Part shown: one piece after another, positions 1 through 64,000 of the stretch | Position numbering within the stretch: position 1 is the first letter of the stretch | Layout of the letters: each line of letters opens with the position of its first letter | DNA from: Candidatus Saccharimonadia bacterium | GTDB taxonomy: Bacteria > Patescibacteriota > Saccharimonadia > CAILAD01 > CAZGYV01 | Length of the DNA stretch: 64,000 bases | Reading direction: 5' to 3' | Assembly (NCBI GenBank): GCA_041906885.1 | Contig: JAYRII010000015.1 | Coordinates: 15,534 to 79,533 of the forward strand | Position numbers and translations under genes: made by a program | The notes under the pieces: generated by a model | Seen by the model: only the letters and a program-made list of their open reading frames with translations | The model's database searches: none | What the model was told of the DNA's origin: nothing

Positions 1-10903: not shown

Positions 10904-13618
10904 TTAAGAGGATTTTGAATCAGTTATGGCCGGCTGTTTTTGCTGGTTACTAATTGGTATCGCGGGCTGAGGACTGGGCGGTGCGGGTTGATTTGGTTGT
11001 GGTTGAGATTGTACTAACTGGCTCGGTGGTTCGGTTTTAGCCACTGGATTTGACTGAGGCTGATTGGCATTCGAGGGGCCTGCAGCCTGCTGGCTAGCCG
11101 AAACTGGCTTAGACGAACTAGCTGGGCTAATTGACAAGCTTTCAAAGATAGTTTTTTCTACCTCTCCCTTAGGCCGGCCATATTTCGTGCGTGATAGCTC
11201 TTTGACGGCAGCTTGTAATTTAAGATCAGCCTGACCGATTTTTGGCAGCATTTTGATCGAAAAAGGCGTTAAAACTGCTCCTTTTGAGATAATGCGCATA
11301 GCTGCACGATGGTTTGGCATGTTGATAATATCGGCGGCATCAAATGTCGGCGTCAGCTGTTTGGCCAAAAATTCCGCATCCTCTGGTCCAACACGGTAGC
11401 TTAGAATTGAGCCAACATTACCAAAAACGGCATCACGAATTTGCTCGTTCAATTGACCAATAAACTGGTTAGCTACAATCAGGCTCAAGTGATATTTACG
11501 AGCTTCTGATAAAATAGTGGCGAAACTATCGGTCGAAAAATTCTGAAACTCATCGACATACAAACTAAAGTCGCGGCGCTGCTCCTCTGGTGTATCAGAT
11601 CTACTCATCGCAGCCGCTTGAATTTTGATCACAAAAATCATACCCAAAAGTTTAGAATTCAATTCGCCAACCAGTCCCTTGCTCAAATTGACAATCAGGA
11701 TTTTACCCTCATCCATGACCTGGCGCAAATTGAGCGAGCTTTGATGTTGGCCAATAATATTACGCAAGATTTCATTCTGCGCAAAAGCACCAAACTTTGA
11801 TACAAACCAGCCCAACATCTCACTCTTATGATAATCACTGGTTTGAGCCATTTCCTTGAGCCAAAAATCTTGCACAATTGGGTCGGTGACGTACTTAAAC
11901 TTCTGCTTCAAGAATTCATTATCTGTAAAAATCTTTGGCACCTCGATAAATGTTGCGCCATTCGGGTCAGACATCAAAGTCAAAGTCGCATTACGATACC
12001 ATTGTTCAAAACGAGGACCGATTATGCCCTGCTGTTGCGGGTCGTAAAGCTTATAAAGCATCGAGATAGTTTCTTGGATGATAAAGTCTTTCTGCTCCGG
12101 GCGATCAAATTGCAAGATATTCAAGCCGAGCGGCATCCCAGTATCTGCCGGATTAAAATAAATCACATCCTCTGCCCTGTGGGCTGGCACTTTAGCAAGT
12201 AGTTCTTCGGCCGTGTCGCCATGTGGATCGATAAAGCATAATCCCTTACCCATTGCCATATCTTGGACAATCAGATTATGTAAAATAGTTGACTTACCAG
12301 TACCAGTTTGACCAACGATATAAACATGACGCCGTCTGTCATCGTCAGCCAGCTTCACCACTCTGTCCTGACCATGAAACAAATTACTACCAAAGATCAA
12401 CCCCTCATTACTCAGTTGCTGAGGCGCCGCAACCTCACGCACAGCCGAACGATCAACCGGAGTAGAGCTTTCGGCTGTCTTGCTTGGTAGATGAAATATA
12501 GTAGCTAGTTCGGTGGCATTTAAGACGACTTTGTTCCACCAGGCTGGGAAGATACGAAAAATAAAGTTGGTTGCCAGAGTTTGTGGATATTGAGATTGCA
12601 TCAATTTAAAACCATTTGAGCCCGGTAGATTAAGCTGGCTAAAACCAGCCATCATATCTTGAACCAAAGTTTTAGAGCGAACCTGATCATGTGAGCTGGC
12701 AATCAGCCGAATCATTGTTTCGTAAGTTGGTATCGAAGCCTTCTCTTCAATTAATTGACTTTTTTTCTGATCAATTGCATCTGGCGGATTATAGCCAGCC
12801 GCTTGCTTGTCAGATGATTCTGCCTGTGGCGATTTATAGGTCATTTTAGCCACATCCATTGGCGTAAAGCCTTTACCGGCATGTTTTTTATCGCCCGGAT
12901 GCAGTAATTTCTTAGCGGCCGCTCGTGCACGTTTGTTCCAGCGCTTTGAAGAAGATCGAATCAAAATTTGAAGTGCTACTCCTTCACCATCATGCAGCTG
13001 CGACATACTAGTTGTAATGCCACTAACAGCATCAAATTCACTAACTTTATAAGTCTGGATCGGATACCAGCTGTCGTTGGTCATAACCAGCTCACCGCCA
13101 GCCACTACCCCAATTTTACCCAAGTGTGAGAAAATATTGTGATCTTCACGCCGCTCAACCTGGATGTCTGGATAGGATGAATTAAGAGCTTTTTCAATAG
13201 TCGATAGTAAGCTAACAGGCACTACTACATAAAAGTAAATTTGACCACCCGTGGCTATCATCTCACAGGCTAAATGTTTTCGTCCGAAAAACCAACGTTT
13301 AAACGTACTCAAAGCCAACATATGATCCCAAAAACCCTTTGTCTTAGTCGCTCCAATGACTGCCATTATATTAAAAAATCCTTCAGCCCGAGCAATATTT
13401 TCCTTGATTAGCTCACGATTATCACGCATGGTCGCTTCATTAGCCTCAGCCGGTGGCAGCTTTACCAGCAAAGGTACCATTTTGAGACTACGCTCTAGCT
13501 CCTTCGCGCGCCGAAAAATTCGTCTAAAAATAAAGAAGGCTGCTACTGCCACAACCAAGACGGCTAGTACTAAAAGTACTATCATAAACATCGTAAATGA
13601 TAGATTTTCTTCGCCCAT
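10904..13618 (-). CDS. FtsK/HerA-superfamily P-loop ATPase most similar to type IV coupling proteins (TraD/TrwB/VirD4-like). It has an N-terminal TM helix and a Q/P-rich C-terminal tail.
   Basis: Walker A region HVYIVGQTGTGKST....CFIDPHGD; a VDEFQNF Walker B followed by SLIVANQFIGQL, in the DEFxxL...QSxxQL pattern of VirD4/TrwB; 904 aa. Confidence 0.6.
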   Translation of the reverse strand: MGEENLSFTMFMIVLLVLAVLVVAVAAFFIFRRIFRRAKELERSLKMVPLLVKLPPAEANEATMRDNRELIKENIARAEGFFNIMAVIGATKTKGFWDHMLALSTFKRWFFGRKHLACEMIATGGQIYFYVVVPVSLLSTIEKALNSSYPDIQVERREDHNIFSHLGKIGVVAGGELVMTNDSWYPIQTYKVSEFDAVSGITTSMSQLHDGEGVALQILIRSSSKRWNKRARAAAKKLLHPGDKKHAGKGFTPMDVAKMTYKSPQAESSDKQAAGYNPPDAIDQKKSQLIEEKASIPTYETMIRLIASSHDQVRSKTLVQDMMAGFSQLNLPGSNGFKLMQSQYPQTLATNFIFRIFPAWWNKVVLNATELATIFHLPSKTAESSTPVDRSAVREVAAPQQLSNEGLIFGSNLFHGQDRVVKLADDDRRRHVYIVGQTGTGKSTILHNLIVQDMAMGKGLCFIDPHGDTAEELLAKVPAHRAEDVIYFNPADTGMPLGLNILQFDRPEQKDFIIQETISMLYKLYDPQQQGIIGPRFEQWYRNATLTLMSDPNGATFIEVPKIFTDNEFLKQKFKYVTDPIVQDFWLKEMAQTSDYHKSEMLGWFVSKFGAFAQNEILRNIIGQHQSSLNLRQVMDEGKILIVNLSKGLVGELNSKLLGMIFVIKIQAAAMSRSDTPEEQRRDFSLYVDEFQNFSTDSFATILSEARKYHLSLIVANQFIGQLNEQIRDAVFGNVGSILSYRVGPEDAEFLAKQLTPTFDAADIINMPNHRAAMRIISKGAVLTPFSIKMLPKIGQADLKLQAAVKELSRTKYGRPKGEVEKTIFESLSISPASSSKPVSASQQAAGPSNANQPQSNPVAKTEPPSQLVQSQPQPNQPAPPSPQPAIPISNQQKQPAITDSKSS

Positions 13619-13660
13619 GATCTTTTCTAAGTATCCTTATGAGTTTTTGGTTTTTTTATA

Positions 13661-14074
13661 TTACGAATCATCAACATCGACGTTAAACCTTTTTTTGAGG
13701 TATTCCTTACTCAGCGATTCCTCCTGTTGTTCCTCAGCAAAGGGATCATTGGCGGTAGATTTTATTATATTTTCAGCCCTATCAACCCACTCTTTCTCGA
13801 TCACATCAACATCTTCGGCTGGCAGATCATCCTCGGGTATGGTCTGACTAGGCACCTGGGCAGATGGGGTAACAGCTGTTACGGGTAAATTGGTTGCCTG
13901 ACCACCAGTAGTAGTGGTCGGCGAACTTGGTCGAGCGACCGTCTCCTCTGGGCCAGCTACTTTCTTGCTGGTCATTAATTCAGGCTTTTTTTGATCGGGC
14001 GTGGAGGCCGACGGTTGCTCTACTTTTGACTGTTCGGGGTTTTGACTGGGCTGCTGTAGACTACTAGGTTGCAT
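13661..14074 (-). CDS. Hypothetical low-complexity (P/S/T/Q-rich, acidic C-terminus) protein.
   Basis: A 137-aa ORF co-directional with and upstream of the coupling-ATPase gene; no recognisable domain. Confidence 0.3.
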   Translation of the reverse strand: MQPSSLQQPSQNPEQSKVEQPSASTPDQKKPELMTSKKVAGPEETVARPSSPTTTTGGQATNLPVTAVTPSAQVPSQTIPEDDLPAEDVDVIEKEWVDRAENIIKSTANDPFAEEQQEESLSKEYLKKRFNVDVDDS

Positions 14075-14132
14075 AACAGCTTTAATTATAGCGCTTTTGC
14101 TTATTTTTTTCTAGGATTAGAACTCTGCCACA

Positions 14133-15662
14133 CTATTTATGCACCCAAACAGCTGTTCCAACGTCGGCCCATGAATAGAGGAAAGCAGCTGATGATTCTG
14201 GCATATTAACACATCCGTGGCTACCCCCGTAATAATAATCCGAGCCGCCAAAACTCGACCGCCAACTAGCATCATGCAAGCCATATCCCTGGTAAAAAGG
14301 CATCCAATACTTCACAAAAACATTGTAGTTATATCCATACGGACGGCCATTAAGGTAGGTATTGGTGTTTTTATAATATACATGAAAGAGTCCGGTGACG
14401 GTTGGAAAGCCAGCACCGGTCGCGCCGCTTGTAATAGGCGAGCTAAAAACTACCTGCCCCTTGTCGTATGCCCATAATTTTTGTTGTGATAAATTAATCT
14501 CAATATAACGATCTAGATCAAGTCCATACGATCGGTTAGTCTCGGTCTTATAAGCTACCTTGTTAGTCTTAACCTCATAGCTTGATTCACCAGTTGTCTT
14601 CATGGCTTCTACCAACGACGATGTTGTGGCATCTTGATCTATTGCCAAACCTTCAACACCTTCTTGTTCGACAGAAGTAACACCATCACGAATCATAATT
14701 TTTTTATTTTTTGGCGCCTGATTAATTTGATTAGCGACTGACTGAACATAACCCTTAACCTGGCTTGGATCAATCTCGGTCGAAATAATAGTTGGCTTAT
14801 TGAAAGTTTTAATTTCCTTAAAGACGATCCAATGGCCAATCGTGGCTGAATCTGGACTAAAATTACGGCCGTTATAGTTGAGAATTATTTTTTTTCTCAT
14901 TAGTAGTTTGGCTTGATCTTGAGCTGATTTTGTAGAATCAACCTGAATATCGGCCTGAGTAATGATCGGATTGACGATTGCAACCTGGTCTTTTGCTGAT
15001 GTTAATGACTGATTTAATAGCCTAACCAAATAGTTGGTACTAATTTTAACTCCTGGTTGCGGTGGACTAACTTGAATTTGGCCTTCATTGATTGTCAATT
15101 TGGCGTTGACCGGATCGCGGCCAACCGAATTAGTTATTTTACTGATCTCAGAATTAAATTTCTCTTGATTTAGTCGATAAGCAAAGCCCAGCTGACCGTT
15201 ACCATTTGAGCTTAATATCGACAAAAGTGGCAAGGGGCGCTGCCTACCAACCTGATAAGCCAGGTCAACTGTGGCCGGGAGATCATAGCTTGCCCCCAGA
15301 TCATTGCTTTTGACAATAAAAAACTTGCCATCTGACTTGATGGTGATGGTTTTGTCTGGTGAAGCCTCGCGTAGCACTTTTAAAGCTGAGCTGCGCGTCT
15401 TCCAAGATAAATCATGACCAGCAACGGAAACCCCCGGATAAATCAAACCCTCAACCGCGGCTGCCACCACCGCATTAGCAAGCACCAAAAATAAAAAAAA
15501 TCCCAGCAACACAAAGACGGCTCTGGACATCGGCGATGGCTTTTGCCCTGATTTAGATAGTTTCCTGGGCAAACTTAAACGGTGAGAATGAGGATCTTGC
15601 ATAATTCCTACTTGCATTATAATACTTATGCTAGAACCACGCCACGCTTTTAATATCATCAA
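14133..15662 (-). CDS. L,D-transpeptidase (YkuD domain) with an N-terminal membrane anchor. The real start is probably internal, at the M at 15602 or 15530.
   Basis: A C-terminal catalytic motif HGCVN preceded by a His/Gly-rich segment; signal-anchor FVLLGFFLFLVLANAVVAAA. Confidence 0.75.
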   Translation of the reverse strand: MMILKAWRGSSISIIMQVGIMQDPHSHRLSLPRKLSKSGQKPSPMSRAVFVLLGFFLFLVLANAVVAAAVEGLIYPGVSVAGHDLSWKTRSSALKVLREASPDKTITIKSDGKFFIVKSNDLGASYDLPATVDLAYQVGRQRPLPLLSILSSNGNGQLGFAYRLNQEKFNSEISKITNSVGRDPVNAKLTINEGQIQVSPPQPGVKISTNYLVRLLNQSLTSAKDQVAIVNPIITQADIQVDSTKSAQDQAKLLMRKKIILNYNGRNFSPDSATIGHWIVFKEIKTFNKPTIISTEIDPSQVKGYVQSVANQINQAPKNKKIMIRDGVTSVEQEGVEGLAIDQDATTSSLVEAMKTTGESSYEVKTNKVAYKTETNRSYGLDLDRYIEINLSQQKLWAYDKGQVVFSSPITSGATGAGFPTVTGLFHVYYKNTNTYLNGRPYGYNYNVFVKYWMPFYQGYGLHDASWRSSFGGSDYYYGGSHGCVNMPESSAAFLYSWADVGTAVWVHK

Positions 15663-15671
15663 CAGACTATT

Positions 15672-18446
15672 CTATCTTTGAGTCAGATTTTTCAGATTGT
15701 TAAGCTTCTTGAGATTACTAATAATTGCGTCTAGGTTTTTACTGATGTCCTCTGATTTTGGCTGCGGACCAACATCCATCACTACCCTAAAAGCCATACT
15801 CTTGCGCTCAGTCGCGCTCAGCTTTTGGTCAGCAAAATCATTTAAAAAATTCGCCTTGATAACAAAGGAGTTTTTGAGTAAAGCACGCTTAATATCCTGC
15901 CAAAAAACATTATTGTCTATCTCAATTGCAATATCGCGAACGACAGGGGAGTAGGGAAGTAAATCATCAATTTTAGCCAGCTTATTATTGTCTAATATTA
16001 ACCTTATATTAACCTCACAAAAGCTTATTTCTGAAACAATTTTTAGTTCATTTAATAGACTAGGTCTGACCTGTCCATATTGCCCTATTACCTTGTCGTC
16101 CAGCTTGATGATAGCAGATCGCCCGGATATGAATTGTTTAATATCATTGGCATCAAAGCTAAAATCAAGCTGGCAAATTTCTGCTATGGCATCAATCTGC
16201 CCTTTAAGCCTAAGCAAGCTATCATTTCCAAACACTGTTAGTCCGAGTTGCCATTGCTCATCCGGTAAGCTACCGCTCTTGTTCGGTTTGTAAACTCTTG
16301 AGACCTCAAAAAACTCAAAGCTATCGCGATAGCTCTGATTGTTTGCAACCACCTGAAGATGACTTGGTAATAGAGATGTTCGTAAATATTGCTGCTCGCG
16401 CGACAATGGATTTAAGATCTCCAGATGACTATCCGTGTCCAGTTCAGTAGTTTTAATTATGTCTTCTCCAATAAACGAATAAGTCATTACCTCAAACAAG
16501 CCGCGTGCTACCAAAAATTTTTTTATTTCCAATATTCTTGGTAGTAACTGATGCTCGTCCGTTGCCATTGGTGGTAATAGTGGGGTAGTAGTAGGTAGCT
16601 TGTCATAGCCGATAATCTTAATAACTTCTTCAATCAAATCCTCCTCTAAGGCCACATCAGTTCGCCACCACGGAGTCGTCACTGCCAAAAGATGATTAAA
16701 ACTCTCAACATAACGGCGAGCACCCTTATAACCAGGATTATTAATAAAATAGCTCAGCGGCGATTCGATTACCGCTGGCTTAGCCATTTTACGTACCTGG
16801 CCGTTTTTATACTCATACTGAGCTGCATGAATTACTTTATTTTGTCCCATATAAATACCAACATGACCAATATCAGATCGTTCTTTTTGCAATTTTTTAT
16901 CAGTCCAATGGCCAGATCGAAACACTAAATCACCTGGTTTTAAATTAACTTCCTCAACCATCACTCCCGATTGAAATTGCGCATAAGCAGTCTCGCCAAT
17001 CCTTTTACCGATTAAGCTATAGATGTAGCTCGTCAGATATGAACAATCAAAGGCTTCAACACCATGCTGCTTAAAATTCGCCCCCCAAATATACGGCTTA
17101 CCAAGGTGTTTACTCAATTCCTTAGTCAGGCTAAAATGCTCGACTTCAAAACCAAGCCGCTTTAAGCCATTTACAACTCGTCTCTCATCAATCCTCATGC
17201 CCAGTACACGTTCAGCCCGACGCAAACGCAAACCAATGTGTTGCACCCAAGGCCAATCATATAATTGATCGAAGGGGCCATCAATTATCTCAGCCTGACA
17301 AATCTCTTGAAATAGTTGAATAAGACGGGGCAGTGCAATCGGTGGCAAGGACAAGGGGAGTGAACGCTCGAATCTAGCCGATGCTTCAGTTCGAAGACCG
17401 TGCCTTAAGGCTGTCTTGCGGACCAACTCTCGATCGAAATTAGCAACTTCTAGAATTATTTTGGTTGTCGACCGATCAACTTCAGTCGTCTGACCACCAA
17501 TTACTCCAGCCAGACCAATCGCACCAGACTCATCAGCAATCACAAGATCATCAGCCGTTAGCTTACGGCTAGCACCATCAAGTGTTGTAAGTTTTTCGGC
17601 AGGGGAGCCGCGCCTAACCTCTAGTCGCCCAGAAATTTTTTCCAAGTCATAGGCATGCGAAGGCTGGCCAGTCTCGAGCGCGACAAAGTTGGTAATATCT
17701 ACAACAGGGCTAATGCTCCGCAAGCCATTAGCTTCTAAGTTATCCACAAGCCACTGCGGTGAAACTATATTATTTTTCACGGCTAGTTTCACGGACATAA
17801 AACGCCTACACTCGCCTGTTTTCTTGACATTTACGTTTTCTATTGTTTTATATTGTAATGCTGGACTAGCTGGGATTTTGACACTTTGATCGAAATCGCC
17901 CGTGTATCCACTCGCCTCCCGCGCCAAACCGATCAAACTAAGTTGGTCCCACCTATTTGGCTGCGTCTTTATGTCCAGCTGATCCCCTTCAGGCCATATG
18001 TCGCACAATATTGTACCCGGCGCTATCGAGTCGTCGAGTAGCAATAGCCCGCTGTGATCGTCTGACAAACCCAGCTCGGCTGGCGAGCAAAGCATACCAG
18101 CTGACTCAACGCCGCGGATCTGAGCTGCTTTTATTGTCGTGCCATTGGGCAATTTAGAGCCAACTTGGGCCAAAACAACTATCTGATTGGTGGCCACATT
18201 CGGTGCACCGCAGACTATTTGATTATGCCTGGACTGCCCATAATCAACTGACACTAGCTTTAAGCGGTCTGCGTTGGGATGTTTTTTGACTGCAGTGATT
18301 TTAGCTGCAATGATTTTTTCGTCAAATTTATTCGAGCTTAGAATTTGCTCAACTTCAACTTCAGTCCGCTCAAGTCCTGCTACCATTTGATCGGTTGAGA
18401 GTTTTTTAGAAAGATAATGATTGATTGATTTGACGGATACTTTCAT
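15672..18446 (-). CDS. pheT: Phenylalanine--tRNA ligase beta subunit carrying an inserted NlpC/P60 (C40 peptidase) domain.
   Basis: N-terminal tRNA-binding domain (KHPNADRLKL), B3/4, a B5 motif LKRLGFEV and WRTDVALEEDLIEEVIKIIGYDKLP, and C-terminal FDX-ACB, all standard for PheT. Between the two B5 halves lie ~135 aa carrying YIWGANF..FDCSYLTSYIY..PGDLVF..HVGIYMG..VIHAA, a complete C40 Cys-His-His set. Confidence 0.85.
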   Translation of the reverse strand: MKVSVKSINHYLSKKLSTDQMVAGLERTEVEVEQILSSNKFDEKIIAAKITAVKKHPNADRLKLVSVDYGQSRHNQIVCGAPNVATNQIVVLAQVGSKLPNGTTIKAAQIRGVESAGMLCSPAELGLSDDHSGLLLLDDSIAPGTILCDIWPEGDQLDIKTQPNRWDQLSLIGLAREASGYTGDFDQSVKIPASPALQYKTIENVNVKKTGECRRFMSVKLAVKNNIVSPQWLVDNLEANGLRSISPVVDITNFVALETGQPSHAYDLEKISGRLEVRRGSPAEKLTTLDGASRKLTADDLVIADESGAIGLAGVIGGQTTEVDRSTTKIILEVANFDRELVRKTALRHGLRTEASARFERSLPLSLPPIALPRLIQLFQEICQAEIIDGPFDQLYDWPWVQHIGLRLRRAERVLGMRIDERRVVNGLKRLGFEVEHFSLTKELSKHLGKPYIWGANFKQHGVEAFDCSYLTSYIYSLIGKRIGETAYAQFQSGVMVEEVNLKPGDLVFRSGHWTDKKLQKERSDIGHVGIYMGQNKVIHAAQYEYKNGQVRKMAKPAVIESPLSYFINNPGYKGARRYVESFNHLLAVTTPWWRTDVALEEDLIEEVIKIIGYDKLPTTTPLLPPMATDEHQLLPRILEIKKFLVARGLFEVMTYSFIGEDIIKTTELDTDSHLEILNPLSREQQYLRTSLLPSHLQVVANNQSYRDSFEFFEVSRVYKPNKSGSLPDEQWQLGLTVFGNDSLLRLKGQIDAIAEICQLDFSFDANDIKQFISGRSAIIKLDDKVIGQYGQVRPSLLNELKIVSEISFCEVNIRLILDNNKLAKIDDLLPYSPVVRDIAIEIDNNVFWQDIKRALLKNSFVIKANFLNDFADQKLSATERKSMAFRVVMDVGPQPKSEDISKNLDAIISNLKKLNNLKNLTQR

Positions 18447-18447
18447 C

Positions 18448-19440
18448 TTAGAATTGCTCCATATATGTCAAATTTGGTCGCCAAAGCTGCCTTAAATCGG
18501 TCAGATTGTACTTAACCACAGCTATACGCTCGGCCCCGAAACCAAAGGCGAAAGCCTGATATTTTTCCGAGTCAACACCCCCATTAGCAAGTACATTCGG
18601 ATGCACCATACCAGCGCCCAGCAGCTCCAGCCACTCCCCCCGGTACTTGGCATCAATCTCAACCGAAGGCTCAGTGTATGGGAAATAATTCGGCCGCAAT
18701 CTAATTTCAGTGTCACTCCCCAAGATACCCTGCACCACACGCAATAATGTCCCTTTGAGATCAGCCATAGTGATATTTTCACCCACCACCAAACCTTCAA
18801 CTTGCGTAAAACTCCAAGAGTGAGTTGAATCCTCATCTTCATTGCGAAACACCTTACCAGGTGCGATTATTTGAAATGGAGGTTGGTTCTCTTCCATAAA
18901 TTTAACTTGCATCGAAGAAGTATGTGTTCTTGGCAAAATCGCTAGTTTGTTCTTGTCGCCTTTAATATAGAAAGTATCTTGCATGTCACGAGCTGGATGG
19001 TGCTCGGGCAAATTCAAGGCACCAAAATTATACCAGTCATCGACGATCTCAGGCCCATCGACGATCGCAAACCCCAACTCCGTAAAGATCTGGTAAACTA
19101 GTGCTAGTACACTACTTATTGGGTGCAAATGACCGACACCGAGACCAAGTCCGGGCTTAGTAACATCTATCGAAGGGTATTTCATGCCCCTCATAAGATC
19201 TTTATTCTTATCCTTAATCTTACTCTCGATAGTTTGCTTGAACTGATTTATAGTTTGGCCGGCCAATGGCTTGTCTTGAGCTGCCAAACCCCTAAGCTCT
19301 TCCGTTGCAGCTGCCAGGAGGCTTTTACGGCCCAAATACATTACTCTAAGAGATTCTAAGTCTTCACTTGAGTACACCTGATCAATTGATTGCAGAGCTT
19401 CCGGCAATAATGAATTAAGGGTCTCGAAGCTCTTTTTCAT
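18448..19440 (-). CDS. pheS: Phenylalanine--tRNA ligase alpha subunit
   Basis: A 330-aa ORF with class II aaRS motifs (..FRNEDED.THSW.FTQVEG.., GFGFGAERIA). Confidence 0.9.
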   Translation of the reverse strand: MKKSFETLNSLLPEALQSIDQVYSSEDLESLRVMYLGRKSLLAAATEELRGLAAQDKPLAGQTINQFKQTIESKIKDKNKDLMRGMKYPSIDVTKPGLGLGVGHLHPISSVLALVYQIFTELGFAIVDGPEIVDDWYNFGALNLPEHHPARDMQDTFYIKGDKNKLAILPRTHTSSMQVKFMEENQPPFQIIAPGKVFRNEDEDSTHSWSFTQVEGLVVGENITMADLKGTLLRVVQGILGSDTEIRLRPNYFPYTEPSVEIDAKYRGEWLELLGAGMVHPNVLANGGVDSEKYQAFAFGFGAERIAVVKYNLTDLRQLWRPNLTYMEQF

Positions 19441-19820
19441 GCTCTTTTGGTCCTAAAGTAAAATTCTACTATCATTACTGTCAGCGTAATTAAAATTACA
19501 TCTCTCAGGTTTAAACTATCTAGGCTTTTGAGGGCGAGCATTCCAACGGCAGCAAATGAGATAAGAAAAGCCGTTCGTAAGCTAGCTATTAGAGCTTTTT
19601 GGGATTTTTCACGGTATTTAGTTTGACGTAGTTTCATCAGAAAGCTTCCGATGGTGATTATACCCATCAAAAACAGCATCAAAGCTATAAACCAAAAAGT
19701 CACTCCAGCAGGCCCGATGTCCTTAGGTGCCGAGAAAACGACCGTGGTGATAGTTCCTACACCTGCTAAAGCTGTAACTAGTACGATGACAGATAATATT
19801 ACTGTTGTTTTGTGATTCAT
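19437..19820 (-). CDS. Hypothetical small integral membrane protein (4 predicted TM helices), first gene of the pheST operon.
   Basis: A 127-aa hydrophobic ORF whose end overlaps the pheS start by 4 nt. Confidence 0.5.
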   Translation of the reverse strand: MNHKTTVILSVIVLVTALAGVGTITTVVFSAPKDIGPAGVTFWFIALMLFLMGIITIGSFLMKLRQTKYREKSQKALIASLRTAFLISFAAVGMLALKSLDSLNLRDVILITLTVMIVEFYFRTKRA

Positions 19821-20019
19821 TTTTATTGTAACTAACCTGTAATATCAACTAATTATCTCAAAATTTATCAATTATCACAATATTTAGGTTAGTTTTCCAC
19901 AGTTGTACTAATTTACTACTCTATTTTGAATACATTATTTATTTTTTTGAGTTTAAATGACCTATCGAACACTTTTATTATTCTTTTTATCTTTTGGCAT
20001 GTACGGGATAGGTTTGTTC

Positions 20020-20060
20020 GGTTTTTCAAAAATAAAACACCCTATTTGGCATTAGGGTGT
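20020..20060 (-). terminator. Intrinsic terminator (hairpin ACACCCTA-TTTGGCAT-TAGGGTGT, followed by a U-run on the minus strand).
   Basis: A perfect 8-bp stem at 20037-20060, with a T-rich tract 20024-20036 when read on the minus strand. Confidence 0.6.
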
Positions 20061-20073
20061 TGAAAAAATATCA

Positions 20074-20106
20074 CTAAAAAGAGAAAAGGGCCGAATCCAT
20101 CCGGCC
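20074..20106 (-). terminator. Intrinsic terminator (GGCCGGATGGATTCGGCCC followed by CUUUUCUCUUUUU on the minus strand).
   Basis: A GC-rich 5-6 bp stem at 20088-20106 with a U-rich tail. Confidence 0.5.
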
Positions 20107-20480
20107 TGTCAAAAAGTTAAGCAACTTAAGTGCCGCGGAAACGGCCCGCTTTAGTCACCTTGGAGGCTCCAAAGTAACTAATTTTGGGTCATCGAACGTG
20201 AAAAATAGTTTACCATATGGTGGCTAACAAGTCAGTTCGATAGCTTCCCTACCAGTCGTGCGGCAAGAAGTCAGCAGTTTACACCCTAAAATCGTAGATC
20301 TTAAGGCGCAAGAAGCTGACCACTTCCGGCGGATGATAAGTTAATGCTCTTAATTGACAAGAAACCTACTTAGCATACTTCGCTAAGTAAGGTCGTTTCT
20401 CCTAGAACAGTAGGGAAAATCCAGACTAGAAACAAGGGGGGACGTTTCGATAGTCCGGGTTTCCCCTGCCGTTTTTTTTA
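20107..20480 (-). ncRNA. Unclassified structured RNA candidate (~370 nt) in an 830-bp gene-free interval. Neither strand nor class is resolved.
   Basis: There is no ORF. It contains several perfect hairpins (e.g. CCUUACUUAGC-GAAGUAU-GCUAAGUAGG) and duplicated GCAAGAAG(U)C(A)G motifs. Two tandem minus-strand terminators lie at its low-coordinate end, and a G-rich hairpin plus T8 lies at 20447-20480 on the plus strand. I could match no tmRNA, SRP, T-box or RNase P consensus. Confidence 0.25.
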
Positions 20481-20650
20481 TCGCCTTTATAAAGAGTTCA
20501 GGCACTCTTGAGAAGTAGACGACCTTTTTTATTTTCGCGTTTTTATTTTATTTTGGTTTTAAAGTGCTGTTTTTTAACTTGTAAGGTATTATAGCATACC
20601 GCTTGGGCTTATGTCAATAAGCTTATGCTTTTTATTCTTAAAAACCCCAC

Positions 20651-21436
20651 TCAATAACTTAGTTTGCTCCATTCAACAACTGAGACCGGTTTTCTAGCGA
20701 TTATAAATACTCCGGAATAAGCACCATGTCGAGTTATTTCTAGCCTCAGATCGATCATCCCGAACTTTTGATAGATAAGTAGCAGTTTATTAAGGTCATA
20801 ATCATATATGTGCATGATTGGTTCTTTTAAGGGCTTCCCACGAGCCAGGTTAAGACCGTAGTGTACTGGTGGAAAATTATAATGTGCCAGCTGCAGACTA
20901 CGCTCGCCCCGAGACACGTGCGTGGCAAAGGTGTAGTGCAGGGCTGCCACACCACCAGGAAAGGTTTTTTCAAGCAAGCGTTGAGTTATTTTATACCCGT
21001 CAGATTTGGGAATGTGTTGCAATACTATATAAGAATGCACTAGATCATACTGTCTACCTGTGGTCATCTCCTGATCGGCAATACTGAAGCTAACCTTCGG
21101 CTTAAGCTTAGACGGTAAATTTGCCTCAGCTTCCTTGAGCATCGACGACGACACATCAATCCCCTTCACCGCTTGGCAATAATCGGCTAAGGCCAGCGTG
21201 ATGCGTCCGACGCCACAGCCAAAATCAAGACAAGCGTGAGGCTTAAAACTCTTGCCCACCATATTATAAATCACTTGAAAGAGAGCCTTGGCGTGTGACT
21301 TACCAGAGTCGAAAAATTCTTTCTTGACCTCGGCCGTTATGTTTGGCCTTAAAAACTTAGGATCTGACAAAACTCCAAAATACGGGTTAGATTTACCCCA
21401 CACTTCCCAATCTATGTCAGTTTGTCGTCGACTCAC
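20651..21436 (-). CDS. Class I SAM-dependent methyltransferase
   Basis: Motif I LDFGCGVGRITLAL; 261 aa. Confidence 0.7.
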   Translation of the reverse strand: MSRRQTDIDWEVWGKSNPYFGVLSDPKFLRPNITAEVKKEFFDSGKSHAKALFQVIYNMVGKSFKPHACLDFGCGVGRITLALADYCQAVKGIDVSSSMLKEAEANLPSKLKPKVSFSIADQEMTTGRQYDLVHSYIVLQHIPKSDGYKITQRLLEKTFPGGVAALHYTFATHVSRGERSLQLAHYNFPPVHYGLNLARGKPLKEPIMHIYDYDLNKLLLIYQKFGMIDLRLEITRHGAYSGVFIIARKPVSVVEWSKLSY

Positions 21437-21461
21437 TGCATCGCTCGTTCTAATAAATACA

Positions 21462-22442
21462 CTAAAGCAGTCCGATGTGATTTTTTACTTGCTCGAGCTT
21501 TTTATTGGCAATGGCGGAAGCTTTTTGGTTGCCTAGTGCGATAGTTCTTAGTAGATTCGGTTCATCTGTTCGATAATCACGGAATTTTTCTTGCAGCTTT
21601 TCAAGCTTAGTTGCCACCAGCTCACCTAAATCTTGTTTAAACTGGCCATAGCCAACACCAACATAATCACTTTCGAGCTGCTTGATTGATTTGCCACTGA
21701 AGCTTGAGAATATTTCGAGTAAATTTGTTATGGCTGGCTTGCTATCTGTCGCCTCAACCTCACTACCAGAATCAGTTACAGCTCGTTTAAATTTCTTGAT
21801 AGTGTCGTCTTTACTCTCATCAAGCGCCACATAACTGGCGGTCGAGCCGCTTTTACTCATCTTGGTAGTCGGGTCATCAAGGCTCATAATCCGTCGTGAG
21901 ACGTCACCTAAGACAGGTTTGGGTAGCCTAAAGGTCTCGCCGTAAAGATTATTAAACCGACTGGCGATATCGCGCGTCAGCTCTATATGCTGCACCTGAT
22001 CATCACCGACCGGCACTTCATCCGTGTCATAAAGCAAAATATCAGCCGTCATCAAGACCGGATAATCATATAAGCCGACCAACTGCCCCTCAGCGCCGCC
22101 CCCGCCAGCTTTGTCTTTAAATTGCGTCATACGATTGAGCTCGCCCAAGGTAGCATAATTATTCAATATCCAAGCCAGCTCGCTGTGAGCCGGAATCTGC
22201 GACTGCACGCAAATGATCGACTTCTTCGGATCAATCCCGACTGTTAAGAACCACGCCACCAGATCTAAAGTGCGACGCTTGAGCTCAATCGGGTCTTGCC
22301 GGGCAGTGATGGCATGGAGATTAGCCACGAAAAAGATACTTTCTTGATTTTCTTGTCCTTCTGGCCAGCGGCGCATCGCCCCTAGATAATTGCCAATCGT
22401 CATATCTCCAGACGGCTTGATGCCCGATAATACTCGCTTCAT
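21462..22442 (-). CDS. trpS: Tryptophan--tRNA ligase
   Basis: Class I signatures (..PSGDMTIGNYLGA.., KMSKS); 326 aa. Confidence 0.9.
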   Translation of the reverse strand: MKRVLSGIKPSGDMTIGNYLGAMRRWPEGQENQESIFFVANLHAITARQDPIELKRRTLDLVAWFLTVGIDPKKSIICVQSQIPAHSELAWILNNYATLGELNRMTQFKDKAGGGGAEGQLVGLYDYPVLMTADILLYDTDEVPVGDDQVQHIELTRDIASRFNNLYGETFRLPKPVLGDVSRRIMSLDDPTTKMSKSGSTASYVALDESKDDTIKKFKRAVTDSGSEVEATDSKPAITNLLEIFSSFSGKSIKQLESDYVGVGYGQFKQDLGELVATKLEKLQEKFRDYRTDEPNLLRTIALGNQKASAIANKKLEQVKNHIGLL

Positions 22443-22523
22443 TGCATTTTCCTAACTTTATAGCTCTAGTTTAGCCTACCAAACGTGTCTTTATCAATGC
22501 TGCTTGGAGACTAATCTCGATAC

Positions 22524-23600
22524 TCAATCGTCGCTTTTGGGCTTGTCGAGAGTCAATGGCTCGATCACAGCATCGCTCGCAGCAATTTTCACCACATCCT
22601 TATTAACTTTTTTAAGCTCCTTGTGAGCCGTGTTGAAGTGATTGACCGTCGTACCGAGAGAATTGCCCAGCTTATGCATATACTCTTCAAAACCGGTCAG
22701 GTGCTTACCTAACTGGCCAACCCGCACCTGAATTTCTTTAGCTTGCTCTTCGATTTTGAGCGAACGCAAGCCCTGCATAATTGTTTGCAAGTAGGCCAAG
22801 AAGGTCGTCGGCGAGACTATAATCACCCTTTTTTGCCGAAAAGCATATTCGATTAGGTCTTGTGATGAAGTTTTTACAACACCGATTTTATTGCTTAGTA
22901 AATCGTGATAGATGGCCTCAGAAGGTATAAACATTAAGGCAAAATCCATGGTATTTTCATTTGGTCGAATGTATTTGGAGGTCTCATCTATCCGCCCTTT
23001 TAGATCCTGCTTAAACGCTTTGGCTAGATTTTCTCGCTTGTCTTTGTCGGTTTCTTCGATTAAACGATTGTAGTTTTCTAAACTAAACTTCGAATCTACC
23101 GGCAAGATCTTGTGATCATCTAAGAAGATTACTGCATCGACCTTGTCGTGATTCTTAAACTCATATTGCATCTGATACTGGCCAGTCGGTAAGACATTAC
23201 CAATGACAGTCTCAAGATAAAACTCGCCCAAACCACCGCGCTGTTTGGGATTTTGCAAGATATTTTGTAGGGTCTTGAGCTCGGCCGTGACATCGACGAC
23301 TTGGCGATTAGTTTCATCAAGCTTGGTCAGCCGCTGCGTCACTTCGGTAATGAGTGTAGCTGACTGGCTCATCTGCTTATGGAGTGAGCCAAACATCTGG
23401 GCTTGACCCTTATCAAGCCGGTCGCTGAGTTGAGCTTGGCTCTGATTGATCGTTTGATTGAGATTTTGCAGGTCTTGTTTTAAGAGTCCAACCCCGCTGT
23501 CATTTTTGAGCTCGCTCAACTTTTGGTTAAACAAAAGAATAACAAAGCCGAAACCAATAATTAATATTACTATCAAAACCACTAGCAAAATAGTTATCAT
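22524..23600 (-). CDS. rmuC: DNA recombination protein RmuC
   Basis: An N-terminal TM helix, a long coiled coil, and the C-terminal RmuC core (FALMFIPSEAIY..). Confidence 0.75.
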   Translation of the reverse strand: MITILLVVLIVILIIGFGFVILLFNQKLSELKNDSGVGLLKQDLQNLNQTINQSQAQLSDRLDKGQAQMFGSLHKQMSQSATLITEVTQRLTKLDETNRQVVDVTAELKTLQNILQNPKQRGGLGEFYLETVIGNVLPTGQYQMQYEFKNHDKVDAVIFLDDHKILPVDSKFSLENYNRLIEETDKDKRENLAKAFKQDLKGRIDETSKYIRPNENTMDFALMFIPSEAIYHDLLSNKIGVVKTSSQDLIEYAFRQKRVIIVSPTTFLAYLQTIMQGLRSLKIEEQAKEIQVRVGQLGKHLTGFEEYMHKLGNSLGTTVNHFNTAHKELKKVNKDVVKIAASDAVIEPLTLDKPKSDD

Positions 23601-23930
23601 ATTATTAGTATATCACTTAATCTAATTGCGAACAAGAACCGTAAATTCACTCTTTATACTCTTTTGCCAATAAGAAGCCAGCCCCGTTTGTAGTGTAAAA
23701 ACTAATTATATACAATATACATAAGCATTTTTGTACCTAAGTAATCCACTCGCCCCGCCATATACCGGTCAACTCTAACGTGCGAGCAAAAAGGAGCTCC
23801 CATCGCAACTCTTACTCAAACCACAAATATCGTCATTGGAGGAGGCCTGGCCAAGACTGGTGACAACACCACCTTATATACAACTATTGGCATTGGACTA
23901 ATTATCGTCGGGCTGATCGTTGTTGCGGCC

Positions 23931-25190
23931 TTGTCTCTATTACATCGCTCACGAAATAACCGCTACAATCTCAGAAGTCGGCTCAAGTCACGCCGGCTCA
24001 GCACCAAAGTTCTTAGCATCCTGACTCTACTTGTACTAACTGCCACAATACTGGCAATCAGGCCACTCCAAGCTTCGGCCGCCCCAAGCCTTACTCTCGG
24101 AGCAAACCAAAACACTCTGACTGTCACCGTGCCAGAAGGCGGTGGCACTGCTAGTGCTACTACTACACTCACCACAGGTACCACTCACGCTAGTGGCTAC
24201 TCGCTGACTGCGAGCCTTAGCCAACCAATACCAGGTATCAGCATTAAGCTCAAAGGTGGTAATATCGCCACCAGTACAGCTTTAGTGGCTGGTGCTCCAG
24301 CGCTCATCCTCTAGACCACCAATAACACTAGCTCAGGCGACATCACTGAAGTTAGTTTAGATTTTACAATTGATTCTACCATTGCTGCAGGACAAAAAGA
24401 GCTCAAGCTGTCTTATGCCATTACAGATAATGAGGCCGTACAAGCTACCACCCTGTAGTCATTTACCACCGCACAATGCAATGCCTTACCAATCTACACT
24501 GGTTCTAACGAAGCAGCCGTCACCACCCTCACAGACACTCGAGGCGACAACCAAACTTACCGAGTAGCCAAGCTGTCTGACAACAAATGCTGGATGCTAG
24601 ACAATCTCAAGCTCGGCTCAACAAACGGCACATTACAGCTGACCCCAGCTGATTCTAATGTAGCAAGCAACTTCACGCTGCCGCAATTGACCACTACTGG
24701 TAATGCAGACTACGACAACCCTGGAGCTTATGGGCCAATACCAGGCGACACCGGCACTGGTAGCACTAACTACGGTTACCTCTACAATTGGTCAGCTGCT
24801 ACTGCTGGCGAATCTAGAACATCCCATCCAAATACTGCCGGTGATGCGCCGTATAGCATTTGTCCGGCCAATTGGAGACTACCAACAGCGAGCGTTTCTG
24901 GCGACTATTCAGCCCTAGACATAGCTTGGGGTGGTACTGGCGAGTTCTCACATAATAACGAGCCAAATATCAGTAAGTGGCAGCATGACGGGCCGTTTAA
25001 AGGTGTTTTTGCAGGTTACTGGTGGGAAGATTTTTATTACCAAGGTGATAACGGCGGCCTGTGGTCGGCTTCGGCCTTCTCGGGCGGCTCCGCTCGCGCG
25101 CATCTTGCGAGCTTGAGTGATAGCGCAGTCAATCCAGTCAATTTCGATGATCGCAACGCTGGATTTTCAGTCCGCTGTATCTTGCAGTAG
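23931..25190 (+). pseudogene. Secreted FISUMP-domain ('Fibrobacter succinogenes major paralogous domain') surface protein, interrupted by two in-frame TAG codons.
   Basis: ORFs 23931..24314 and 24594..25190 share a frame, and the segment between them is open except for TAG at 24312-24314 and 24456-24458. The N-terminus is a basic signal-anchor (the upstream frame also encodes a TM-like stretch). The C-terminus carries the FISUMP signature YGYLYNW..CPANWRLPT..GYWWEDF..LWSAS..GFSVRCI. Confidence 0.55.
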
Positions 25191-25288
25191 TTGAACTAGC
25201 TGCTGCTCGTGGCAGCCTTAGATATAGTTGCTAAATTAGAAACTGGTAAATAGTGTTTATTCGCTGTGCGCTGTCATTAACCTTAGTA

Positions 25289-26122
25289 TTAGCCCATCTC
25301 ACCTTTTTGATAACTACCGAGGATCTTAAGCTCGTGACCTTGCCGACTTAATGCCTTTAGTGCTCGTTCTGTCCGTTCTTCACCCATACCAGCTTCAAAA
25401 TCGATGTAAAAATAATAACGCCAGCCCTTACCCAAGATCGGTCGGGATTCGATTTTTGAAAGATTAATTCCCTCTTCCTCGAAGCAGCCAAGCGCGTGAT
25501 ACAAGCTACCCGGCCTGTCAGCTAATTCTATCATTATAGATGTTTTATTTACATCAGTGCTGTCAGCGTTGCTCGTGTGTAGCACCAAAAAACGCGTGTA
25601 ATTATGCTTGTCAGTCTCAATATTGCGTGCAATCACTCTTGCGCCGTGCAGCTTGGCTGCCTCCGCCGATGCAATCGCCGTCTGAGATTTATCACCTAAG
25701 CCAATGATGTACTCCACGCTCTCGGCTGTGTCATGACGCTCATGCACATCAGCATTTGGTAAGTTTTTCTCGATATAATCCTCGCACTGTAATATTGCCA
25801 TCGGGTGCGAGTGAATATTTGTAATATCAGCCAGTTTAGCTTGCGGCAGCCCGATCAGACAGTGGCTGATACGCATATAGTGCTCGCCGACAATATATAG
25901 ATCACTTTGTCGAAGCAGGTCATAAACCTCATTGATCGAGCCAACCGATGAGTTTTCAATCGCCACGATGCCAAATTCGGCCCTACCGTTGGTGACATCT
26001 TCAAAAACGTGCTTGAAAGTAGCTCTGGGCAAAAGCTTAATATCATCGCCAAAAATATTATTTGCCACCTGGTGGTGATAAGAGCCGATTTGGCCTTGAA
26101 TTGAAATTTTGCCTAAATTCAT
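25289..26122 (-). CDS. pheA: Prephenate dehydratase with a C-terminal ACT domain
   Basis: PDT domain plus LSKIESRPI (ESRP motif). The track ORF extends to 26182, but the Met at 26122 (MNLGKISIQGQIGSYHH) avoids overlap with the upstream gene. Confidence 0.8.
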   Translation of the reverse strand: MNLGKISIQGQIGSYHHQVANNIFGDDIKLLPRATFKHVFEDVTNGRAEFGIVAIENSSVGSINEVYDLLRQSDLYIVGEHYMRISHCLIGLPQAKLADITNIHSHPMAILQCEDYIEKNLPNADVHERHDTAESVEYIIGLGDKSQTAIASAEAAKLHGARVIARNIETDKHNYTRFLVLHTSNADSTDVNKTSIMIELADRPGSLYHALGCFEEEGINLSKIESRPILGKGWRYYFYIDFEAGMGEERTERALKALSRQGHELKILGSYQKGEMG

Positions 26123-26160
26123 AACGGCGATTTTAGCAACTGTCCATAACCTAGTAAAGA

Positions 26161-26667
26161 CTACAATCCCCTCATCCACCACGGTGCCGATGGAGCTGGT
26201 TTTGTTGTTTTTCTTACAACAGCGTATCTAGTATTTGAAGGGAAATACTTATCGAGTATTGCTGGCCAATTGGCTTTGAGCCATTTTTTCTGCTTAATAT
26301 ACAAATCCTCCAGACCCCTATCGGCAAATTCTTGCCGAATTACACCTCCTGAATGTGGATGAGAGTATTTCTGGGTGATCGGAGAATTAAAGCCGTGAGC
26401 ATAATGTGTCATTTCGTGCACAATCGTCGCTTTTATGACGTACTCTGGCACATCTAGATCCTGGAATATCCGATTGACGGCTATAATACTAGTTAAGCTA
26501 TCATTGTGATCTAAGCTAATTGAGCCTAATCGCCTTCTAGCCTTCCTGCCCCATTTGATAAGAACCTCATTAGATTGGGGCACATCATCAAAATGCCTCA
26601 GCCAGATGTCAGCCAGCATATTTTCGAGCCATTCCTGATCACGATGAGATTTTATTTTCATATTCAT
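26161..26667 (-). CDS. DUF45/SprT-like HExxH zinc metallohydrolase
   Basis: IVHEMTHYAHG motif in a 168-aa ORF. Confidence 0.55.
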   Translation of the reverse strand: MNMKIKSHRDQEWLENMLADIWLRHFDDVPQSNEVLIKWGRKARRRLGSISLDHNDSLTSIIAVNRIFQDLDVPEYVIKATIVHEMTHYAHGFNSPITQKYSHPHSGGVIRQEFADRGLEDLYIKQKKWLKANWPAILDKYFPSNTRYAVVRKTTKPAPSAPWWMRGL

Positions 26668-26716
26668 TAGTATAATCTAATTTAACCAAAACTAGTCATT
26701 GAATCTATATTTTAAG

Positions 26717-29554
26717 CTACAATAATCTATCAAAATTGATTTGCGACTGGCCGCTCGAACGAAAATTCTTATTCTTGATACCACTGACAACTTGTTCGAT
26801 TTTACTTAAAATTTTAGTATGATCAATTTTTGTGATCGTTGCGGTGATGTCATTTTCTACAAAGTGAAGACTAATTTTAGAAACTGCTTGTCCGCTTGTT
26901 TTTTCCCAAGCTAAAGCATAAATGGCCATTTGTATATTATCTTTAATGCGTTTATCAGCCTCTTTTTGGGTCGCAATTTGACTAGTTTTAAAGTCACGAA
27001 TCTCGACTTTTTGACCTCTAATATAAACCGCATCATAGCGGCCACTAATTCGTACTTTTAGCTTTGGCAGATCAAGGCTAAAATCTTGTTCGACTAGCGA
27101 CGGGAAATCCTTTTTGGCTTCCTCTCGAATGAAATAATCGCTAATAACCTTCTTACCCATCTCGAACCGAGCCAATTCATGATTGCGAGAGACAAATCCC
27201 TCACTGACCCAAGCGTTTTCAAATACTTCAACTAAATTTGCCGATGATACCGGGTTATGATTGATTTTTGCTCGATTATAATACTCAATTGCTCGGTGTA
27301 TGGCAGAGCCGTAAGCTAAAGCGTGAAACGGGCCTCTGGGCATATTTAAAACATGGAAAAACCAAAATTCTTTTGGATCTTTTAAATAATCTTCAATCTG
27401 ATGTGGCGTCAAATGCAACCATCCCTGGTGATAAAGCTGACTTGTCATGTCATAATCAGGCACTTGGCCTTTTGCGAATGAATCAATTTTACTAACTAAA
27501 CCACTGCCTTTTTCAGGCTGAACAAGATTAACATCATCCATCGTCTCGATGACAAACTGGGAAATTTTGCGCAGTCGCTTGCCGCCATGATCATAACCAG
27601 CCGACAAATATAGCTCTTTTTTAGCTCTAGTCAATCCAACATAAAATAGTCTACGCTCTTCACTAATATGCCGGTCATTTGCTACCGGAATTTCAATGAG
27701 TCCATCCGGGATTTTAATCTTTTCGGCCATACGCCGCGACGGAAAAACCTGATCGACCAAATCAATCATAAAGACGATATCAAATTCGAGTCCTTTGGCC
27801 TTATGAATCGTTAAAACCTGGACATCATTTGTATCTAGTGGTGAATCTGATGTAGATATATCAACATTAGTACTCCTAATCTCATCAAGATACTGCCAAA
27901 GACTATGAATATTTGGATCGATTGCGATCGTTTCAAATTCTCTGACCATTTCAAAAAATTCTGCCAGGTTTTGCACCTGGAAAGCGGCTTGATTATCAGC
28001 TTCTGCCTGCTCGACCAACCTTTTCAAATAGCCGTTATCATTAATAAACTTATAGATTAGCTCACCGGCCGTAAATTCACTCGAGATTGAACGATATTTC
28101 TTAATTTGCTCAATGATTGTTATAATATTATCATCAATATCTTGTTTAAAATTCAGGTATTCTTCAAATGACAGGTTGCGTCTTTTGACGACGGATGCTA
28201 GATCGGCTAAATTCGCCAAATGGTAGTTAAAAATATCTCCTGCCAACAGCCCAAAGAATGCTTGCGAGTCATTCGGATCATTAATAACACTGATAAAATT
28301 TACAATTGTCTTAATTTCCGGCCGTTCAAATAAACCCTCACTTTTACTCTGCTGGCTGGCCACTCCCACCTTGCCTAAGGCATGCATCATAGCTTTGGCC
28401 TGTTTATTCTTGCGGATCAGAATCGCGATCTGATTTGGAGAAACACCTTGGTCAATTAGCTGTCGGACTTTTTCTGCAACGGCCCCTACTTCAAGTAGAG
28501 TGTTATCATGCTGAGTAAATTCCGGGTACTTACCCTGCTTATGATTTGCTGCTGTTAGTCGCTTAATAATTTTGCTAGCGACTTCGAGACGATTCGGATT
28601 ATTGTATTGAATCAGTTTGTAGCTAGCATCAAGGATGGCCTGAGTCGATCGGTAATTTTTTGTCAGTACAATCTGTTTAGCATCAGGGTATTCTAGATTA
28701 AAATTTAAAATGTTGGCGATTGCCGCACCCCGAAAACGATAGATTGACTGATCATCATCACCAACCGCCATTAGATTTTTGTGTCGTTCTGCCAGCATAG
28801 ACATCAGTTTATTTTGAGCCATATTAGTATCCTGAAACTCATCGACCAAAATATATTTAAATAATTCCTGATATTGCTTCAAGATATTTGGTCTCTTCTC
28901 GAATAGCTCCAGCGTCAAATAAATCTGGTCTCCGAAATCAAGCCGACCTTGCTCGCGTGAAGTTTGCATATACAACTCATAAACCCTGGCTAGTTCGGCT
29001 ACTCTTGTGGCATTAAGCTGGTCCTCATCTTCGCTAGCTGATTTTACCAGGCCAGCAGCAAACTGCTTGTAACGCTTAGGTGAGACATACTCATCCTTGA
29101 GGCGTGAAAAATGGGACAACATTGCCTCGATAAATTTATGAGGATTACCTAATGGCGCGTAATATTCCAGATTCATATGGTCGATCAATTGGCGCAAAAA
29201 TATTATCTGCTGAAATGTCGTCATGACTTTAAAATCACTAGTCAGTCCAATCTCTAAGGCATTATCGCGCAATATTCTGTCGCCTAAGGCGTGAAAAGTC
29301 TCGATATTAGTTCTAACGAAGCCATATGGTACCAGGCGGTCAACCCGCTCCTCCATCTCACGAGCCGCTTTATCGGTGAACGTCAAAGCTAGAATTTCCT
29401 CCGGACTGGCCCTTTTCTCTTGGATGAGCCAAGCTATCCGACGGGTGATGACAGTTGTCTTGCCAGTGCCAGCTCCGGCCACAACCAAAACTGGGCCATC
29501 ACCATACGTCATGGCACTCGCTTGCTCTCGATTCAATCCCTCTCGCAAATTCAT
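26717..29554 (-). CDS. AddA/PcrA-like helicase-nuclease: UvrD-type SF1 helicase with a C-terminal PD-(D/E)xK (RecB/Cas4-like) nuclease.
   Basis: N-terminal GAGTGKTTVI Walker A and UvrD motifs; C-terminal GRYDAVY...EIRDFKTS...QMAIYALA nuclease motifs; 945 aa. Confidence 0.8.
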   Translation of the reverse strand: MNLREGLNREQASAMTYGDGPVLVVAGAGTGKTTVITRRIAWLIQEKRASPEEILALTFTDKAAREMEERVDRLVPYGFVRTNIETFHALGDRILRDNALEIGLTSDFKVMTTFQQIIFLRQLIDHMNLEYYAPLGNPHKFIEAMLSHFSRLKDEYVSPKRYKQFAAGLVKSASEDEDQLNATRVAELARVYELYMQTSREQGRLDFGDQIYLTLELFEKRPNILKQYQELFKYILVDEFQDTNMAQNKLMSMLAERHKNLMAVGDDDQSIYRFRGAAIANILNFNLEYPDAKQIVLTKNYRSTQAILDASYKLIQYNNPNRLEVASKIIKRLTAANHKQGKYPEFTQHDNTLLEVGAVAEKVRQLIDQGVSPNQIAILIRKNKQAKAMMHALGKVGVASQQSKSEGLFERPEIKTIVNFISVINDPNDSQAFFGLLAGDIFNYHLANLADLASVVKRRNLSFEEYLNFKQDIDDNIITIIEQIKKYRSISSEFTAGELIYKFINDNGYLKRLVEQAEADNQAAFQVQNLAEFFEMVREFETIAIDPNIHSLWQYLDEIRSTNVDISTSDSPLDTNDVQVLTIHKAKGLEFDIVFMIDLVDQVFPSRRMAEKIKIPDGLIEIPVANDRHISEERRLFYVGLTRAKKELYLSAGYDHGGKRLRKISQFVIETMDDVNLVQPEKGSGLVSKIDSFAKGQVPDYDMTSQLYHQGWLHLTPHQIEDYLKDPKEFWFFHVLNMPRGPFHALAYGSAIHRAIEYYNRAKINHNPVSSANLVEVFENAWVSEGFVSRNHELARFEMGKKVISDYFIREEAKKDFPSLVEQDFSLDLPKLKVRISGRYDAVYIRGQKVEIRDFKTSQIATQKEADKRIKDNIQMAIYALAWEKTSGQAVSKISLHFVENDITATITKIDHTKILSKIEQVVSGIKNKNFRSSGQSQINFDRLL

Positions 29555-29748
29555 ACTTGCTATTATACTCGACCACCCGAAGAAGAGATACGAATCTTAG
29601 CCAATTCACGCTAGAAGTGACGACTTATAAATGTTATGCTGATACTGACACCAAAACCAAATTTTTATCGCCTACCACTTATCTTGTTTTATTAAAATTA
29701 ACGACATCGGGTCTTAACTCGTAACTGCAGTTAGACAAAAGATCACCC

Positions 29749-31818
29749 ATGAATAAAAAACTCCTCACCAGAGTTGCAAAATTAATACCCGTCGCACAAA
29801 AGCACAAAACTCTGCCGAGCTTAGCTTTTGTTTATCACTTCGAGCCGCCGGTTGATGACAATCAGGAACTAGGCAGTTTTCTAGTAGTTATCGAAGTTAT
29901 GGGCAAACAATCTTTGGCTGGGCAGATTATTGATCAGATTATTAAAACAGTAGGTGAAAAATACTACAATGACGAATATAAGGGTGAGCCAGCCGAACGA
30001 TTTGAGAATGCATTGTCTGAAGTCAATAAAAACATCGCCGGCCTACTCAAGAGCAAGCACGCCGAAATCGCACGCAAAATAAGTGCCGTCGTGGCAATTC
30101 AAAATCAAAATGAACTACACGTCACTCGCTGCGGCAAAGCAGCCGCCTATCTTTACCGCGACAACGAAGCCACCAATATCACTAACGATCTAGATGACCC
30201 AAAAAATAACAACAAGCTATTTAGCGACATCGCCAGCGGCAGTCTACAAGCTAAAGACAAAATACTCTTAGCCACGCCGGCCGTTTTCTTTCAATACCCC
30301 AAGGATCAACTTAATAATTTAGTTCAAGATAATTCACCCAGTACAACCGTTGCGAAAATGTCAGCCGCCTTATCAGGTCATGATAACGCTAATCGCTGCG
30401 GTGCTATTATTGTCGAGCTGCTGACTCACCAGATGGCAGCAGAAGAAACATTGCCAGACGAGCCAGAAGAAGCTCTATCTGGCACACCGACTACACCAAT
30501 TAAAGCCGCCAAAGAAATTGCTTTGCCAGCTAGCCAAAAAGCGGTCGACAAAGGTAAAGCTTTCGCCAAAAAGTCAGCCGACTGGACTAAAAATAAAGCC
30601 GTTCCCAAAGTCCGCCACCACGCCAGGAAGGGCTGGAATCATGTCTGGATCAACTACATCAACCCCAACCCCCGCCTGGCCCTGTCAGTTGCTATTGGTG
30701 TAACTGCTATCCTGATTGGCCTCTTTATATTTATCGGCCAAAGTCATACTGTTAATAAGGAATCGATTACGAGTTTCAAAGAAGCTATTGCCCTAACCGA
30801 TAGTGCTGAAGCTAAGCTCAGCTTAGGTGATAAAATAACCGCCCAAGAATCGCTTGATTCGGCAAAGTCCAAACTAAATGCGATCGAAAAGACCGAGAGC
30901 GCTAAGTCGATCGATAAGGCTGTTGCCAGTGACGATGATCTCAAAAGCCGCTCCATTACTTTCGCTGGCCTGTTAGCCAAGATTAGCCAGCTGAGTGATA
31001 AAGTGGCCGGTATCACTCGAGTGGGTAGCGAAACTGTGATTGATTTTTCGAGCAATAAAACGCTTGAGCTCGGGCCGATCACTCTTCTTGGCGACTCGCT
31101 TTATGCTGTCAATCTCACTGACGGTAGCTTGCACCAGATAAATACCACCGCCAAATCAGAGCAAAAAGTCGCCTCCAACGAGTCTTTGAAAAAGACCATC
31201 ACCTCGACTCAAAGCTACAACAAAGATGCCATATTTTTACTGACCAGCCAGCCGTCCGTCTTGCAATTTAAATCTGATACTATCTCAGACACCAAGCTCA
31301 GCGCTGGCACGTGGGAGAATGGCACTGATATTGCCAGCTACACCAGCAATCTGTACGTTCTCTCACCCTCCACCAAGCAAGTCTACCGCCACACCAAGAC
31401 CGGCTCCGGCTTCGGAGCTAAGACAAGCTATATTAAGACGACTGATGATGCTAATCTCGAGAATTCAACTAGTCTGATCGTTAACGGCAGCGTTGTGGTC
31501 GGCAACAAAGATGGCTCGCTTAATCTATTTTTTAATGGCGCCCAGAAGCCATTTGAGGTTAAAGAATTACCCAAGAATATCAAAATTGGCGAGATTAAGA
31601 AGATAATCTGGGAGCCGAAAAGCGAACAACTTTACATCTTAAGTAAAGATGGGCAGAAAATCACCGTACTTCTTATCAATAACGACTCCGGCGCTACTTA
31701 CACCAAGCAATATGCTCTCGGGTCCGGCACGTCGGCCATCACTAGCTTCACCGTTAATGGGGACAAGGGCCTGATCTACGCCGCTAGCGGCAAGAAGATT
31801 ATTAGCTTCAAGCAGTAG
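29749..31818 (+). CDS. Hypothetical bitopic membrane protein: ~300-aa cytoplasmic N-domain, one TM helix, and a ~350-aa repeat-rich (beta-propeller-like) extracellular domain.
   Basis: A 689-aa ORF with a hydrophobic LALSVAIGVTAILIGLFIFIG segment, recurring LY(I/V)LS repeats, and no recognisable catalytic motif. Confidence 0.5.
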   Translation: MNKKLLTRVAKLIPVAQKHKTLPSLAFVYHFEPPVDDNQELGSFLVVIEVMGKQSLAGQIIDQIIKTVGEKYYNDEYKGEPAERFENALSEVNKNIAGLLKSKHAEIARKISAVVAIQNQNELHVTRCGKAAAYLYRDNEATNITNDLDDPKNNNKLFSDIASGSLQAKDKILLATPAVFFQYPKDQLNNLVQDNSPSTTVAKMSAALSGHDNANRCGAIIVELLTHQMAAEETLPDEPEEALSGTPTTPIKAAKEIALPASQKAVDKGKAFAKKSADWTKNKAVPKVRHHARKGWNHVWINYINPNPRLALSVAIGVTAILIGLFIFIGQSHTVNKESITSFKEAIALTDSAEAKLSLGDKITAQESLDSAKSKLNAIEKTESAKSIDKAVASDDDLKSRSITFAGLLAKISQLSDKVAGITRVGSETVIDFSSNKTLELGPITLLGDSLYAVNLTDGSLHQINTTAKSEQKVASNESLKKTITSTQSYNKDAIFLLTSQPSVLQFKSDTISDTKLSAGTWENGTDIASYTSNLYVLSPSTKQVYRHTKTGSGFGAKTSYIKTTDDANLENSTSLIVNGSVVVGNKDGSLNLFFNGAQKPFEVKELPKNIKIGEIKKIIWEPKSEQLYILSKDGQKITVLLINNDSGATYTKQYALGSGTSAITSFTVNGDKGLIYAASGKKIISFKQ

Positions 31819-31827
31819 CTCGTAAGC

Positions 31828-33447
31828 CTACATCTTCTCCTGCGGAACGACACCAAGCAGCTTAAAGATCACATCGCACTGCTCGATATACTTAGTTATT
31901 AGCGCTAATTTACTCTCGGCCTCACCCTGCTCCAGCTTAATTATTCGCTCTGATTCATAGTATTCATGGAAAGTTTGAGCGAGCTGCGTAAAAACATGCA
32001 CCAGATTATGAACTTTATAATTCGTTGTAATATTTACAATAATCTCATGAACCTCATCAATTTTTTTGAGTAGTTCAATTTCCTTTTGAGTCAGTTCGTG
32101 CGTGATATTACCAGCCGGCCTGAGACTTGCTTCACCGGCCGCTTTTAAGATCGAATGAGCCCGAGCAAAGGCATACATAGTATAAAAAACGGGGTTATTT
32201 TTGGTCCTCTCCCGAGCAATATCGAGATCAAATACCATATGCGTACTGATGTCATGACTGGCAAAAAAGAATCGAGCCACATCACTCGGCACCTCCTCAA
32301 AGAGATGCTCTATCTCAACATAATTTCCAGCCCGTTTGCTCATTTTGACCTCTTTACCAGCCTGAACTAGCCTGACCATCTGAACTGTTAAGATTTCGAG
32401 ATTATCATAGCCCAGGAATGCCAGAGTTTTAATTAGCCGCTTAGCGTGTCCATGATGATCAGCCCCAAAAATTGACACCGCTTTAGCAAATTTACGCTTC
32501 TTAAGCTTATCAAGCTGATAACTAATGTCCGACAAGAAATATGTTCCAACCCCGCTAGCACGAACCAAGACTTCATCTTTTTCGATGCCAACCTTCTCAC
32601 CATCAAGCCAGGTCGCACCATCATATTTTTTCAAGATGCCCTTCTGCTCAAGTCGCTTAATGGTCGTTTCATTATCGAGCTGGCTCTCCGAGAAAAAGCC
32701 GTCAAAGGCGACATTGAGTCGCGCCAAAGATGGCTTAATGAAGTCCTCCAGCATGAAATCGGCCGCTTTCTGGCCAACTTCAGCTGCCTTAAGACTAGTA
32801 GCTCGCTCTGGCGTGCCATATTCCTGACTGATTTTCTCTGCCACCACTTTTATGTAGTCACCGGGATAGAAATTTGCCTTCTCTGCAGTGGTGAATTCCT
32901 TACCTAGAGTAGCCTGGATCGACTTGCCTAAATTCTCGATCTGCAGGCCAATGTTGTTGACGTAATATTCACGGGTCACCGTATAGCCCTGGCTGGCTAG
33001 AATATTGCCGAGCACGTCGCCATAGTAAGCCGCCCAAGCGTTGACCAACACCAGCGGGCCAGTCGGATTAGCTGAGACGAATTCCAGATTGACTGACTGG
33101 CCTTTACCCATATCTGATTTGATAAAATCAGGCTCAAGGCCGCCAGCAAAGTCACGCCAGATTGTAGGCTCTAGCGTAATATTGATAAACCCTGGCCCGG
33201 CAGTCTCAGCTTTTTGGATGGTTTTATCGGCCTTGAGAATTTTTGCCAACGAATCGGCCACCTCACTAGGTTTCAAGCCCAGCGTTTTAGCACTTCTAAG
33301 CGCGATATTACTGGCAAAATCACCAAACTTCGGCTCTGCTAAGCTGATTGTATCATCCACCCTAAAATCAGGCTCTCCGTAAGCCTGGCGATAAGCCGCC
33401 TCTATGATGCTAGTCAGTTCTGTTTTGACCGTCTTCATTGCCTGCAA
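31828..33447 (-). CDS. argS: Arginine--tRNA ligase with an atypical HIGH region.
   Basis: Arg_tRNA_synt_N-like N-terminus, class I core, KMSKRAGNYV, and a DALR anticodon-binding C-terminus. The canonical P-T-G-P-L-H-V-G-H position reads PTGPLVLVNAW. Confidence 0.85.
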   Translation of the reverse strand: MQAMKTVKTELTSIIEAAYRQAYGEPDFRVDDTISLAEPKFGDFASNIALRSAKTLGLKPSEVADSLAKILKADKTIQKAETAGPGFINITLEPTIWRDFAGGLEPDFIKSDMGKGQSVNLEFVSANPTGPLVLVNAWAAYYGDVLGNILASQGYTVTREYYVNNIGLQIENLGKSIQATLGKEFTTAEKANFYPGDYIKVVAEKISQEYGTPERATSLKAAEVGQKAADFMLEDFIKPSLARLNVAFDGFFSESQLDNETTIKRLEQKGILKKYDGATWLDGEKVGIEKDEVLVRASGVGTYFLSDISYQLDKLKKRKFAKAVSIFGADHHGHAKRLIKTLAFLGYDNLEILTVQMVRLVQAGKEVKMSKRAGNYVEIEHLFEEVPSDVARFFFASHDISTHMVFDLDIARERTKNNPVFYTMYAFARAHSILKAAGEASLRPAGNITHELTQKEIELLKKIDEVHEIIVNITTNYKVHNLVHVFTQLAQTFHEYYESERIIKLEQGEAESKLALITKYIEQCDVIFKLLGVVPQEKM

Positions 33448-33485
33448 TTATACCTTACGAGCCAGCTTTGAGCTATAATAACAGC

Positions 33486-33938
33486 ATGAAAATCGTAGCC
33501 AAAAACAAGCGAGCAACCTACGACTACGATATCGCCGAGCGAATCGTGGCCGGTATCGTGCTGGCCGGACACGAGGTCAAGAGTGTCAAGGCCGGCCACA
33601 TCAGCCTCAAGGGCAGCTTCATCGCCATTAAGAGCGCCGAGGCCTATTTGGTGGGCGCCCACATTACCCAGTACAAGCACTCTGCCAACATCAAAGACTA
33701 CGATCCGGTCCAGAGTCGCAAAATATTGCTCCATCGCCGCCAGATTGATCAGATTATCGGGGCTATCCAGTCACAGGGCATGACGGTGGTGCCAATCGCG
33801 GTCGGCATCGAGCGTGGGCTGATCAAAGTCGAGATCGGTATCGGCCGCGGTAAGAAGCGATACGACAAGCGTGAGACGATCAAAAAGCGCGACATGTTAC
33901 GCGACGCCGGCCGTGATATCAGGAGTAAAGAGAAATAA
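33486..33938 (+). CDS. smpB: SsrA-binding protein SmpB
   Basis: MKIVAKNKRATYDYDI.. matches the SmpB N-terminus. The track ORF starts at 33438, which would overlap the divergent argS start, so the internal Met at 33486 is preferred. The gene is GC-rich (~60%). Confidence 0.85.
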   Translation: MKIVAKNKRATYDYDIAERIVAGIVLAGHEVKSVKAGHISLKGSFIAIKSAEAYLVGAHITQYKHSANIKDYDPVQSRKILLHRRQIDQIIGAIQSQGMTVVPIAVGIERGLIKVEIGIGRGKKRYDKRETIKKRDMLRDAGRDIRSKEK

Positions 33939-33999
33939 TATTTACATAACTTTAGTGCTGTAGCATGAAAGTAATGCAGTTTTTATAATATTGTATGCA

Positions 34000-34028
34000 A
34001 CAGAAAAGCCCCAGCTATTCACTGGGGT
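34000..34028 (-). terminator. Intrinsic terminator (ACCCCAG-TGAATAG-CTGGGGC + UUUUCUGUU on the minus strand).
   Basis: A 7-bp GC-rich stem at 34008-34028 with a U-run at 34001-34007 (minus), ~270 nt downstream of the fba stop. Confidence 0.6.
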
Positions 34029-34297
34029 CATCACCTGGGAATTATCGCCTCCCAGGTACGGTTGATACTAGCTCTTTACTAGCGTCCATTCAACCTGGAC
34101 ACCTCTAGTCTACAGACCACCAGACCACATCACACCGAGCCGGAAGGCAATGACTGCACTATATTTACCATAAGCCTTTGAAAAAACCACCTAGCCTTTT
34201 GTGGTGTATCACGCCCACGCGCAGAAGCCAAAAGGCCGTATCAATGACGGCCTCATAAGCTTAAGCTATAGTGTCGCAAAATATTTGCCCCTCGTTT

Positions 34298-35164
34298 TTA
34301 GGCCGATTTACCGCTGCTGCCAAAAGTGTCCATGTGGGCTTCGACCACCTTCTGAATGTCCTCGATGACCGGCGTCTCGAGCTTGGGCACGGCGTATTCC
34401 TTGGGATTGTCCTTGAGGGCCTGCTCTAGCCCACTGCGGAAGGCCTTGCGCATCTCTGAATTGATATTGATCTTGCTGACTCCGACTTTGACAGCTTCTT
34501 TGAAAAAGTGTGATGGTGTACCTGAGCCACCATGCAGGCTAATGTAGCAATCAAGTGCGGCTCGGATTTTAGATAGCAGCTCGATGTCGAGCTTCTTGGG
34601 CACTGGATAGAGGCCATGCAGGTTGCCGATCGAGGCGGCGAAGGTGTCGATGCCGGTGTCATTCACGAATTTGACTGCTACCTCGGGGTCAGTGAAGTGC
34701 TTGCGGATCTCAGCATAGTCAATCGTCTCCTCGTGCACATTGGAGCTGCCGGCAAAATACTCCAGCTCGCCCTCGACGAGGCAGCCGTGCTCGTGAGCGT
34801 AAGGCACAAACTCGGTCGTCATCTTCAGGATATCGTCGTAGCTGGTCTTGCCTTTGTCAGTCACATCCAAGTGAATTAGCTCGAAACCGGCCTCGACGCC
34901 TTTGCGGGCTTCCTCGACGCTGGGTGAATGGTCGAGATTGATGTAGATCTCGACTCCCTCATCGCGGGCGTTCTGCACCATATCGACGATGTTGGCATGG
35001 CCCCAAAAATCAACCTCGCCCTTACTTACTTCCACCAGTACCGGCGACTTCTTGTTTCTTGCCGCTGCCACGACAGCTTTGAAGATCTCCAGGTTATCAA
35101 TATTGAAAGCGCCAACGGCAAAGCCTTCCTTGCGTGTTCGCTGCATCAATTCTTTGTGACTCAT
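34298..35164 (-). CDS. fba: Class II fructose-bisphosphate aldolase
   Basis: 288 aa with FbaA class II signatures (..AVGAFN.. and metal-binding His residues ..HLDH.., ..HGGSG..). GC-rich. Confidence 0.9.
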   Translation of the reverse strand: MSHKELMQRTRKEGFAVGAFNIDNLEIFKAVVAAARNKKSPVLVEVSKGEVDFWGHANIVDMVQNARDEGVEIYINLDHSPSVEEARKGVEAGFELIHLDVTDKGKTSYDDILKMTTEFVPYAHEHGCLVEGELEYFAGSSNVHEETIDYAEIRKHFTDPEVAVKFVNDTGIDTFAASIGNLHGLYPVPKKLDIELLSKIRAALDCYISLHGGSGTPSHFFKEAVKVGVSKININSEMRKAFRSGLEQALKDNPKEYAVPKLETPVIEDIQKVVEAHMDTFGSSGKSA

Positions 35165-35274
35165 AATTATTGCCCCACTTAATATAACTCATCATAAGGG
35201 CTTTGGCTGTCATCTGCAATAACCTAAGAAATAATAGAATTCATAGTTATACACAACTTTTTTTGGAAAATTTG

Positions 35275-35303
35275 TTGACAAAGGTAATTCTTAAGCTATA
35301 TGA
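35275..35303 (+). promoter_or_regulatory. Sigma-70-type promoter candidate (TTGACA, 16-17 nt spacer, TATATG/ATATGA).
   Basis: Consensus -35 at 35275-35280 and a -10-like hexamer at about 35297-35303. Confidence 0.35.
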
Positions 35304-35359
35304 TAGCTTTAGTGCTGCTGCACACATAAATTACTCAAAAACAAAAACAGATACAAAAT

Positions 35360-35408
35360 AACGGGTTAGGAGAGCCAAAATTGCTCACACTAACCCGTTT
35401 ATTTTTGG
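35360..35408 (+). terminator. Leader hairpin with a U-tract (9-bp stem ACGGGTTAG/CTAACCCGT, 20-nt loop, then TTTATTTTTGG). Possible attenuator or the end of a ~100-nt sRNA upstream of the subtilase gene.
   Basis: It sits between the promoter candidate and the ATG at 35475. Confidence 0.35.
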
Positions 35409-35474
35409 CCAAATAATTATTGTTCTTTAATTTTAGAACTGATAGAATAACCTTAAGCATTTATCAATAAAGAT

Positions 35475-37217
35475 ATGTTTAAAACACCAAAACAAAAATT
35501 AATCATTATTATCTCGCTGGCGACACTTCTAGTCGGAGGTGTTTTTTTGTTTGGCGCGCAGCACTCGATTAGCCCACTCCAGCCTGCTGCCACTTTGCCG
35601 GCCTCAGACAATGTCGCAGTTGTTGATGTCACTACGCCTCAGCCACTTCCAGCCAAGCAGCCACCGAGCTCGCCTACCCCAAAAGCTCAGCACAGCAGCT
35701 CCAGCATCGTGCGCTTTGATTCGGCGGCCAGCCAACAGAACTTTATCACCGCTAATAGCCTGAGCTCGGGCGATCTAGAGCAGCTAACCAGTCTCGACGC
35801 CTACCGGATCGAGCGCGACAGTGCCAGCCTGACCACGACCGTTGGCTCGGCGACCTACCCTAATATTCGTTACACTGCCCAATCTACACCCAATGATCCT
35901 GACTACACGACGCAGTGGTACGCACCCAAAGTCAATCAGCCATCGGCCTGGGATCTGACAACCGGCATCAACTCCACCACCGTAGCGGTGATCGATACCG
36001 GCTTTGCTCTAGCGCACGTTGACTTTGCCGGTCGCTGGAGCACCAACAGTGGTGAAATGGGCCCGACTGCCTCTCAAGGCCCAGCACCAAACTGCACTAG
36101 CCGCGGCCTCGCGCTCGACAAGAGCTGCAACAACCTTGACGACGACGGCAACGGCCTCAAGGACGACTGGCGCGGCTGGGACTTTAGTGCCGGCGACAAC
36201 AGCCCACAGGCTGGCTCGACTAATCCGTCGAGTAGTGCACTCGGCCACGGCAGTCTGGTGACCGGTCTGATTGGTGCCACCGGTAATAATGGTGTCGGTA
36301 TCGCTGGAGCCAATTGGAACGCTAAGCTCTTACCTCTCCAGGCGCTTGATGATGATGGTGTTGGCTACACCGACACTGTCGCCAGTGCCGTTCACTACGC
36401 CGCCGATCGCGGCGCCAAGGTGATAAATTTGAGCCTTGGCGCTGACAGCGAAGATATCCTACTAAAAGCCGAGGTTGACCGAGCTATCTCGATGGGTGCA
36501 ATCGTAGTAGCAGCAGCCGGCAACACAAACTGTGGCTGCCTGCTCTACCCAGCTAATTATCCGGATGTCATTGCAGTAGGTGCCTCGGACTCAAGTGACA
36601 ATCGCGCCAGTTGGTCGACTTATGGTGCCAATCTCGATCTGGTCGCACCAGGCACGGGCATTTGCTCCGACAACTGGTCCCAGGCTAATCAGACTAGTTT
36701 AGTAACCTGTGGTCACGCTGGTACCTCATTCGCCACTCCGATCGTCAGCGGTGCTATCAGTCTGATGCTGGCTCGCGCGCCGGATCTGGTGGCCAGTGAC
36801 ATCAATCGCATTCTCGCCCAGACCAGCACCACCGCCACTTCGTTTAATATTTATACCGGCTTTGGCCGGCTCGATGCTTACCAAGCAGTGCTAGCAGCCT
36901 CGCTTAGCACGCCGTCCGGGCAAGTTACAAATAAGCATGTGACGTACTTGGGCAATGGCTCGTCGCTGGCTCTTGGGCCTCTTATGAACAGCACCTGTGT
37001 GACATTGCCGGCCGCTAGCTGTGAGCTCAAGCTGACCGGGCCGTCCAGCCAAGTCGTTAGCCTCGGCACTAAGCCGGCTGATTCCGAGGGCGTGGCGAGC
37101 TTTTACTGGAACGCCCAGACTCTAGGCCTTGCCACCGGCCTCTGGCGCATCGACGCCATTGCCTCATACAACGGTCAAACTACCACGCAGACCGATTACG
37201 TGACAGTGCACCCGTAG
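35475..37217 (+). CDS. Secreted subtilisin-like serine protease (peptidase S8) with an N-terminal signal-anchor.
   Basis: Asp (VAVIDTGF), His (HGSLVTG) and Ser (GTSFATPIVSG) catalytic motifs; 580 aa; ~60% GC. Confidence 0.85.
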   Translation: MFKTPKQKLIIIISLATLLVGGVFLFGAQHSISPLQPAATLPASDNVAVVDVTTPQPLPAKQPPSSPTPKAQHSSSSIVRFDSAASQQNFITANSLSSGDLEQLTSLDAYRIERDSASLTTTVGSATYPNIRYTAQSTPNDPDYTTQWYAPKVNQPSAWDLTTGINSTTVAVIDTGFALAHVDFAGRWSTNSGEMGPTASQGPAPNCTSRGLALDKSCNNLDDDGNGLKDDWRGWDFSAGDNSPQAGSTNPSSSALGHGSLVTGLIGATGNNGVGIAGANWNAKLLPLQALDDDGVGYTDTVASAVHYAADRGAKVINLSLGADSEDILLKAEVDRAISMGAIVVAAAGNTNCGCLLYPANYPDVIAVGASDSSDNRASWSTYGANLDLVAPGTGICSDNWSQANQTSLVTCGHAGTSFATPIVSGAISLMLARAPDLVASDINRILAQTSTTATSFNIYTGFGRLDAYQAVLAASLSTPSGQVTNKHVTYLGNGSSLALGPLMNSTCVTLPAASCELKLTGPSSQVVSLGTKPADSEGVASFYWNAQTLGLATGLWRIDAIASYNGQTTTQTDYVTVHP

Positions 37218-37240
37218 AAATAATATTGGTAAAAGTTGAA

Positions 37241-37268
37241 GGAGCTTGACGGTTACCCGTCAAGCTCC
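37241..37268. terminator. Bidirectional terminator hairpin between convergent genes (GGAGCTTGACGG-TTAC-CCGTCAAGCTCC).
   Basis: A perfect 12-bp stem. Confidence 0.55.
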
Positions 37269-37293
37269 TTGTCACCAATTTGGTAATCTACAC

Positions 37294-38802
37294 TTAATGA
37301 GCAGTCACGAATTCTATATTCGCAAGCTCTTGCACTATCTGTACTTGCAGCTCTTCGTCTCCCAACTCACGGAAGGCTTTGGATCCGGCCAAATAAATGG
37401 CTATCTTAATCAGCTTAGAGTTGTAGCTCGGCTTCTCAGGCTTCACTTCGCTTGAAACAGCACTGCTTGAGATTGGTACTGCTGGCACATCCTGACGCAC
37501 ACCTTTATAGACCTGCTCATCTATTGAACTAGCCTGTTCAACCACCTTGTCGAGCAACTTGCCCTCGCTAGTACTAGTAGTAGGTGGCTGACTGTGACCG
37601 TTGCCGTTCTGGGGCAGTGGCGGATTCACCGGTTTTGACATTGCTGCCAAATTACTACTATAGCCACTGCTTTCAGTGTTTTCCTCATCCTCACGCACGT
37701 CTCTAGATCCCTTAATACTTGAAGTGTCCTTGAGCTTAGCAAGAGCCTGCTTGACGTCTTCTAAGCGATATAGGTTTGCAGGGCCATACGAATGAGCAGC
37801 CTCAAGCCCGACAGCCTGGAGCTGCTTGAAATAAGCCGAAGGGTTGCTATGAGTTATTCCAAGCTCTGCTAGCGCCATTCTTGTAGTAACAAGGCCACGC
37901 CTTTTGGCTTCGACCTCAATCTGGGCTTGTGATATACCTGGCATTTGCCTTGCTCCTTGTTCGCTGTTCAGTACCGACAGATCAACTTGCCGATAATCTT
38001 CCAGAATATCAAGATGCTCAACCCGCAACTGCTCCAAGGCAATAGCTTCAAGCTGACGCACTCTTTCATCAGAAATTCTTAGCTTGACGCCTATCTCTCG
38101 AAGCTTCTTTGGCTGACCATCAATTAAGCCAAAACGGTAGCGCAATATTTTAGCTTCTCTGTCTGGTAGATGGCCTAATACATGATCTATTTTCTGTCTG
38201 ACTTCGCGGGCAGAAGCTAACTCTGCGGCGTCAATCGAAGTCTCGTCGGCAAGTAGTTCACTGTAAGTAGTGTCATTACTGCTGAGATCATCGTTATTGT
38301 ATCTGATGGTCTCATCGATTGAGAGCAAGGATTTTTTCAAATATACCAGCAGCAACTGGACTTTATCACTTGGCAGCTCGGTAAACTTCACCAGCTCACC
38401 CAGATTAGGTTCGCGTCCTTTCTCCGCTTCTAAAAGCGAATACATCCTGCGGAAATCATTTAGCTCTTTTATCACGTGACCTGGTAAGCGGATTGCTCGA
38501 GCCTTAATGTCAACTGCCCTATTGATTGATGAATTTATCCACCAGTAGGCCAAAGTTGAAAACTTATTGCCTTGCTCTGGATCGAACTTATCTATAGCCG
38601 AGAGAAGACCGAGCATACCCTCTTGGACCAAATCATCATACTCTAGGCCACTCTGCCTATATCGATTGGCAATCTTGTGCACCATACGCACGTTACAGTT
38701 GATGAACCAATCAAGCGCATTTGCGTCACCTGCGCGGATTTTGTGGATGAGGCGCTTTTCTTCTTCGGCAGTCAGTAGTGGATACTTCTGCTTTTTTGGC
38801 AC
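37294..38802 (-). CDS. RpoD-like sigma-70 factor (regions 1.2-4.2) with a ~250-aa C-terminal extension.
   Basis: PLLTAEEEKRLIHKIRAGD (region 1.2/2.1), region 2.x DLVQEGMLGLLSAIDKFD, and the region 4.2 HTH ..LREIGVKLRISDERVRQLEAIAL... The following ~250 aa resemble no sigma region. Confidence 0.8.
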   Translation of the reverse strand: MPKKQKYPLLTAEEEKRLIHKIRAGDANALDWFINCNVRMVHKIANRYRQSGLEYDDLVQEGMLGLLSAIDKFDPEQGNKFSTLAYWWINSSINRAVDIKARAIRLPGHVIKELNDFRRMYSLLEAEKGREPNLGELVKFTELPSDKVQLLLVYLKKSLLSIDETIRYNNDDLSSNDTTYSELLADETSIDAAELASAREVRQKIDHVLGHLPDREAKILRYRFGLIDGQPKKLREIGVKLRISDERVRQLEAIALEQLRVEHLDILEDYRQVDLSVLNSEQGARQMPGISQAQIEVEAKRRGLVTTRMALAELGITHSNPSAYFKQLQAVGLEAAHSYGPANLYRLEDVKQALAKLKDTSSIKGSRDVREDEENTESSGYSSNLAAMSKPVNPPLPQNGNGHSQPPTTSTSEGKLLDKVVEQASSIDEQVYKGVRQDVPAVPISSSAVSSEVKPEKPSYNSKLIKIAIYLAGSKAFRELGDEELQVQIVQELANIEFVTAH

Positions 38803-38919
38803 TAGGCAGTCCTTTCAAGTTGCAAATTTAGGTGAAACCAAATCCATCCTAAATTATTACATATCTAGTCTTCGTTCGTAAAGCTTTCGCTTGTTATGCT
38901 TAAGCTTATATTTGCCGAA

Positions 38920-38965
38920 ATCAAAAAAGACCTCCGTGAACCTGCGAAAGTCCTTTTTGGTGGAG
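38920..38965. repeat. Copy A of a 46-nt dispersed repeat (ATCAAAAAAGACCTCCGTGAACCTGCGAAAGTCCTTTTTGGTGGAG).
   Basis: It differs from copy B at 2 positions and lies ~115 nt upstream of the sigma-factor start. Confidence 0.7.
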
Positions 38966-39022
38966 TTTGGTACTACTAACCACCCCATTTTTTAATAAAG
39001 TTAAACGACCGCCAGGCTCTTA

Positions 39023-39277
39023 CTAGCGCCTGTAAACATCCTTGCGATGTTGCACCCGCAAAATTTTTGCCTCACCAGCTTCAATGTCAAACACAACCCT
39101 GTAAGTGCCAATGCGCCATCGATAATCACCATCACTTGAGTCTGTTAATCGTTTGGCAAAAGATAAAGGATTGGGCGCGTCCAAATAAAATCGAAGTTTT
39201 TTGAGGATCTGCTTTTGGGTAACCTTGTCTAGACTTTTGAAATCTTTTAGCGCCCTATGGGTAAACTCGGCCTTCAT
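39023..39277 (-). CDS. RelE/ParE-family toxin
   Basis: An 84-aa ORF; ..YRWRIGTYRVVFDIEAGEAKILRVQHRKDVYR is a typical RelE fold signature. Confidence 0.8.
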   Translation of the reverse strand: MKAEFTHRALKDFKSLDKVTQKQILKKLRFYLDAPNPLSFAKRLTDSSDGDYRWRIGTYRVVFDIEAGEAKILRVQHRKDVYRR

Positions 39278-39279
39278 AC

Positions 39280-39546
39280 CTATTCATTGGTACCCATCAC
39301 TTCGCGGTAAATATCTTCAAAAGGCACCGTCTTGCCCTGCTTGGCTTGCGCACGAGCCTTCCTGATACTGGCACGATATTTGGGGTCTTGCGATGCCAAC
39401 CAATCCTCAAGCATCTCCAAGTCAACCAATGCGACTTCGCCGCGTCCACGGCGCCTAATTTCTAATATATTGCCCTTTTTGACTTCATCAATAGCATCGC
39501 TTAGGTTAGCTCGCAATACGGTGGCATCAATAACTTTTATACTCAT
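39280..39546 (-). CDS. Phd/YefM-type antitoxin
   Basis: An 88-aa ORF immediately upstream of the toxin with a 2-nt gap; its N-terminus is Phd-like. Confidence 0.7.
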   Translation of the reverse strand: MSIKVIDATVLRANLSDAIDEVKKGNILEIRRRGRGEVALVDLEMLEDWLASQDPKYRASIRKARAQAKQGKTVPFEDIYREVMGTNE

Positions 39547-39640
39547 AGTAGTTCCTAATTATTAAATGTACATTTAGATTATACACTTCAATTATACATA
39601 AGGCAATGATTTTTATTATCCGCAATCAAAAAGCTTGGTA

Positions 39641-39686
39641 ATCAAAAAAGACCTCCGCAAACCTGCGAAAGTCCTTTTTGGTGGAG
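39641..39686. repeat. Copy B of the 46-nt repeat.
   Basis: ATCAAAAAAGACCTCCGCAAACCTGCGAAAGTCCTTTTTGGTGGAG, ~95 nt upstream of the antitoxin start. Confidence 0.7.
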
Positions 39687-39803
39687 ACAAGCAGTGATGC
39701 TTTATATAATTTTCTTGCATGCTCAGGAGCAAGCTTTTGCGCCTGCTCGTCATTAGTGCACCCCGCTGGCCAAGACCAGCTCGAACGGGTGCTCACTCCA
39801 GCA

Positions 39804-39849
39804 CAATCAAAAACGACCAAGCGCAGAGGCTTGGGCGTTTTTGGTGGAG
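39804..39849. repeat. Diverged third copy of the same element (shares the ATCAAAAACGACC head and the TTTTTGGTGGAG tail).
   Basis: The terminal ~12 nt match on both ends, but the middle has diverged. Confidence 0.4.
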
Positions 39850-40451
39850 CTGCAGGGAATTGCACCCTGGTCCATTTAAGGCTATCAATATAGCATCTAC
39901 AAGCTTAGTCAGCTTGGGAGTGGAGTTTAAGGAGTAAATAAAGCTTAAAACTGACCAAAAACTTTGCTCACTTCCCCTTCATTTTGGCTTAGGTAAAGGT
40001 CAAAGGGTAACCAAAACCGCAATCAGATAAATATGGCGCCCGTACTTCCCTATCTGACGTCAGGAGCTCGAGCGGCTATCGCGTATTACGCAAAAGCTGG
40101 TGCAAAAGCAGGCATGGCAAAAGCCGCGCGTACTTTGCTTACAAGTGATTTGGCACTTATAGTTGGTGGTGGTTTAACGCCCCTACCATGGCGGCTTGCA
40201 GCTACATGTCAAGTTCCTAATGTCGAAGCTAGTCAGCCCCATGTCGAGAATCGCTTCATTTCCGTTAAAAAGACAAGCTTTTTAACTTCAAATTACGCGA
40301 AACCTCTCCTCTTCAAATCAACCTCTATCGTCAAATTATTTTACAATTTATTGGTTATTCGGAAGAAATAATTTGCCAGCTGCGAGCTTGATTTGCTAAA
40401 AACACTTCTTTCAAGAAGCACCTGATATTCTACCACAAAAACGGCCATTTT

Positions 40452-41261
40452 TCAACTTGACGCCTTAAGCCAGTCTCTCACCTGTTTGGCCGCCTGACGC
40501 GGGCGCTCTAATGGATATAAATGACCAGCCTTAGGCACAAGACGTACTTCAATTTGCTCAGACTGCTCGCAATGAGTCAAAAAATCCCGATCGATCAACC
40601 AATCGGCATCACCGGCCAATAGGAGAGCTTTGGTTGTGATATCGCCAGTGTAGTCTTCTGCCCGAAAATTCTTAAGATCTTCGACAATCTCGACAATGAC
40701 ACTGATTGGCGTTTTGCCATTTGCAACTTGCCCCATCTTAATAAGCTGCTTTTGGCGGTCACGATCTTTATCCGCAAAGAACATCTGCCCAGTATATCGA
40801 CTAAATAGATAGCTCGACAAAAGATTCCTCACTAGCTTCTTTGGTAAAAACCGACCGGCTTTATAGGCATGATCAATCAGGGACATTTTGTACTCAGGAC
40901 AAGGTGAAATTAGGACTAATCGCTTGAGCTTGAAACCTAGTGCGTTGTAGGTTAGAGCGATCAGAGCACCGTAGGAGTGTCCAATGATTATTGGGCGTGC
41001 GACACGCAACTGACACAAGAACGAGTCAAGCCAACGGGCATAAGACTCGACTGAATGCATTTCATCAAGAAGTTCGGATCCACCATGAGACGGTAGATCA
41101 GGCATGACAACATGATAGTCACTAAATTCTTTAGCAAAATCGACTAAAGACTCATGACTACCCCGAAAGCCATGCACAATCACGAGAGCTTGCTTGGACT
41201 CGAGATTAACCTCCCAGTAGTGGCAAATACGGCCGTTTATTGAGGTATGCTTTTTGGTCAT
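40452..41261 (-). CDS. Alpha/beta-fold hydrolase
   Basis: VIVHGF..G and the nucleophile elbow GHSYG; 269 aa. Confidence 0.75.
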   Translation of the reverse strand: MTKKHTSINGRICHYWEVNLESKQALVIVHGFRGSHESLVDFAKEFSDYHVVMPDLPSHGGSELLDEMHSVESYARWLDSFLCQLRVARPIIIGHSYGALIALTYNALGFKLKRLVLISPCPEYKMSLIDHAYKAGRFLPKKLVRNLLSSYLFSRYTGQMFFADKDRDRQKQLIKMGQVANGKTPISVIVEIVEDLKNFRAEDYTGDITTKALLLAGDADWLIDRDFLTHCEQSEQIEVRLVPKAGHLYPLERPRQAAKQVRDWLKASS

Positions 41262-41339
41262 AGCTAAATCTTACATTCAAAAGCTATTATAAAGCACGGC
41301 TTTGGTAAAACCACCAGCTTATAGCTATAATAAAGACTA

Positions 41340-42359
41340 ATGAGCAAATTGAAGATAAACATGATTTCAGAGTCAGCTGGCGGCGTAAAAGGTCATGGTG
41401 TCCACACTGCTTTCGTCGAAACAGTCGACGCCATTGCCAAGCACAAAGATATTGACCTTAAGGTCAATAGCCGGCGGCCAGCCGACATCAATCACATCCA
41501 GACAGTCGGGCTATATAGCCTGTCGATCTTGATTTTTGGCAAGGGTAAAAAAGTCATCTCGGTCCATGTCATTCCAGATTCATTCGTTGGGTCGCTGGCC
41601 GGTGCAAAATATTGGTATGGTCTAGCTAAAGTCTATCTAAAGTATTTTTACAATAAAGCCGACCTACTCATAGCTGTCTCGGATGAAGTCAAAGACAATC
41701 TGGTGGAACAGCTGCGTGTCAAACCGCCGATCAAGACGATCTTTAATAGTATTGATAGCTCTAGATACCATGTCCAAGCCGGTGAAAAGCATAAATTACG
41801 CCAACAAATGGGCCTTAAAGATAACGCCACCATCATAGTCAGTAGTGGCCAGATTCAACCTCGCAAACGATTTGATGTTTTCTTAAAGCTAGCTAAATCA
41901 ATGCCAGACTATCAATTCATCTGGGTTGGTGGTATTCCGTTTAAGAAGTTAGGAGCAGAATATAAAAAAATGCAGAAGCTGATCAACTCCGCACCTGATA
42001 ATCTCAAAGTCACCGGCGTAATCGAGCACGACGAAGTAAGATCATACTATGCCATTGCTGATGTCTTTATCTTACCCTCCGAGCAGGAAAATCACCCGTT
42101 GGCTGTGATTGAGGCGGCTGCTAGCGGCCTGCCGATAATTTTACGCGACCTAGCATTGTATGATTCGTCATTTGGTGACTTGGTGATTAAAGGTGACGAC
42201 AAGCAGTTTGCCGCCATCATCAAAAAAGTTACCAGTGATCGTAATTTCCGCCAAACCGCTCAGGATAACTCGGCCATACTAGCCGACAAATTTGATAGCC
42301 AAACGCTAGCTGGAGAACTGATCAATGAATACAAAAAGCTAGCCGGAGCAATAAAATGA
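41340..42359 (+). CDS. Glycosyltransferase family 4
   Basis: GT-B C-terminal motif (..EQENHPLAVIEAAASGLPII..). Confidence 0.75.
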   Translation: MSKLKINMISESAGGVKGHGVHTAFVETVDAIAKHKDIDLKVNSRRPADINHIQTVGLYSLSILIFGKGKKVISVHVIPDSFVGSLAGAKYWYGLAKVYLKYFYNKADLLIAVSDEVKDNLVEQLRVKPPIKTIFNSIDSSRYHVQAGEKHKLRQQMGLKDNATIIVSSGQIQPRKRFDVFLKLAKSMPDYQFIWVGGIPFKKLGAEYKKMQKLINSAPDNLKVTGVIEHDEVRSYYAIADVFILPSEQENHPLAVIEAAASGLPIILRDLALYDSSFGDLVIKGDDKQFAAIIKKVTSDRNFRQTAQDNSAILADKFDSQTLAGELINEYKKLAGAIK

Positions 42360-43609
42360 AAATCGGCTTTTTTACAGATCGATATTATCCTCAAGTAGAT
42401 GGCGTGGCGGTTTCAGTCGAACTTTATCGTAAAGCACTCGAAAAATTAGGACATCAGGTATATATCTTTGCTCCTGAAGGAAAAAGAAAAATCAAACCAG
42501 AATCTGATCGCATCATCCGCTTTAAATCATTTCCAAGTATTTGGTATGAAGATTATCGAGACACTCTACCGTGGACACCAACTAATATTAATCGGGTTAA
42601 AGCTTGTGATCTTGATATTATCCACATCCATACTCCAGCCCAAATTGGCCTACTTGGTATTAGGATCGCCAAGGAAGACAACATTCCGCTGGTGACCACT
42701 TACCACACCGATATTGAGCAATATATAACAACTTACAAACGCTTGGTAGCTGGGTTTGTAGCAGGAATCCTTCTGGCACCAGCCATTGTAAATGACACAA
42801 CACTTTTAAAATCGACCATCAAAGCATTTAAACCTGAGAGGCCTTATTCGCACTGGAATAAGAAAATTGTTCGTGATACCCTAACTATTTTTCATAATAA
42901 TTGTGACTTAGTGATTGCTCCCTCGAAAAAAATGCACGATCTACTAATAAAATATCACACCACCTCGCCCATCGAGACCCTACCAACCGGTCTTGATTTT
43001 GATGATACCAATCTGAAACCGGCCTTTAACCCGCGAATCCGATATAAAATCGGCTCATACCCTTTACTACTTTTTGTGGGTCGACTAGGTGGTGAAAAAA
43101 ATATTGATCTGGCCATCAATGCATTGCCAAATGTACTAGATAAACACCCCAACACAAAACTAATCCTAGTCGGCGATGGTCCACACAAGGCTGAGCTAAA
43201 GAGCCTTGTACAAGCCCAAAATTTATCCAAATATGTAATCTTTGCCGGTGTTCAGTCCAGGTCGAATACAATGGCATTTTTTAGATCTGCCGATATCTTT
43301 GTCTTTCCTTCCACTACCGACACTCAGGGTTTAGTCGTCAACGAAGCTTACGGCGCAAAATTACCGACCGTTTTTTGCGATGAACAAATCTCGAGCTTAC
43401 TTCAAGACAACAAGACCGGCCTACTTGCCAACAATGAAGCCTTAGATTTTGCAAATAAAATCTTATATCTAATCGACCACCCAAATAAAGCCAAATCATT
43501 CGGTCAAGCTGGCTTTGAGCTTGCAAAAGAGCTCGATATCAACAAGCAAGCCAAGAAGCTAATCGTAATGTATGAAAAAGTCATAGCTAAAAAAGATCAC
43601 ATAGCATGA
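42356..43609 (+). CDS. Glycosyltransferase family 4 (glycolipid-type, DagGlcT-like)
   Basis: N-terminal YPQVDGVAVSV and C-terminal FPSTTDTQGLVVNEAYGAKLPTV; its start overlaps the previous gene by 4 nt. Confidence 0.75.
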   Translation: MKIGFFTDRYYPQVDGVAVSVELYRKALEKLGHQVYIFAPEGKRKIKPESDRIIRFKSFPSIWYEDYRDTLPWTPTNINRVKACDLDIIHIHTPAQIGLLGIRIAKEDNIPLVTTYHTDIEQYITTYKRLVAGFVAGILLAPAIVNDTTLLKSTIKAFKPERPYSHWNKKIVRDTLTIFHNNCDLVIAPSKKMHDLLIKYHTTSPIETLPTGLDFDDTNLKPAFNPRIRYKIGSYPLLLFVGRLGGEKNIDLAINALPNVLDKHPNTKLILVGDGPHKAELKSLVQAQNLSKYVIFAGVQSRSNTMAFFRSADIFVFPSTTDTQGLVVNEAYGAKLPTVFCDEQISSLLQDNKTGLLANNEALDFANKILYLIDHPNKAKSFGQAGFELAKELDINKQAKKLIVMYEKVIAKKDHIA

Positions 43610-44706
43610 AAAAAGTTTTAATCTTAACCGCCAGCCACGGACATGGTCACCTAGCTACAGCCAATGCTCTCAAACAAGCCATTGACCAAGAATATCCTAA
43701 AGCAATCAACGTTGTAATCGTTGACCTCTTAGAGGAAATGCGCCGCCACTGGAATCAATTCATCAATAAGTCATATATGGGTGCAACCAAGTATGCCCCG
43801 ATACTCTACAAAATGATCTTTGAGGCAACTGATTCAAGGCAAGTGGCTGAGTCATTTGGTAAGTTTATGTATATTTTCAATCAAAAACGACTGGCCAGAT
43901 TCTTAACTGATCAAAATCCTAGCCTAATCATTATCAATTATGCCGCCTACCAAGAAACAATTGGCTTGGTAGCCGAAAAATACTTACCATCTACTCCATT
44001 AGTCGCCTTGATCACTGATAGTATCAGTATCCACAGCGGCTGGACTAGCAAATTTACAGACTACTATATTGTGGCCAATCAAGATACGGCTGAAGTAGTC
44101 AAGAAATTAGGTGCTCAAGACAGTCAAATTAAACCGCTCGGCTACCCAGTTAACCTGGCTTTTACCGAACCATTTGATAAATCAGCTTTTTTATCTAAAT
44201 TACATCTGAATACTAGTAAAAAAACGGTGCTTTTTTTACCAACCACCGACAAGATCAACAAAAGTCGACAAATCATTAGTAGTCTATTAAAGATGGCCGA
44301 AACCAACGTGATTGTAGTGACAGGGCGCAACAAAGACATATATGAAAAACTAACAATATTTAATGAGTATAACAACTATCATCAAGTCGGATGGACCAAT
44401 CAGATGGCTAACTTTATTATGGCCAGTGATTTGGTGATTAGTAAGGCGGGCGGCTCGACCGTCATGGAGTGTATTGCTGCTGAAGTGCCAATGGTGATCC
44501 ACAGTATCATTCCTGGTCAAGAGGAAGGCAACGCTAAATATATTAGTCGATATCACCTTGGGATTATTGAACTCAATACAAAACTTATTCCTCAGGCTGT
44601 TAAAAATGTTTTTGCACGCTATAACGATTACAAGAAAAATCTGCATCAACATTCCGACCCAAGAGCTGCTATCAAAATAGCTGATTATATTAGTGAACTT
44701 TTGTAG
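43606..44706 (+). CDS. MGDG-synthase/UgtP-like diacylglycerol glycosyltransferase (GT28)
   Basis: N-terminal LILTASHGHGHLATANAL, typical of the MGDG_synth/UgtP family; 4-nt overlap with the upstream GT. Confidence 0.65.
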   Translation: MKKVLILTASHGHGHLATANALKQAIDQEYPKAINVVIVDLLEEMRRHWNQFINKSYMGATKYAPILYKMIFEATDSRQVAESFGKFMYIFNQKRLARFLTDQNPSLIIINYAAYQETIGLVAEKYLPSTPLVALITDSISIHSGWTSKFTDYYIVANQDTAEVVKKLGAQDSQIKPLGYPVNLAFTEPFDKSAFLSKLHLNTSKKTVLFLPTTDKINKSRQIISSLLKMAETNVIVVTGRNKDIYEKLTIFNEYNNYHQVGWTNQMANFIMASDLVISKAGGSTVMECIAAEVPMVIHSIIPGQEEGNAKYISRYHLGIIELNTKLIPQAVKNVFARYNDYKKNLHQHSDPRAAIKIADYISELL

Positions 44707-44736
44707 ATTTTGCCATAAAAAGTTGATACCATAAGA

Positions 44737-45855
44737 ATGATGGATTCAATTGCAACTCAGATTAATCAAAAACGGGCACATAATTATCACCAGCCGCGTG
44801 CCCATCAGTTAGTCCCTGAAAGTCAAACTGATAATGCAGTGGCTAAACCTGTTGATATACCTTTGGCTCCAGAACTCAAGCAACCCACTCAAAAAGATGA
44901 TGAACACAAAGGCAAGACCATAGACATCAAAATAGAGCCAGCCGAACCAGAACTGCGTCGCGACTACCTATTCCATGATTACGTCCTAATTGCGCCCAAG
45001 CGTTTTAATCGGCCATTCGACACCAGGCAGCACAGTGGTCAACTATTTGAGACTGCCAGCAGCCCTCGGCTTGATGCTCAAGCTGAAGTCTACAGCCTCA
45101 AAGACGACAATGGTCAGTGGCTGACAAAAGTGGTTGAAAACAAGTTCCCTTCTTTAACGATCGATAATCCGAAGGCTTATGGAAAGCAAGAAATTGTCAT
45201 CGACACACCTCTGGCTAACGTACAGCTGGGCGAGCTGGAAGATAAACAGCTCGTCAATGTCTTGATGACCTATCAGGAAAGAGTGCGAGACCTCTCAAAA
45301 GTCGAAAATATTAAATATGTGCTAGTTTTCAAGAATGAAGGCCATCAAGCCGGTGCTTCTTTGGCCCACGCTCACACCCAAATCTTTGCCCTACCGATGA
45401 TACCACAAAGATTTATGGATCAATCAGAGATGATCGAGCAATATTTTGAGCAAAATAAAACCGACCCGTTTGACGCCATTATTAAGTTCGAGAAAGACCA
45501 TAACCAGCGAATCATTAGTGAGAACAACAATTTCATTAGTTTCTGCCCCTATGCGCCTCTCTGGCCACTAGAAGCCTGGATCTTACCTAAACGTGCCATT
45601 CGTTCTTTCGACCAATTAACTAGCCAGGATCTGTTCGATCTGGCCATCCTTTTGAAACAAATTATCGCCAAACTCAATCAAAATCAGATTAATTACAATT
45701 TCTTTATCGAGAATGGCGTATCTGAACATCACCGACTAGCCATCAAAGTCCGCCCTCGCGATGTGGTCAGTCCATGGGGCGGTTTCGAAGTTGCTACTGG
45801 CATGGTCATCAATAGTATTCCTCCTGAAGCTGCTGCCGCTTGGTACAAAAGTTAG
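44737..45855 (+). CDS. GalT-like hexose-1-phosphate nucleotidyltransferase (HIT superfamily) with a ~100-aa unusual N-terminal extension.
   Basis: APKRFNRPFD and the His-x-His-x-Gln active site GASLAHAHTQIFALP. Confidence 0.65.
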   Translation: MMDSIATQINQKRAHNYHQPRAHQLVPESQTDNAVAKPVDIPLAPELKQPTQKDDEHKGKTIDIKIEPAEPELRRDYLFHDYVLIAPKRFNRPFDTRQHSGQLFETASSPRLDAQAEVYSLKDDNGQWLTKVVENKFPSLTIDNPKAYGKQEIVIDTPLANVQLGELEDKQLVNVLMTYQERVRDLSKVENIKYVLVFKNEGHQAGASLAHAHTQIFALPMIPQRFMDQSEMIEQYFEQNKTDPFDAIIKFEKDHNQRIISENNNFISFCPYAPLWPLEAWILPKRAIRSFDQLTSQDLFDLAILLKQIIAKLNQNQINYNFFIENGVSEHHRLAIKVRPRDVVSPWGGFEVATGMVINSIPPEAAAAWYKS

Positions 45856-45915
45856 ATTTATTATAGTATTAGCCTCTCGAGAAAGACTATAATGGGAAGA
45901 TAGGAGGAGGATTAT

Positions 45916-46299
45916 ATGGATAAATTTAGATTTGATATCGAGAAGCAAGCCCAAGATAATGACGCCTTTAGACGTGTACTATGGACAGGCAAAAACTCTC
46001 AGCTCGTCCTGATGTCGCTCAAAGCCAGCGAAGAAATTGGTGAAGAGGTTCATCACCTTGACCAGTTGCTATTTTTCGTAACCGGATCTGGTAAGGCTAT
46101 CTTAGAAGATGAGGAGTTGGAGTTTAAGCAGGGCCAATGCGTTGTCGTGCCAGCCGAGACTAAGCACAATTTTATTAACACTTCAGACAATGAGGCCGTC
46201 AAGCTATATACGGTTTACTCTCCACCAGAACACGTCGACGGCACAGTTCACCGCACTAAAGCCGAGGCGGATGTCGCTGAGTCCGAACATCATAGCTAG
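45916..46299 (+). CDS. Cupin-domain protein
   Basis: 127 aa, two-His cupin motif region; strong RBS AGGAGGAGG upstream. Confidence 0.65.
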   Translation: MDKFRFDIEKQAQDNDAFRRVLWTGKNSQLVLMSLKASEEIGEEVHHLDQLLFFVTGSGKAILEDEELEFKQGQCVVVPAETKHNFINTSDNEAVKLYTVYSPPEHVDGTVHRTKAEADVAESEHHS

Positions 46300-46315
46300 A
46301 GTTGGTATTGCGACG

Positions 46316-46345
46316 ACAAAACAGGGCCCAACAGCCCTGTTTTTA
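46316..46345 (+). terminator. Intrinsic terminator (CAGGGC-CCAACA-GCCCTG + TTTTT).
   Basis: Stem at 46322-46339 followed by a T-run; ends the GT/galT/cupin operon. Confidence 0.65.
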
Positions 46346-46480
46346 GTTTAGAAATGGCTTAATATAAATATCGTTGTAATATTTACTACGTTATTATATG
46401 GTTAGAATTAGATATTTTACTTGACTATTCGTATTTTGTTCGTATATACTCGTTTGTAAGTACATTTAACGAGACAAAAT

Positions 46481-47977
46481 ATGCTATCCACTACTACTTC
46501 TTATGCTAATAATGGTATAGATTCCAAACAAGTTATAGTTGAAACTGACATTCACAACGGGCTGCCAGGCTTTACCATAGTTGGTCTAGCTCAAAAAGCT
46601 GTTGAAGAGTCGAAGGAACGGATTAGGAGTGCTATAAAAAACAGCGGCTTCAACATTCCACCTAAGAGAATAACGATCAACTTAGCTCCGGCTGACCTCC
46701 CCAAAAATGGTACCGGCTTCGATCTAGCAATGGCAATTGGCCTACTAGCCTCCTCTGGCCAATTAACAATTCCAGAAAAGCAAGTTGCATTTTACGGCGA
46801 GCTTGGGCTAGATGGGTCAATTCGTCCAGTTAGAGCCACGCTCAATGTCTGTCATCAAGCACAGCTCGATGGTATTGAGGAGCTCTATGTCGCAGAAGCA
46901 AATGCCAAACAAGCTGCTTTAATAGCAAATATTAAAGTTTTTCCGATTAATAGTCTGTCTCAATTGATTTGGCATTTATTGGGTGAGCGACAGCTGGATG
47001 CGCTGGAACAAACTAAACTAGTGGCCACCTCGGACGATATTATAAACGACATGAAGGATATTCAAGGCCAAGCTCAAGCTAAGCGTGCTATGGAGATTGC
47101 TATTGCCGGCAATCACAATATATTACTCTCCGGCCCACCAGGTGCGGGCAAAACCATGCTAGCTCGAGCCGCCGCCGAACTATTACCCGCTCCTGACTTT
47201 GACGAAGTTATTGAAATAAGCCGTTTGCATGGCTTAATCGACCAAGAATACGACAAAGTATACTCTTGTAGACCTTTTAGGAATCCACACCACAGTGCCA
47301 GCGATATTGCCTTAGTCGGTGGTGGCCAAAGCCCACGACCAGGGGAAATTAGCCTGTCTCATCGAGGCGTCTTATTTTTAGATGAATTCGCCGAGTTCCC
47401 CCGTCACGTTATAGAATCACTTCGTCAACCGCTAGAAAGTGGTATTATCACAATTTCTAGATCAAAAGCCAGTATGGAATTTCCAGCTGACTTCATATTA
47501 ATTGCTGCCCAGAATCCATGTCCATGTGGTTTTTTCGGTGACAATCTTAAAAATTGCACTTGTTCGGCTCAACAACTATCCCGTTATCAGAATAAACTTT
47601 CTGGTCCGTTGCTCGACAGAATAGACTTACATGTCAATGTCGCTCGAATTGAAACAACTGACTTATTAAATAAAAAGCCTGCTGAGCCCAGCTGGAAGAT
47701 CAAAAAACGGATAATCAGCGCCCGTAAGTTACAAAAAAATCGATTTAAAGGTACTAATATCAGTACGAATAACCATATGTCAGCCAAAGAATTAGATAGT
47801 TGTTGTATTATTGACAACGATACTCAAGACTTAGCCTTAAAAGTTTTGTCGAATTTACAACTATCGGCTCGTGGCTATATCAGAATACTAAAAGTCAGTC
47901 GTACGATTGCCGATCTGGATAAATCACCCAATATCAAGCTGCATCACTTCACCGAGGCTCTTCAATATAGATTCTAG
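46481..47977 (+). CDS. comM: YifB/ComM Mg-chelatase-like AAA+ ATPase
   Basis: Lon-like N-terminus (..ITINLAPADLPKNGTGFDLAMAIGLL..), AAA+ Walker A GPPGAGKTM, 498 aa. A TTGACT-17-TATATA promoter lies at ~46425-46455. Confidence 0.85.
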   Translation: MLSTTTSYANNGIDSKQVIVETDIHNGLPGFTIVGLAQKAVEESKERIRSAIKNSGFNIPPKRITINLAPADLPKNGTGFDLAMAIGLLASSGQLTIPEKQVAFYGELGLDGSIRPVRATLNVCHQAQLDGIEELYVAEANAKQAALIANIKVFPINSLSQLIWHLLGERQLDALEQTKLVATSDDIINDMKDIQGQAQAKRAMEIAIAGNHNILLSGPPGAGKTMLARAAAELLPAPDFDEVIEISRLHGLIDQEYDKVYSCRPFRNPHHSASDIALVGGGQSPRPGEISLSHRGVLFLDEFAEFPRHVIESLRQPLESGIITISRSKASMEFPADFILIAAQNPCPCGFFGDNLKNCTCSAQQLSRYQNKLSGPLLDRIDLHVNVARIETTDLLNKKPAEPSWKIKKRIISARKLQKNRFKGTNISTNNHMSAKELDSCCIIDNDTQDLALKVLSNLQLSARGYIRILKVSRTIADLDKSPNIKLHHFTEALQYRF

Positions 47978-47982
47978 ACGAG

Positions 47983-48366
47983 CTAGATCTTAACTAGATG
48001 ATAAATAGCTGGTCCCAGCGGCGTATATTGAAAGATGAGCCACAAAATTATCAGCATACCAATAATGATACCGGATGTTACAAAGGATCGGCGGAGATCT
48101 TTTTTGACATATTCATGCCCAGACGTGTTAATCTTAAGTGTTTTGCCTGATTTTACTGACTTGGCTTTTTCGGAAGATTGAACATTTTTTTCACTCGTTT
48201 CGATTGGCTGATTTTTACCTGTAAGCTGCTCATTTGGTTGATTGCTTTGAGCTACTTCCGCAGTCATCGATGATGACTTAATATGCTGTTTTTTCTTCTT
48301 CGAAGTCTGCCCGGCATGAAATTTTCGCTTGGATTTTTTCTTCTTTGCCATATAACTTCTCCTCAC
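47983..48366 (-). CDS. Hypothetical Lys/Ser-rich basic protein with a C-terminal TM anchor.
   Basis: A 127-aa ORF with no recognisable domain. Confidence 0.4.
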   Translation of the reverse strand: MRRSYMAKKKKSKRKFHAGQTSKKKKQHIKSSSMTAEVAQSNQPNEQLTGKNQPIETSEKNVQSSEKAKSVKSGKTLKINTSGHEYVKKDLRRSFVTSGIIIGMLIILWLIFQYTPLGPAIYHLVKI

Positions 48367-48938
48367 TTAATCACTTGCCATTCTACTGTAGCTTACTTGA
48401 GTTGCCAAGTAATAGTAAGACCAGATATAATATTCTTAAATTACTAAAGGTGGTGAGTTTGAACGCGTTATTGGTAATCATTGTAATGCTTCTGGTCATA
48501 AGTAATAGCTATTGCATTTGGCAACTCTTAGATCTGAAGAAAAGTTATGGCCACTTTTTCGATAAGTCTGACCCAAAAAATGTTGAGCAGTTATTAAAAA
48601 GTTACTCCTCGCAGGTCAAAGATGTTTTATCAAAACTTGATGAATTAGCTACATTTACTGCCAAGTTGCACCAGGGCCATTCCATAGCCCTGACTAAAGT
48701 AGGGATGATTCGATTTAATCCATTTAACGACACCGGTGGCGACCAAAGCTTTTGCCTAGCTGCACTTGATAGTCACAATAATGGTTTTATTATTTCCAGC
48801 ATTCATGCTAGAACTGGCACGAGGGTTTACGCCAAAGAGATCAGCGGTGGAAAAAGTAAACATAATTTATCAGATGAAGAAAGTATTGCCCTTAAGCGAG
48901 CCTTAACTGTCAAACCACCGACTCTTAAGAAGCCATGA
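48345..48938 (+). CDS. DUF4446-like membrane-anchored protein. The true start is probably internal (GTG 48450/48453 or ATG 48486), which would avoid overlap with the convergent ORF.
   Basis: An N-terminal TM helix, then ..IRFNPFNDTGGDQSFCLAALDSHNNGFIISSIHARTGTRVYAKEI.. resembling DUF4446. Confidence 0.45.
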   Translation: MPYNFSSLNHLPFYCSLLELPSNSKTRYNILKLLKVVSLNALLVIIVMLLVISNSYCIWQLLDLKKSYGHFFDKSDPKNVEQLLKSYSSQVKDVLSKLDELATFTAKLHQGHSIALTKVGMIRFNPFNDTGGDQSFCLAALDSHNNGFIISSIHARTGTRVYAKEISGGKSKHNLSDEESIALKRALTVKPPTLKKP

Positions 48939-49294
48939 ACATCTTCAAAAGTAAAAGAAAATCACTTCAGCTCGAAATCAGCGCTGAGTATTTTATCGCC
49001 GCACAAGTCGATGCTAAAGGCACGATCGAAACAGAATCAGATGTTTTTATAGATGGAAACTTCAAAGGCAAAATCGAATCAGCTGGCTTAGTAGAAATTG
49101 GTAAAAATGCCAAAGTTGAAGGCAGTCTTCAGGCTAGAGCCCTCCTGATCGAAGGAAAATTAACTGGCCTTGCTAATGCCAAAGACGACATCAAGATAAG
49201 TCGATGCGCCATTATTGATGCCGATCTGGCCTGTGGTGAAATTGAGCTGGAAAAAGGTGCTCTAGTTAGTGGTAAGCTTAAGGTGAAGCGCTAA
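48935..49294 (+). CDS. Bactofilin
   Basis: A 119-aa beta-helical repeat pattern (IDGNFKGKIESAGLVEIGKNAKVEGSLQARALLIEGKLTG). Confidence 0.7.
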   Translation: MNIFKSKRKSLQLEISAEYFIAAQVDAKGTIETESDVFIDGNFKGKIESAGLVEIGKNAKVEGSLQARALLIEGKLTGLANAKDDIKISRCAIIDADLACGEIELEKGALVSGKLKVKR

Positions 49295-50085
49295 TGTACG
49301 CATACATTACTTGGGCTGGTCATGGTAAAGCAGATAAAGAGCTGATCGAAAAGATCAAGCAGCAACTAGCCATCAGCCAGATCGATGGTGAGCATATTGA
49401 AGTCGACAGCTTTGATGCTGCCCGGCAAGCTGCTCAAGCCGCCATCGAAAAAGGCACAAAAACTATCGTTGCGATCGGTCATGATAATTGTTTTAATGCC
49501 ATCATTGATGGAGTAGCCAGGAATAATCAAGATAAATCTGCCGTTGGCTACATTCCAATCAACCGTCATCCTACTTCAACTACAGAACTATTAGGAATTA
49601 GAAGCTGGAAGGATAGCTTATCAATTTTGCCAGTTAGAAAATTGCAGGACTTTACTCTACTCGACACTCAAAATGGCTATATTTTAAGCGAATTACACCT
49701 TACAATCGAGCAAAAGGATGAAAAATCCACTCCGATCGAGTGTGTATTCGATGGTAAGTTGACTCTGACGACTGTATGCGACGAGCTCATCATAACTAAT
49801 TTAGAGAATCAAAACCAACCTCACACCAAAAATATCTCAATTGAAGCTCGGGCTGCTGGTCACTACAAAAGTCGTACAAAAGAATCTTTAATCAACCTCC
49901 CCCATTTACTTCAAGCCAAATCTGACAAGAACCAAGTTGTGTTTAAATTATTAGCTAATGAAGTCAAAATCAACCCAAAAGACAACCATTTTAATGAATA
50001 TGGCACAGATGAGGACGCGCGCAGTCTTGAAATTGGCCATAAGACAACCACAATCCGCGCTATAGTGAAGAAGCATCGTAACTAA
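49294..50085 (+). CDS. DAGK_cat/YegS-like lipid-kinase-fold protein with a degenerate catalytic Gly-rich motif (GHDNC in place of GGDGT).
   Basis: N-terminal YAYITWAGHGKAD....IVAIGHDNCFNAIIDGV follows the DAGK_cat arrangement. Confidence 0.4.
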   Translation: MYAYITWAGHGKADKELIEKIKQQLAISQIDGEHIEVDSFDAARQAAQAAIEKGTKTIVAIGHDNCFNAIIDGVARNNQDKSAVGYIPINRHPTSTTELLGIRSWKDSLSILPVRKLQDFTLLDTQNGYILSELHLTIEQKDEKSTPIECVFDGKLTLTTVCDELIITNLENQNQPHTKNISIEARAAGHYKSRTKESLINLPHLLQAKSDKNQVVFKLLANEVKINPKDNHFNEYGTDEDARSLEIGHKTTTIRAIVKKHRN

Positions 50086-50174
50086 CACCAAAATGTACCA
50101 TGGTAAGGCTACTAAAACTATTGATATAACCTCAAATCAGTGTTATTATAACCGGGAGCTTTAGGAGATAGGCA

Positions 50175-50732
50175 ATTAAAAATAGAGTTAGACTAAATCA
50201 TGAGATCCGAGCAAGTAAGCTCAGACTCGTCGACGCTGATGGTACACAATTGGGTATAGTTAGCCTTGGACAAGCCCTCGACGCTGCCGAGTCAAAAGGT
50301 TACGATTTAGCAGAGATATCTCCCAACGCTGATCCGCCTGTCGCCAAACTAATCGATTGGGGTAAGTATCAGTACGAAAAAGAAAAGCAAGCCGCTAAGA
50401 GTCGCAAGAAGCAAAAGAATATTGAGCTAAAACAAGTTCGTATTGGTCTTAAGACCGACAAGCACGATGTTGAAGTAAAGCAGAGAGCCACCGCCAAGTT
50501 CCTCGAGAACGGCAACAAAGTCAGAATCAACCTTCGTTTTAAAGGGCGCGAAATTACCCACCCCAATCTGGGACGTGATATTCTCAACAACTTTTACACT
50601 ACCCTAGAGGAGATGGCGATAAAAGAACAAGAGCCTACCTTAAGCGGACGTGAGCTTTCGATGATTCTAGCAAGGAGAAAAAATGCCAAAACTGAAGACC
50701 CGCAAGACAATATCAAAGAGAGTCAAGCTTAG
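50175..50732 (+). CDS. infC: Translation initiation factor IF-3, with an AUU start codon.
   Basis: The track ORF begins at a TTG at 50250, but the frame stays open upstream and encodes ..NHEIRASKLRLVDADGTQLGIVSLGQALDAAE.. (the IF-3 N-domain). AGGAG at 50164-50168 is followed 6 nt later by ATT at 50175, the classical autoregulatory infC start. Confidence 0.75.
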   Translation: MKNRVRLNHEIRASKLRLVDADGTQLGIVSLGQALDAAESKGYDLAEISPNADPPVAKLIDWGKYQYEKEKQAAKSRKKQKNIELKQVRIGLKTDKHDVEVKQRATAKFLENGNKVRINLRFKGREITHPNLGRDILNNFYTTLEEMAIKEQEPTLSGRELSMILARRKNAKTEDPQDNIKESQA

Positions 50733-50877
50733 TTCCGCCGGTAAAATCCTACGGCGCAAGGCTACTCGTGCTCACAAGCTGACTATTAAGTCGGCTTCGC
50801 GCAAGCGTGCCTACACACTTGAGCACGGTGTCGCCCAGGGTGATGGAAAAAATATTAAGAAAATGTTAGGACTTTAA
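50683..50877 (+). CDS. rpmI: 50S ribosomal protein L35
   Basis: MPKLKTRKTISKRVK.., 64 aa; overlaps the infC end in another frame, as is typical. Confidence 0.85.
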   Translation: MPKLKTRKTISKRVKLSSAGKILRRKATRAHKLTIKSASRKRAYTLEHGVAQGDGKNIKKMLGL

Positions 50878-50881
50878 GACC

Positions 50882-51220
50882 ATGAGAGTAAAACGTAGCG
50901 TTACAGCTCGCAAGAGACATAAAAAAGTCCTTAAAATGACCAAGGGCATGAGTCACGCCCGAACATCATCTTACCGCAAAGCCAATGAAGCGGTCCTCAA
51001 GGCTCTCTCCTACCAGTATCGCGACCGCCGTAATCTCAAGCGTGATATGCGCTCACTATGGATTACGCGCATTTCGGCTGCAGTTCAGCCTTACGACCTA
51101 ACTTACTCGCAATTTATGGCTAAGCTAGCAAAAGCTGATATCAAACTTAACCGCAAGATGCTCTCAGAGCTAGCCATCCACCAACCAAAGGCATTTGAGG
51201 CAATTGTAAAAGCCGTCTAA
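50882..51220 (+). CDS. rplT: 50S ribosomal protein L20
   Basis: MRVKRSVTARKRHKKVLK.., 112 aa. Confidence 0.9.
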   Translation: MRVKRSVTARKRHKKVLKMTKGMSHARTSSYRKANEAVLKALSYQYRDRRNLKRDMRSLWITRISAAVQPYDLTYSQFMAKLAKADIKLNRKMLSELAIHQPKAFEAIVKAV

Positions 51221-51235
51221 AAGCAACTGTTCTTC

Positions 51236-51266
51236 AAAAAACCGCATCGTAATATTGCGGTTTTTC
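51236..51266 (+). terminator. Intrinsic terminator (AAAACCGCA-TCGTAATAT-TGCGGTTTTT).
   Basis: Perfect stem plus T-run, 15 nt after the rplT stop. Confidence 0.75.
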
Positions 51267-51286
51267 AGCATTAAAACAAATTTAAA

Positions 51287-51412
51287 AGATTTACCCCAGC
51301 GCCAGCCGACCGTTATTGTCATTGTCAGCATTGTTCCTATTCAAGTTCGGCTTACCATTGTCGTTGACGTTAGAATTCGGCACATAAGCGTTACCTTCGA
51401 GCTAGTTTAATC
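51287..51412 (-). pseudogene. Remnant 3' fragment of a paralogue of the adjacent 668-aa gene.
   Basis: Minus-strand translation ends ..NGKPNLNRNNADNDNNGRLALG*. The full gene ends ..GASGNGRVALG*, and the flanking DNA motif AAAGATTT(T)TACCCCAGCGC is shared at 51287 and 51677. Confidence 0.5.
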
Positions 51413-51682
51413 CTGCCAGCGTCTGATTCAATTGTCTGCTGTCTGCCACAGACAATTTACTCTTTTTCATCCACCTTGCTGGAATACTGACAGTAATTCC
51501 TGGGGAGTAAAATGTTATTGGCGAACCACTTTTTTAAGCGCACTCATATTGCAACCGAATCGCAGTGATTTACAGCCAGTCGAGGCACCGTTAGCTTTTC
51601 AAAGCTTAGGGATACTCACCTCTTATGAATAAGTTTACTCTAAAGTTTAAAATAAAAGAAAAGTATAAGAGTATAAAGATTT

Positions 51683-53689
51683 TTACCCCAGCGCAACCCG
51701 CCCGTTGCCAGAGGCACCCCTCTTATAGGTCACTCGCCCACCACCATACGGTTCATACCTATTAGTAGGATCGTCCCCGCCCAAACACAGAACACCATCT
51801 CTTCTGATATAGGATTGTGGCACAAGCAAAAAAGCGGGTGTATGCCTAGGTTTCAGATCAAAATGTCTTATATAGGTTTTGCGGGTTATTGATTCTCCCT
51901 TCACTGGTCCCATCTCTGCATGCAAAGTTTGCCAGTAAACCATAGCATCGAGCACACTAGGTACTACCAAATTGGGTTGTGCTTCCTGCAACTCTACCAG
52001 GATATCTCGTTGGCGTTCTGCTGTATTGAAGCCAAGCTCAGTCGCGGGCTCAGAGGGTATTAGAGACAGCCTCACTAATGTATCTGGAGCGATGCTACCG
52101 GATAGCTCCTCCGCAGAGTATAGTGGGTAAAGTGATTCATGAGCGTATACATCACGTTGCTGAGACCTGCCGAACTCCATAGCTAAAGCCATGATCTGCT
52201 CAGTATCAGCCAAGATATTGGGTGTGGCAATAATTGTAAAGCGCGTATTATAGCGCTCGAATTTATCAGTAACGTAGTCGAAAGTACCGTTTTTTTGCCA
52301 TTCGATCCACTTAGCAGCCAGCGCACTAGCAAATCGCTCCGGTGTGATGACAGGAATCTGCTCAGTATTGCCACGAGCGCTATTGAGCCGCTCAATGATG
52401 ATATTCGCAGCCAGGTAGGCATTATCGGCCTGATAAAGGATCGATTCGAGCAAGATGGGCTTAAGGCGTTCGGTGTCGCGACCGATTCTGGCCTCTATAA
52501 TCTCATCTATTCGTGGGTCACGCTTGTAGCCAAAGCCCTTAATCTCGTGGTCTAGTTCATTGAGGAAGCGCAGGTCGTCATCGCTTAAGCTCGCTTCCGG
52601 GTCATCATGTAGCTGGCGCTCGATCTGGGTCAACTTTCTCATATCCTCGGCTTTTTGCTTGTAGGCTTCGGCGCCCGGTAAATCCTCCAGCTTGGCTTCG
52701 GTAATCTCGGCCAAGTCTCCCTCGAGATTTTGACCAGGCCCAATGCCACGAACTTCGGCCACTTCGCCCTGACTCATCCGAATCGCTACCCGCGGCACTT
52801 TGTACTCACCATCACTATTTTTGGAGTAGTAAACGTAGAAGTCTCCCATATTGAGCTGGGCTTGAGCAGTACCCTCGCCGGCCGTACACCAACCGGTGCC
52901 ATAGCCTTGCAAAGTAGCGGCCAGCGCGGCGCCGCTGCTGCCCTGATCATAGCGAGTCCACTGCCCGTCTGTGACATCCAGATTCTCGGCGTGAGCCGGC
53001 TGACTCTTTTCAATGGCGTGTTTGTAGAGAGTCGCAAAATTGGCATCTTTGTCAAGCAACTCTTTGGTATCGGGATCGAGCTGGCTGGGTGTGCCTGCAG
53101 GACTTTGGTCGCGTATGCCATAATGCGCCACCAGCGAATCGGCCATGTAGGCCAAAGCTTCGCGGTTGATATCTGGAAAAATCGTTGTCGTCGAACGGCT
53201 GCGCTTGGGGAATTCGCCCTTTTCTTTGTCGAAGTCGGCTAATTTGACTATATTGCGAAAAGTGTAGTACTTGAACCACATCGGGTAGGTCGCATCGGCT
53301 GAGCTGAGGTAATCGATCCAGCTGTCGAGACTGCGCTCTTGATCGCGGGTGATGGTGGCAGCCATCTCAGACCGGACTTGGTCGGGGATATTGACCTCAC
53401 CATGACCCTGCTCGCGGGCAATCCGGCGCTGCAGCTCAAAGTAGCTCTCCGGTACCTGATCAGGCCGCATGACATGTTGCTTGTGATAGATGTCCTTGAT
53501 ACGCTCAGCTACTTTGGGATCACGACCGAAGTGAATTTTCTCGAGCGTCTGCATCCACGTCTCTAGCTTCTCGGCCGGCTGAGAGGCTGGTTTGTGCTGC
53601 TCTAGCTCAGCCGCCCGCTCGGTGGCTTTTTGGACATCACTAGATTTATGCAACTCGGGATATTTATCGTGGAGAGGGTGACGTTCCAT
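51683..53689 (-). CDS. Hypothetical 668-aa protein with no recognisable domain and ~55% GC, well above its neighbours.
   Basis: A long ORF. Its antisense ORFs (52730..53279 etc.) look like GC artefacts. Confidence 0.6.
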   Translation of the reverse strand: MERHPLHDKYPELHKSSDVQKATERAAELEQHKPASQPAEKLETWMQTLEKIHFGRDPKVAERIKDIYHKQHVMRPDQVPESYFELQRRIAREQGHGEVNIPDQVRSEMAATITRDQERSLDSWIDYLSSADATYPMWFKYYTFRNIVKLADFDKEKGEFPKRSRSTTTIFPDINREALAYMADSLVAHYGIRDQSPAGTPSQLDPDTKELLDKDANFATLYKHAIEKSQPAHAENLDVTDGQWTRYDQGSSGAALAATLQGYGTGWCTAGEGTAQAQLNMGDFYVYYSKNSDGEYKVPRVAIRMSQGEVAEVRGIGPGQNLEGDLAEITEAKLEDLPGAEAYKQKAEDMRKLTQIERQLHDDPEASLSDDDLRFLNELDHEIKGFGYKRDPRIDEIIEARIGRDTERLKPILLESILYQADNAYLAANIIIERLNSARGNTEQIPVITPERFASALAAKWIEWQKNGTFDYVTDKFERYNTRFTIIATPNILADTEQIMALAMEFGRSQQRDVYAHESLYPLYSAEELSGSIAPDTLVRLSLIPSEPATELGFNTAERQRDILVELQEAQPNLVVPSVLDAMVYWQTLHAEMGPVKGESITRKTYIRHFDLKPRHTPAFLLVPQSYIRRDGVLCLGGDDPTNRYEPYGGGRVTYKRGASGNGRVALG

Positions 53690-53731
53690 AATGTTAGTTT
53701 AACATATAACTACTTTGCTCTTGTGTGCTAC

Positions 53732-54964
53732 CTAGAGAGCCTTGAGGGCTTGAATTGGTCGTTTCCTAGCTGCTTTCAGAGCTGGAGCAACACCAAAGAT
53801 GATACCTATTCCGACCGACACACCAAACGCCAAAGCAATCGCCTGGAATGTAAAAACGGGTGTAATAGAGGCAAATTTTTTGATTGGAAAGCTGGCGAGA
53901 TAAGCACAAGCTACGCCAATCAGGCCACCAAGCAACGATAGCATGACCGCCTCCATCATGAACTGCCCCATTATATTGCTAAATGTTGCGCCGATCGCCT
54001 TACGAATACCTATCTCGCGGGTTCTCTCAGTCACAGACACTAGCATTATATTCATAATACCAATACCACCAACTAGCAGCGAAATTGAAGCTATGGCAGC
54101 CACAAAGCTAGTCAGTAGATCCAAGATCGAACCAATCGTACCAAGCAAGTCTTCTTGGGTTAAAACACTAAAATCATCCTGACCATCATGATTTTCTTTA
54201 ATAGTACGCTCTAGCTCTTGCTTAACAGTATTTACGTTGGTCGAATCGTCAACCTTGGATATTATTCTGAAAATTTGGCTTGTTCCAGTCAACTTCGTAG
54301 CAGCTGAAAACGGAATGTAAATCATATCATCGCTCGAAACAGCTGAGCTCAAACCGCCGCCCTCGTCCGACTTTTTAACTACCCCGACCACCTTAAAGCC
54401 ATGCCCGCGGATAGTGACTTCTTTGCCAATTACCTCGCCGTCACCAAAAAGACTACTAGCTGCATTGGCTCCCAATACGGCAACGTAGTTCTTGTATTTA
54501 TCATCTTGGCTGGTAAAGAAAGCCCCTTGTGAAATATCCATACTCCTGACATTCACAAAATCTGATGTAGTTGCTACAACATTTACTGATTCGGCGGTTT
54601 TTCCGTCGTGCTGCACGACTCCTGACAATAGCTCCATCGGAGCGACTGCCACCACGTGATTAGTATTTTTGACTGTTTGTAAGTCTTTGTCAGTTAAAGT
54701 CGAAGTGCCAAGTGTACCGGCAAAGCCACCACTTCGCCTGCCGCCTGTCGAACTATTACCGCCAATCTTGCCAGATGTTAGAGTCAGGATGTTCGTGCCG
54801 AGATCTGATATTTGTCCACTGACCTGCTTCTTCACGCCGTCACCAATCGACACCATCATCAGAACCGCAGCCACTCCAATGATTATCCCCAGCATAGTTA
54901 GAAATGAACGTAGTTTTGCCGACCTAATACTGACCACCGCCAATTTAAAATTTTGCCAAATCAC
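53732..54964 (-). CDS. MacB/FtsX-type ABC transporter permease
   Basis: N-terminal TM helix, periplasmic MacB_PCD-like domain and C-terminal FtsX 3-TM bundle; 410 aa. Confidence 0.8.
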   Translation of the reverse strand: MIWQNFKLAVVSIRSAKLRSFLTMLGIIIGVAAVLMMVSIGDGVKKQVSGQISDLGTNILTLTSGKIGGNSSTGGRRSGGFAGTLGTSTLTDKDLQTVKNTNHVVAVAPMELLSGVVQHDGKTAESVNVVATTSDFVNVRSMDISQGAFFTSQDDKYKNYVAVLGANAASSLFGDGEVIGKEVTIRGHGFKVVGVVKKSDEGGGLSSAVSSDDMIYIPFSAATKLTGTSQIFRIISKVDDSTNVNTVKQELERTIKENHDGQDDFSVLTQEDLLGTIGSILDLLTSFVAAIASISLLVGGIGIMNIMLVSVTERTREIGIRKAIGATFSNIMGQFMMEAVMLSLLGGLIGVACAYLASFPIKKFASITPVFTFQAIALAFGVSVGIGIIFGVAPALKAARKRPIQALKAL

Positions 54965-55656
54965 GGTCGTCTCTCCCTGAGTAGACCATCACGTACCTCA
55001 ACTACAGAGCGAGCATAATGAGCCACCTCGGGGTTATGTGTCACAACTACGATAGTGGTACCTCTTTTATTAAGTTCACGCAACAACCTCATGATCTCAT
55101 CGCCCTTTTTGGTGTCCAGATTACCAGTCGGCTCATCGGCCAGGATTAGGCTTGGTCGATTGACCAGTGCTCTGGCGATGGCGACTCGCTGCACCTGGCC
55201 GCCAGATATCTGACTAGGCTTATTTTTTAATTTATCACCCAGACCAACCCTTGATAAGACCGCCTGGGCTCGCTTGCGCCGGCTAGAAGCCCGAACATTT
55301 TGATAAACCATCGGGAGCTCAACATTTTGTAGCAAATTAAGCCTGGGCAATAAGTTAAATGCTTGAAAGACAAAGCCAATACTATCTCGCCTGAGACGAG
55401 CTAGCTTACGATCTGATAGCATTGAGACATCAACCCCCTCAAGTAAGTACTGGCCGGTGGTTGGTCGATCCAAGAGACCAATGATATTCATCAAAGTCGA
55501 CTTCCCCGATCCACTTGGGCCCATGATGGCCATAAAATCGCCCTGCATAACCTTCAAGCTAACACCCTTAAGAGCGTCCAAGACACCGGCCTCATCATCA
55601 TAACGCTTGGTTACATTCCTTATTTCTATAACTACTTTTTTACCGTCCATAAACAA
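54961..55656 (-). CDS. ABC transporter ATP-binding protein (MacB/LolD type)
   Basis: Walker [13 protein letters not shown] signature [15 protein letters not shown], Walker [12 protein letters not shown]. Confidence 0.9.
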
Positions 55657-56020
55657 AACTCGTCAATAGGTTTTATTAGTCGAGACCGTTATTTCTGTCT
55701 CGTTAGCACTACTTTTTTATTATAAACTACATTCGCATTCGACGCATCCTCCAGGTGATATGAATTCTACAGAGTCATTTTTTAAATAATATATTGCTTA
55801 AATATCATCAGCTTGCTTATCAAATAATTAACAAAGTCGAAGTAGATTTTATTCTTACTTAGAAAATGCCTTTTTGCTCTAGGATATTTCTAAGTATATG
55901 TTGTGTAATTTACTACATATTGTTAATAAATTTATACTTATAATCAGCAAATAACAATATCGCTCCGACAATTAAAACAATCTATATAGAGCAGTCAATC
56001 AACCATCCTGATCGGCTGAC

Positions 56021-57151
56021 TTAGTGCATCTTTTTATAATATTGATCAATTACTTTAGTCAGTTGCTTAATAAATTTATCGGTCGAAAATTCCTCAGCTC
56101 TGTGACGAATTTTTTTAACATCAAACGACATTGTCTCAAATTTTTTAATAGCTTTTTTTAAGCTACTACTAGTTTGTTTATCAAAATATATACCCGTGAC
56201 ACCATCGATAATCGATTCGGTAGCCCCGCCATGTCCGTAACAAATGACAGGCTTACCGGCTGCCATTGACTCTAATGGTGTAATGCCGAAGTCCTCATCG
56301 GCAGTAAATATCAGAGCCTTGGAGCCAAGATATAGCTTAGTAATATCATCATCACTCAGGGCGCCCTGAAACTCTATCGATGGCCCAGCTTTTTTTTCTA
56401 ACTTCTCTTTCTGACTGCCCGTACCAACCACAATTAGCCGCTTACCAAGCTCGGACATGGCTCGAACGGCTATCTCAACTTTCTTGTAAGGTATTAATCT
56501 GCTCACCACCAGATAATAATCACCTTCTTTGGCCTGTTTAAGATCAAACCGATCTATGTCGACTGGAGGATAAATCACCGTACTATCACGTTTATAATAT
56601 TCTCGGGTCCGATTCTGAACCGTTTTGGAATTAGTTAAAATTAGATCTGGCCGTTGAGCTGTCGCAAAGTCAAAACTCCGCAGTTTTTTTATCTTCAACG
56701 GTAAAATAATTCGAGCCAGCGGGCTCAAAAAACCCAAACCAGGGCTCTTTAAATAATCACGATAGCCACTCCAATAGTATCGTATCGGGGTATGAATGTA
56801 GGCGACATGTAGCGTTATAGAATCTGTAATAATACTTTTGGCTTCCGCGCTAGAACTTGAGATGACGATGTCATAATCTTTAAAATCAAAACTCTCAAAT
56901 GCTCTCATCCGAGCTAATGGATAAAGTTGGTGGTGGCTTTTTGCCAATGGCCAATGCTGTAAATATGATGTTTGGATATTTTTTTGAGTAAATTCTGGCA
57001 ATTTATCGGTATTATAGACGCTAGTAAAAATCGGGGCTTGAGGAAAAGCCTGGCTGATCGCCAAAACCACCCGCTCTGCCCCGCCCAAGTTGGTCAGCCA
57101 ATCATGAACAATGGCTACCCGCGGCGACTTAGATCTAACCCTAGTAGCCAC
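56021..57151 (-). CDS. Glycosyltransferase family 4 (polysaccharide biosynthesis)
   Basis: 376-aa GT-B fold; C-terminal ..EDFGITPLESMAAGKPVI... Confidence 0.75.
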   Translation of the reverse strand: MATRVRSKSPRVAIVHDWLTNLGGAERVVLAISQAFPQAPIFTSVYNTDKLPEFTQKNIQTSYLQHWPLAKSHHQLYPLARMRAFESFDFKDYDIVISSSSAEAKSIITDSITLHVAYIHTPIRYYWSGYRDYLKSPGLGFLSPLARIILPLKIKKLRSFDFATAQRPDLILTNSKTVQNRTREYYKRDSTVIYPPVDIDRFDLKQAKEGDYYLVVSRLIPYKKVEIAVRAMSELGKRLIVVGTGSQKEKLEKKAGPSIEFQGALSDDDITKLYLGSKALIFTADEDFGITPLESMAAGKPVICYGHGGATESIIDGVTGIYFDKQTSSSLKKAIKKFETMSFDVKKIRHRAEEFSTDKFIKQLTKVIDQYYKKMH

Positions 57152-58577
57152 CCCGACCTCTGATAATTATACGGATAGTCTTTAAGAAAATAACAAAATC
57201 AGTCCACAATGACCAATTTTCAACATAATAGATATCAAGTGCAATACGATCCTGATAGCTGACATCATTTCTACCCGAGACCTGCCACAATCCAGTTAAG
57301 CCCGGCTTGATAGCCAGAAATTTACTCGATACATCACCATAACGCCCCAGCTCGTCTTCGGTGATTGGCCGAGGACCCACCAGACTCAAATTACCAAGTA
57401 AAACATTAAATAGTTGAGGCAACTCATCTAGGCTGGTGCGTCGCAAAAACTGACCTAATCGACTAACCCTCGGATCATTTTTGATTTTCTGATGCTTTTT
57501 AAACTCAGTTAGGAGTGCCTTATCATTAAACTGGGACAGAACCTGCTCATTTGTTTTGTATTTATAATCCTTACCGACACAATACTCTTTCTTCATCGTT
57601 CGAAATTTATAGACATCGATTTTTTTGCCCTCGCGACTGAGCCTACGATGTAAATAAAAAATCGGACCGGGGTCAAAAATCTTAATCAAAACAGCAATGA
57701 TAATAAAAACCGGGCTCAGTATTATTAGACCGAGTAATGAACAAATTAGGTCGACAGTCCTCTTCACGATCCGCCCCCAACCTTCTAGCGGAGTTTGTAT
57801 CACCTCTAAGACAGGGATTGTTGAATATGGTACGGTTTCGCTCTGGGTCTTAAATAGACCAGCCGTTGGTGGCACGAACTTGTAATTAATCTGATTGGCG
57901 TGACAAAACTCTATGATTTCCAGCTGGCTTTTACTGTCAAGATTTGAGTCTGACATAAATATTTCATTAATGTGGTGAATATGATGAATTTTTTTGAGTA
58001 GCTCAATTCCCTTAATCGGCTTATACGACTTTGAATTTGATGCTATCTCGTCATTAAGCAAGCGGTAGCCGTTGTGTTGCGGTCTGAGTGATGTCTTTAT
58101 CTCGCGTGCCGCTGGGCCAGTGCCGATAATAAAGACATTATGAACCCCATAGCCAAATCGCCATAAAAATCTCTGAAAACCGCGTACCAGCTGCCTAGTG
58201 ATAACAATCAAGATGAAGGCAAAAATGAATCCATAGACTGGCACACTCTTGGAAGGAATTATTGGATTTTGGCTAGCAAAATCAGCTAGAATTAGAAACA
58301 TCACTCCACCGGCTGTAGCCACTAAAATACGACCGATTTCACTAAACCGACTACGGGTCGAGCGTAAGTTATAAAGACCAGACAGGGCGAAAAATAGTAT
58401 CCAAACTGGCAGCAACACCAGCATAAACTTCAAATACTGACGAGCTGGAATCTGATAAGCAATTGGCTTCTCGGCACTCAATCGCACTATATAAGCCAAG
58501 ACGAAGCCAATAATGGCTGCTAAATAATCAATTGGTACCAATATCAAACTAAAAAATAGCTCGCTGCGCTTTTTCAT
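57141..58577 (-). CDS. Polyprenyl-phosphate hexose-1-phosphate transferase (WbaP/EpsL-like bacterial sugar transferase)
   Basis: N-terminal multi-TM region and C-terminal sugar-transferase motif ..DELPQLFNVLLGNLSLVGPRP....KPGLTGLWQVSGR.. Confidence 0.8.
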   Translation of the reverse strand: MKKRSELFFSLILVPIDYLAAIIGFVLAYIVRLSAEKPIAYQIPARQYLKFMLVLLPVWILFFALSGLYNLRSTRSRFSEIGRILVATAGGVMFLILADFASQNPIIPSKSVPVYGFIFAFILIVITRQLVRGFQRFLWRFGYGVHNVFIIGTGPAAREIKTSLRPQHNGYRLLNDEIASNSKSYKPIKGIELLKKIHHIHHINEIFMSDSNLDSKSQLEIIEFCHANQINYKFVPPTAGLFKTQSETVPYSTIPVLEVIQTPLEGWGRIVKRTVDLICSLLGLIILSPVFIIIAVLIKIFDPGPIFYLHRRLSREGKKIDVYKFRTMKKEYCVGKDYKYKTNEQVLSQFNDKALLTEFKKHQKIKNDPRVSRLGQFLRRTSLDELPQLFNVLLGNLSLVGPRPITEDELGRYGDVSSKFLAIKPGLTGLWQVSGRNDVSYQDRIALDIYYVENWSLWTDFVIFLKTIRIIIRGRGGY

Positions 58578-58675
58578 GTAACCTTATTTTACACTAAATA
58601 ATTAAGAAAACCTCGCGGACTAAAGGGCTTGATGTAGCGACACCTTATTACGAGGTTTTCTTTTTAGATAAGGGC

Positions 58676-59309
58676 AGCCTGATTACCTAGCTATAAGCCG
58701 AATTCTGTATCCCGATGTATCGGGACGGCGATCATCTATCTTACTCTTTGCCCTACATCATCCGAGCAAATTGTATGTCAACTTAATAAAAGTCGATCAT
58801 GCGACATACCCATTCCAGGCGAGTAGCCTGGCACCTAATAAATGGTGGCGGGCCCATAGTCTTGCAGCCGACGGGGTTTACCACCAGCAGGCAGTCACCT
58901 GCCGCTGCTGTGAGCTCTTACCTCACTCTTTTCACCCTTACCCAGCACCTTAAATCGCTCAACAAAAGCCTGCTTACTTTTTAGTTCAACCAGCACTCTA
59001 CCATGATGCTTTAATTTTTGCTCACACTTCTTAAGCTAAGGCTTTTGTCTAAAGAGCCTTATAACGTACAAGCTATCGAGCCGAGCGAAACTTTGGTAAC
59101 AATTCTTTGCACATGATTGTGTTGGTAATATTTGTTTATGTATATACATAAACAAATTTTAACATAGCGATTTAAGGTGCTGGGCGGTATAGTCTCTGTG
59201 GCACTTTCCCTAGGGTCACCCCCGGTTGCCGTTAGCAACCGTCGTACTCTACGCTGTTCGGACTTTCCTCCCCGACAAGTCGGGGCGATCACCCACTAGC
59301 TAATCAGAC
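58676..59309 (-). ncRNA. rnpB: RNase P RNA, bacterial type A, with a ~230-nt insertion in P12.
   Basis: On the minus strand: P4/CR-I GGGGAGGAAAGUCCGAAC, CR-II/III AAGGGUGAAAAGAGUGAGGUAAGAGCUCAC, CR-V ACAGAAUUCGGCUUAU, and a P1 pairing CUGAUUAGCUAG / CUAGGUAAUCAG. Between CCGCCCAGCACC (59177-59188) and GGUGCUGGG (58941-58949) lies an AT-rich 227-nt segment closed by a perfect 19-bp duplex. A TATAAT box sits 7 nt upstream of the 5' end. Confidence 0.85.
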
Positions 59310-59316
59310 TACCGAT

Positions 59317-59322
59317 ATTATA
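59317..59322 (-). promoter_or_regulatory. -10 box (TATAAT) of the rnpB promoter.
   Basis: Exact consensus hexamer 7 nt upstream of the inferred rnpB 5' end, located inside the 3' end of rnhA. Confidence 0.4.
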
Positions 59323-59342
59323 CTATATTAAGTAGCTTTTGT

Positions 59343-59759
59343 CTATCTGTTGGCTTGAGCGTCCAAGCAAATATTAACTTGATTGTCAGCCAGCTTGTTA
59401 TTAGCCCGAAAAACATGCGAAAATGTTATGTTTTTACCAGCAATTTTGCTCTTAATCGACTCATAAATTGGTCTTAGATCTTGGTTTTTTACCCTATACT
59501 GACCATTTAACTGCTTCACGACCAGCTCACTGTCCAGATAGAACTCCACCCTATCTGCGTCATACTCGACTAACTTATCTAAAGCGATATCAACTGCCCG
59601 ATATTCTGCCTGATTATTGGTAGTAACCCCCCAGTAGCGACCAAACTGCTCGATAATTTCACCATCTGTGGTCATAAATACCACACCCGAGGCAGCTGGA
59701 CCGGGATTGCCCCTCGAACCACCGTCACAAAATATTTTTATAAGATCAAATTTTTTCAT
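59343..59759 (-). CDS. rnhA: Ribonuclease HI
   Basis: IFCDGGSRGNPGPAASG.., 138 aa, DEDD-type RNase H fold. Confidence 0.85.
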   Translation of the reverse strand: MKKFDLIKIFCDGGSRGNPGPAASGVVFMTTDGEIIEQFGRYWGVTTNNQAEYRAVDIALDKLVEYDADRVEFYLDSELVVKQLNGQYRVKNQDLRPIYESIKSKIAGKNITFSHVFRANNKLADNQVNICLDAQANR

Positions 59760-59760
59760 C

Positions 59761-60543
59761 TTAGCCTCTCAAAAAATATACCAATATGACCAAAAGCCCT
59801 AAAATCACCCTGTACCAGACAAATATACCTAATCCGCGGGTAGTGAGATAATTGAGTAGCCATTTAATGACGGCAAAGCCTAATACAGCCGACACAAAAA
59901 CACCAAGGAAAAGCTGGAAATTACTCACTCCAGTCGATGGTGACTTAATTAGATCGAGGATTTTATAAGCTCCGGCACCTAGAGTGATTGGGGTGGCTAA
60001 TAAGAAGCTGAATCTGGCTGCATCACTTCTGCTAAGGCCTGAAAACATACCAGCCGTCAAGGTAATGCCAGATCGCGATACTCCTGGGATTAAAGCCAAG
60101 GCCTGAGCGAAGCCAATCGCAATCGACTTACTCCAAGTCAGCTGCTTAATTTCTATCTTGGGTGTTGTAATTTTATCAACAATATACAATAATCCACCAA
60201 ATAATATTAGCCCTATGCCGACAAGCATCGGTGTAACACTGCTTTGATGCAAGTACTTATCAATCCATTTTTCTCCAAGAAAGCCAATTACAGCACCCGG
60301 CATTGAGGCTACGATAATCATCCAAAACAAACGATCTCTTGTCTTTAGCATCTTCCAGAAATCTCTATAGAAGAATGCTAAGAGTGCCAAAGCGGTACCA
60401 ACGTGTATAGCCGCATCAAAACCAAGACCCGGATCTGTTATGCGAAACAACCAGGGGAAAAGTAACAAATGCGCCGAAGAAGAGATTGGTAAAAACTCAC
60501 TTAAGGCCTGCGCCGCTCCAAGAAATATTACGATTATCGTCAT
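59761..60543 (-). CDS. uppP: Undecaprenyl-diphosphate phosphatase
   Basis: 8-TM BacA family; ..SRSGITLTAG.. motif; 260 aa. Confidence 0.85.
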   Translation of the reverse strand: MTIIVIFLGAAQALSEFLPISSSAHLLLFPWLFRITDPGLGFDAAIHVGTALALLAFFYRDFWKMLKTRDRLFWMIIVASMPGAVIGFLGEKWIDKYLHQSSVTPMLVGIGLILFGGLLYIVDKITTPKIEIKQLTWSKSIAIGFAQALALIPGVSRSGITLTAGMFSGLSRSDAARFSFLLATPITLGAGAYKILDLIKSPSTGVSNFQLFLGVFVSAVLGFAVIKWLLNYLTTRGLGIFVWYRVILGLLVILVYFLRG

Positions 60544-60548
60544 GGGTG

Positions 60549-60956
60549 CTAAACTAGCCCCGTCTTAAGATGAGCCCGCAACCTATCGCCCACTCGCCGC
60601 AGCTCTTGGTGGCTAGCAGGCGCCGCTTTAGTATGATCAAGATCAGCGATGGCATTCATCGGTATAACATGAACATGAACGTGTGGCACCTCGAAGCCAA
60701 CCACTGCTAGACCAACACGAACCGGATTAAACACCTCTTGGGCTAATACAGACATTTGCTTAACCACCCTCATAACCGCATCATAGTCAGCCGTCTGGAG
60801 GTCATAAAATCTATCAACCTGGACTTTTGGAATTACCAGCATATGTCCTGGGTTGTGCGGCTCCAGGGTCAAAATCACGATTGTCCGCTCGTCCTCATAG
60901 ATTATTTCTGATGGTAATTCGCGCTCAATTATACGAGTAAATACACTGGCTTTCAT
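60549..60956 (-). CDS. HIT-family nucleotide hydrolase
   Basis: Histidine triad HVHVHVIP; 135 aa. Confidence 0.85.
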   Translation of the reverse strand: MKASVFTRIIERELPSEIIYEDERTIVILTLEPHNPGHMLVIPKVQVDRFYDLQTADYDAVMRVVKQMSVLAQEVFNPVRVGLAVVGFEVPHVHVHVIPMNAIADLDHTKAAPASHQELRRVGDRLRAHLKTGLV

Positions 60957-60971
60957 GAATGCTATTATAGC

Positions 60972-62096
60972 CTATTTAAGTACTCGTTTCACGCGCGGAT
61001 TAAGTCGGGTGACAATCTCATAATTGATCGTCTGGCAATGAGCAGCCAGCTCGTCAGCACTAACCACTTCATCTCCCTGGCGACCCAAGAGCACCACCTC
61101 ATCCCCTGACTCTACCCCGACTATATCCGTCACATCAATCGTCACCATGTCCATCGATACCCGGCCGACCACAGCCACTCGCTGACCACGCACCAGTACC
61201 TCAGCTCGGTTAGATAATTCTCGATCATAACCATGCCAGTAGCCAATCGGCAAAATAGCGACGCGCGAATCGCGCTTGAAAGTGTGGGTCAAATCATAGC
61301 CAATCGACTCTCCCCTTTGGACGGTTTTGACCTCGGCTATAATGGTCTTCCAGCTTAAGGCTGGGGCCAGACTGATCTCTGTCGAGTGCTGCTGGCGCAC
61401 CTCACCAGATGGCCACAGGCCATAAAGACCGATCCCAATGCGTACCATATCATAGTGCGCCTGAGGGTAAACAATCGTGCCACCAGTGGCTGCACCGTGA
61501 CGCATAAAGTCATAGCCGGCTGCCTTGAGTATCTCGCAGGCTGATTCAAAAATCTCTATTTGTTTACTGGTAGAATCTGAATTGTTGGGTTTTTTAGCGC
61601 TGGCAAAGTGGGTATAAACGCCCTCAACGACTAGCTTGTCCGCATTTTTTTCTAACTGCATGATGAGCTGATCGATCTCGCTTATTTGGAATCCCTGGCG
61701 GTGCATACCGCTATCAATTTTGATGTGGACTTTGATCTTTTTATCAACTTTAAGTTTTGTAATTATGTCCAAAACATCAAAGTTAGAAACCGTTATGCTG
61801 ATGTTTTCTATAACTGCTTGCTCGAAGTTTTTTTCCATTATATAGCCAAAAACGAGCACTTTGCATTGAATACCAACTTGTCTCAATTTGTATGCTTCAA
61901 CGACCGAATCAACTCCCAGCCAGTCAGCCCCAATGCCCTCAAAATATTGCCCGACTTCAACTAGCCCGTGGCCGTAAGCATTTGACTTAACAACTGCCAT
62001 TAGTTTGGTAGAAGGCTTTAATAACTGCTTAAATTGCTCGTAATTATGCTTGAGGGCCGACTGATCAACCTCTAGCCATGTGCGCAGATTGTTCAT
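60972..62096 (-). CDS. alr: Alanine racemase
   Basis: PLP-lysine motif AVVKSNAYGHG; 374 aa. Confidence 0.9.
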   Translation of the reverse strand: MNNLRTWLEVDQSALKHNYEQFKQLLKPSTKLMAVVKSNAYGHGLVEVGQYFEGIGADWLGVDSVVEAYKLRQVGIQCKVLVFGYIMEKNFEQAVIENISITVSNFDVLDIITKLKVDKKIKVHIKIDSGMHRQGFQISEIDQLIMQLEKNADKLVVEGVYTHFASAKKPNNSDSTSKQIEIFESACEILKAAGYDFMRHGAATGGTIVYPQAHYDMVRIGIGLYGLWPSGEVRQQHSTEISLAPALSWKTIIAEVKTVQRGESIGYDLTHTFKRDSRVAILPIGYWHGYDRELSNRAEVLVRGQRVAVVGRVSMDMVTIDVTDIVGVESGDEVVLLGRQGDEVVSADELAAHCQTINYEIVTRLNPRVKRVLK

Positions 62097-62635
62097 TTTC
62101 CTACTTTCTTAGCTACTTCAGCTAATTTTGGTATTATTTCTAAAAAATTTCTAATGTCATCGTTTTTGTCGTAAAAAGTCTGATGGGTCATGAAGCCAGT
62201 AGCATCATATTTATTTTCCACTACTCTCTTGCGGTCAAAAATCATCATGTCTACTAGTGGAATATCTATCCTAGCCAATTCGCTTGCCACCGCCAGGTAG
62301 ACCTCTTCACCACAAAGCGGGATATTTATATGCTTGTAGTGCTCGATCTCCCAGCTCAGATATAGAGTTTGCGGCTTTTCGGTCACGCGGAAGCGCTTGA
62401 GAGTGACTCCACTTGCTAGCTTCTCTTGGCACATCCTAATCCACTCCTTTGGTTTATCCTGAAGCCTATAATTTAAGCTGGCCTTTTTATCGCCCGCCAG
62501 CCAAGCTTTTAGAGACCTGCCGCTATCTTCTCCCGAATAGTCCTGCAAAACCTCAATTTTAATACATTCTTGGTGACATTTGTCCCAAAATTCCTGAAAA
62601 TATCGATCTGACTCATCTCTCGGTAGCGTTTTCAT
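62093..62635 (-). CDS. Hypothetical protein (about 180 aa after start correction).
   Basis: The track ORF 62093..62800 runs across the tRNA-Pro gene. The internal Met at 62635 (MKTLPRDES..) begins 5 nt past the tRNA 3' end and gives a non-overlapping gene. Confidence 0.5.
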   Translation of the reverse strand: MKTLPRDESDRYFQEFWDKCHQECIKIEVLQDYSGEDSGRSLKAWLAGDKKASLNYRLQDKPKEWIRMCQEKLASGVTLKRFRVTEKPQTLYLSWEIEHYKHINIPLCGEEVYLAVASELARIDIPLVDMMIFDRKRVVENKYDATGFMTHQTFYDKNDDIRNFLEIIPKLAEVAKKVGK

Positions 62636-62639
62636 AAGC

Positions 62640-62715
62640 TGGTCAGGGTGAGAGGACTCGAACCTCCGGTCTCTGGACCCCCAGCCCAGCGCTTTACCAA
62701 CTAAGCTACACCCTG
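62640..62715 (-). tRNA. tRNA-Pro (anticodon GGG), CCA encoded.
   Basis: Hand-folded cloverleaf: acceptor CAGGGTG/CACCCTG, D-arm GCTT-AGTTGGTA-AAGC, anticodon stem CTGGG/TCCAG with loop CTGGGGG (G37), T-arm GGAGG-TTCGAGT-CCTCT, and A73-CCA. Confidence 0.85.
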
Positions 62716-62826
62716 TTGTATGAAATATTCTTATGAGGTAATGCGCGTTAATAGCCTCACACCTCACCCTAAAAAAATGATAGTAACTATATTCTACCAA
62801 GCACGAGTAAAAGCTGAAAATCTTTA

Positions 62827-64000
62827 TTAACCGTTAAAATAGCGATCAATCGCTCTAGCAAAGTCGGCGATCTTTGACCACGAAGAGCCTCGAGTCAAAA
62901 CCACCATGATATAACGCCGATTCTGACCATAAATTACGGCCGCATCATTCAGATACCCACCCAAGAATCCCACCTTATCAGACACCACACTACCCTTCAT
63001 AACGCCCTTCGGTATACCTTCACGGTAGACTTGGCGCGACATTAACGACAACAGATAGCTTGTCTTGTCAGCATCAAGTAATTGTTGATTATGTAATTTT
63101 AGGAGAAAATTTGCCTCATCATCGGAAGTTGAAAATTTATCACCATTGAGCGAGCCATTAGAATAATAGTTATTTAAAAAGGTTGAGCCTAGACCAAGAC
63201 CATGCACCATGTTATCAAGCTCACCCCAGCCTACCATCCGCCCCATTGCTTCTGCACAAATATTATCAGAATTAACAATCATAACATCCAGACATTGACC
63301 AATATTTTTACCAGGCAGAACATCTGTCTGCATACCCCACCGGCCATCCTGAATGCCCTTGAGTATGCCGTAAGCTACAAATAGCTTGTACGTACTGGCG
63401 GTAACAAATTTTTTACCGCCATCACTGCTGGCCTGACGACCTAACCCGCCTAATTCAATTACGGTCGTACTATGTGAGCCACCAATTTGACCGATCGTGT
63501 CATTTATTAATGTCTGCAAGCCCTTACTGGTCTGAGAATAACTACTACTTACGGCTGCTCTAGCTGTAGTAACAATCGGTGTAGCAGCTAGCTGGCTAGA
63601 AGGTTGTGCAGCTTGGTAGTTCTGTACAATCTGTTTGGACAGACCGCCCGTATCCAACACACGCCCAGGTGAGCCGGCAACGTTCTCAACCACCTCGCCA
63701 TCAACCTTCTTAATGCGGCCTGCAATAGCTGGCTGATAAACCGACCCAGCAATCCCATCCAGCTTGGTCTTCAACCTAGACTCATCAAATGAGATAACAG
63801 GCTTAATATTATTCGGATCAGCTGCGATCGAGACGGCCTCAAGAAAGTCGGCAAATCGCAATTGAAAAGACTTATCAGCCACTTGTAGATCAACTGGCAT
63901 CTTACTGAGTAATTTTAATCTAGATTTTATCGCAGAAAACTGACTACTCTTAATAACGTCGACTAACGATTGGGGCTTAACTACAATCTGCTTAACCCTG
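62827..64000 (-). CDS. Class-A beta-lactamase-like serine hydrolase / low-MW PBP-type protein, 5' partial. The reading frame stays open upstream to the window edge.
   Basis: S-x-x-K (ASTYK), SDN (VNSDN) and a KTG-like (DKVGFLGG) triad. The frame upstream of the track Met (..VKPQSLVDVIKSSQFSAIKSRLKLLSK-MPVD..) has no stop up to 64000. Confidence 0.6.
   Translation of the reverse strand, partial: RVKQIVVKPQSLVDVIKSSQFSAIKSRLKLLSKMPVDLQVADKSFQLRFADFLEAVSIAADPNNIKPVISFDESRLKTKLDGIAGSVYQPAIAGRIKKVDGEVVENVAGSPGRVLDTGGLSKQIVQNYQAAQPSSQLAATPIVTTARAAVSSSYSQTSKGLQTLINDTIGQIGGSHSTTVIELGGLGRQASSDGGKKFVTASTYKLFVAYGILKGIQDGRWGMQTDVLPGKNIGQCLDVMIVNSDNICAEAMGRMVGWGELDNMVHGLGLGSTFLNNYYSNGSLNGDKFSTSDDEANFLLKLHNQQLLDADKTSYLLSLMSRQVYREGIPKGVMKGSVVSDKVGFLGGYLNDAAVIYGQNRRYIMVVLTRGSSWSKIADFARAIDRYFNG

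Follow-up and report, generated by a model that had tools for sequence, protein, structure and literature searches.

The window, meaning the whole 64-kb stretch of DNA that was analysed, contains an 830-bp interval (19821-20650) located between trpS and an operon encoding a membrane protein, PheS and PheT. No credible ORF was detected in it, the only frames being 32-45 aa in length. The preliminary description had called this the longest gene-free stretch of the window, and this was borne out: 809 bp contain no stop-to-stop frame of ≥90 codons, with the runner-up reaching 468 bp. Its broader observation was partly upheld, since the gene-free interval and the minus-strand hairpins are real, while the plus-strand terminator and the missing tmRNA are not. 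The features identified are listed in Table 1.

Table 1. Predicted features of the interval between trpS and the pheS-pheT operon, all read on the minus strand.
Feature	Position	Strand	Description
RNA promoter	20588..20617	-	sigma-70; -35 TTGACA 20617-20612, 18-nt spacer, extended -10 TGcTATAAT 20596-20588
Predicted RNA, ~505 nt	20078..20582	-	putative start 6-8 nt past the -10; end at the U-tract after P7
A-rich 5' leader	20524..20582	-	unstructured; ..GCACUUUAAAACCAAAAUAAAAUAAAAACGCGAAAAUAAAAAA
P1	20483..20503	-	hairpin GCCU/AGGC bearing the conserved motif CUGAACUCU
P2	20407..20471	-	65-nt hairpin; apical loop GUCCCCCCUU 20443-20434; C-run 20441-20436
J2/3 and P3	20331..20406	-	J2/3 UCUAGGAG; variable P3 hairpin 20394-20363; closing pairs GGA/UCC, 20402-20400 with 20333-20331
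P4	20261..20330	-	long interrupted helix with variable tip; core GGUCAGC 20321-20315 / GCUGACU 20275-20269
J4/5	20244..20260	-	conserved linker CACGACUGGUAGGGAAGC; family consensus CCG-NACGR-NUGGYNGGGAAGY
P5	20186..20249	-	variable hairpin closed by GGG/CCC and UAUCGAAC/GUUCGAUG
P6	20151..20181	-	hairpin UAGUUACUUUGG AGCCU CCAAGGUGACUA
P7	20088..20147	-	60-nt 3' helix; GGGCCG..UCCG..CGGC / GCCG..UGGA..CGGCCC; apical AAGUU-GCUU-AACUU hairpin
Intrinsic terminator	20027..20061	-	hairpin 20061-20036: AACACCCUA..UAGGGUGUU + UUAUUUUU
Promoter of the membrane-protein-pheS-pheT operon	19852..19880	-	TTGTGA-17-TGaGATAAT; outside the RNA

Promoter, terminators and coding potential

The RNA promoter scored 12/12 in the consensus scan, with the TG of an extended -10, and within its 18-nt spacer there is a tandem repeat of ATAAGC type that is conserved. 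All lineages compared have kept this repeat, the -35 and TGnTATA(A/C)T. No promoter type shared with tmRNA or RNase P was seen. The 3' end of the RNA may lie as far as ~20027 if transcription stops at the second terminator; we infer both transcript ends, as well as the abundance of the RNA, from sequence features.

Two consecutive terminators had been proposed on the minus strand, which is also the strand of the RNA promoter. The positions of both hairpins (20106-20089 and 20061-20036) were confirmed, the first being recovered by the terminator consensus scan as well. The second would act like a normal terminator in all lineages, and a counterpart hairpin with a U-run, of other sequence, comes after the RNA in every lineage compared. 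The first does not hold as a conserved local hairpin and is the 3' strand of P7: the P7 pairs covary, three of them flipping among CG, GC and UA, whereas the partner that the local hairpin would need is invariant. A U-rich tract (20087-20076) is located directly 3' of P7, and the two together may serve as a terminator in the window copy. The G-rich hairpin with T8 described on the plus strand (20447-20480) proved to be the reverse complement of the 5' half of P2 and of the preceding A-run, and is not a terminator. Comparison of the fold with shuffled sequences gave z = -8.9 for the minus strand and -3.9 for the plus strand, and many conserved G-U pairs would read A-C on the opposite strand, which argues for a minus-strand structure.

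We also weighed whether the interval might be a small protein gene, a gene in decay or an element conserved as DNA; this is largely refuted, having next to no probability in our estimate. A 40-codon GTG ORF (20505-20383) covers the conserved core, and the nearby spacer holds one DnaA-box-like site. In relatives, however, this ORF is broken by indels of 1, 2 and 3 nt, which are located within the most conserved block of the RNA; because of these indels the gene is not coding and the ORF was rejected. Both the compensatory base-pair changes and the G-U asymmetry indicate that RNA structure is under selection. The AT-rich spacer was also rejected as a replication origin, as the DnaA box is single and degenerate and a GC-skew switch is absent. 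A mini-ORF with a Pro-Pro-stop end in the leader was found in two subgroups only and is absent from the window copy, so it is not general.

Conservation and predicted structure

Relatives were gathered by exact-protein look-ups together with a DNA pattern, and homologs by nhmmer and a covariance model (CM). Homologs of 400-530 nt were obtained from all lineages sampled by synteny or pattern, across PheS identities from 90% down to 53%, and the named carriers are all Saccharibacteria, Saccharimonadia or Patescibacteria MAGs. In every lineage sampled the RNA lies just downstream of trpS, with one gene per locus. A search of genome contigs for the PheS locus with a single protein returned no confirmed relatives, the metagenome pattern scan gave only one real match and one chance match (L032), and the viral contigs contained no copies of the RNA, only two chance matches. 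In close relatives the RNA has a higher nucleotide identity than the flanking pheS/trpS genes (0.92 vs 0.85/0.78 and 0.84 vs 0.73/0.75), and P2 and P7 retain 94-98% identity where pheS DNA has 68-85%.

The RNA is predicted to be a chain of seven covarying helical elements (P1-P7) presenting invariant single-stranded motifs, and the internal hairpins noticed earlier are real. The 5' 45-60 nt are unpaired, and the A-rich leader remains so in every per-sequence fold; its core, (C/G)(A/U)(C/U)UUAAAAC(A/C)AAAA..AAAA, is nearly invariant among 16 homologs. From per-sequence folds only, we infer an eighth small hairpin, P0. The P1 stem differs by lineage (GCCU/AGGC, GCCCUG/CAGGGC, GCCCG/CGGGC, GGUCCU/AGGACC and AGCUCU/AGAGCU) around a constant motif, the invariant single-stranded CUGAWCUCU, and three of its four pairs show double changes, parts of the P1 alignment being too poor to test. 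P2 carries the loop CCCCCUUG, invariant in 17 homologs, with CCCCCUU as its invariant single-stranded apical part. Taken alone, this helix is 94% paired, compared with ~50% in slid controls, and has a covariation of 0.242 against 0.135 when shuffled (0/500).

P3 was found in all homologs with variable sequence and length, its closing pairs going from A-U to G-C in 6/16 sequences, though parts of this alignment too were of insufficient quality for testing. It was scored 'terminator-like' in the terminator scan. Compensatory changes in P4 affect 6/8 core pairs and 3/5 inner pairs. The duplicated GCAAGAAG(U)C(A)G motif of the preliminary description is present, corresponding to the two P4 strands (GGUCAGC/GCUGACU), each followed by UUCUUGC, and was observed in the closest relatives only. 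In J4/5 the GGGAA is invariant in 16/16 sequences, next to a CCG/UGG mini-stem that is retained, GGGAAG being one of the invariant single-stranded motifs. P5 appears in the per-sequence folds and is the weaker element of the model, its alignment being too variable for pair counts, while P6 has compensatory changes at 5/9 pairs. The P7 covariance model matched every homolog with 54-82 bits; in the alignment fitted to this model, 88.8% is paired compared with 27-49% in slid controls, double changes occur at seven pairs, and the loop UAGUUnCnUAAC is invariant and single-stranded.

Across the 65 pairs of the combined test, 94.6% of the cells are paired, against 35-48% in slid controls. The comparative alignment that had been proposed as a check did reveal covariation, with compensatory (double) changes at 27 pairs (0/500 shuffles) and a score of 0.367 vs 0.201 when shuffled; this shuffle control may be inflated because the sequences are related, the sample comprising ~10 independent lineages with an effective sequence number of ~4. 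No supported pseudoknot or multi-helix junction was found, which limits any 'ornate' character. Pairings of J4/5 with the 3' strand of P2, of the 3' tail AACCA with AUGGU of J4/5, and of the P2 loop with P6 are possible; none showed a compensatory change, and they were set aside.

Promoter, terminator, conservation, covariation and the lack of coding potential are together the generic marks of an independent structured ncRNA gene, as far as sequence can tell. We therefore read the interval, with a probability of roughly 0.78, as an independently transcribed, highly structured minus-strand ncRNA of ~505 nt that would belong to an undescribed family of a Saccharibacteria clade. A novel lineage-specific structured RNA had been one of the options raised at the outset, and it is now well supported by the conserved promoter, by the covariation and by a degree of conservation that surpasses the flanking aaRS genes.

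The neighbouring operon and known RNA families

The RNA lies upstream of an aaRS operon in the same orientation, it ends in hairpins followed by U-tracts, and each P7 strand could also fold locally. These features would suit a leader or attenuator acting in cis, whether T-box-like or of another type, and controlling the membrane-protein-pheS-pheT operon through the terminators, a reading which we consider highly improbable. The operon promoter lies within a spacer of 20-23% G+C (19821-20026). The AT-rich spacer ahead of the operon measures 215 bp and its extended -10 promoter is conserved, TGnGATAAT recurring in distant lineages ~25-30 nt 5' of the operon start codon. In one lineage (L034), guaA separates the RNA from the pheS operon and the RNA still adjoins trpS. 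Since the operon has its own conserved promoter and guaA intervenes in that lineage, the RNA is not a pheST leader, and the suggested role as regulator of this operon was not supported. In two groups of relatives (B and C), moreover, no U-tract comes after P7, and 3' of the RNA stand GUAACCA and a separate terminator. The RNA shares with T-box leaders its place upstream of pheST, its orientation, a structured body, a hairpin and U-tract end and the UGG of the conserved linker, whereas a Stem I with specifier, the T-box sequence and an anti-terminator logic are lacking and the UGG is lost in lineage L036. Both possible P7 conformations end in a G+C stem and then U's, so there is no anti-terminator. 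The T-box riboswitch (RF00230) was accordingly rejected, with no CM match, no exclusive terminator/anti-terminator pair and the operon promoter 215 bp downstream. Neither Pfam nor NCBIfam gave a match for the neighbouring membrane protein.

At gathering thresholds, the Rfam scan of the whole window gave nothing in the interval. The scan proposed earlier, with tmRNA, SRP, 6S, T-box and large-ncRNA models, was extended to all 4227 families of Rfam 15 and to three divergent copies (window, L034 and L019), and no family matched at E≤10; the matches seen were sub-threshold and of hairpin type (miRNA, sroB, CyaR and RsaE). The earlier statement that tmRNA is absent was wrong, as Rfam locates a complete, full-length tmRNA at 39842-40240(-) with 100.2 bits, and the RNase P RNA lies at 58678-59304(-) with 202 bits. 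Both ssrA and the RNase P RNA are excluded as the identity of the interval because they occur elsewhere in the window at full model length. For tmRNA (RF00023) there was no match within 19700-20800 at E≤10 and ARAGORN found no tRNA or tmRNA in the interval; the RNase P models (RF00010/RF00011) had no match there either. The P2 segment AACCCGGACUAUCG bears what we take to be a local resemblance to the 3' strand of RNase P P4, and it covaries as a local hairpin.

A divergent, insertion-laden housekeeping RNA missed by Rfam, for example SRP RNA (ffs) or 6S, had been suggested and is improbable in our estimate. Neither SRP RNA nor 6S RNA was found in the window, but since 64 kb covers only a fraction of the genome, the absence of ffs and ssrS means little. 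At 627 nt, compared with 367 positions in the model, the RNase P RNA of this organism shows that large insertions are found here, and the strong promoter and high conservation would also fit. Against this, SRP, 6S, 6S-Flavo and Ms1 gave no match at E≤10 in the three copies even with permissive filters. SRP RNA (RF00169, RF01854) was rejected, with no hit at E≤10 on the window, L034 and L019 copies and no conserved GNRA-capped helix with the GGAA/AGCA pattern of domain IV in the consensus. 6S RNA (RF00013 and relatives) was likewise rejected: its CM gave no match, all helices are local in a molecule of 400-530 nt, and the structure is a series of local hairpins, where the ends of 6S would pair to form a rod around a central bubble. 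The RNA resembles 6S and SRP RNAs in its strong, constitutive-looking promoter, single copy and high conservation within the clade, and differs in being 2-5x longer, without bubbled rod, domain IV motif or CM match. The architecture, too, is unlike that of the SRP, 6S, T-box and large-ncRNA families.

OLE, GOLLD, ROOL, raiA, HEARO and the other large ncRNAs of Rfam 15 were rejected as well, no CM match being obtained in the three divergent copies. The likeness to these five is of a general kind: >400 nt, lineage-restricted, stand-alone, with covarying helices, stretches more conserved than neighbouring proteins and a function unknown at discovery. As with OLE, the RNA is chromosomal, single-copy and located beside a small membrane-protein gene. 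It differs from all of them in lacking any sequence or structure match, in its simpler fold and in its host clade, the Saccharibacteria; GOLLD and ROOL are phage- or tRNA-associated, unlike the RNA here, and no IscB/TnpB gene, as for HEARO, lies near it. The literature search found no description of this RNA, though such a search and Rfam cannot prove that there is no earlier one. According to a TM7x transcriptome paper, TM7x is without validated small RNAs (10.1101/2022.03.25.485537).

Possible functions and significance

Because the promoter is strong and the conservation exceeds that of essential aaRS genes, the RNA would be abundant, stable and trans-acting, our favoured guess being an RNP or regulatory RNA that is stable and acts in trans. 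The invariant loops might let it scaffold one or several proteins or act as their decoy, a proposal that we hold to be plausible at somewhat below even odds. A possibility given about half that weight is loop-mediated pairing with G-rich RNA targets, like that of regulators with C-rich loops.

In its specific form, this second proposal would make the RNA a base-pairing regulator of the RsaE/RoxS or RNAIII type, whose C-rich P2 loop pairs with G-rich mRNA segments and controls translation or decay, the pyrimidine-rich P0 and P1 motifs perhaps pairing also; we regard it as a minority possibility. The invariant CCCCCUU loop tops a long stable hairpin, the multi-hairpin body of ~500 nt recalls RNAIII, and the own promoter and terminator are features shared with RNAIII and RsaE/RoxS. 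The only weak sRNA-type echo in Rfam was RsaE, in the L034 copy, with 17 bits, yet this is far under the gathering score of 79. The genes of the window are mostly without a G-rich SD and many look leaderless; the genome is SD-poor, and likely SD targets in it are scarce. The window has no other AAGGGGG, and GGGG was detected ≤25 nt from the start in only 2/57 genes. No enrichment was found for complements of the C-rich loop in the ribosome-binding regions of the window, nor for those of the other invariant motifs, which this explanation would leave unaccounted for. The RNA is not homologous to RsaE/RoxS or RNAIII, having one C5 loop and not repeated UCCC, and no embedded ORF.

The RNA might instead be catalytic and of a new kind, or form the RNA subunit of an undescribed RNP machine specific to reduced-genome epibionts; we judge this unlikely. 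RNAs with demanding functions typically have such a length (400-530 nt), such blocks of near-absolute sequence conservation and such persistence in streamlined genomes, but the secondary structure is a hairpin chain with no supported pseudoknots or multi-way junctions, and no conserved neighbour gene stands out as a protein partner. Slightly better, though still doubtful, are the prospects for a broader version, in which the RNA would be the founding member of a new large RNP-forming or catalytic class of Saccharibacteria, kept in minimal genomes for an essential function, for example in translation, RNA metabolism or epibiotic interaction. If true, such a class would have a standing comparable to that of OLE, tmRNA or 6S when first found.

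The novelty of the ncRNA gene proposed here lies at the level of the RNA family, and its mechanism may resemble that of a known class. The family offers a structural model, invariant loops that can be mutated, and relatives from which covariance-model searches can start. Bacteria are known to have only few large structured RNAs of unknown function, and such RNAs have time and again been a route to new biochemistry. The genomes of Saccharibacteria, like those of other CPR bacteria, are tiny and densely coded, and a 0.5-kb RNA gene kept at a fixed place, with blocks conserved above the level of the essential tRNA synthetase genes beside it, suggests an important, previously undescribed function.

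Gene-free interval and transcription signals

The interval 19821-20650 lies between the genes of a class I SAM methyltransferase and a membrane protein, and the ORFs inside it reach only 32-45 aa. At this interval the window has its longest stretch without a stop-to-stop frame of ≥90 codons (809 bp, against 468 bp for the runner-up), which bears out the preliminary description of the longest non-coding stretch. The G+C content is 41-49% across about 20050-20500 and 20-31% in the flanks, and for 20030-20585 the folding energy of the minus strand is -190.6 kcal/mol (z = -8.9 relative to shuffles), compared with z = -3.9 for the plus strand.

The minus-strand promoter predicts a transcription start near 20582-20580, and about 500 nt further downstream, helix P7 and its U-rich tract (20087-20076) precede a clean terminator (20061-20036). 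By its predicted promoter and terminator, the candidate non-coding RNA is marked out as a separate transcription unit. The promoter spacer (20594-20611(-), at the same place in all homologs) carries a conserved tandem ATAAGC(N)2AAGC repeat, with more TAAGC copies just upstream (AGCATAAGCTTATTGACATAAGC), and the repeat may be the operator for a putative regulator. In the promoter region of the membrane-protein-pheST operon (19852-19901(-)), the extended -10 is conserved and a DnaA-box-like TGTGGAAAA lies just upstream, which is a perfect TGTGGATAA in relatives L010, L019 and L021 and could be a regulatory DnaA site; a replication origin was rejected here, with a single DnaA box and no GC-skew switch. 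Many genes of the window lack a Shine-Dalgarno sequence and show a TATAAT-like box 6-12 nt upstream of the ATG (e.g., 13661-14074, 26717-29554, 41340-42359 and 60549-60956), suggesting that leaderless or SD-independent initiation is widespread in the organism.

Positions of the candidate RNA, its structural elements and the neighbouring genes in the window
Feature	Position	Strand	Remarks
pheT	15672-18446	-	
pheS	18448-19440	-	pheT comes next
Membrane-protein gene	19437-19820	-	127 aa; overlaps pheS
Second promoter, extended -10	19880-19852	-	TTGTGA-17-TGaGATAAT; AT-rich spacer; ~30 nt before membrane-protein start codon
Candidate RNA	20582-20078	-	~505 nt
RNA promoter, perfect sigma-70	-35 TTGACA 20617-20612; TGcTATAAT 20596-20588	-	18 nt between the boxes
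Methyltransferase gene, class I SAM	20651-21436	-	
trpS	21462-22442		upstream of methyltransferase gene; TIGR00233, 313 bits
A-rich leader			unpaired, 45-60 nt; per-sequence folds
P0			putative small pyrimidine-rich hairpin; from per-sequence folds only
P1			follows P0; double changes at 3/4 pairs
P2	20407-20471	-	61-65-nt hairpin; apical loop (A)ACCCCCUU; 94.2% paired; score 0.242 vs 0.135
J2/3			linker between P2 and P3
P3			variable; closed by GGR/YCC
P4	20261-20330	-	long interrupted helix; double changes at 6/8 and 3/5 pairs
J4/5			linker between P4 and P5
P5			variable
P6			double changes at 5/9 pairs
P7	20088-20147	-	60-nt 3' helix, small apical hairpin; 7 pairs with double changes, 88.8% paired vs 27-49% slid (covariance-model alignment of 17 hits, 54-82 bits, fitted to its own model)

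Conservation among relatives

PheS homologs show identities of 90, 89, 79, 72 and 72% and then drop to about 60% or less, and the few named ones belong to Saccharibacteria or Patescibacteria. The contigs of the relatives were obtained by exact-protein look-ups: L001-9 are of the window's own species, followed in PheS identity by L010-12 (89%), L013-15 (79%), L016 and L017-18 (72%), L019 (61%), L021 (59%), L033 (57%), L034 (56%), L035 (54%) and L036-37 (53%). All fetched loci have the gene order RmuC - trpS - gap of 620-1500 bp - (membrane protein) - pheS - pheT, and a profile HMM detected exactly one copy of the RNA per locus, always immediately after trpS. A sequence pattern from the most conserved block was found in eight species-representative GTDB genomes, all of them Saccharibacteria/Saccharimonadia/Patescibacteria MAGs, and in metagenomes it gave one real contig and one chance match; in viral contigs, a relaxed pattern gave no more than two chance matches. 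The RNA is single-copy, chromosomal and not phage-borne. T-box leaders are close to it by genomic context, as a functional analogy only; since the pheS operon has its own promoter and is set apart from the RNA by guaA in L034, the RNA is not tied to pheST. A cis-acting leader is very unlikely.

The methyltransferase gene that separates trpS from the RNA is an indel: the window species and L013-15 carry it, L010, L016, L017 and every more distant relative lack it, and the gap is therefore conserved independently of that gene. PheT (924 aa) has an NlpC/P60 peptidoglycan-hydrolase domain inserted between its B3/4 and B5 domains (residues 449-553), which almost all relatives retain (921-936 aa) and L033 (887 aa) is missing. 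Downstream of pheT, with a few genes in between, a VirD4-like coupling protein (DUF8128 / T4SS-DNA_transf / TrwB matches) and a YkuD L,D-transpeptidase (10904-13618(-)) are part of a block that is syntenic across the clade, with corresponding genes in all loci.

Retained across all lineages are the -35 box, tandem ATAAGC-type spacer repeat and TGnTATA(A/C)T of the RNA promoter, the A-rich leader core, the CUGAWCUCU motif, CCCCCUUG flanked by a hairpin, the linker GGGAAG, and CGGGCC...GGCCC enclosing UAGUUnCnUAAC. In DNA-level conservation among close relatives, the RNA exceeds pheS and trpS, with identities of 0.92 vs 0.85/0.78 in L010, 0.84 vs 0.73/0.75 in L013 and 0.75 vs 0.68/0.73 in L016, and P2 and P7 reach 94-98%. 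The most conserved block contains 1-, 2- and 3-nt indels between lineages and is therefore not coding. Two subgroups have, after the A-rich leader, a mini-ORF of 7-8 codons ending in Pro-Pro-stop (MKSAIPP, MPHANKPP and MPHIKPP, in RNAs within 8890-9323 of L019, 7218-7684 of L034 and 8690-9146 of L035); the subgroup of the window and two further ones lack it, and it may thus be chance or a lineage-specific add-on.

Secondary structure and covariation

Segment-wise folding of 16 homologs gave an identical architecture every time. In most lineages the 3' tail is GUAACCA followed by a separate downstream terminator; the window's subgroup has a U-tract and a second terminator instead. RNAalifold predicted 64 pairs from the 16 sequences, 25 of them with compensatory changes. 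In a lightly curated structure of 65 pairs, 94.6% of the cells are paired, compared with 35-48% after shifting the partners by 1-3 columns, and the covariation score is 0.367 vs 0.201; 27 of the 65 pairs changed on both sides, which was reached by 0/500 shuffles, a control that ignores phylogeny, with only ~10 independent lineages behind these statistics and pair counts that do not cover P5 or parts of P1 and P3. The many conserved G-U pairs fix the RNA strand as minus. The RNA is strongly conserved and structured.

Several features of the preliminary description, itself partly confirmed, are re-assigned by this structure. Its two minus-strand terminator-like hairpins are positioned correctly, but the first (20106-20089, GGCCGGAUGGAUUCGGCC) is the 3' strand of P7: alignment column 46 flips C/G in step with column 17 (CG:7, GC:7), its pairing partner at a distance, and column 62, the partner that a local hairpin requires, is an invariant G. 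In the window, P7 and the U-tract may themselves act as a terminator. The second hairpin (20061-20036) is a regular terminator, with an equivalent of different sequence in every lineage. The plus-strand hairpin with T8 (20447-20480) is the antisense of the P2 5' half and the preceding A-run. The duplicated motif exists, and is re-read as the P4 core, whose two strands (GGUCAGC, 20321-20315, and GCUGACU, 20275-20269) are each followed by UUCUUGC; this duplication is limited to the closest relatives.

Pairing is possible between J4/5 and the P2 3' strand, between AACCA of the 3' tail and AUGGU in J4/5, and between the P2 loop and P6; no compensatory change was found at these three candidates. 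J4/5 (AGGGAAGC, 20244-20252(-); GGGGAAGC in other lineages) repeats the P2 5' strand (GGGGAAAC / GGGGAAGC, 20459-20467(-)) and could take its place in pairing with the P2 3' strand, a switch for which no supporting covariation was observed.

Known RNA families and possible roles

At gathering thresholds, Rfam detected in the window a full-length tmRNA (39842-40240(-)), an RNase P RNA (58678-59304(-)) and a tRNA-Pro (62643-62715(-), confirmed by ARAGORN). The tmRNA had been described as missing, and the suggestion that the interval holds a divergent ssrA or RNase P RNA is refuted by these genuine copies elsewhere. The RNase P RNA extends over 627 nt, whereas its model has 367 positions, and it therefore carries large insertions. 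A permissive scan of 19700-20800 with all 4227 Rfam families gave only sub-threshold hairpin matches, namely mir-454 (21 bits vs 60) and sroB (21 vs 44), and scans of two divergent homologs were likewise sub-threshold, with RsaE (17 bits vs 79) as the top sRNA-type match. A divergent SRP or 6S RNA is accordingly very unlikely. Literature searches found no description of the RNA; according to a TM7x transcriptome paper, small RNAs have yet to be validated in TM7x (10.1101/2022.03.25.485537). Since the membership tests run against known families all failed and no description was found, we rate the RNA as a new family, new at the family level, with a mechanism that could resemble a known class. 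The earlier proposal of a novel lineage-specific RNA is thus supported by conservation, structure, covariation and the Rfam negatives. As functional analogies only, the orphan large ncRNAs OLE, GOLLD, ROOL and raiA and the C-rich-loop regulators RNAIII and RsaE come nearest to it.

We infer that a hairpin chain with invariant loops and linkers points to an RNA that binds proteins or pairs with other RNAs, and not to a compact ribozyme; a catalytic or other RNP role is unlikely. The same design favours either a scaffold/decoy RNP or pairing through the C5 loop. The latter is a minority possibility: G-rich Shine-Dalgarno sites are scarce in the genome, many genes look leaderless, and a look through the window for sequences complementary to the invariant motifs gave nothing conspicuous. 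Judging by its near-consensus promoter and its conservation, the RNA is probably abundant, stable and active in trans, and would serve, with a probability of about 40%, as a scaffold or decoy in an RNP through its invariant loops.

Follow-up and report, generated by a model that had tools for sequence, protein, structure and literature searches.

A Candidatus Saccharibacteria bacterium shows, within a 64-kb window (the whole stretch of DNA that was analysed), a small toxin-antitoxin (TA) operon flanked by near-identical repeats and lying next to DNA that appeared to encode nothing, and the question is what these repeats are and how the operon came to lie between them. The original prediction described an accessory islet bracketed by three copies of a 46-nt element beside GC-rich orphan DNA, and considered a cassette inserted by recombination between dispersed repeats, a shared operator or promoter element, or a decayed mobile fragment. 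What was taken for orphan DNA is in fact the ssrA (tmRNA) gene of this bacterium. The region 39700-40300, held to have no credible gene, contains a full-length tmRNA gene on the minus strand at 39842..40240, which matches Rfam family RF00023 with 100.2 bits and E 5.6e-38 over model positions 1-374 of 374, a score that clears the gathering threshold of the family (47) over the full model. It shares 85-92% identity with its counterparts in three relatives, L018, L019 and L058. By translation, the tag frame at 40086..40154 (minus strand) shows the resume codon GCC at 40154, the tag AKSLVSKVRAAFAMPAFAPAFA and then a stop; the resume codon is an alanine codon, and the frame, length and stop of the tag are kept in the same three relatives. 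The window also encodes SmpB at 33486-33929 (tblastn; 86% identity to the SmpB of L058). ARAGORN called no tmRNA at the locus, whereas Rfam did, and at permissive E-values over 38800-40500 the tmRNA was the sole Rfam family recovered; weak matches to a permuted tmRNA and to miRNA families were rejected, being below threshold and overlapping the tmRNA end and the terminator that follows it. An open reading frame of 112 aa at 40033..40371 on the plus strand is spurious, since it is partly antisense to ssrA (overlap 40033-40240), and it matches no Pfam family; it is called as a gene in public assemblies regardless. Thus, a seemingly gene-less region with a miscalled 112-aa protein is an essential tmRNA gene. 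Nor is the segment foreign GC-rich DNA: its GC content, given before as about 55-58%, is 47.3%, against 44.1% for the whole window, and base composition carries no foreign signal.

Two direct repeats, at 38919/20-38965 and 39640/1-39686, are identical in 45 of 47 positions (44 of 46 by the earlier count). They are the only two matches in the window, with none in 100 shuffles, which bears out the report of two near-identical copies. Their placement some 100 nt upstream of start codons also holds: 116 nt before the sigma gene start and 93 nt before the antitoxin start. The first copy, U1 (38919..38965, minus strand), lies between the toxin gene and the sigma promoter, and the second, U2 (39640..39686, minus strand), contains CTCCACCA, an A-run, a 17-bp hairpin and UUUUUUGAUU. 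Each U unit is composed of the last 8 nt of ssrA (CTCCACCA), an A-run, a hairpin with stem base GGGACUUUCG / CGGAGGUC, and a U-run ending in GAUU; only these 8 nt duplicate the gene proper, and the remainder is a native-type ssrA terminator. Since TGGTGGAG, with which the repeat closes, is the tmRNA 3' end in reverse complement, the repeats are not dispersed elements: they are displaced ssrA ends plus terminator. The 12-mer TTTTTGGTGGAG, reverse complement of CTCCACCAAAAA, is found in all three copies, and CTCCACCAAAAA occurs at the ssrA end and in both repeats, always on the minus strand, so that an intact target gene is accompanied by displaced copies in direct orientation downstream. The third diverged copy, placed at 39804-39849, shares the head (13/14) and the tail TTTTTGGTGGAG (12/12) as reported, but its middle is a different hairpin. 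It corresponds to T3, the present terminator of ssrA (39804..39841, minus strand), together with the final 8 nt of the gene; the terminator scan recognises T3 by its stem CCAAGC/GCTTGG and T-run. The RNA fold of T3 has -20.7 kcal/mol and a z-score of -4.2, and the T3 stem of L058 is wholly different yet paired, with six two-sided pair changes across L018 and L058, five of them in L058. Between T3 and U2 lies a conserved non-coding segment of 117 nt, spacer A (39687..39803, minus strand).

The U units are predicted to terminate transcription, and most likely they are Rho-independent terminators at present. Both show a stable GC-containing hairpin immediately followed by a U-run on the transcribed strand, with stems of 15 bp in U1 and 17 bp in U2 and then UUUUUU. 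U2 folds with -22.8 kcal/mol (z -4.9) on the minus strand versus -13.4 kcal/mol on the plus strand, and U1 with -18.0 kcal/mol (z -3.3) on the gene strand versus -12.1 on the opposite strand; G-U pairs make the hairpins strong on the gene strand only. All U units compared show hairpins of 10-22 bp and -14.5 to -30 kcal/mol, in which compensatory changes keep the stems paired. The consensus terminator scan reports T3 alone, given its loop limit of 8 nt and strict stem rules. The mismatched top of the U1 hairpin (CGCA...CACG) was considered as a crossover scar between two hairpin types, and this idea was dropped because L058 has an identical top elsewhere.

In relatives, the U unit is the native ssrA end and terminator. 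Nine Saccharibacteria genomes have the final 32 nt of the tmRNA of the window in common with it; in four of them (L024, L025, L027 and L028) ssrA continues into U, with CTCCACCAAAAGGGACTTTCGAGATATTCGGAGGTCTTTTTTGATT in L025 as an example, and eight metagenome contigs with other tmRNA T-arms show ssrA directly followed by the same hairpin family. Islets bracketed by U and encoding a recombinase are present in relatives too. Metagenome contig L050 contains a complete one: the tmRNA end is followed by a first U, by the gene of a serine recombinase of 534 aa, which is encoded on the other strand, and then by two ORFs and a second U, the two U copies being identical save for the loop and one base. 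The L050 recombinase matches Pfam Resolvase (E 3e-16) and is XisF-like (E 2e-20 over about 400 residues); the recombinase ORFs of L050 and L045, of 534 and 557 aa respectively (about 510 aa from the likely ATG), have an N-terminal Resolvase domain. In these islets the recombinase ORF extends antisense through U, whose terminator hairpin would be part of the attachment unit. Recombinase genes also adjoin ssrA in L045, L027 (tblastn E 1e-21) and L019. In L011, the left edge of an island is taken up by the gene for a serine recombinase of 558 aa, and the island stops at a displaced U; its ssrA end is not part of the contig. Thus, a large serine recombinase beside attL on the strand opposite ssrA is found in relatives (L050 and L045) and not in the window, where no serine recombinase match occurs anywhere in the 64 kb and the repeats enclose only phd and relE/parE. 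Comparison of the attL and attR loops in L050 did not locate the crossover point of the recombinase, and no viral contigs bearing U, as a possible attP, were found.

The interval from ssrA to the protease gene is modular, with cassette combinations that differ among genomes and are separated by U-derived hairpins; elsewhere this streamlined genome is syntenic, and the interval is where it varies. L025 shows an empty site (ssrA-U-protease). L018 has ssrA, T3, spacer A, U and ORF144; L058 has ssrA, T3, spacer A, U, ORF140, ORF142, a decayed U and the TA operon; L015 has ORF140, ORF142, a decayed U, the TA operon, another decayed U and the sigma gene; and L011 has the island, U, ORF145, a hairpin and the sigma gene. 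The unit of L015 that corresponds in position to U1 has the same hairpin, but its prefix has decayed to TTTTATCA, which differs from CTCCACCA by four C-to-T changes. The ORF144/145 cassette of L018 and L011 occupies the place of the TA pair of the window, so the same site is unoccupied in L025 and holds other cargo in L011 and L018. The original proposal to look for relatives in which the sigma gene is directly followed by the hydrolase gene misfits the real gene order, because ssrA lies between the two; the comparison it aimed at nevertheless exists, the corresponding empty site being that of L025.

The cargo between U2 and U1 is a RelE/Phd toxin-antitoxin module, as first described. It shows a phd/yefM-type antitoxin gene of 88 aa (39280..39546, minus strand; PF02604 E 2e-7, TIGR01552, PDB Phd E 9.5e-4) and, after a gap of 2 nt, a RelE/ParE-superfamily toxin gene of 84 aa (39023..39277, minus strand; PF05016 E 6.6e-9), whose closest solved chains are RelE-type: 2khe, Rv2866 and E. 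coli RelE. Two adjacent small genes matching these profiles, in antitoxin-then-toxin order and with a palindrome in the promoter, are those of a type II system; carriage on mobile or variable DNA is typical of such systems, as here, and nothing in this predicted module is unusual. The promoter/operator region (39547..39639, minus strand) contains a -35 element TTGCCT (39606-39601) and a -10 element TATAAT (39583-39578) found by the promoter scan, and an operator-like palindrome, TAAATGTACATTTA, at 39563-39576; it is 82-84% identical in L015 and L058. The same TA family also occurs at loci of four further kinds, to which the operator-like palindrome accompanies the operon and at which no U units were found around it; therefore, the repeat belongs to the locus and not to the cassette. 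The sigma-70 family gene (37294..38802, minus strand; Pfam Sigma70_r2 and r4, NCBIfam) is the last variable module of the ssrA-to-protease interval. It is present in L015 and in L011, where it is 85% identical to that of the window, and is missing from the interval in L025 and in L058, a close relative of L015.

Williams, in the 2003 'Traffic at the tmRNA gene', is said to have described the tmRNA gene as a favoured island target. The locus is probably the 3' flank of ssrA acting as a site-specific integration hotspot, with a U array derived from recombinase islets and U units that now serve as terminators, and the window is read as a recombinase-less, decayed cassette array at this hotspot. 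Mobile islets encoding a large serine recombinase would insert at U and leave one U copy on each side, and repeated insertion with loss of recombinase genes would yield cassettes in tandem with U units between them. On the minus strand, the array of the window would contain ssrA, T3 as its replacement terminator together with spacer A (117 nt), U2, the phd-relE/parE operon, U1 and the sigma-70 gene. At U2, transcripts running on from ssrA and spacer A would end ahead of the TA promoter, U1 would do the same for the TA transcript ahead of the sigma promoter, and both, as 47-nt direct repeats, may still be substrates for cassette loss or exchange. All 10 public contigs of the strain are identical here, with no sign of current mobility. 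The earlier suggestion of a TA cassette inserted by recombination between dispersed repeats is right in that the islet is bounded by repeats that are recombination substrates and wrong in that these are displaced ssrA ends, not dispersed copies; the general idea of a decayed mobile fragment stands, the ssrA end with its terminator being a signature of integration at ssrA.

A different history, possible and clearly less probable, is that the order TA, terminator and sigma gene is vertically inherited, as in L015. ORF140 and ORF142 would have been deleted by homologous recombination between terminator hairpins, gene conversion would have equalised the two remaining hairpins, the CTCCACCA prefix included, and the units would be related terminators that recombine. 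The TA operon is immediately left of the sigma-proximal hairpin both in the window and in L015, and this adjacency to the sigma gene fits vertical inheritance and not a new insertion; the right-hand flank of U2 is homologous to that of the decayed U of L015 and of L058; and the window has no recombinase. In addition, a derived AAAAAGGAC is common to U1 and U2, both of which have the sigma-proximal hairpin subtype, whereas at the spacer-A position L018, L058 and L011 show the GGCATTTCG...GTGC subtype. Gene conversion explains this subtype of U2 as well as integration does. However, no fewer than two events would be required, a deletion plus a conversion restoring an intact CTCCACCA, and the recombinase islet of L050 shows the same two-U bracket. 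The units would still be derived from the ssrA end, so that only the last historical step changes and not the identity of the element. Integration at the ssrA hotspot is preferred, and the U pair of the window would come from this site-specific process rather than from homologous exchange.

Spacer A invites another explanation, in which spacer A and U2 together encode a small RNA ending in a tRNA-like CCA, this end being a second target or decoy for tRNA-processing or integration enzymes, and the repeats mark RNA 3' ends instead of scars. Spacer A is found in the same position in L018 and L058, with about 78% nucleotide identity versus 74% for the neighbouring hydrolase gene. Across these three genomes it preserves the nested stem-loop that had been pointed out before, which is present at 39758-39792; it ends in CTCCACCA followed by the terminator; and a weak promoter-like pair, TTGCTC and TATATA separated by 18 nt, is conserved within it, as read from the alignment. 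Nevertheless, a small RNA gene is improbable: spacer A matches no Rfam family, its fold (z -0.85) is no better than that of shuffled sequence, the changes in the stem-loop are wobble-compatible and one-sided and come from three sequences, the promoter-like pair fails the consensus promoter scan, and U1 is without such an upstream segment. Spacer A contains no conserved ORF. Its origin as a decayed recombinase C-terminus was also considered and rejected, as tblastn gave E 0.05 only, from the part antisense to tmRNA, and the frame is not kept in L018.

Still less credit is due to a genome-wide dispersed element, a REP-like hairpin or miniature transposon of which three copies would be here by chance, for which a hairpin-forming repeat would have about the right size. 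Such elements have many copies at unrelated loci, whereas the 64 kb hold only two copies and the ssrA end, and in at least 20 related loci U lies only directly after ssrA or inside the ssrA-to-protease interval; the unit, moreover, begins with the tmRNA terminus and shows neither terminal inverted repeats nor a target duplication. The least tenable is a shared promoter or operator, put forward originally and here taken as duplicated for joint regulation of the TA operon and the sigma gene: both copies are about 95-115 nt before a start codon, but the units lie upstream of the -35 elements of the scan and of the promoter-like sites, form strong hairpins (-18/-22.8 kcal/mol) with a U-run on the transcribed strand, are the ssrA terminator in relatives and in many genomes follow ssrA without a similarly arranged downstream gene, and the TA palindrome lies elsewhere and travels to loci without U.

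Among described systems, the ssrA islands of Dehalococcoides appear to be the closest known parallel to the hotspot proposed here. These islands show a serine recombinase of about 540 aa beside attL on the reverse strand and 20-bp direct repeats of the ssrA end, and occur as tandem islands, some without integration genes, which were interpreted as cis-mobilizable or fixed (2011, PMC3146451). The likeness lies in the target, the 3' end of the single-copy tmRNA gene, in a serine recombinase of about 540 aa by attL on the reverse strand (here in relatives only), and in direct ssrA-end repeats at the borders, with tandem islands downstream, some of them lacking integration genes. There are differences: the phylum here is Saccharibacteria/Patescibacteria; the repeat, of 47 nt, joins 8 nt of ssrA to the entire terminator hairpin, versus 20 nt of gene; islet size is far below that of Dehalococcoides, the L050 islet having about 3.6 kb and the cassette of the window 0.7 kb; and none of the second small recombinase, ParB, Mom and DsiA/RecF-like accessory genes was seen in L050. 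Islands of the Islander type use tyrosine integrases; according to that resource, tDNAs are not a known target of serine integrases (Hudson, Lau & Williams 2015, PMC4383910). The locus shares with Islander-type islands an intact target gene with displaced direct 3' fragments, tandem arrays and the tmRNA target, and differs from them in its large serine recombinases versus tyrosine integrases, its displaced gene fragment of 8 nt and the absence of an integrase from the cassettes of the window. With a gene duplication of 8 nt, an Islander-type tDNA-fragment criterion would not call this locus. In CIMEs and the accretion of integrative elements, in so far as the concept is cited in PMC3146451, a recombinase-less cassette is likewise flanked by att-type direct repeats, in tandem with autonomous elements or replacing them; as compared with that cited concept, the cassette of the window may simply be fixed, and its mobilization in trans is hypothetical. 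Integron cassettes with attC hairpins resemble the array in having short cargo units between imperfect-palindrome sites at one chromosomal platform. Here, however, neither an IntI tyrosine recombinase nor attI or the attC core is present (the gene lists show no tyrosine recombinase at the locus, and U contains no GTTRRRY core), the cassettes have their own promoters and the hairpins are terminator-derived.

A broader reading is speculative and rather unlikely as a whole. U would be the attachment site of small serine-recombinase islets and the joint of a cassette platform, at which the TA operon, the sigma gene and ORF140/142 are shuffled, lost and gained in trans, by a recombinase that may be able to act on cassettes it does not adjoin; the unusual conservation of the U sequence across hosts with differing tmRNA T-arms would be kept by island traffic or by pre-tmRNA 3' processing; and spacer A would be a non-coding RNA tied to the platform. 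The finding in the window is itself ordinary, a TA cassette remnant at a classical integration hotspot, and the locus is another, decayed, example of a well-known hotspot kind. U and the recombinase of the relatives offer a compact site-and-enzyme pair for experiment. Serine-recombinase integration at the tmRNA gene has been detailed so far mainly for Dehalococcoides and, if the reading proposed here is true, Saccharibacteria would be a second, distant lineage with serine recombinases at ssrA.

On the minus strand, positions 39842-40240 are a full-length ssrA (tmRNA) gene (Rfam, 100.2 bits, E 5.6e-38), where the original prediction saw orphan DNA of 55-58% GC without a credible gene; the segment 39700-40300 has a GC content of 47.3%, versus 44.1% for the whole window. 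The tag frame from 40154 encodes AKSLVSKVRAAFAMPAFAPAFA and, together with its stop, is kept in three relatives; SmpB is encoded at 33486-33929. ARAGORN does not report a tmRNA at these positions despite the Rfam score of 100 bits, and pipelines based on it would leave 39842-40240 unannotated. The previously noticed 112-aa ORF (40033-40371, plus strand) is partly antisense to ssrA (overlap 40033-40240), matches no family and is in all likelihood spurious; it is annotated as protein-coding in several public assemblies of the strain (L002, L003, L007 and L010). The hydrolase, ssrA, phd, relE/parE and sigma genes are all on the minus strand. The window also shows an RNase P RNA (class A, 202 bits; 58678-59304, minus strand) with an insertion of ~260 nt inside one helix, at model positions 136/137.

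Two long repeats, ATCAAAAAAGACCTCCG(TG/CA)AACCTGCGAAAGTCCTTTTTGGTGGAG, are located at 38920-38965 and 39641-39686, as predicted, and with one extra common base they reach 47 nt, 45 of which are identical. Read along the minus strand, both copies open with CTCCACCA, which is the tmRNA 3' end, followed by an A-run, a hairpin and UUUUUUGAUU. This unit, named U, thus comprises the last 8 nt of ssrA and a native-type terminator, and its copies are U1 (38919-38965) and U2 (39640-39686). U1 RNA folds into a 15-bp hairpin (-18.0 kcal/mol, z -3.3) and U2 RNA into a 17-bp hairpin (-22.8 kcal/mol, z -4.9); the plus-strand folds are weaker (-12.1 and -13.4 kcal/mol, respectively) because two stem pairs are G-U. 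No further copy was found in the 64-kb window, and none in 100 shuffles. The third copy proposed at 39804-39849 agrees in its first 14 nt (13/14) and last 12 nt (12/12), but its middle is a different hairpin: it is the true ssrA end followed by a different terminator, T3 (39804-39841), the only one of the three hairpins listed by a simple terminator scan.

Searching species-representative genomes for the 32 nt that end the window tmRNA gave nine genomes, eight of Candidatus Saccharibacteria or Saccharimonadia and one of a Patescibacteria group bacterium. Four of the nine (L024, L025, L027 and L028) show the U hairpin family directly after ssrA, as in the L024 junction CTCCACCAAAAGGGACTTTCGTGATTCACGGAGGTCTTTTTTG. 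A metagenome scan with CTCCACCAAAANGGNNTTTCG as query added eight contigs whose U unit follows a genuine tmRNA T-arm, the T-arm sequence differing among contigs, and one displaced U copy. The U units of these four genomes and the metagenome contigs all fold, with hairpins from -14.5 to -30 kcal/mol. U is therefore, in this group, the native end of ssrA with its terminator, and the window holds two displaced copies of it. The window's own ssrA has acquired another terminator, T3. L021 and L026 show another junction type directly after the tmRNA end, CTCCACCA joined to TTGACTTATAAT...TATAAT, with a strong promoter-like sequence right after ssrA, which suggests that at least one further kind of element uses the ssrA site.

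The interval between ssrA and the protease gene is modular. L025 shows ssrA, U and the protease gene, and nothing else. L018 contains ssrA, T3, spacer A, U and the cassette gene ORF144. L058, with the whole locus on one 86-kb contig, contains ssrA, T3, spacer A, U, ORF140, ORF142, a decayed U and the toxin-antitoxin (TA) operon, with no sigma gene after it. L015, closely related to L058 (SmpB 98.7% identical), shows ORF140, ORF142, a decayed U, TA, a decayed U and the sigma gene; its ssrA is on another contig, with a recombinase islet there. L011 shows an island, U, ORF145, a hairpin and the sigma gene, and the window ssrA, T3, spacer A, U, TA, U and the sigma gene. Decayed units retain the hairpin and have a mutated prefix: in L015 it reads TTTTATCA, four C-to-T changes away from CTCCACCA, and the others are CTCGCCA and CCTCATCA. 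The TA assignment of the original prediction was correct, the toxin belonging to the RelE/ParE superfamily with RelE-type proteins as closest solved relatives. This TA family (antitoxin identity 63-84%) is also found at a pilus locus and other loci, none of which shows U units; the repeat is therefore a feature of the ssrA site, not of the TA module. In the ORF140/144 family, the 5' leader (AATCGTCCGGATGGGCGGGAGGC...GGCGCTATTCCAGGGT; L018 ~11170-11270, L058 ~6705-6800, L015 ~1380-1470) is far better conserved than its protein (46% identity, L058 vs L018), matches no Rfam family and may be structured.

Recombinase genes are found at ssrA in several relatives. L050 shows a complete small islet: between the tmRNA end with its U and a second U lie a 534-aa ORF, on the opposite strand, and then two more ORFs. 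The second U differs from the first only in the loop and one base. The 534-aa product is a large serine recombinase (Resolvase, E 3e-16; XisF-like over ~400 residues, E 2e-20). A recombinase 54% identical to it occupies the same position in L045. L027, which belongs to the L015 assembly and is its ssrA contig, has a related one there (tblastn E 1e-21), and L019 has a more distant one directly after ssrA. L011, whose sigma is 85% identical to that of the window, contains a ~9-kb island whose left edge is occupied by a 558-aa serine recombinase; one end of the island is exactly a displaced U, and its ssrA end lies off the contig. Over their last ~25 codons (...KKDLRESRKSLMVELEGIAPSS), the recombinase ORFs run antisense across the U hairpin and into the last codable part of the tmRNA gene (...VELEGIAP...), at 83-190 in L050, 1-190 in L045, 2320-2538 in L027 and 3246-3330 in L019. 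The recombinase gene thus overlaps the attachment site at its 3' end, and integration or excision should alter the recombinase C-terminus.

The locus behaves like an integration hotspot at a tmRNA gene, with islands that lie in tandem and are partly degraded; both a displaced target fragment and an empty site were found. Site-specific accretion is the favoured origin of the array as a whole, although the 64-kb window contains no recombinase gene, a resident one being found only in relatives, and no polymorphism was seen at the locus among ten public metagenome contigs, which are 100% identical to the window there and represent the same strain. U1 and U2 share the derived AAAAAGGAC, and their hairpin subtype is the one found before sigma in L015 (41 nt, 95% identity), whereas the unit at the spacer-A position of L018, L058 and L011 is of another subtype, GGCATTTCG...GTGC. 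The pair is thus of recent origin. As its last step, the TA cassette may have inserted at a lone U upstream of sigma and duplicated it, as in L050. Alternatively, the TA-sigma adjacency, also present in L015, is old, and an ORF140/142 cassette was deleted between the hairpins, followed by gene conversion. Integration of the TA cassette is at best somewhat the more probable of the two. The repeat is neither a dispersed element, the 64-kb window having only two long copies, nor a duplicated operator, and the locus is not an integron.

Regarding present function, U2 should stop transcription that runs on past ssrA and spacer A before it reaches the TA promoter (TTGCCT and TATAAT, 17 nt apart; palindrome TAAATGTACATTTA, 39563-39576), and U1 should end the TA transcript before the sigma promoter. 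Compensatory changes in both stem types support selection on the hairpins: in T3, six stem pairs across L018 and L058, five of them in L058, have both partners changed with pairing kept, and in the U stem AC/GU is replaced by CA/UG. Spacer A (39687-39803, minus strand) has an equivalent position in L018 and L058, between the replacement terminator and the first U, with ~78% nucleotide identity, slightly above the neighbouring protein genes (74%). It includes the predicted nested stem-loop (39758-39792), whose changes are wobble-compatible only, and shows no Rfam family and no conserved ORF. A search for a recombinase remnant in it gave nothing convincing. T3 and spacer A formally make up a 160-nt segment bounded by CTCCACCAAAA(A) repeats, which may be what is left of an older islet, or else a small RNA.

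The closest described system is that of Dehalococcoides, whose ssrA islands show a ~540-aa serine recombinase adjoining attL on the reverse strand and 20-bp repeats of the ssrA end, are found in tandem and in some cases lack integration genes (PMC3146451); the Saccharibacteria recombinase islets match this pattern. A limited literature search found no description of such an ssrA system in Saccharibacteria. The sigma-70 gene (37294-38802, minus strand) encodes a C-terminal extension of ~240 aa, and only three relatives at 60% identity or more were found among 5.8 billion proteins. L015 has the gene, whereas the same interval lacks it in L025 and in L058, a close relative of L015. The gene therefore resembles accessory cargo of the ssrA hotspot more than a core sigma factor.

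What the first reader, a model, noticed from the sequence alone, without database searches (positions are those of the whole stretch)
58676..59309. RNase P RNA carrying a ~230-nt AT-rich insertion in P12, closed by a perfect 19-bp duplex
All universal type-A elements are present in order (P4 GGAAAGUCCG, CR-II/III AAGGGUGAAA..GGUAAGAGCUCAC, CR-V ACAGAAUUCGGCUUAU, P1 pairing), but the RNA is ~630 nt rather than ~350-400 nt. The excess sits exactly at P12. The native CCCAGCACC/GGUGCUGGG stem is extended by UUAAAUCGCU/AGCGAUUUAA and then encloses ~190 nt containing further perfect palindromes (e.g. UUUGUUUAUGUAUA-UACAUAAACAAA). P12 is the most variable RNase P helix, but an expansion of this size with perfectly paired termini looks like a recent insertion of a palindromic mobile element, or a lineage-specific functional domain.
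Basis: seen in the sequence. Interest (0 to 1): 0.6.

Follow-up and report, generated by a model that had tools for sequence, protein, structure and literature searches.

The report
Giant RNase P RNA, recent P12 insertion
A Saccharibacteria bacterium's essential tRNA-processing ribozyme gene (RNase P RNA) is 627 nt instead of about 400 nt because 187 nt of non-coding, AT-rich DNA recently landed in the tip of its most variable hairpin; this is an unusually clean snapshot of how a structured RNA grows, but not a new kind of element.

Summary
A full-length bacterial type-A RNase P RNA gene (RF00010, 202 bits) lies on the minus strand at 58678-59304. It is 627 nt, against 331-489 nt in 36 syntenic relatives. 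Almost all the excess is in helix P12, which is 243 nt against 9-98 nt in relatives.

The "perfect 19-bp duplex" is not the ends of an inserted element. A relative (L190) has the same P12 arms, base for base, around an ordinary 65-nt hairpin, so it shows the empty site. The real insertion is 187 nt (58969-59155), placed at the 5' edge of the old apical loop.

The insertion has:
- no ORF, intron signature, tandem repeats or terminal inverted repeats;
- no second copy in the window, in 1.1 Mb of relatives' loci, or in the phage and plasmid collections;
- no better-than-random internal folding (measured on the 206 nt between the arms).

It is identical in at least 10 independent assemblies, so it is not an artefact.

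My best reading is a recent, strain-specific and probably neutral insertion at the distal tip of P12, co-transcribed with the ribozyme. Whether the RNA keeps it or RNase III trims it, as with rRNA intervening sequences, is untested. I class it as a new variant of a known kind, of moderate interest.

The parts
58678..59304 (-). rnpB, bacterial type-A RNase P RNA, 627 nt
   Evidence: RF00010, 202.3 bits, E 4.7e-64, model 1-367 complete. It lies in the same place (RNase HI - rnpB - sugar transferase) as the rnpB of 36 relatives' loci. The score matches the closest relatives (L184 201 bits, L178 209 bits).
59317..59345 (-). sigma-70-type promoter TAGACA-17-TATAAT just upstream of the RNA's 5' end
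   Evidence: 11 of 12 consensus matches, and the only promoter-like site in 58500-59450. The TATAAT is conserved in the relatives' alignment.
58941..59184 (-). whole P12 helix (about 243 nt)
   Evidence: Placed in the P12 hairpin by the covariance-model alignment. In the fold of the full 627-nt RNA it pairs only with itself.
59156..59184 (-). native 5' strand of the extended P12 (CCCAGCACCUUAAAUCGCUAUGUUAAAAU), which includes the 5' arm of the 19-bp duplex
   Evidence: 29 of 29 identical to L190, L191 and L192, which lack the insertion.
58941..58968 (-). native 3' strand of the extended P12 (CUUUUGUUG AGCGAUUUAAGGUGCUGGG), which includes the 3' arm of the 19-bp duplex
   Evidence: Matches L190's loop and 3' strand, except that the window has one copy of an 8-9-nt unit (G/A)GCGAUUU where L190 and L002 have two.
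58969..59155 (-). the actual insertion: 187 nt, 35% GC, non-coding, single copy
   Evidence: Delimited by comparing the filled site (window) with the empty site (L190). The 206-nt stretch that contains it has stops in all six frames. No Rfam family matches at E<=10. No tandem repeats. No terminal inverted repeats and no match in 1.1 Mb of loci. No match in phages or plasmids.
59130..59157 (.). 28-nt perfect, spacer-less DNA palindrome (12-bp RNA hairpin with a 4-nt loop) at the 5' junction of the insertion; it overlaps the old flank by 2 nt
   Evidence: Self-match of 28 nt at 100% on the opposite strand; inverted repeat I2; hairpin in the predicted folds.
58962..59048 (-). 10-nt perfect inverted repeat (58962-58971 / 59039-59048) that can pair the 3' junction with the interior
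   Evidence: Inverted repeat I3; forms in the predicted fold. Its significance is unknown.
58604..58662 (-). 12-bp inverted repeat ending in a U-rich run, downstream of rnpB; a possible terminator
   Evidence: Inverted repeat I3. The consensus terminator scan did not pick it up because the loop is too long. The terminator function is inferred.

Best explanation
This is the working RNase P RNA gene of a Saccharibacteria (Patescibacteria/CPR) strain. Its lineage already had an elongated, AU-rich P12 hairpin of about 65 nt. One strain then acquired a 187-nt piece of non-coding, AT-rich DNA exactly at the 5' edge of the apical loop of that hairpin.

The piece is transcribed as part of the ribozyme from the single upstream promoter. 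The pre-existing 19-20-bp stem insulates it from the rest of the fold. It is tolerated because the distal tip of P12 points away from the catalytic core and the tRNA-binding face.

I read it as a young, probably neutral expansion segment rather than a mobile element, an intron or a functional domain.

Shown:
- the identity of the gene;
- the filled and empty sites;
- a single copy in all the sequence available;
- no coding, intron or repeat signatures;
- reproducibility across independent assemblies.

Inferred:
- that the RNA is active;
- that the insert stays in the mature RNA;
- that it is neutral;
- the way it arose. I suggest illegitimate or homology-facilitated recombination, or repair of a break at the tip of a DNA hairpin, possibly with fold-back copying that produced the 28-nt perfect palindrome.
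For: Gene identity and integrity: full RF00010 match, with a score equal to the closest relatives.

Conserved position: RNase HI - rnpB - sugar transferase in 36 relatives' loci.

Empty site: L190, L191 and L192 have a 65-nt P12 with 29/29 identical bases on the 5' side. The 3' side (CUUUUGUU...AGCGAUUUAAGGUGCUGG) is also identical apart from one 8-9-nt repeat unit.

Not an artefact: the 766-nt region between the flanking genes is 100% identical in 10 spanning contigs from independent sequencing runs.

One transcription unit: there is one strong promoter upstream and no promoter or terminator on the RNA's strand inside the insert.

Insulation: in the fold of the whole 627-nt RNA the insert pairs only with itself, and P1, P3, P13, P14, P18 and P19 still form.

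No sign of function or mobility:
- stops in all frames;
- no Rfam hit at E<=10;
- folding of the 206 nt between the arms z = -1.2;
- no tandem repeats;
- no terminal inverted repeats;
- no other copy.

Composition: 34-35% GC, like this genome's intergenic DNA at 30-40%.

P12 varies strongly in this clade: 15, 20, 56, 65 and 98 nt in the nearest lineages, and those tips are unrelated in sequence while the core is 84-92% identical.

Literature:
- The tip of P12 is a recurrent site of expansion in archaeal and eukaryal RNase P RNA, and bacterial expansions accrete away from the tRNA interface (PMC12974513).
- CPR RNase P RNAs show large helix extensions (PMC8172020).
- P12 is dispensable in cyanobacteria (PMC2858038, citing Vioque 1997).
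Against: No RNA data exist, so retention of the insert in the mature RNA and activity of the enzyme are both assumed.

Only 64 kb of a roughly 1-Mb genome could be searched for further copies, and the large public nucleotide collections could not be searched with the insert. A multi-copy element is therefore not excluded.

A 28-nt perfect palindrome and a 10-nt perfect long-range repeat are more order than a random filler sequence should have.

The closing duplex (19 perfect pairs, 20 in the fold) is the size of an RNase III substrate, so processing is plausible.

A second, intact rnpB elsewhere in the genome cannot be excluded from the window alone.
Confidence: 0.55

Rival explanations
1. Intervening-sequence (IVS) model. 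The insert behaves like the IVSs of bacterial 23S rRNA. RNase III cuts the long closing duplex and the insert is discarded without re-ligation. The cell then runs on a two-piece RNase P RNA held together by the base of P12 and by tertiary contacts.
For: - A perfect Watson-Crick closing stem (19 pairs, 20 in the fold), about the size of an RNase III substrate.
- AT-rich, ORF-less, not an intron, under 250 nt, at the tip of a helix, and sporadic among close relatives. These are the features of rRNA IVSs.
- In Saccharibacteria, 64 of 66 rRNA insertions are short (<=250 bp) and lack introns and homing-endonuclease genes. Short insertions at the classical IVS sites of CPR 23S rRNA are thought to be cut by RNase III (PMC11270868).
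- The sequence between the arms shows no selected structure, as expected for a discarded spacer.
Against: - No RNA evidence.
- The same duplex exists in L190 without any insert, so it was not brought in as a processing signal.
- No naturally fragmented bacterial RNase P RNA turned up in a full-text search (0 papers).
- No RNase III gene in the window, although 64 kb says little about the whole genome.
Confidence: 0.25
2. Non-autonomous mobile element (MITE, or a palindrome-associated IS200/IS605-type derivative) that transposed into the P12 loop.
For: - A discrete filled-versus-empty site pair with identical flanks.
- A perfect 28-nt palindrome at one end, as in hairpin-bearing IS200/IS605 ends.
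- A possible 5-6-nt direct repeat (UUGUU) near both junctions, seen directly in the sequence.
Against: - No second copy in the 64-kb window or in 1.1 Mb of relatives' loci.
- No match in 2.3 Gb of phage and 7.3 Gb of plasmid sequence. Two 19-20-mers are absent from IMG/VR.
- The ends of the 187 nt are not inverted repeats.
- The 19-bp 'terminal' duplex is native P12.
- The direct repeat is imperfectly placed and lies in AU-rich sequence, so it may be chance.
Confidence: 0.1
3. A functional add-on domain of RNase P RNA, for example a binding platform for a protein or another RNA, selected in this organism.
For: In archaea and eukaryotes, insertions at the tip of P12 provide protein-binding sites (PMC12974513). 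The insert is fixed in the one strain sampled across at least 11 runs.
Against: - It is confined to one strain, and all contigs are >=99.97% identical, so this is a single sampling of evolution.
- The nearest relatives have unrelated or short P12 tips.
- The sequence between the arms folds like shuffled sequence.
- The flanks are identical to the empty site, which implies it is very young.
Confidence: 0.05
4. Self-splicing intron (group I or II), or an assembly chimera.
For: CPR structural RNA genes often carry group I and II introns (PMC11270868, PMC8172020).
Against: - No group I or II intron model matches, nor any other Rfam family, even at E<=10 with permissive filters.
- 187 nt is below the usual size of such introns.
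- The sequence is identical in 10 spanning contigs from independent runs, which excludes a chimera.
Confidence: 0.03

Closest known systems
STRR sequences inside P12 of rnpB in heterocyst-forming cyanobacteria (Vioque 1997, Nucleic Acids Res 25:3471; seen here only as a citation in PMC2858038, details from my own knowledge)
   Same: Extra, lineage-restricted, non-coding DNA that lengthens helix P12 of a bacterial type-A RNase P RNA. P12 is reported there as dispensable.
   Different: STRRs are tandem short repeats that occur in many copies in the genome. Here Tandem Repeats Finder finds nothing and no other copy is seen.
Intervening sequences of bacterial 23S rRNA (helices 25 and 45) and the short ORF-less rRNA insertions of Saccharibacteria (PMC11270868)
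   Same: AT-rich, <=250 nt, no ORF, not an intron, at the tip of a helix, closed by a long duplex, patchy among close relatives, and found in a reduced-genome organism with single-copy structural RNA genes.
   Different: The host gene is rnpB, not rRNA. Excision by RNase III is untested. The closing duplex pre-dates the insert.
P12-tip expansion segments (ES5.1/ES5.2, P12.1/P12.2) of archaeal and eukaryal RNase P RNA (PMC12974513); giant yeast RNase P RNAs (own knowledge)
   Same: Same site of growth, the tip of P12, with the core left untouched.
   Different: Those segments are conserved across lineages and bind proteins. This one is strain-specific, very young, and shows no sign of selected structure.
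Diverged RNase P RNAs of CPR bacteria with large helix extensions or missing helices (Lui et al. 2021, PMC8172020)
   Same: Same superphylum, and the same general phenomenon of unusually extended helices in type-A RNase P RNA.
   Different: The example shown there is an extended P15, and some of their RNAs lack P12. No 187-nt P12 insertion or filled/empty site pair is described.
MITEs and IS200/IS605-derived palindromic elements
   Same: Small, non-coding, hairpin-bearing, and a discrete insertion.
   Different: No multiple copies, no terminal inverted repeats and no clear target-site duplication.

Membership tests
Bacterial RNase P RNA, type A (RF00010) | Full-length match to the covariance model above the curated gathering score, including the P4 and CR-I to CR-V blocks | tested here: met
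   202.3 bits against 100, model 1-367 with no truncation.
Bacterial RNase P RNA, type A (RF00010) | Type-A-specific helices P13/P14 and P18 present | tested here: met
   Aligned and formed in the predicted fold.
Bacterial RNase P RNA, type A (RF00010) | Orthologous position and own promoter | tested here: met
   Same gene order in 36 relatives' loci; promoter with 11 of 12 consensus matches.
Bacterial RNase P RNA, type A (RF00010) | Catalyses 5' maturation of pre-tRNA | not testable with these tools
   Needs an activity assay.
Group I / group II intron | Match to the conserved catalytic core (RF00028 / RF00029) | tested here: not met
   No such hit at E<=10 in 58930-59195 on either strand.
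MITE or other non-autonomous transposable element | Several related copies in the genome | tested here: inconclusive
   None in the 64-kb window or in 1.1 Mb of relatives' loci. The rest of the genome was not available.
MITE or other non-autonomous transposable element | Terminal inverted repeats belonging to the element, and a target-site duplication | tested here: not met
   The ends of the 187 nt do not match as inverted repeats. The 19-bp duplex is native. Only a loosely placed UUGUU repeat is present.
rRNA-type intervening sequence (RNase III-excised) | Sits at the tip of a helix and is closed by a duplex of about 20 bp or more | tested here: met
   19 perfect pairs (20 in the fold), with 206 nt enclosed.
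rRNA-type intervening sequence (RNase III-excised) | Sporadic among close relatives; AT-rich; no intron core | tested here: met
rRNA-type intervening sequence (RNase III-excised) | Removed from the transcript by RNase III without re-ligation | not testable with these tools
   No RNA data. No rnc gene in the window, which is not informative for the whole genome.
Cyanobacterial STRR-type P12 insert | Tandem short repeats | tested here: not met
   Tandem Repeats Finder returns 0 rows at minimum score 30.
Lineage-conserved expansion segment | Present and homologous across a lineage | tested here: not met
   Only this strain has it. L184, L176, L178 and L003 have tips with chance-level similarity. 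L190 and L002 have the empty site.

The most novel reading that the evidence does not exclude
In these Saccharibacteria the P12 tip would be a hypervariable module that is swapped between lineages by recombination. The window's P12 arms match L190's at every alignable position (about 56 nt), although the two rnpB cores are only 84% identical, and although L190 and its 96.5%-identical relative L002 differ at 6 of 65 P12 positions. On top of this, the 187-nt piece would be an IVS removed by RNase III, giving a naturally split, two-piece bacterial RNase P ribozyme.
Probability: 0.15. Interest if true: 0.7.

Novelty: new variant of a known kind. Interest (0 to 1): 0.4.

Why it matters
At 627 nt this gene is longer than the 250-550 nt range quoted for prokaryotic RNase P RNAs (PMC7191817; type-A mean 374 nt). 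It occurs in an organism with a reduced genome.

The main value is the matched pair of a filled site (window) and an empty site (L190) with identical flanks. It catches the birth of an RNA expansion segment at the site, the tip of P12, where archaeal and eukaryal RNase P RNAs grew. That makes the accretion model of structured-RNA evolution testable on a natural example.

If the insert turns out to be cut out by RNase III, it would be, to my knowledge, the first natural split bacterial RNase P RNA, and it would extend the IVS phenomenon beyond rRNA.

On the practical side, such inserts lower covariance-model scores and can cause rnpB to be missed or mis-bounded in CPR genomes.

Tried and rejected
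- Intron: Rfam with permissive filters on the insert gave only chance hairpin hits (mir-297 and similar, far below their gathering scores).
- Coding: there are stops in all six frames, and tblastn with the fragments found nothing.
- STRR-like tandem repeats: none.
- Other copies: blastn against the window, 1.1 Mb of loci, phages and plasmids and two k-mer scans of viral contigs were all negative.
- 'P12 within P12' (the insert as a degenerate copy of another rnpB S-domain): a GUGCUGG match caught my eye, but the best local alignment to 28 S-domain segments scores below the shuffle mean, with 157 of 200 shuffles as good. Rejected.
- Assembly artefact: rejected, because the sequence is identical in 10 spanning contigs from independent runs.
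- Population polymorphism: uninformative, because all contigs are the same strain at >=99.97% identity.
- Contig ends clustering near P12 looked like strain heterogeneity at P12. Most of them (L091, L094, L180-L182, L198/L002) fall in the conserved blocks flanking P12 (GGGAAAGUGCCACAGA and GGUAAGGGUGAAAAG), which is the usual metagenome graph branching in conserved sequence. L085 starts inside the insert and is not explained this way.
- Look-up of the spurious 77-aa ORF over rnpB, hoping to fish out transcript-like contigs: not on record.
- JGI metagenome scan with the neighbouring protein: no close relatives, best 51% identity.
- Vioque 1997 could not be read.

Full report
WHAT IS THERE

A scan of the whole window against Rfam finds bacterial RNase P RNA class A (RF00010) at 58678-59304 on the minus strand. 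The match scores 202.3 bits (gathering score 100), E 4.7e-64, and covers model positions 1-367 with no truncation. All the extra sequence is placed in the hairpin loop of helix P12.

The perfect 19-nt inverted repeat is real (58941-58959 / 59166-59184, 206 nt between the arms), and so is the internal palindrome. The palindrome is a spacer-less, perfect 28-nt DNA palindrome at 59130-59157.

The block between the arms is 34% GC. The rest of rnpB is 53% and the window is 44%. It resembles this genome's intergenic DNA, which is 30-40% GC.

The P12 region folds much better than shuffled sequence (z = -6.1). The 206 nt between the arms do not (z = -1.2, 23 of 200 shuffles as good). The signal is the closing stem, not a structured interior.

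A strong promoter (TAGACA-17-TATAAT, 11 of 12 matches) lies just upstream at 59345-59317. No promoter- or terminator-like site lies inside the insert on the RNA's strand. In a fold of the whole 627-nt RNA the insert pairs only with itself, and P1, P3, P13, P14, P18 and P19 form as expected.

WHOSE GENE, AND IS THE INSERT REAL?

The neighbouring sugar transferase identifies the organism as a member of Saccharibacteria / Saccharimonadia (CPR/Patescibacteria). The gene order RNase HI - rnpB - sugar transferase is conserved. rnpB was found at that position in 36 related loci and is 331-489 nt long there.

Exact-protein look-ups returned contigs from at least 11 sequencing runs of four accession series. 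Ten of them span the whole 766-nt stretch between the flanking genes and are 100% identical to the window. This excludes an assembly artefact. All these contigs are at least 99.97% identical to the window over their full length. They represent one strain and say nothing about polymorphism.

P12 IN THE RELATIVES

Using the invariant flanks, I extracted P12 from every locus. It is 9-98 nt in 26 distinct relatives' P12 sequences and 243 nt in the window.

| Lineage | P12 length | rnpB length |
|---|---|---|
| L001 / L194 | 15 nt | 391 nt |
| L183 | 20 nt | 411 nt |
| L178 / L179 | 56 nt | 439 nt |
| L190 and L002 | 65 nt | 456 nt (L190) |
| L176 / L184 | 98 nt | 489 nt (L184) |
| window | 243 nt | 627 nt |

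The longer P12s of relatives are simple, nearly uninterrupted AU-rich hairpins. Their tips are unrelated to the window's interior, with local alignment scores at the shuffle level for L176, L178 and L003. The rnpB cores, by contrast, are 84-92% identical. P12 is thus hypervariable in this clade.

THE DECISIVE COMPARISON

L190, L191 and L192 belong to a lineage whose RNase HI is 75% identical to the window's. Their P12 is:

CCCAGCACCUUAAAUCGCUAUGUUAAAAU-CUUUU-GUUUUGGCGAUUUAGCGAUUUAAGGUGCUGG

Its first 29 nt are identical to the window's. Its loop and 3' strand (CUUUUGUU...AGCGAUUUAAGGUGCUGG) are also identical, except that the window has one copy of an 8-9-nt unit where L190 and L002 have two.

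It follows that the 19-bp perfect duplex is the pre-existing P12 of this sub-lineage and not the ends of an inserted element. The true insertion is 187 nt (window 58969-59155). It sits between AAAAU and CUUUU, at the 5' edge of the old apical loop.

WHAT THE 187 nt ARE NOT

- Not coding: the 206-nt stretch that contains them has stops in all six frames.
- Not a group I or II intron or any other Rfam family, even at E<=10.
- Not tandem repeats, unlike the cyanobacterial STRR inserts in P12.
- Not bounded by inverted repeats of their own.
- Not a copy of another rnpB segment.
- Not found anywhere else that I could search: the window, 1.1 Mb of related loci, phage and plasmid collections, and two k-mers in viral contigs.

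The limits matter.

MOST LIKELY EXPLANATION (about 0.55)

The insert is a young, strain-specific and probably neutral insertion at the tip of P12. It is co-transcribed, and the old 19-20-bp stem insulates it from the rest of the fold.

It is tolerated because the tip of P12 lies away from the active site and the tRNA interface. That last point rests on established structural knowledge and on PMC12974513. [quoted passage not shown] P12 is also reported as dispensable in cyanobacteria (PMC2858038, citing Vioque 1997). CPR RNase P RNAs are known to carry large helix extensions (PMC8172020).

How the DNA got there is inferred. The spacer-less perfect palindrome at the junction, and the 8-9-nt unit that differs in copy number, point to DNA-level processes such as fold-back copying, slippage and illegitimate or homology-facilitated recombination. 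They do not point to selection on RNA pairing.

MAIN RIVAL (about 0.25)

The insert could be an rRNA-type intervening sequence cut out by RNase III, which would leave a two-piece ribozyme. The anatomy fits:

- a long perfect closing duplex;
- AT-rich, ORF-less, under 250 nt;
- patchy distribution among relatives.

Saccharibacteria rRNA genes carry just such short, intron-less insertions (64 of 66; PMC11270868). Only RNA data can decide between retention and excision.

The remaining ideas score lower: a mobile element about 0.1, a functional domain about 0.05, and an intron or chimera about 0.03.

A SIDE OBSERVATION

The window's P12 arms match L190's at every alignable position (about 56 nt), yet the two cores are 84% identical. 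L190 and L002 have cores that are 96.5% identical, yet they differ at 6 of 65 P12 positions. At 84% identity, 56 straight matches have a chance of about 5e-5.

The 14 nt immediately 5' of P12 carry two differences in which the window agrees with L184 and L178, not with L190. This suggests a recent lateral exchange or gene conversion limited to the P12 module. It is a lead, not a demonstrated recombination event.

VERDICT

This is a new variant of a known kind: a bacterial type-A RNase P RNA with an exceptionally large, recently expanded P12. It exceeds the 250-550 nt range quoted for prokaryotic RNase P RNAs (PMC7191817). Interest is moderate (0.4). The gene is ordinary in function, but it is a clean natural example of a structured RNA gaining an expansion segment, with an open and testable question about RNase III processing.

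Noticed in passing
window 58941-59184 compared with L190:2083-2147 and L002 P12: The window's P12 arms are identical to those of L190, whose rnpB core is only 84% identical. L190 and its 96.5%-identical relative L002 differ at 6 of 65 P12 positions. This is incongruent with the core and protein trees and suggests recent lateral exchange or gene conversion of the P12 module alone.
   Followed up: partly
L085, L091, L093, L094, L180-L182, L176, L002/L198 (contig ends): Many metagenome contigs from four lineages end at or next to P12. Most ends checked (L091, L094, L180-L182, L198/L002) lie in the conserved blocks flanking P12 (GGGAAAGUGCCACAGA, GGUAAGGGUGAAAAG). L198 and L002 of one MAG abut with a 1-nt gap there. 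This is ordinary graph branching in conserved sequence, not P12 heterogeneity. L085 starts inside the insert and is not explained this way.
   Followed up: yes
window 58735-58800 (minus strand), region of P18: The stretch that the model expects to be 20 nt is 53 nt here and holds an extra hairpin next to P18. Close relatives (L176, L178, L002, L003-L008) share this lineage-typical expansion in varying form.
   Followed up: partly
window 39842-40240 (minus strand): A tmRNA gene: Rfam RF00023, 100 bits, full length. ARAGORN did not report it on the same window.
   Followed up: no
window 62640-62715 (minus strand): tRNA-Pro(GGG), the only tRNA in the 64 kb.
   Followed up: no
L021:2318-2552 and L104:1240-1473: In more distant Saccharimonadia relatives a 6S RNA gene directly followed by a tRNA lies about 1 kb upstream of rnpB. 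No 6S RNA reached the gathering score in the window.
   Followed up: no
L002 and L190 P12 3' strand; window 58951-58968: An 8-9-nt unit (G/A)GCG(A/G)UUU is present twice in tandem in L190 and L002 and once in the window. It is a small slippage-type length change inside P12.
   Followed up: partly
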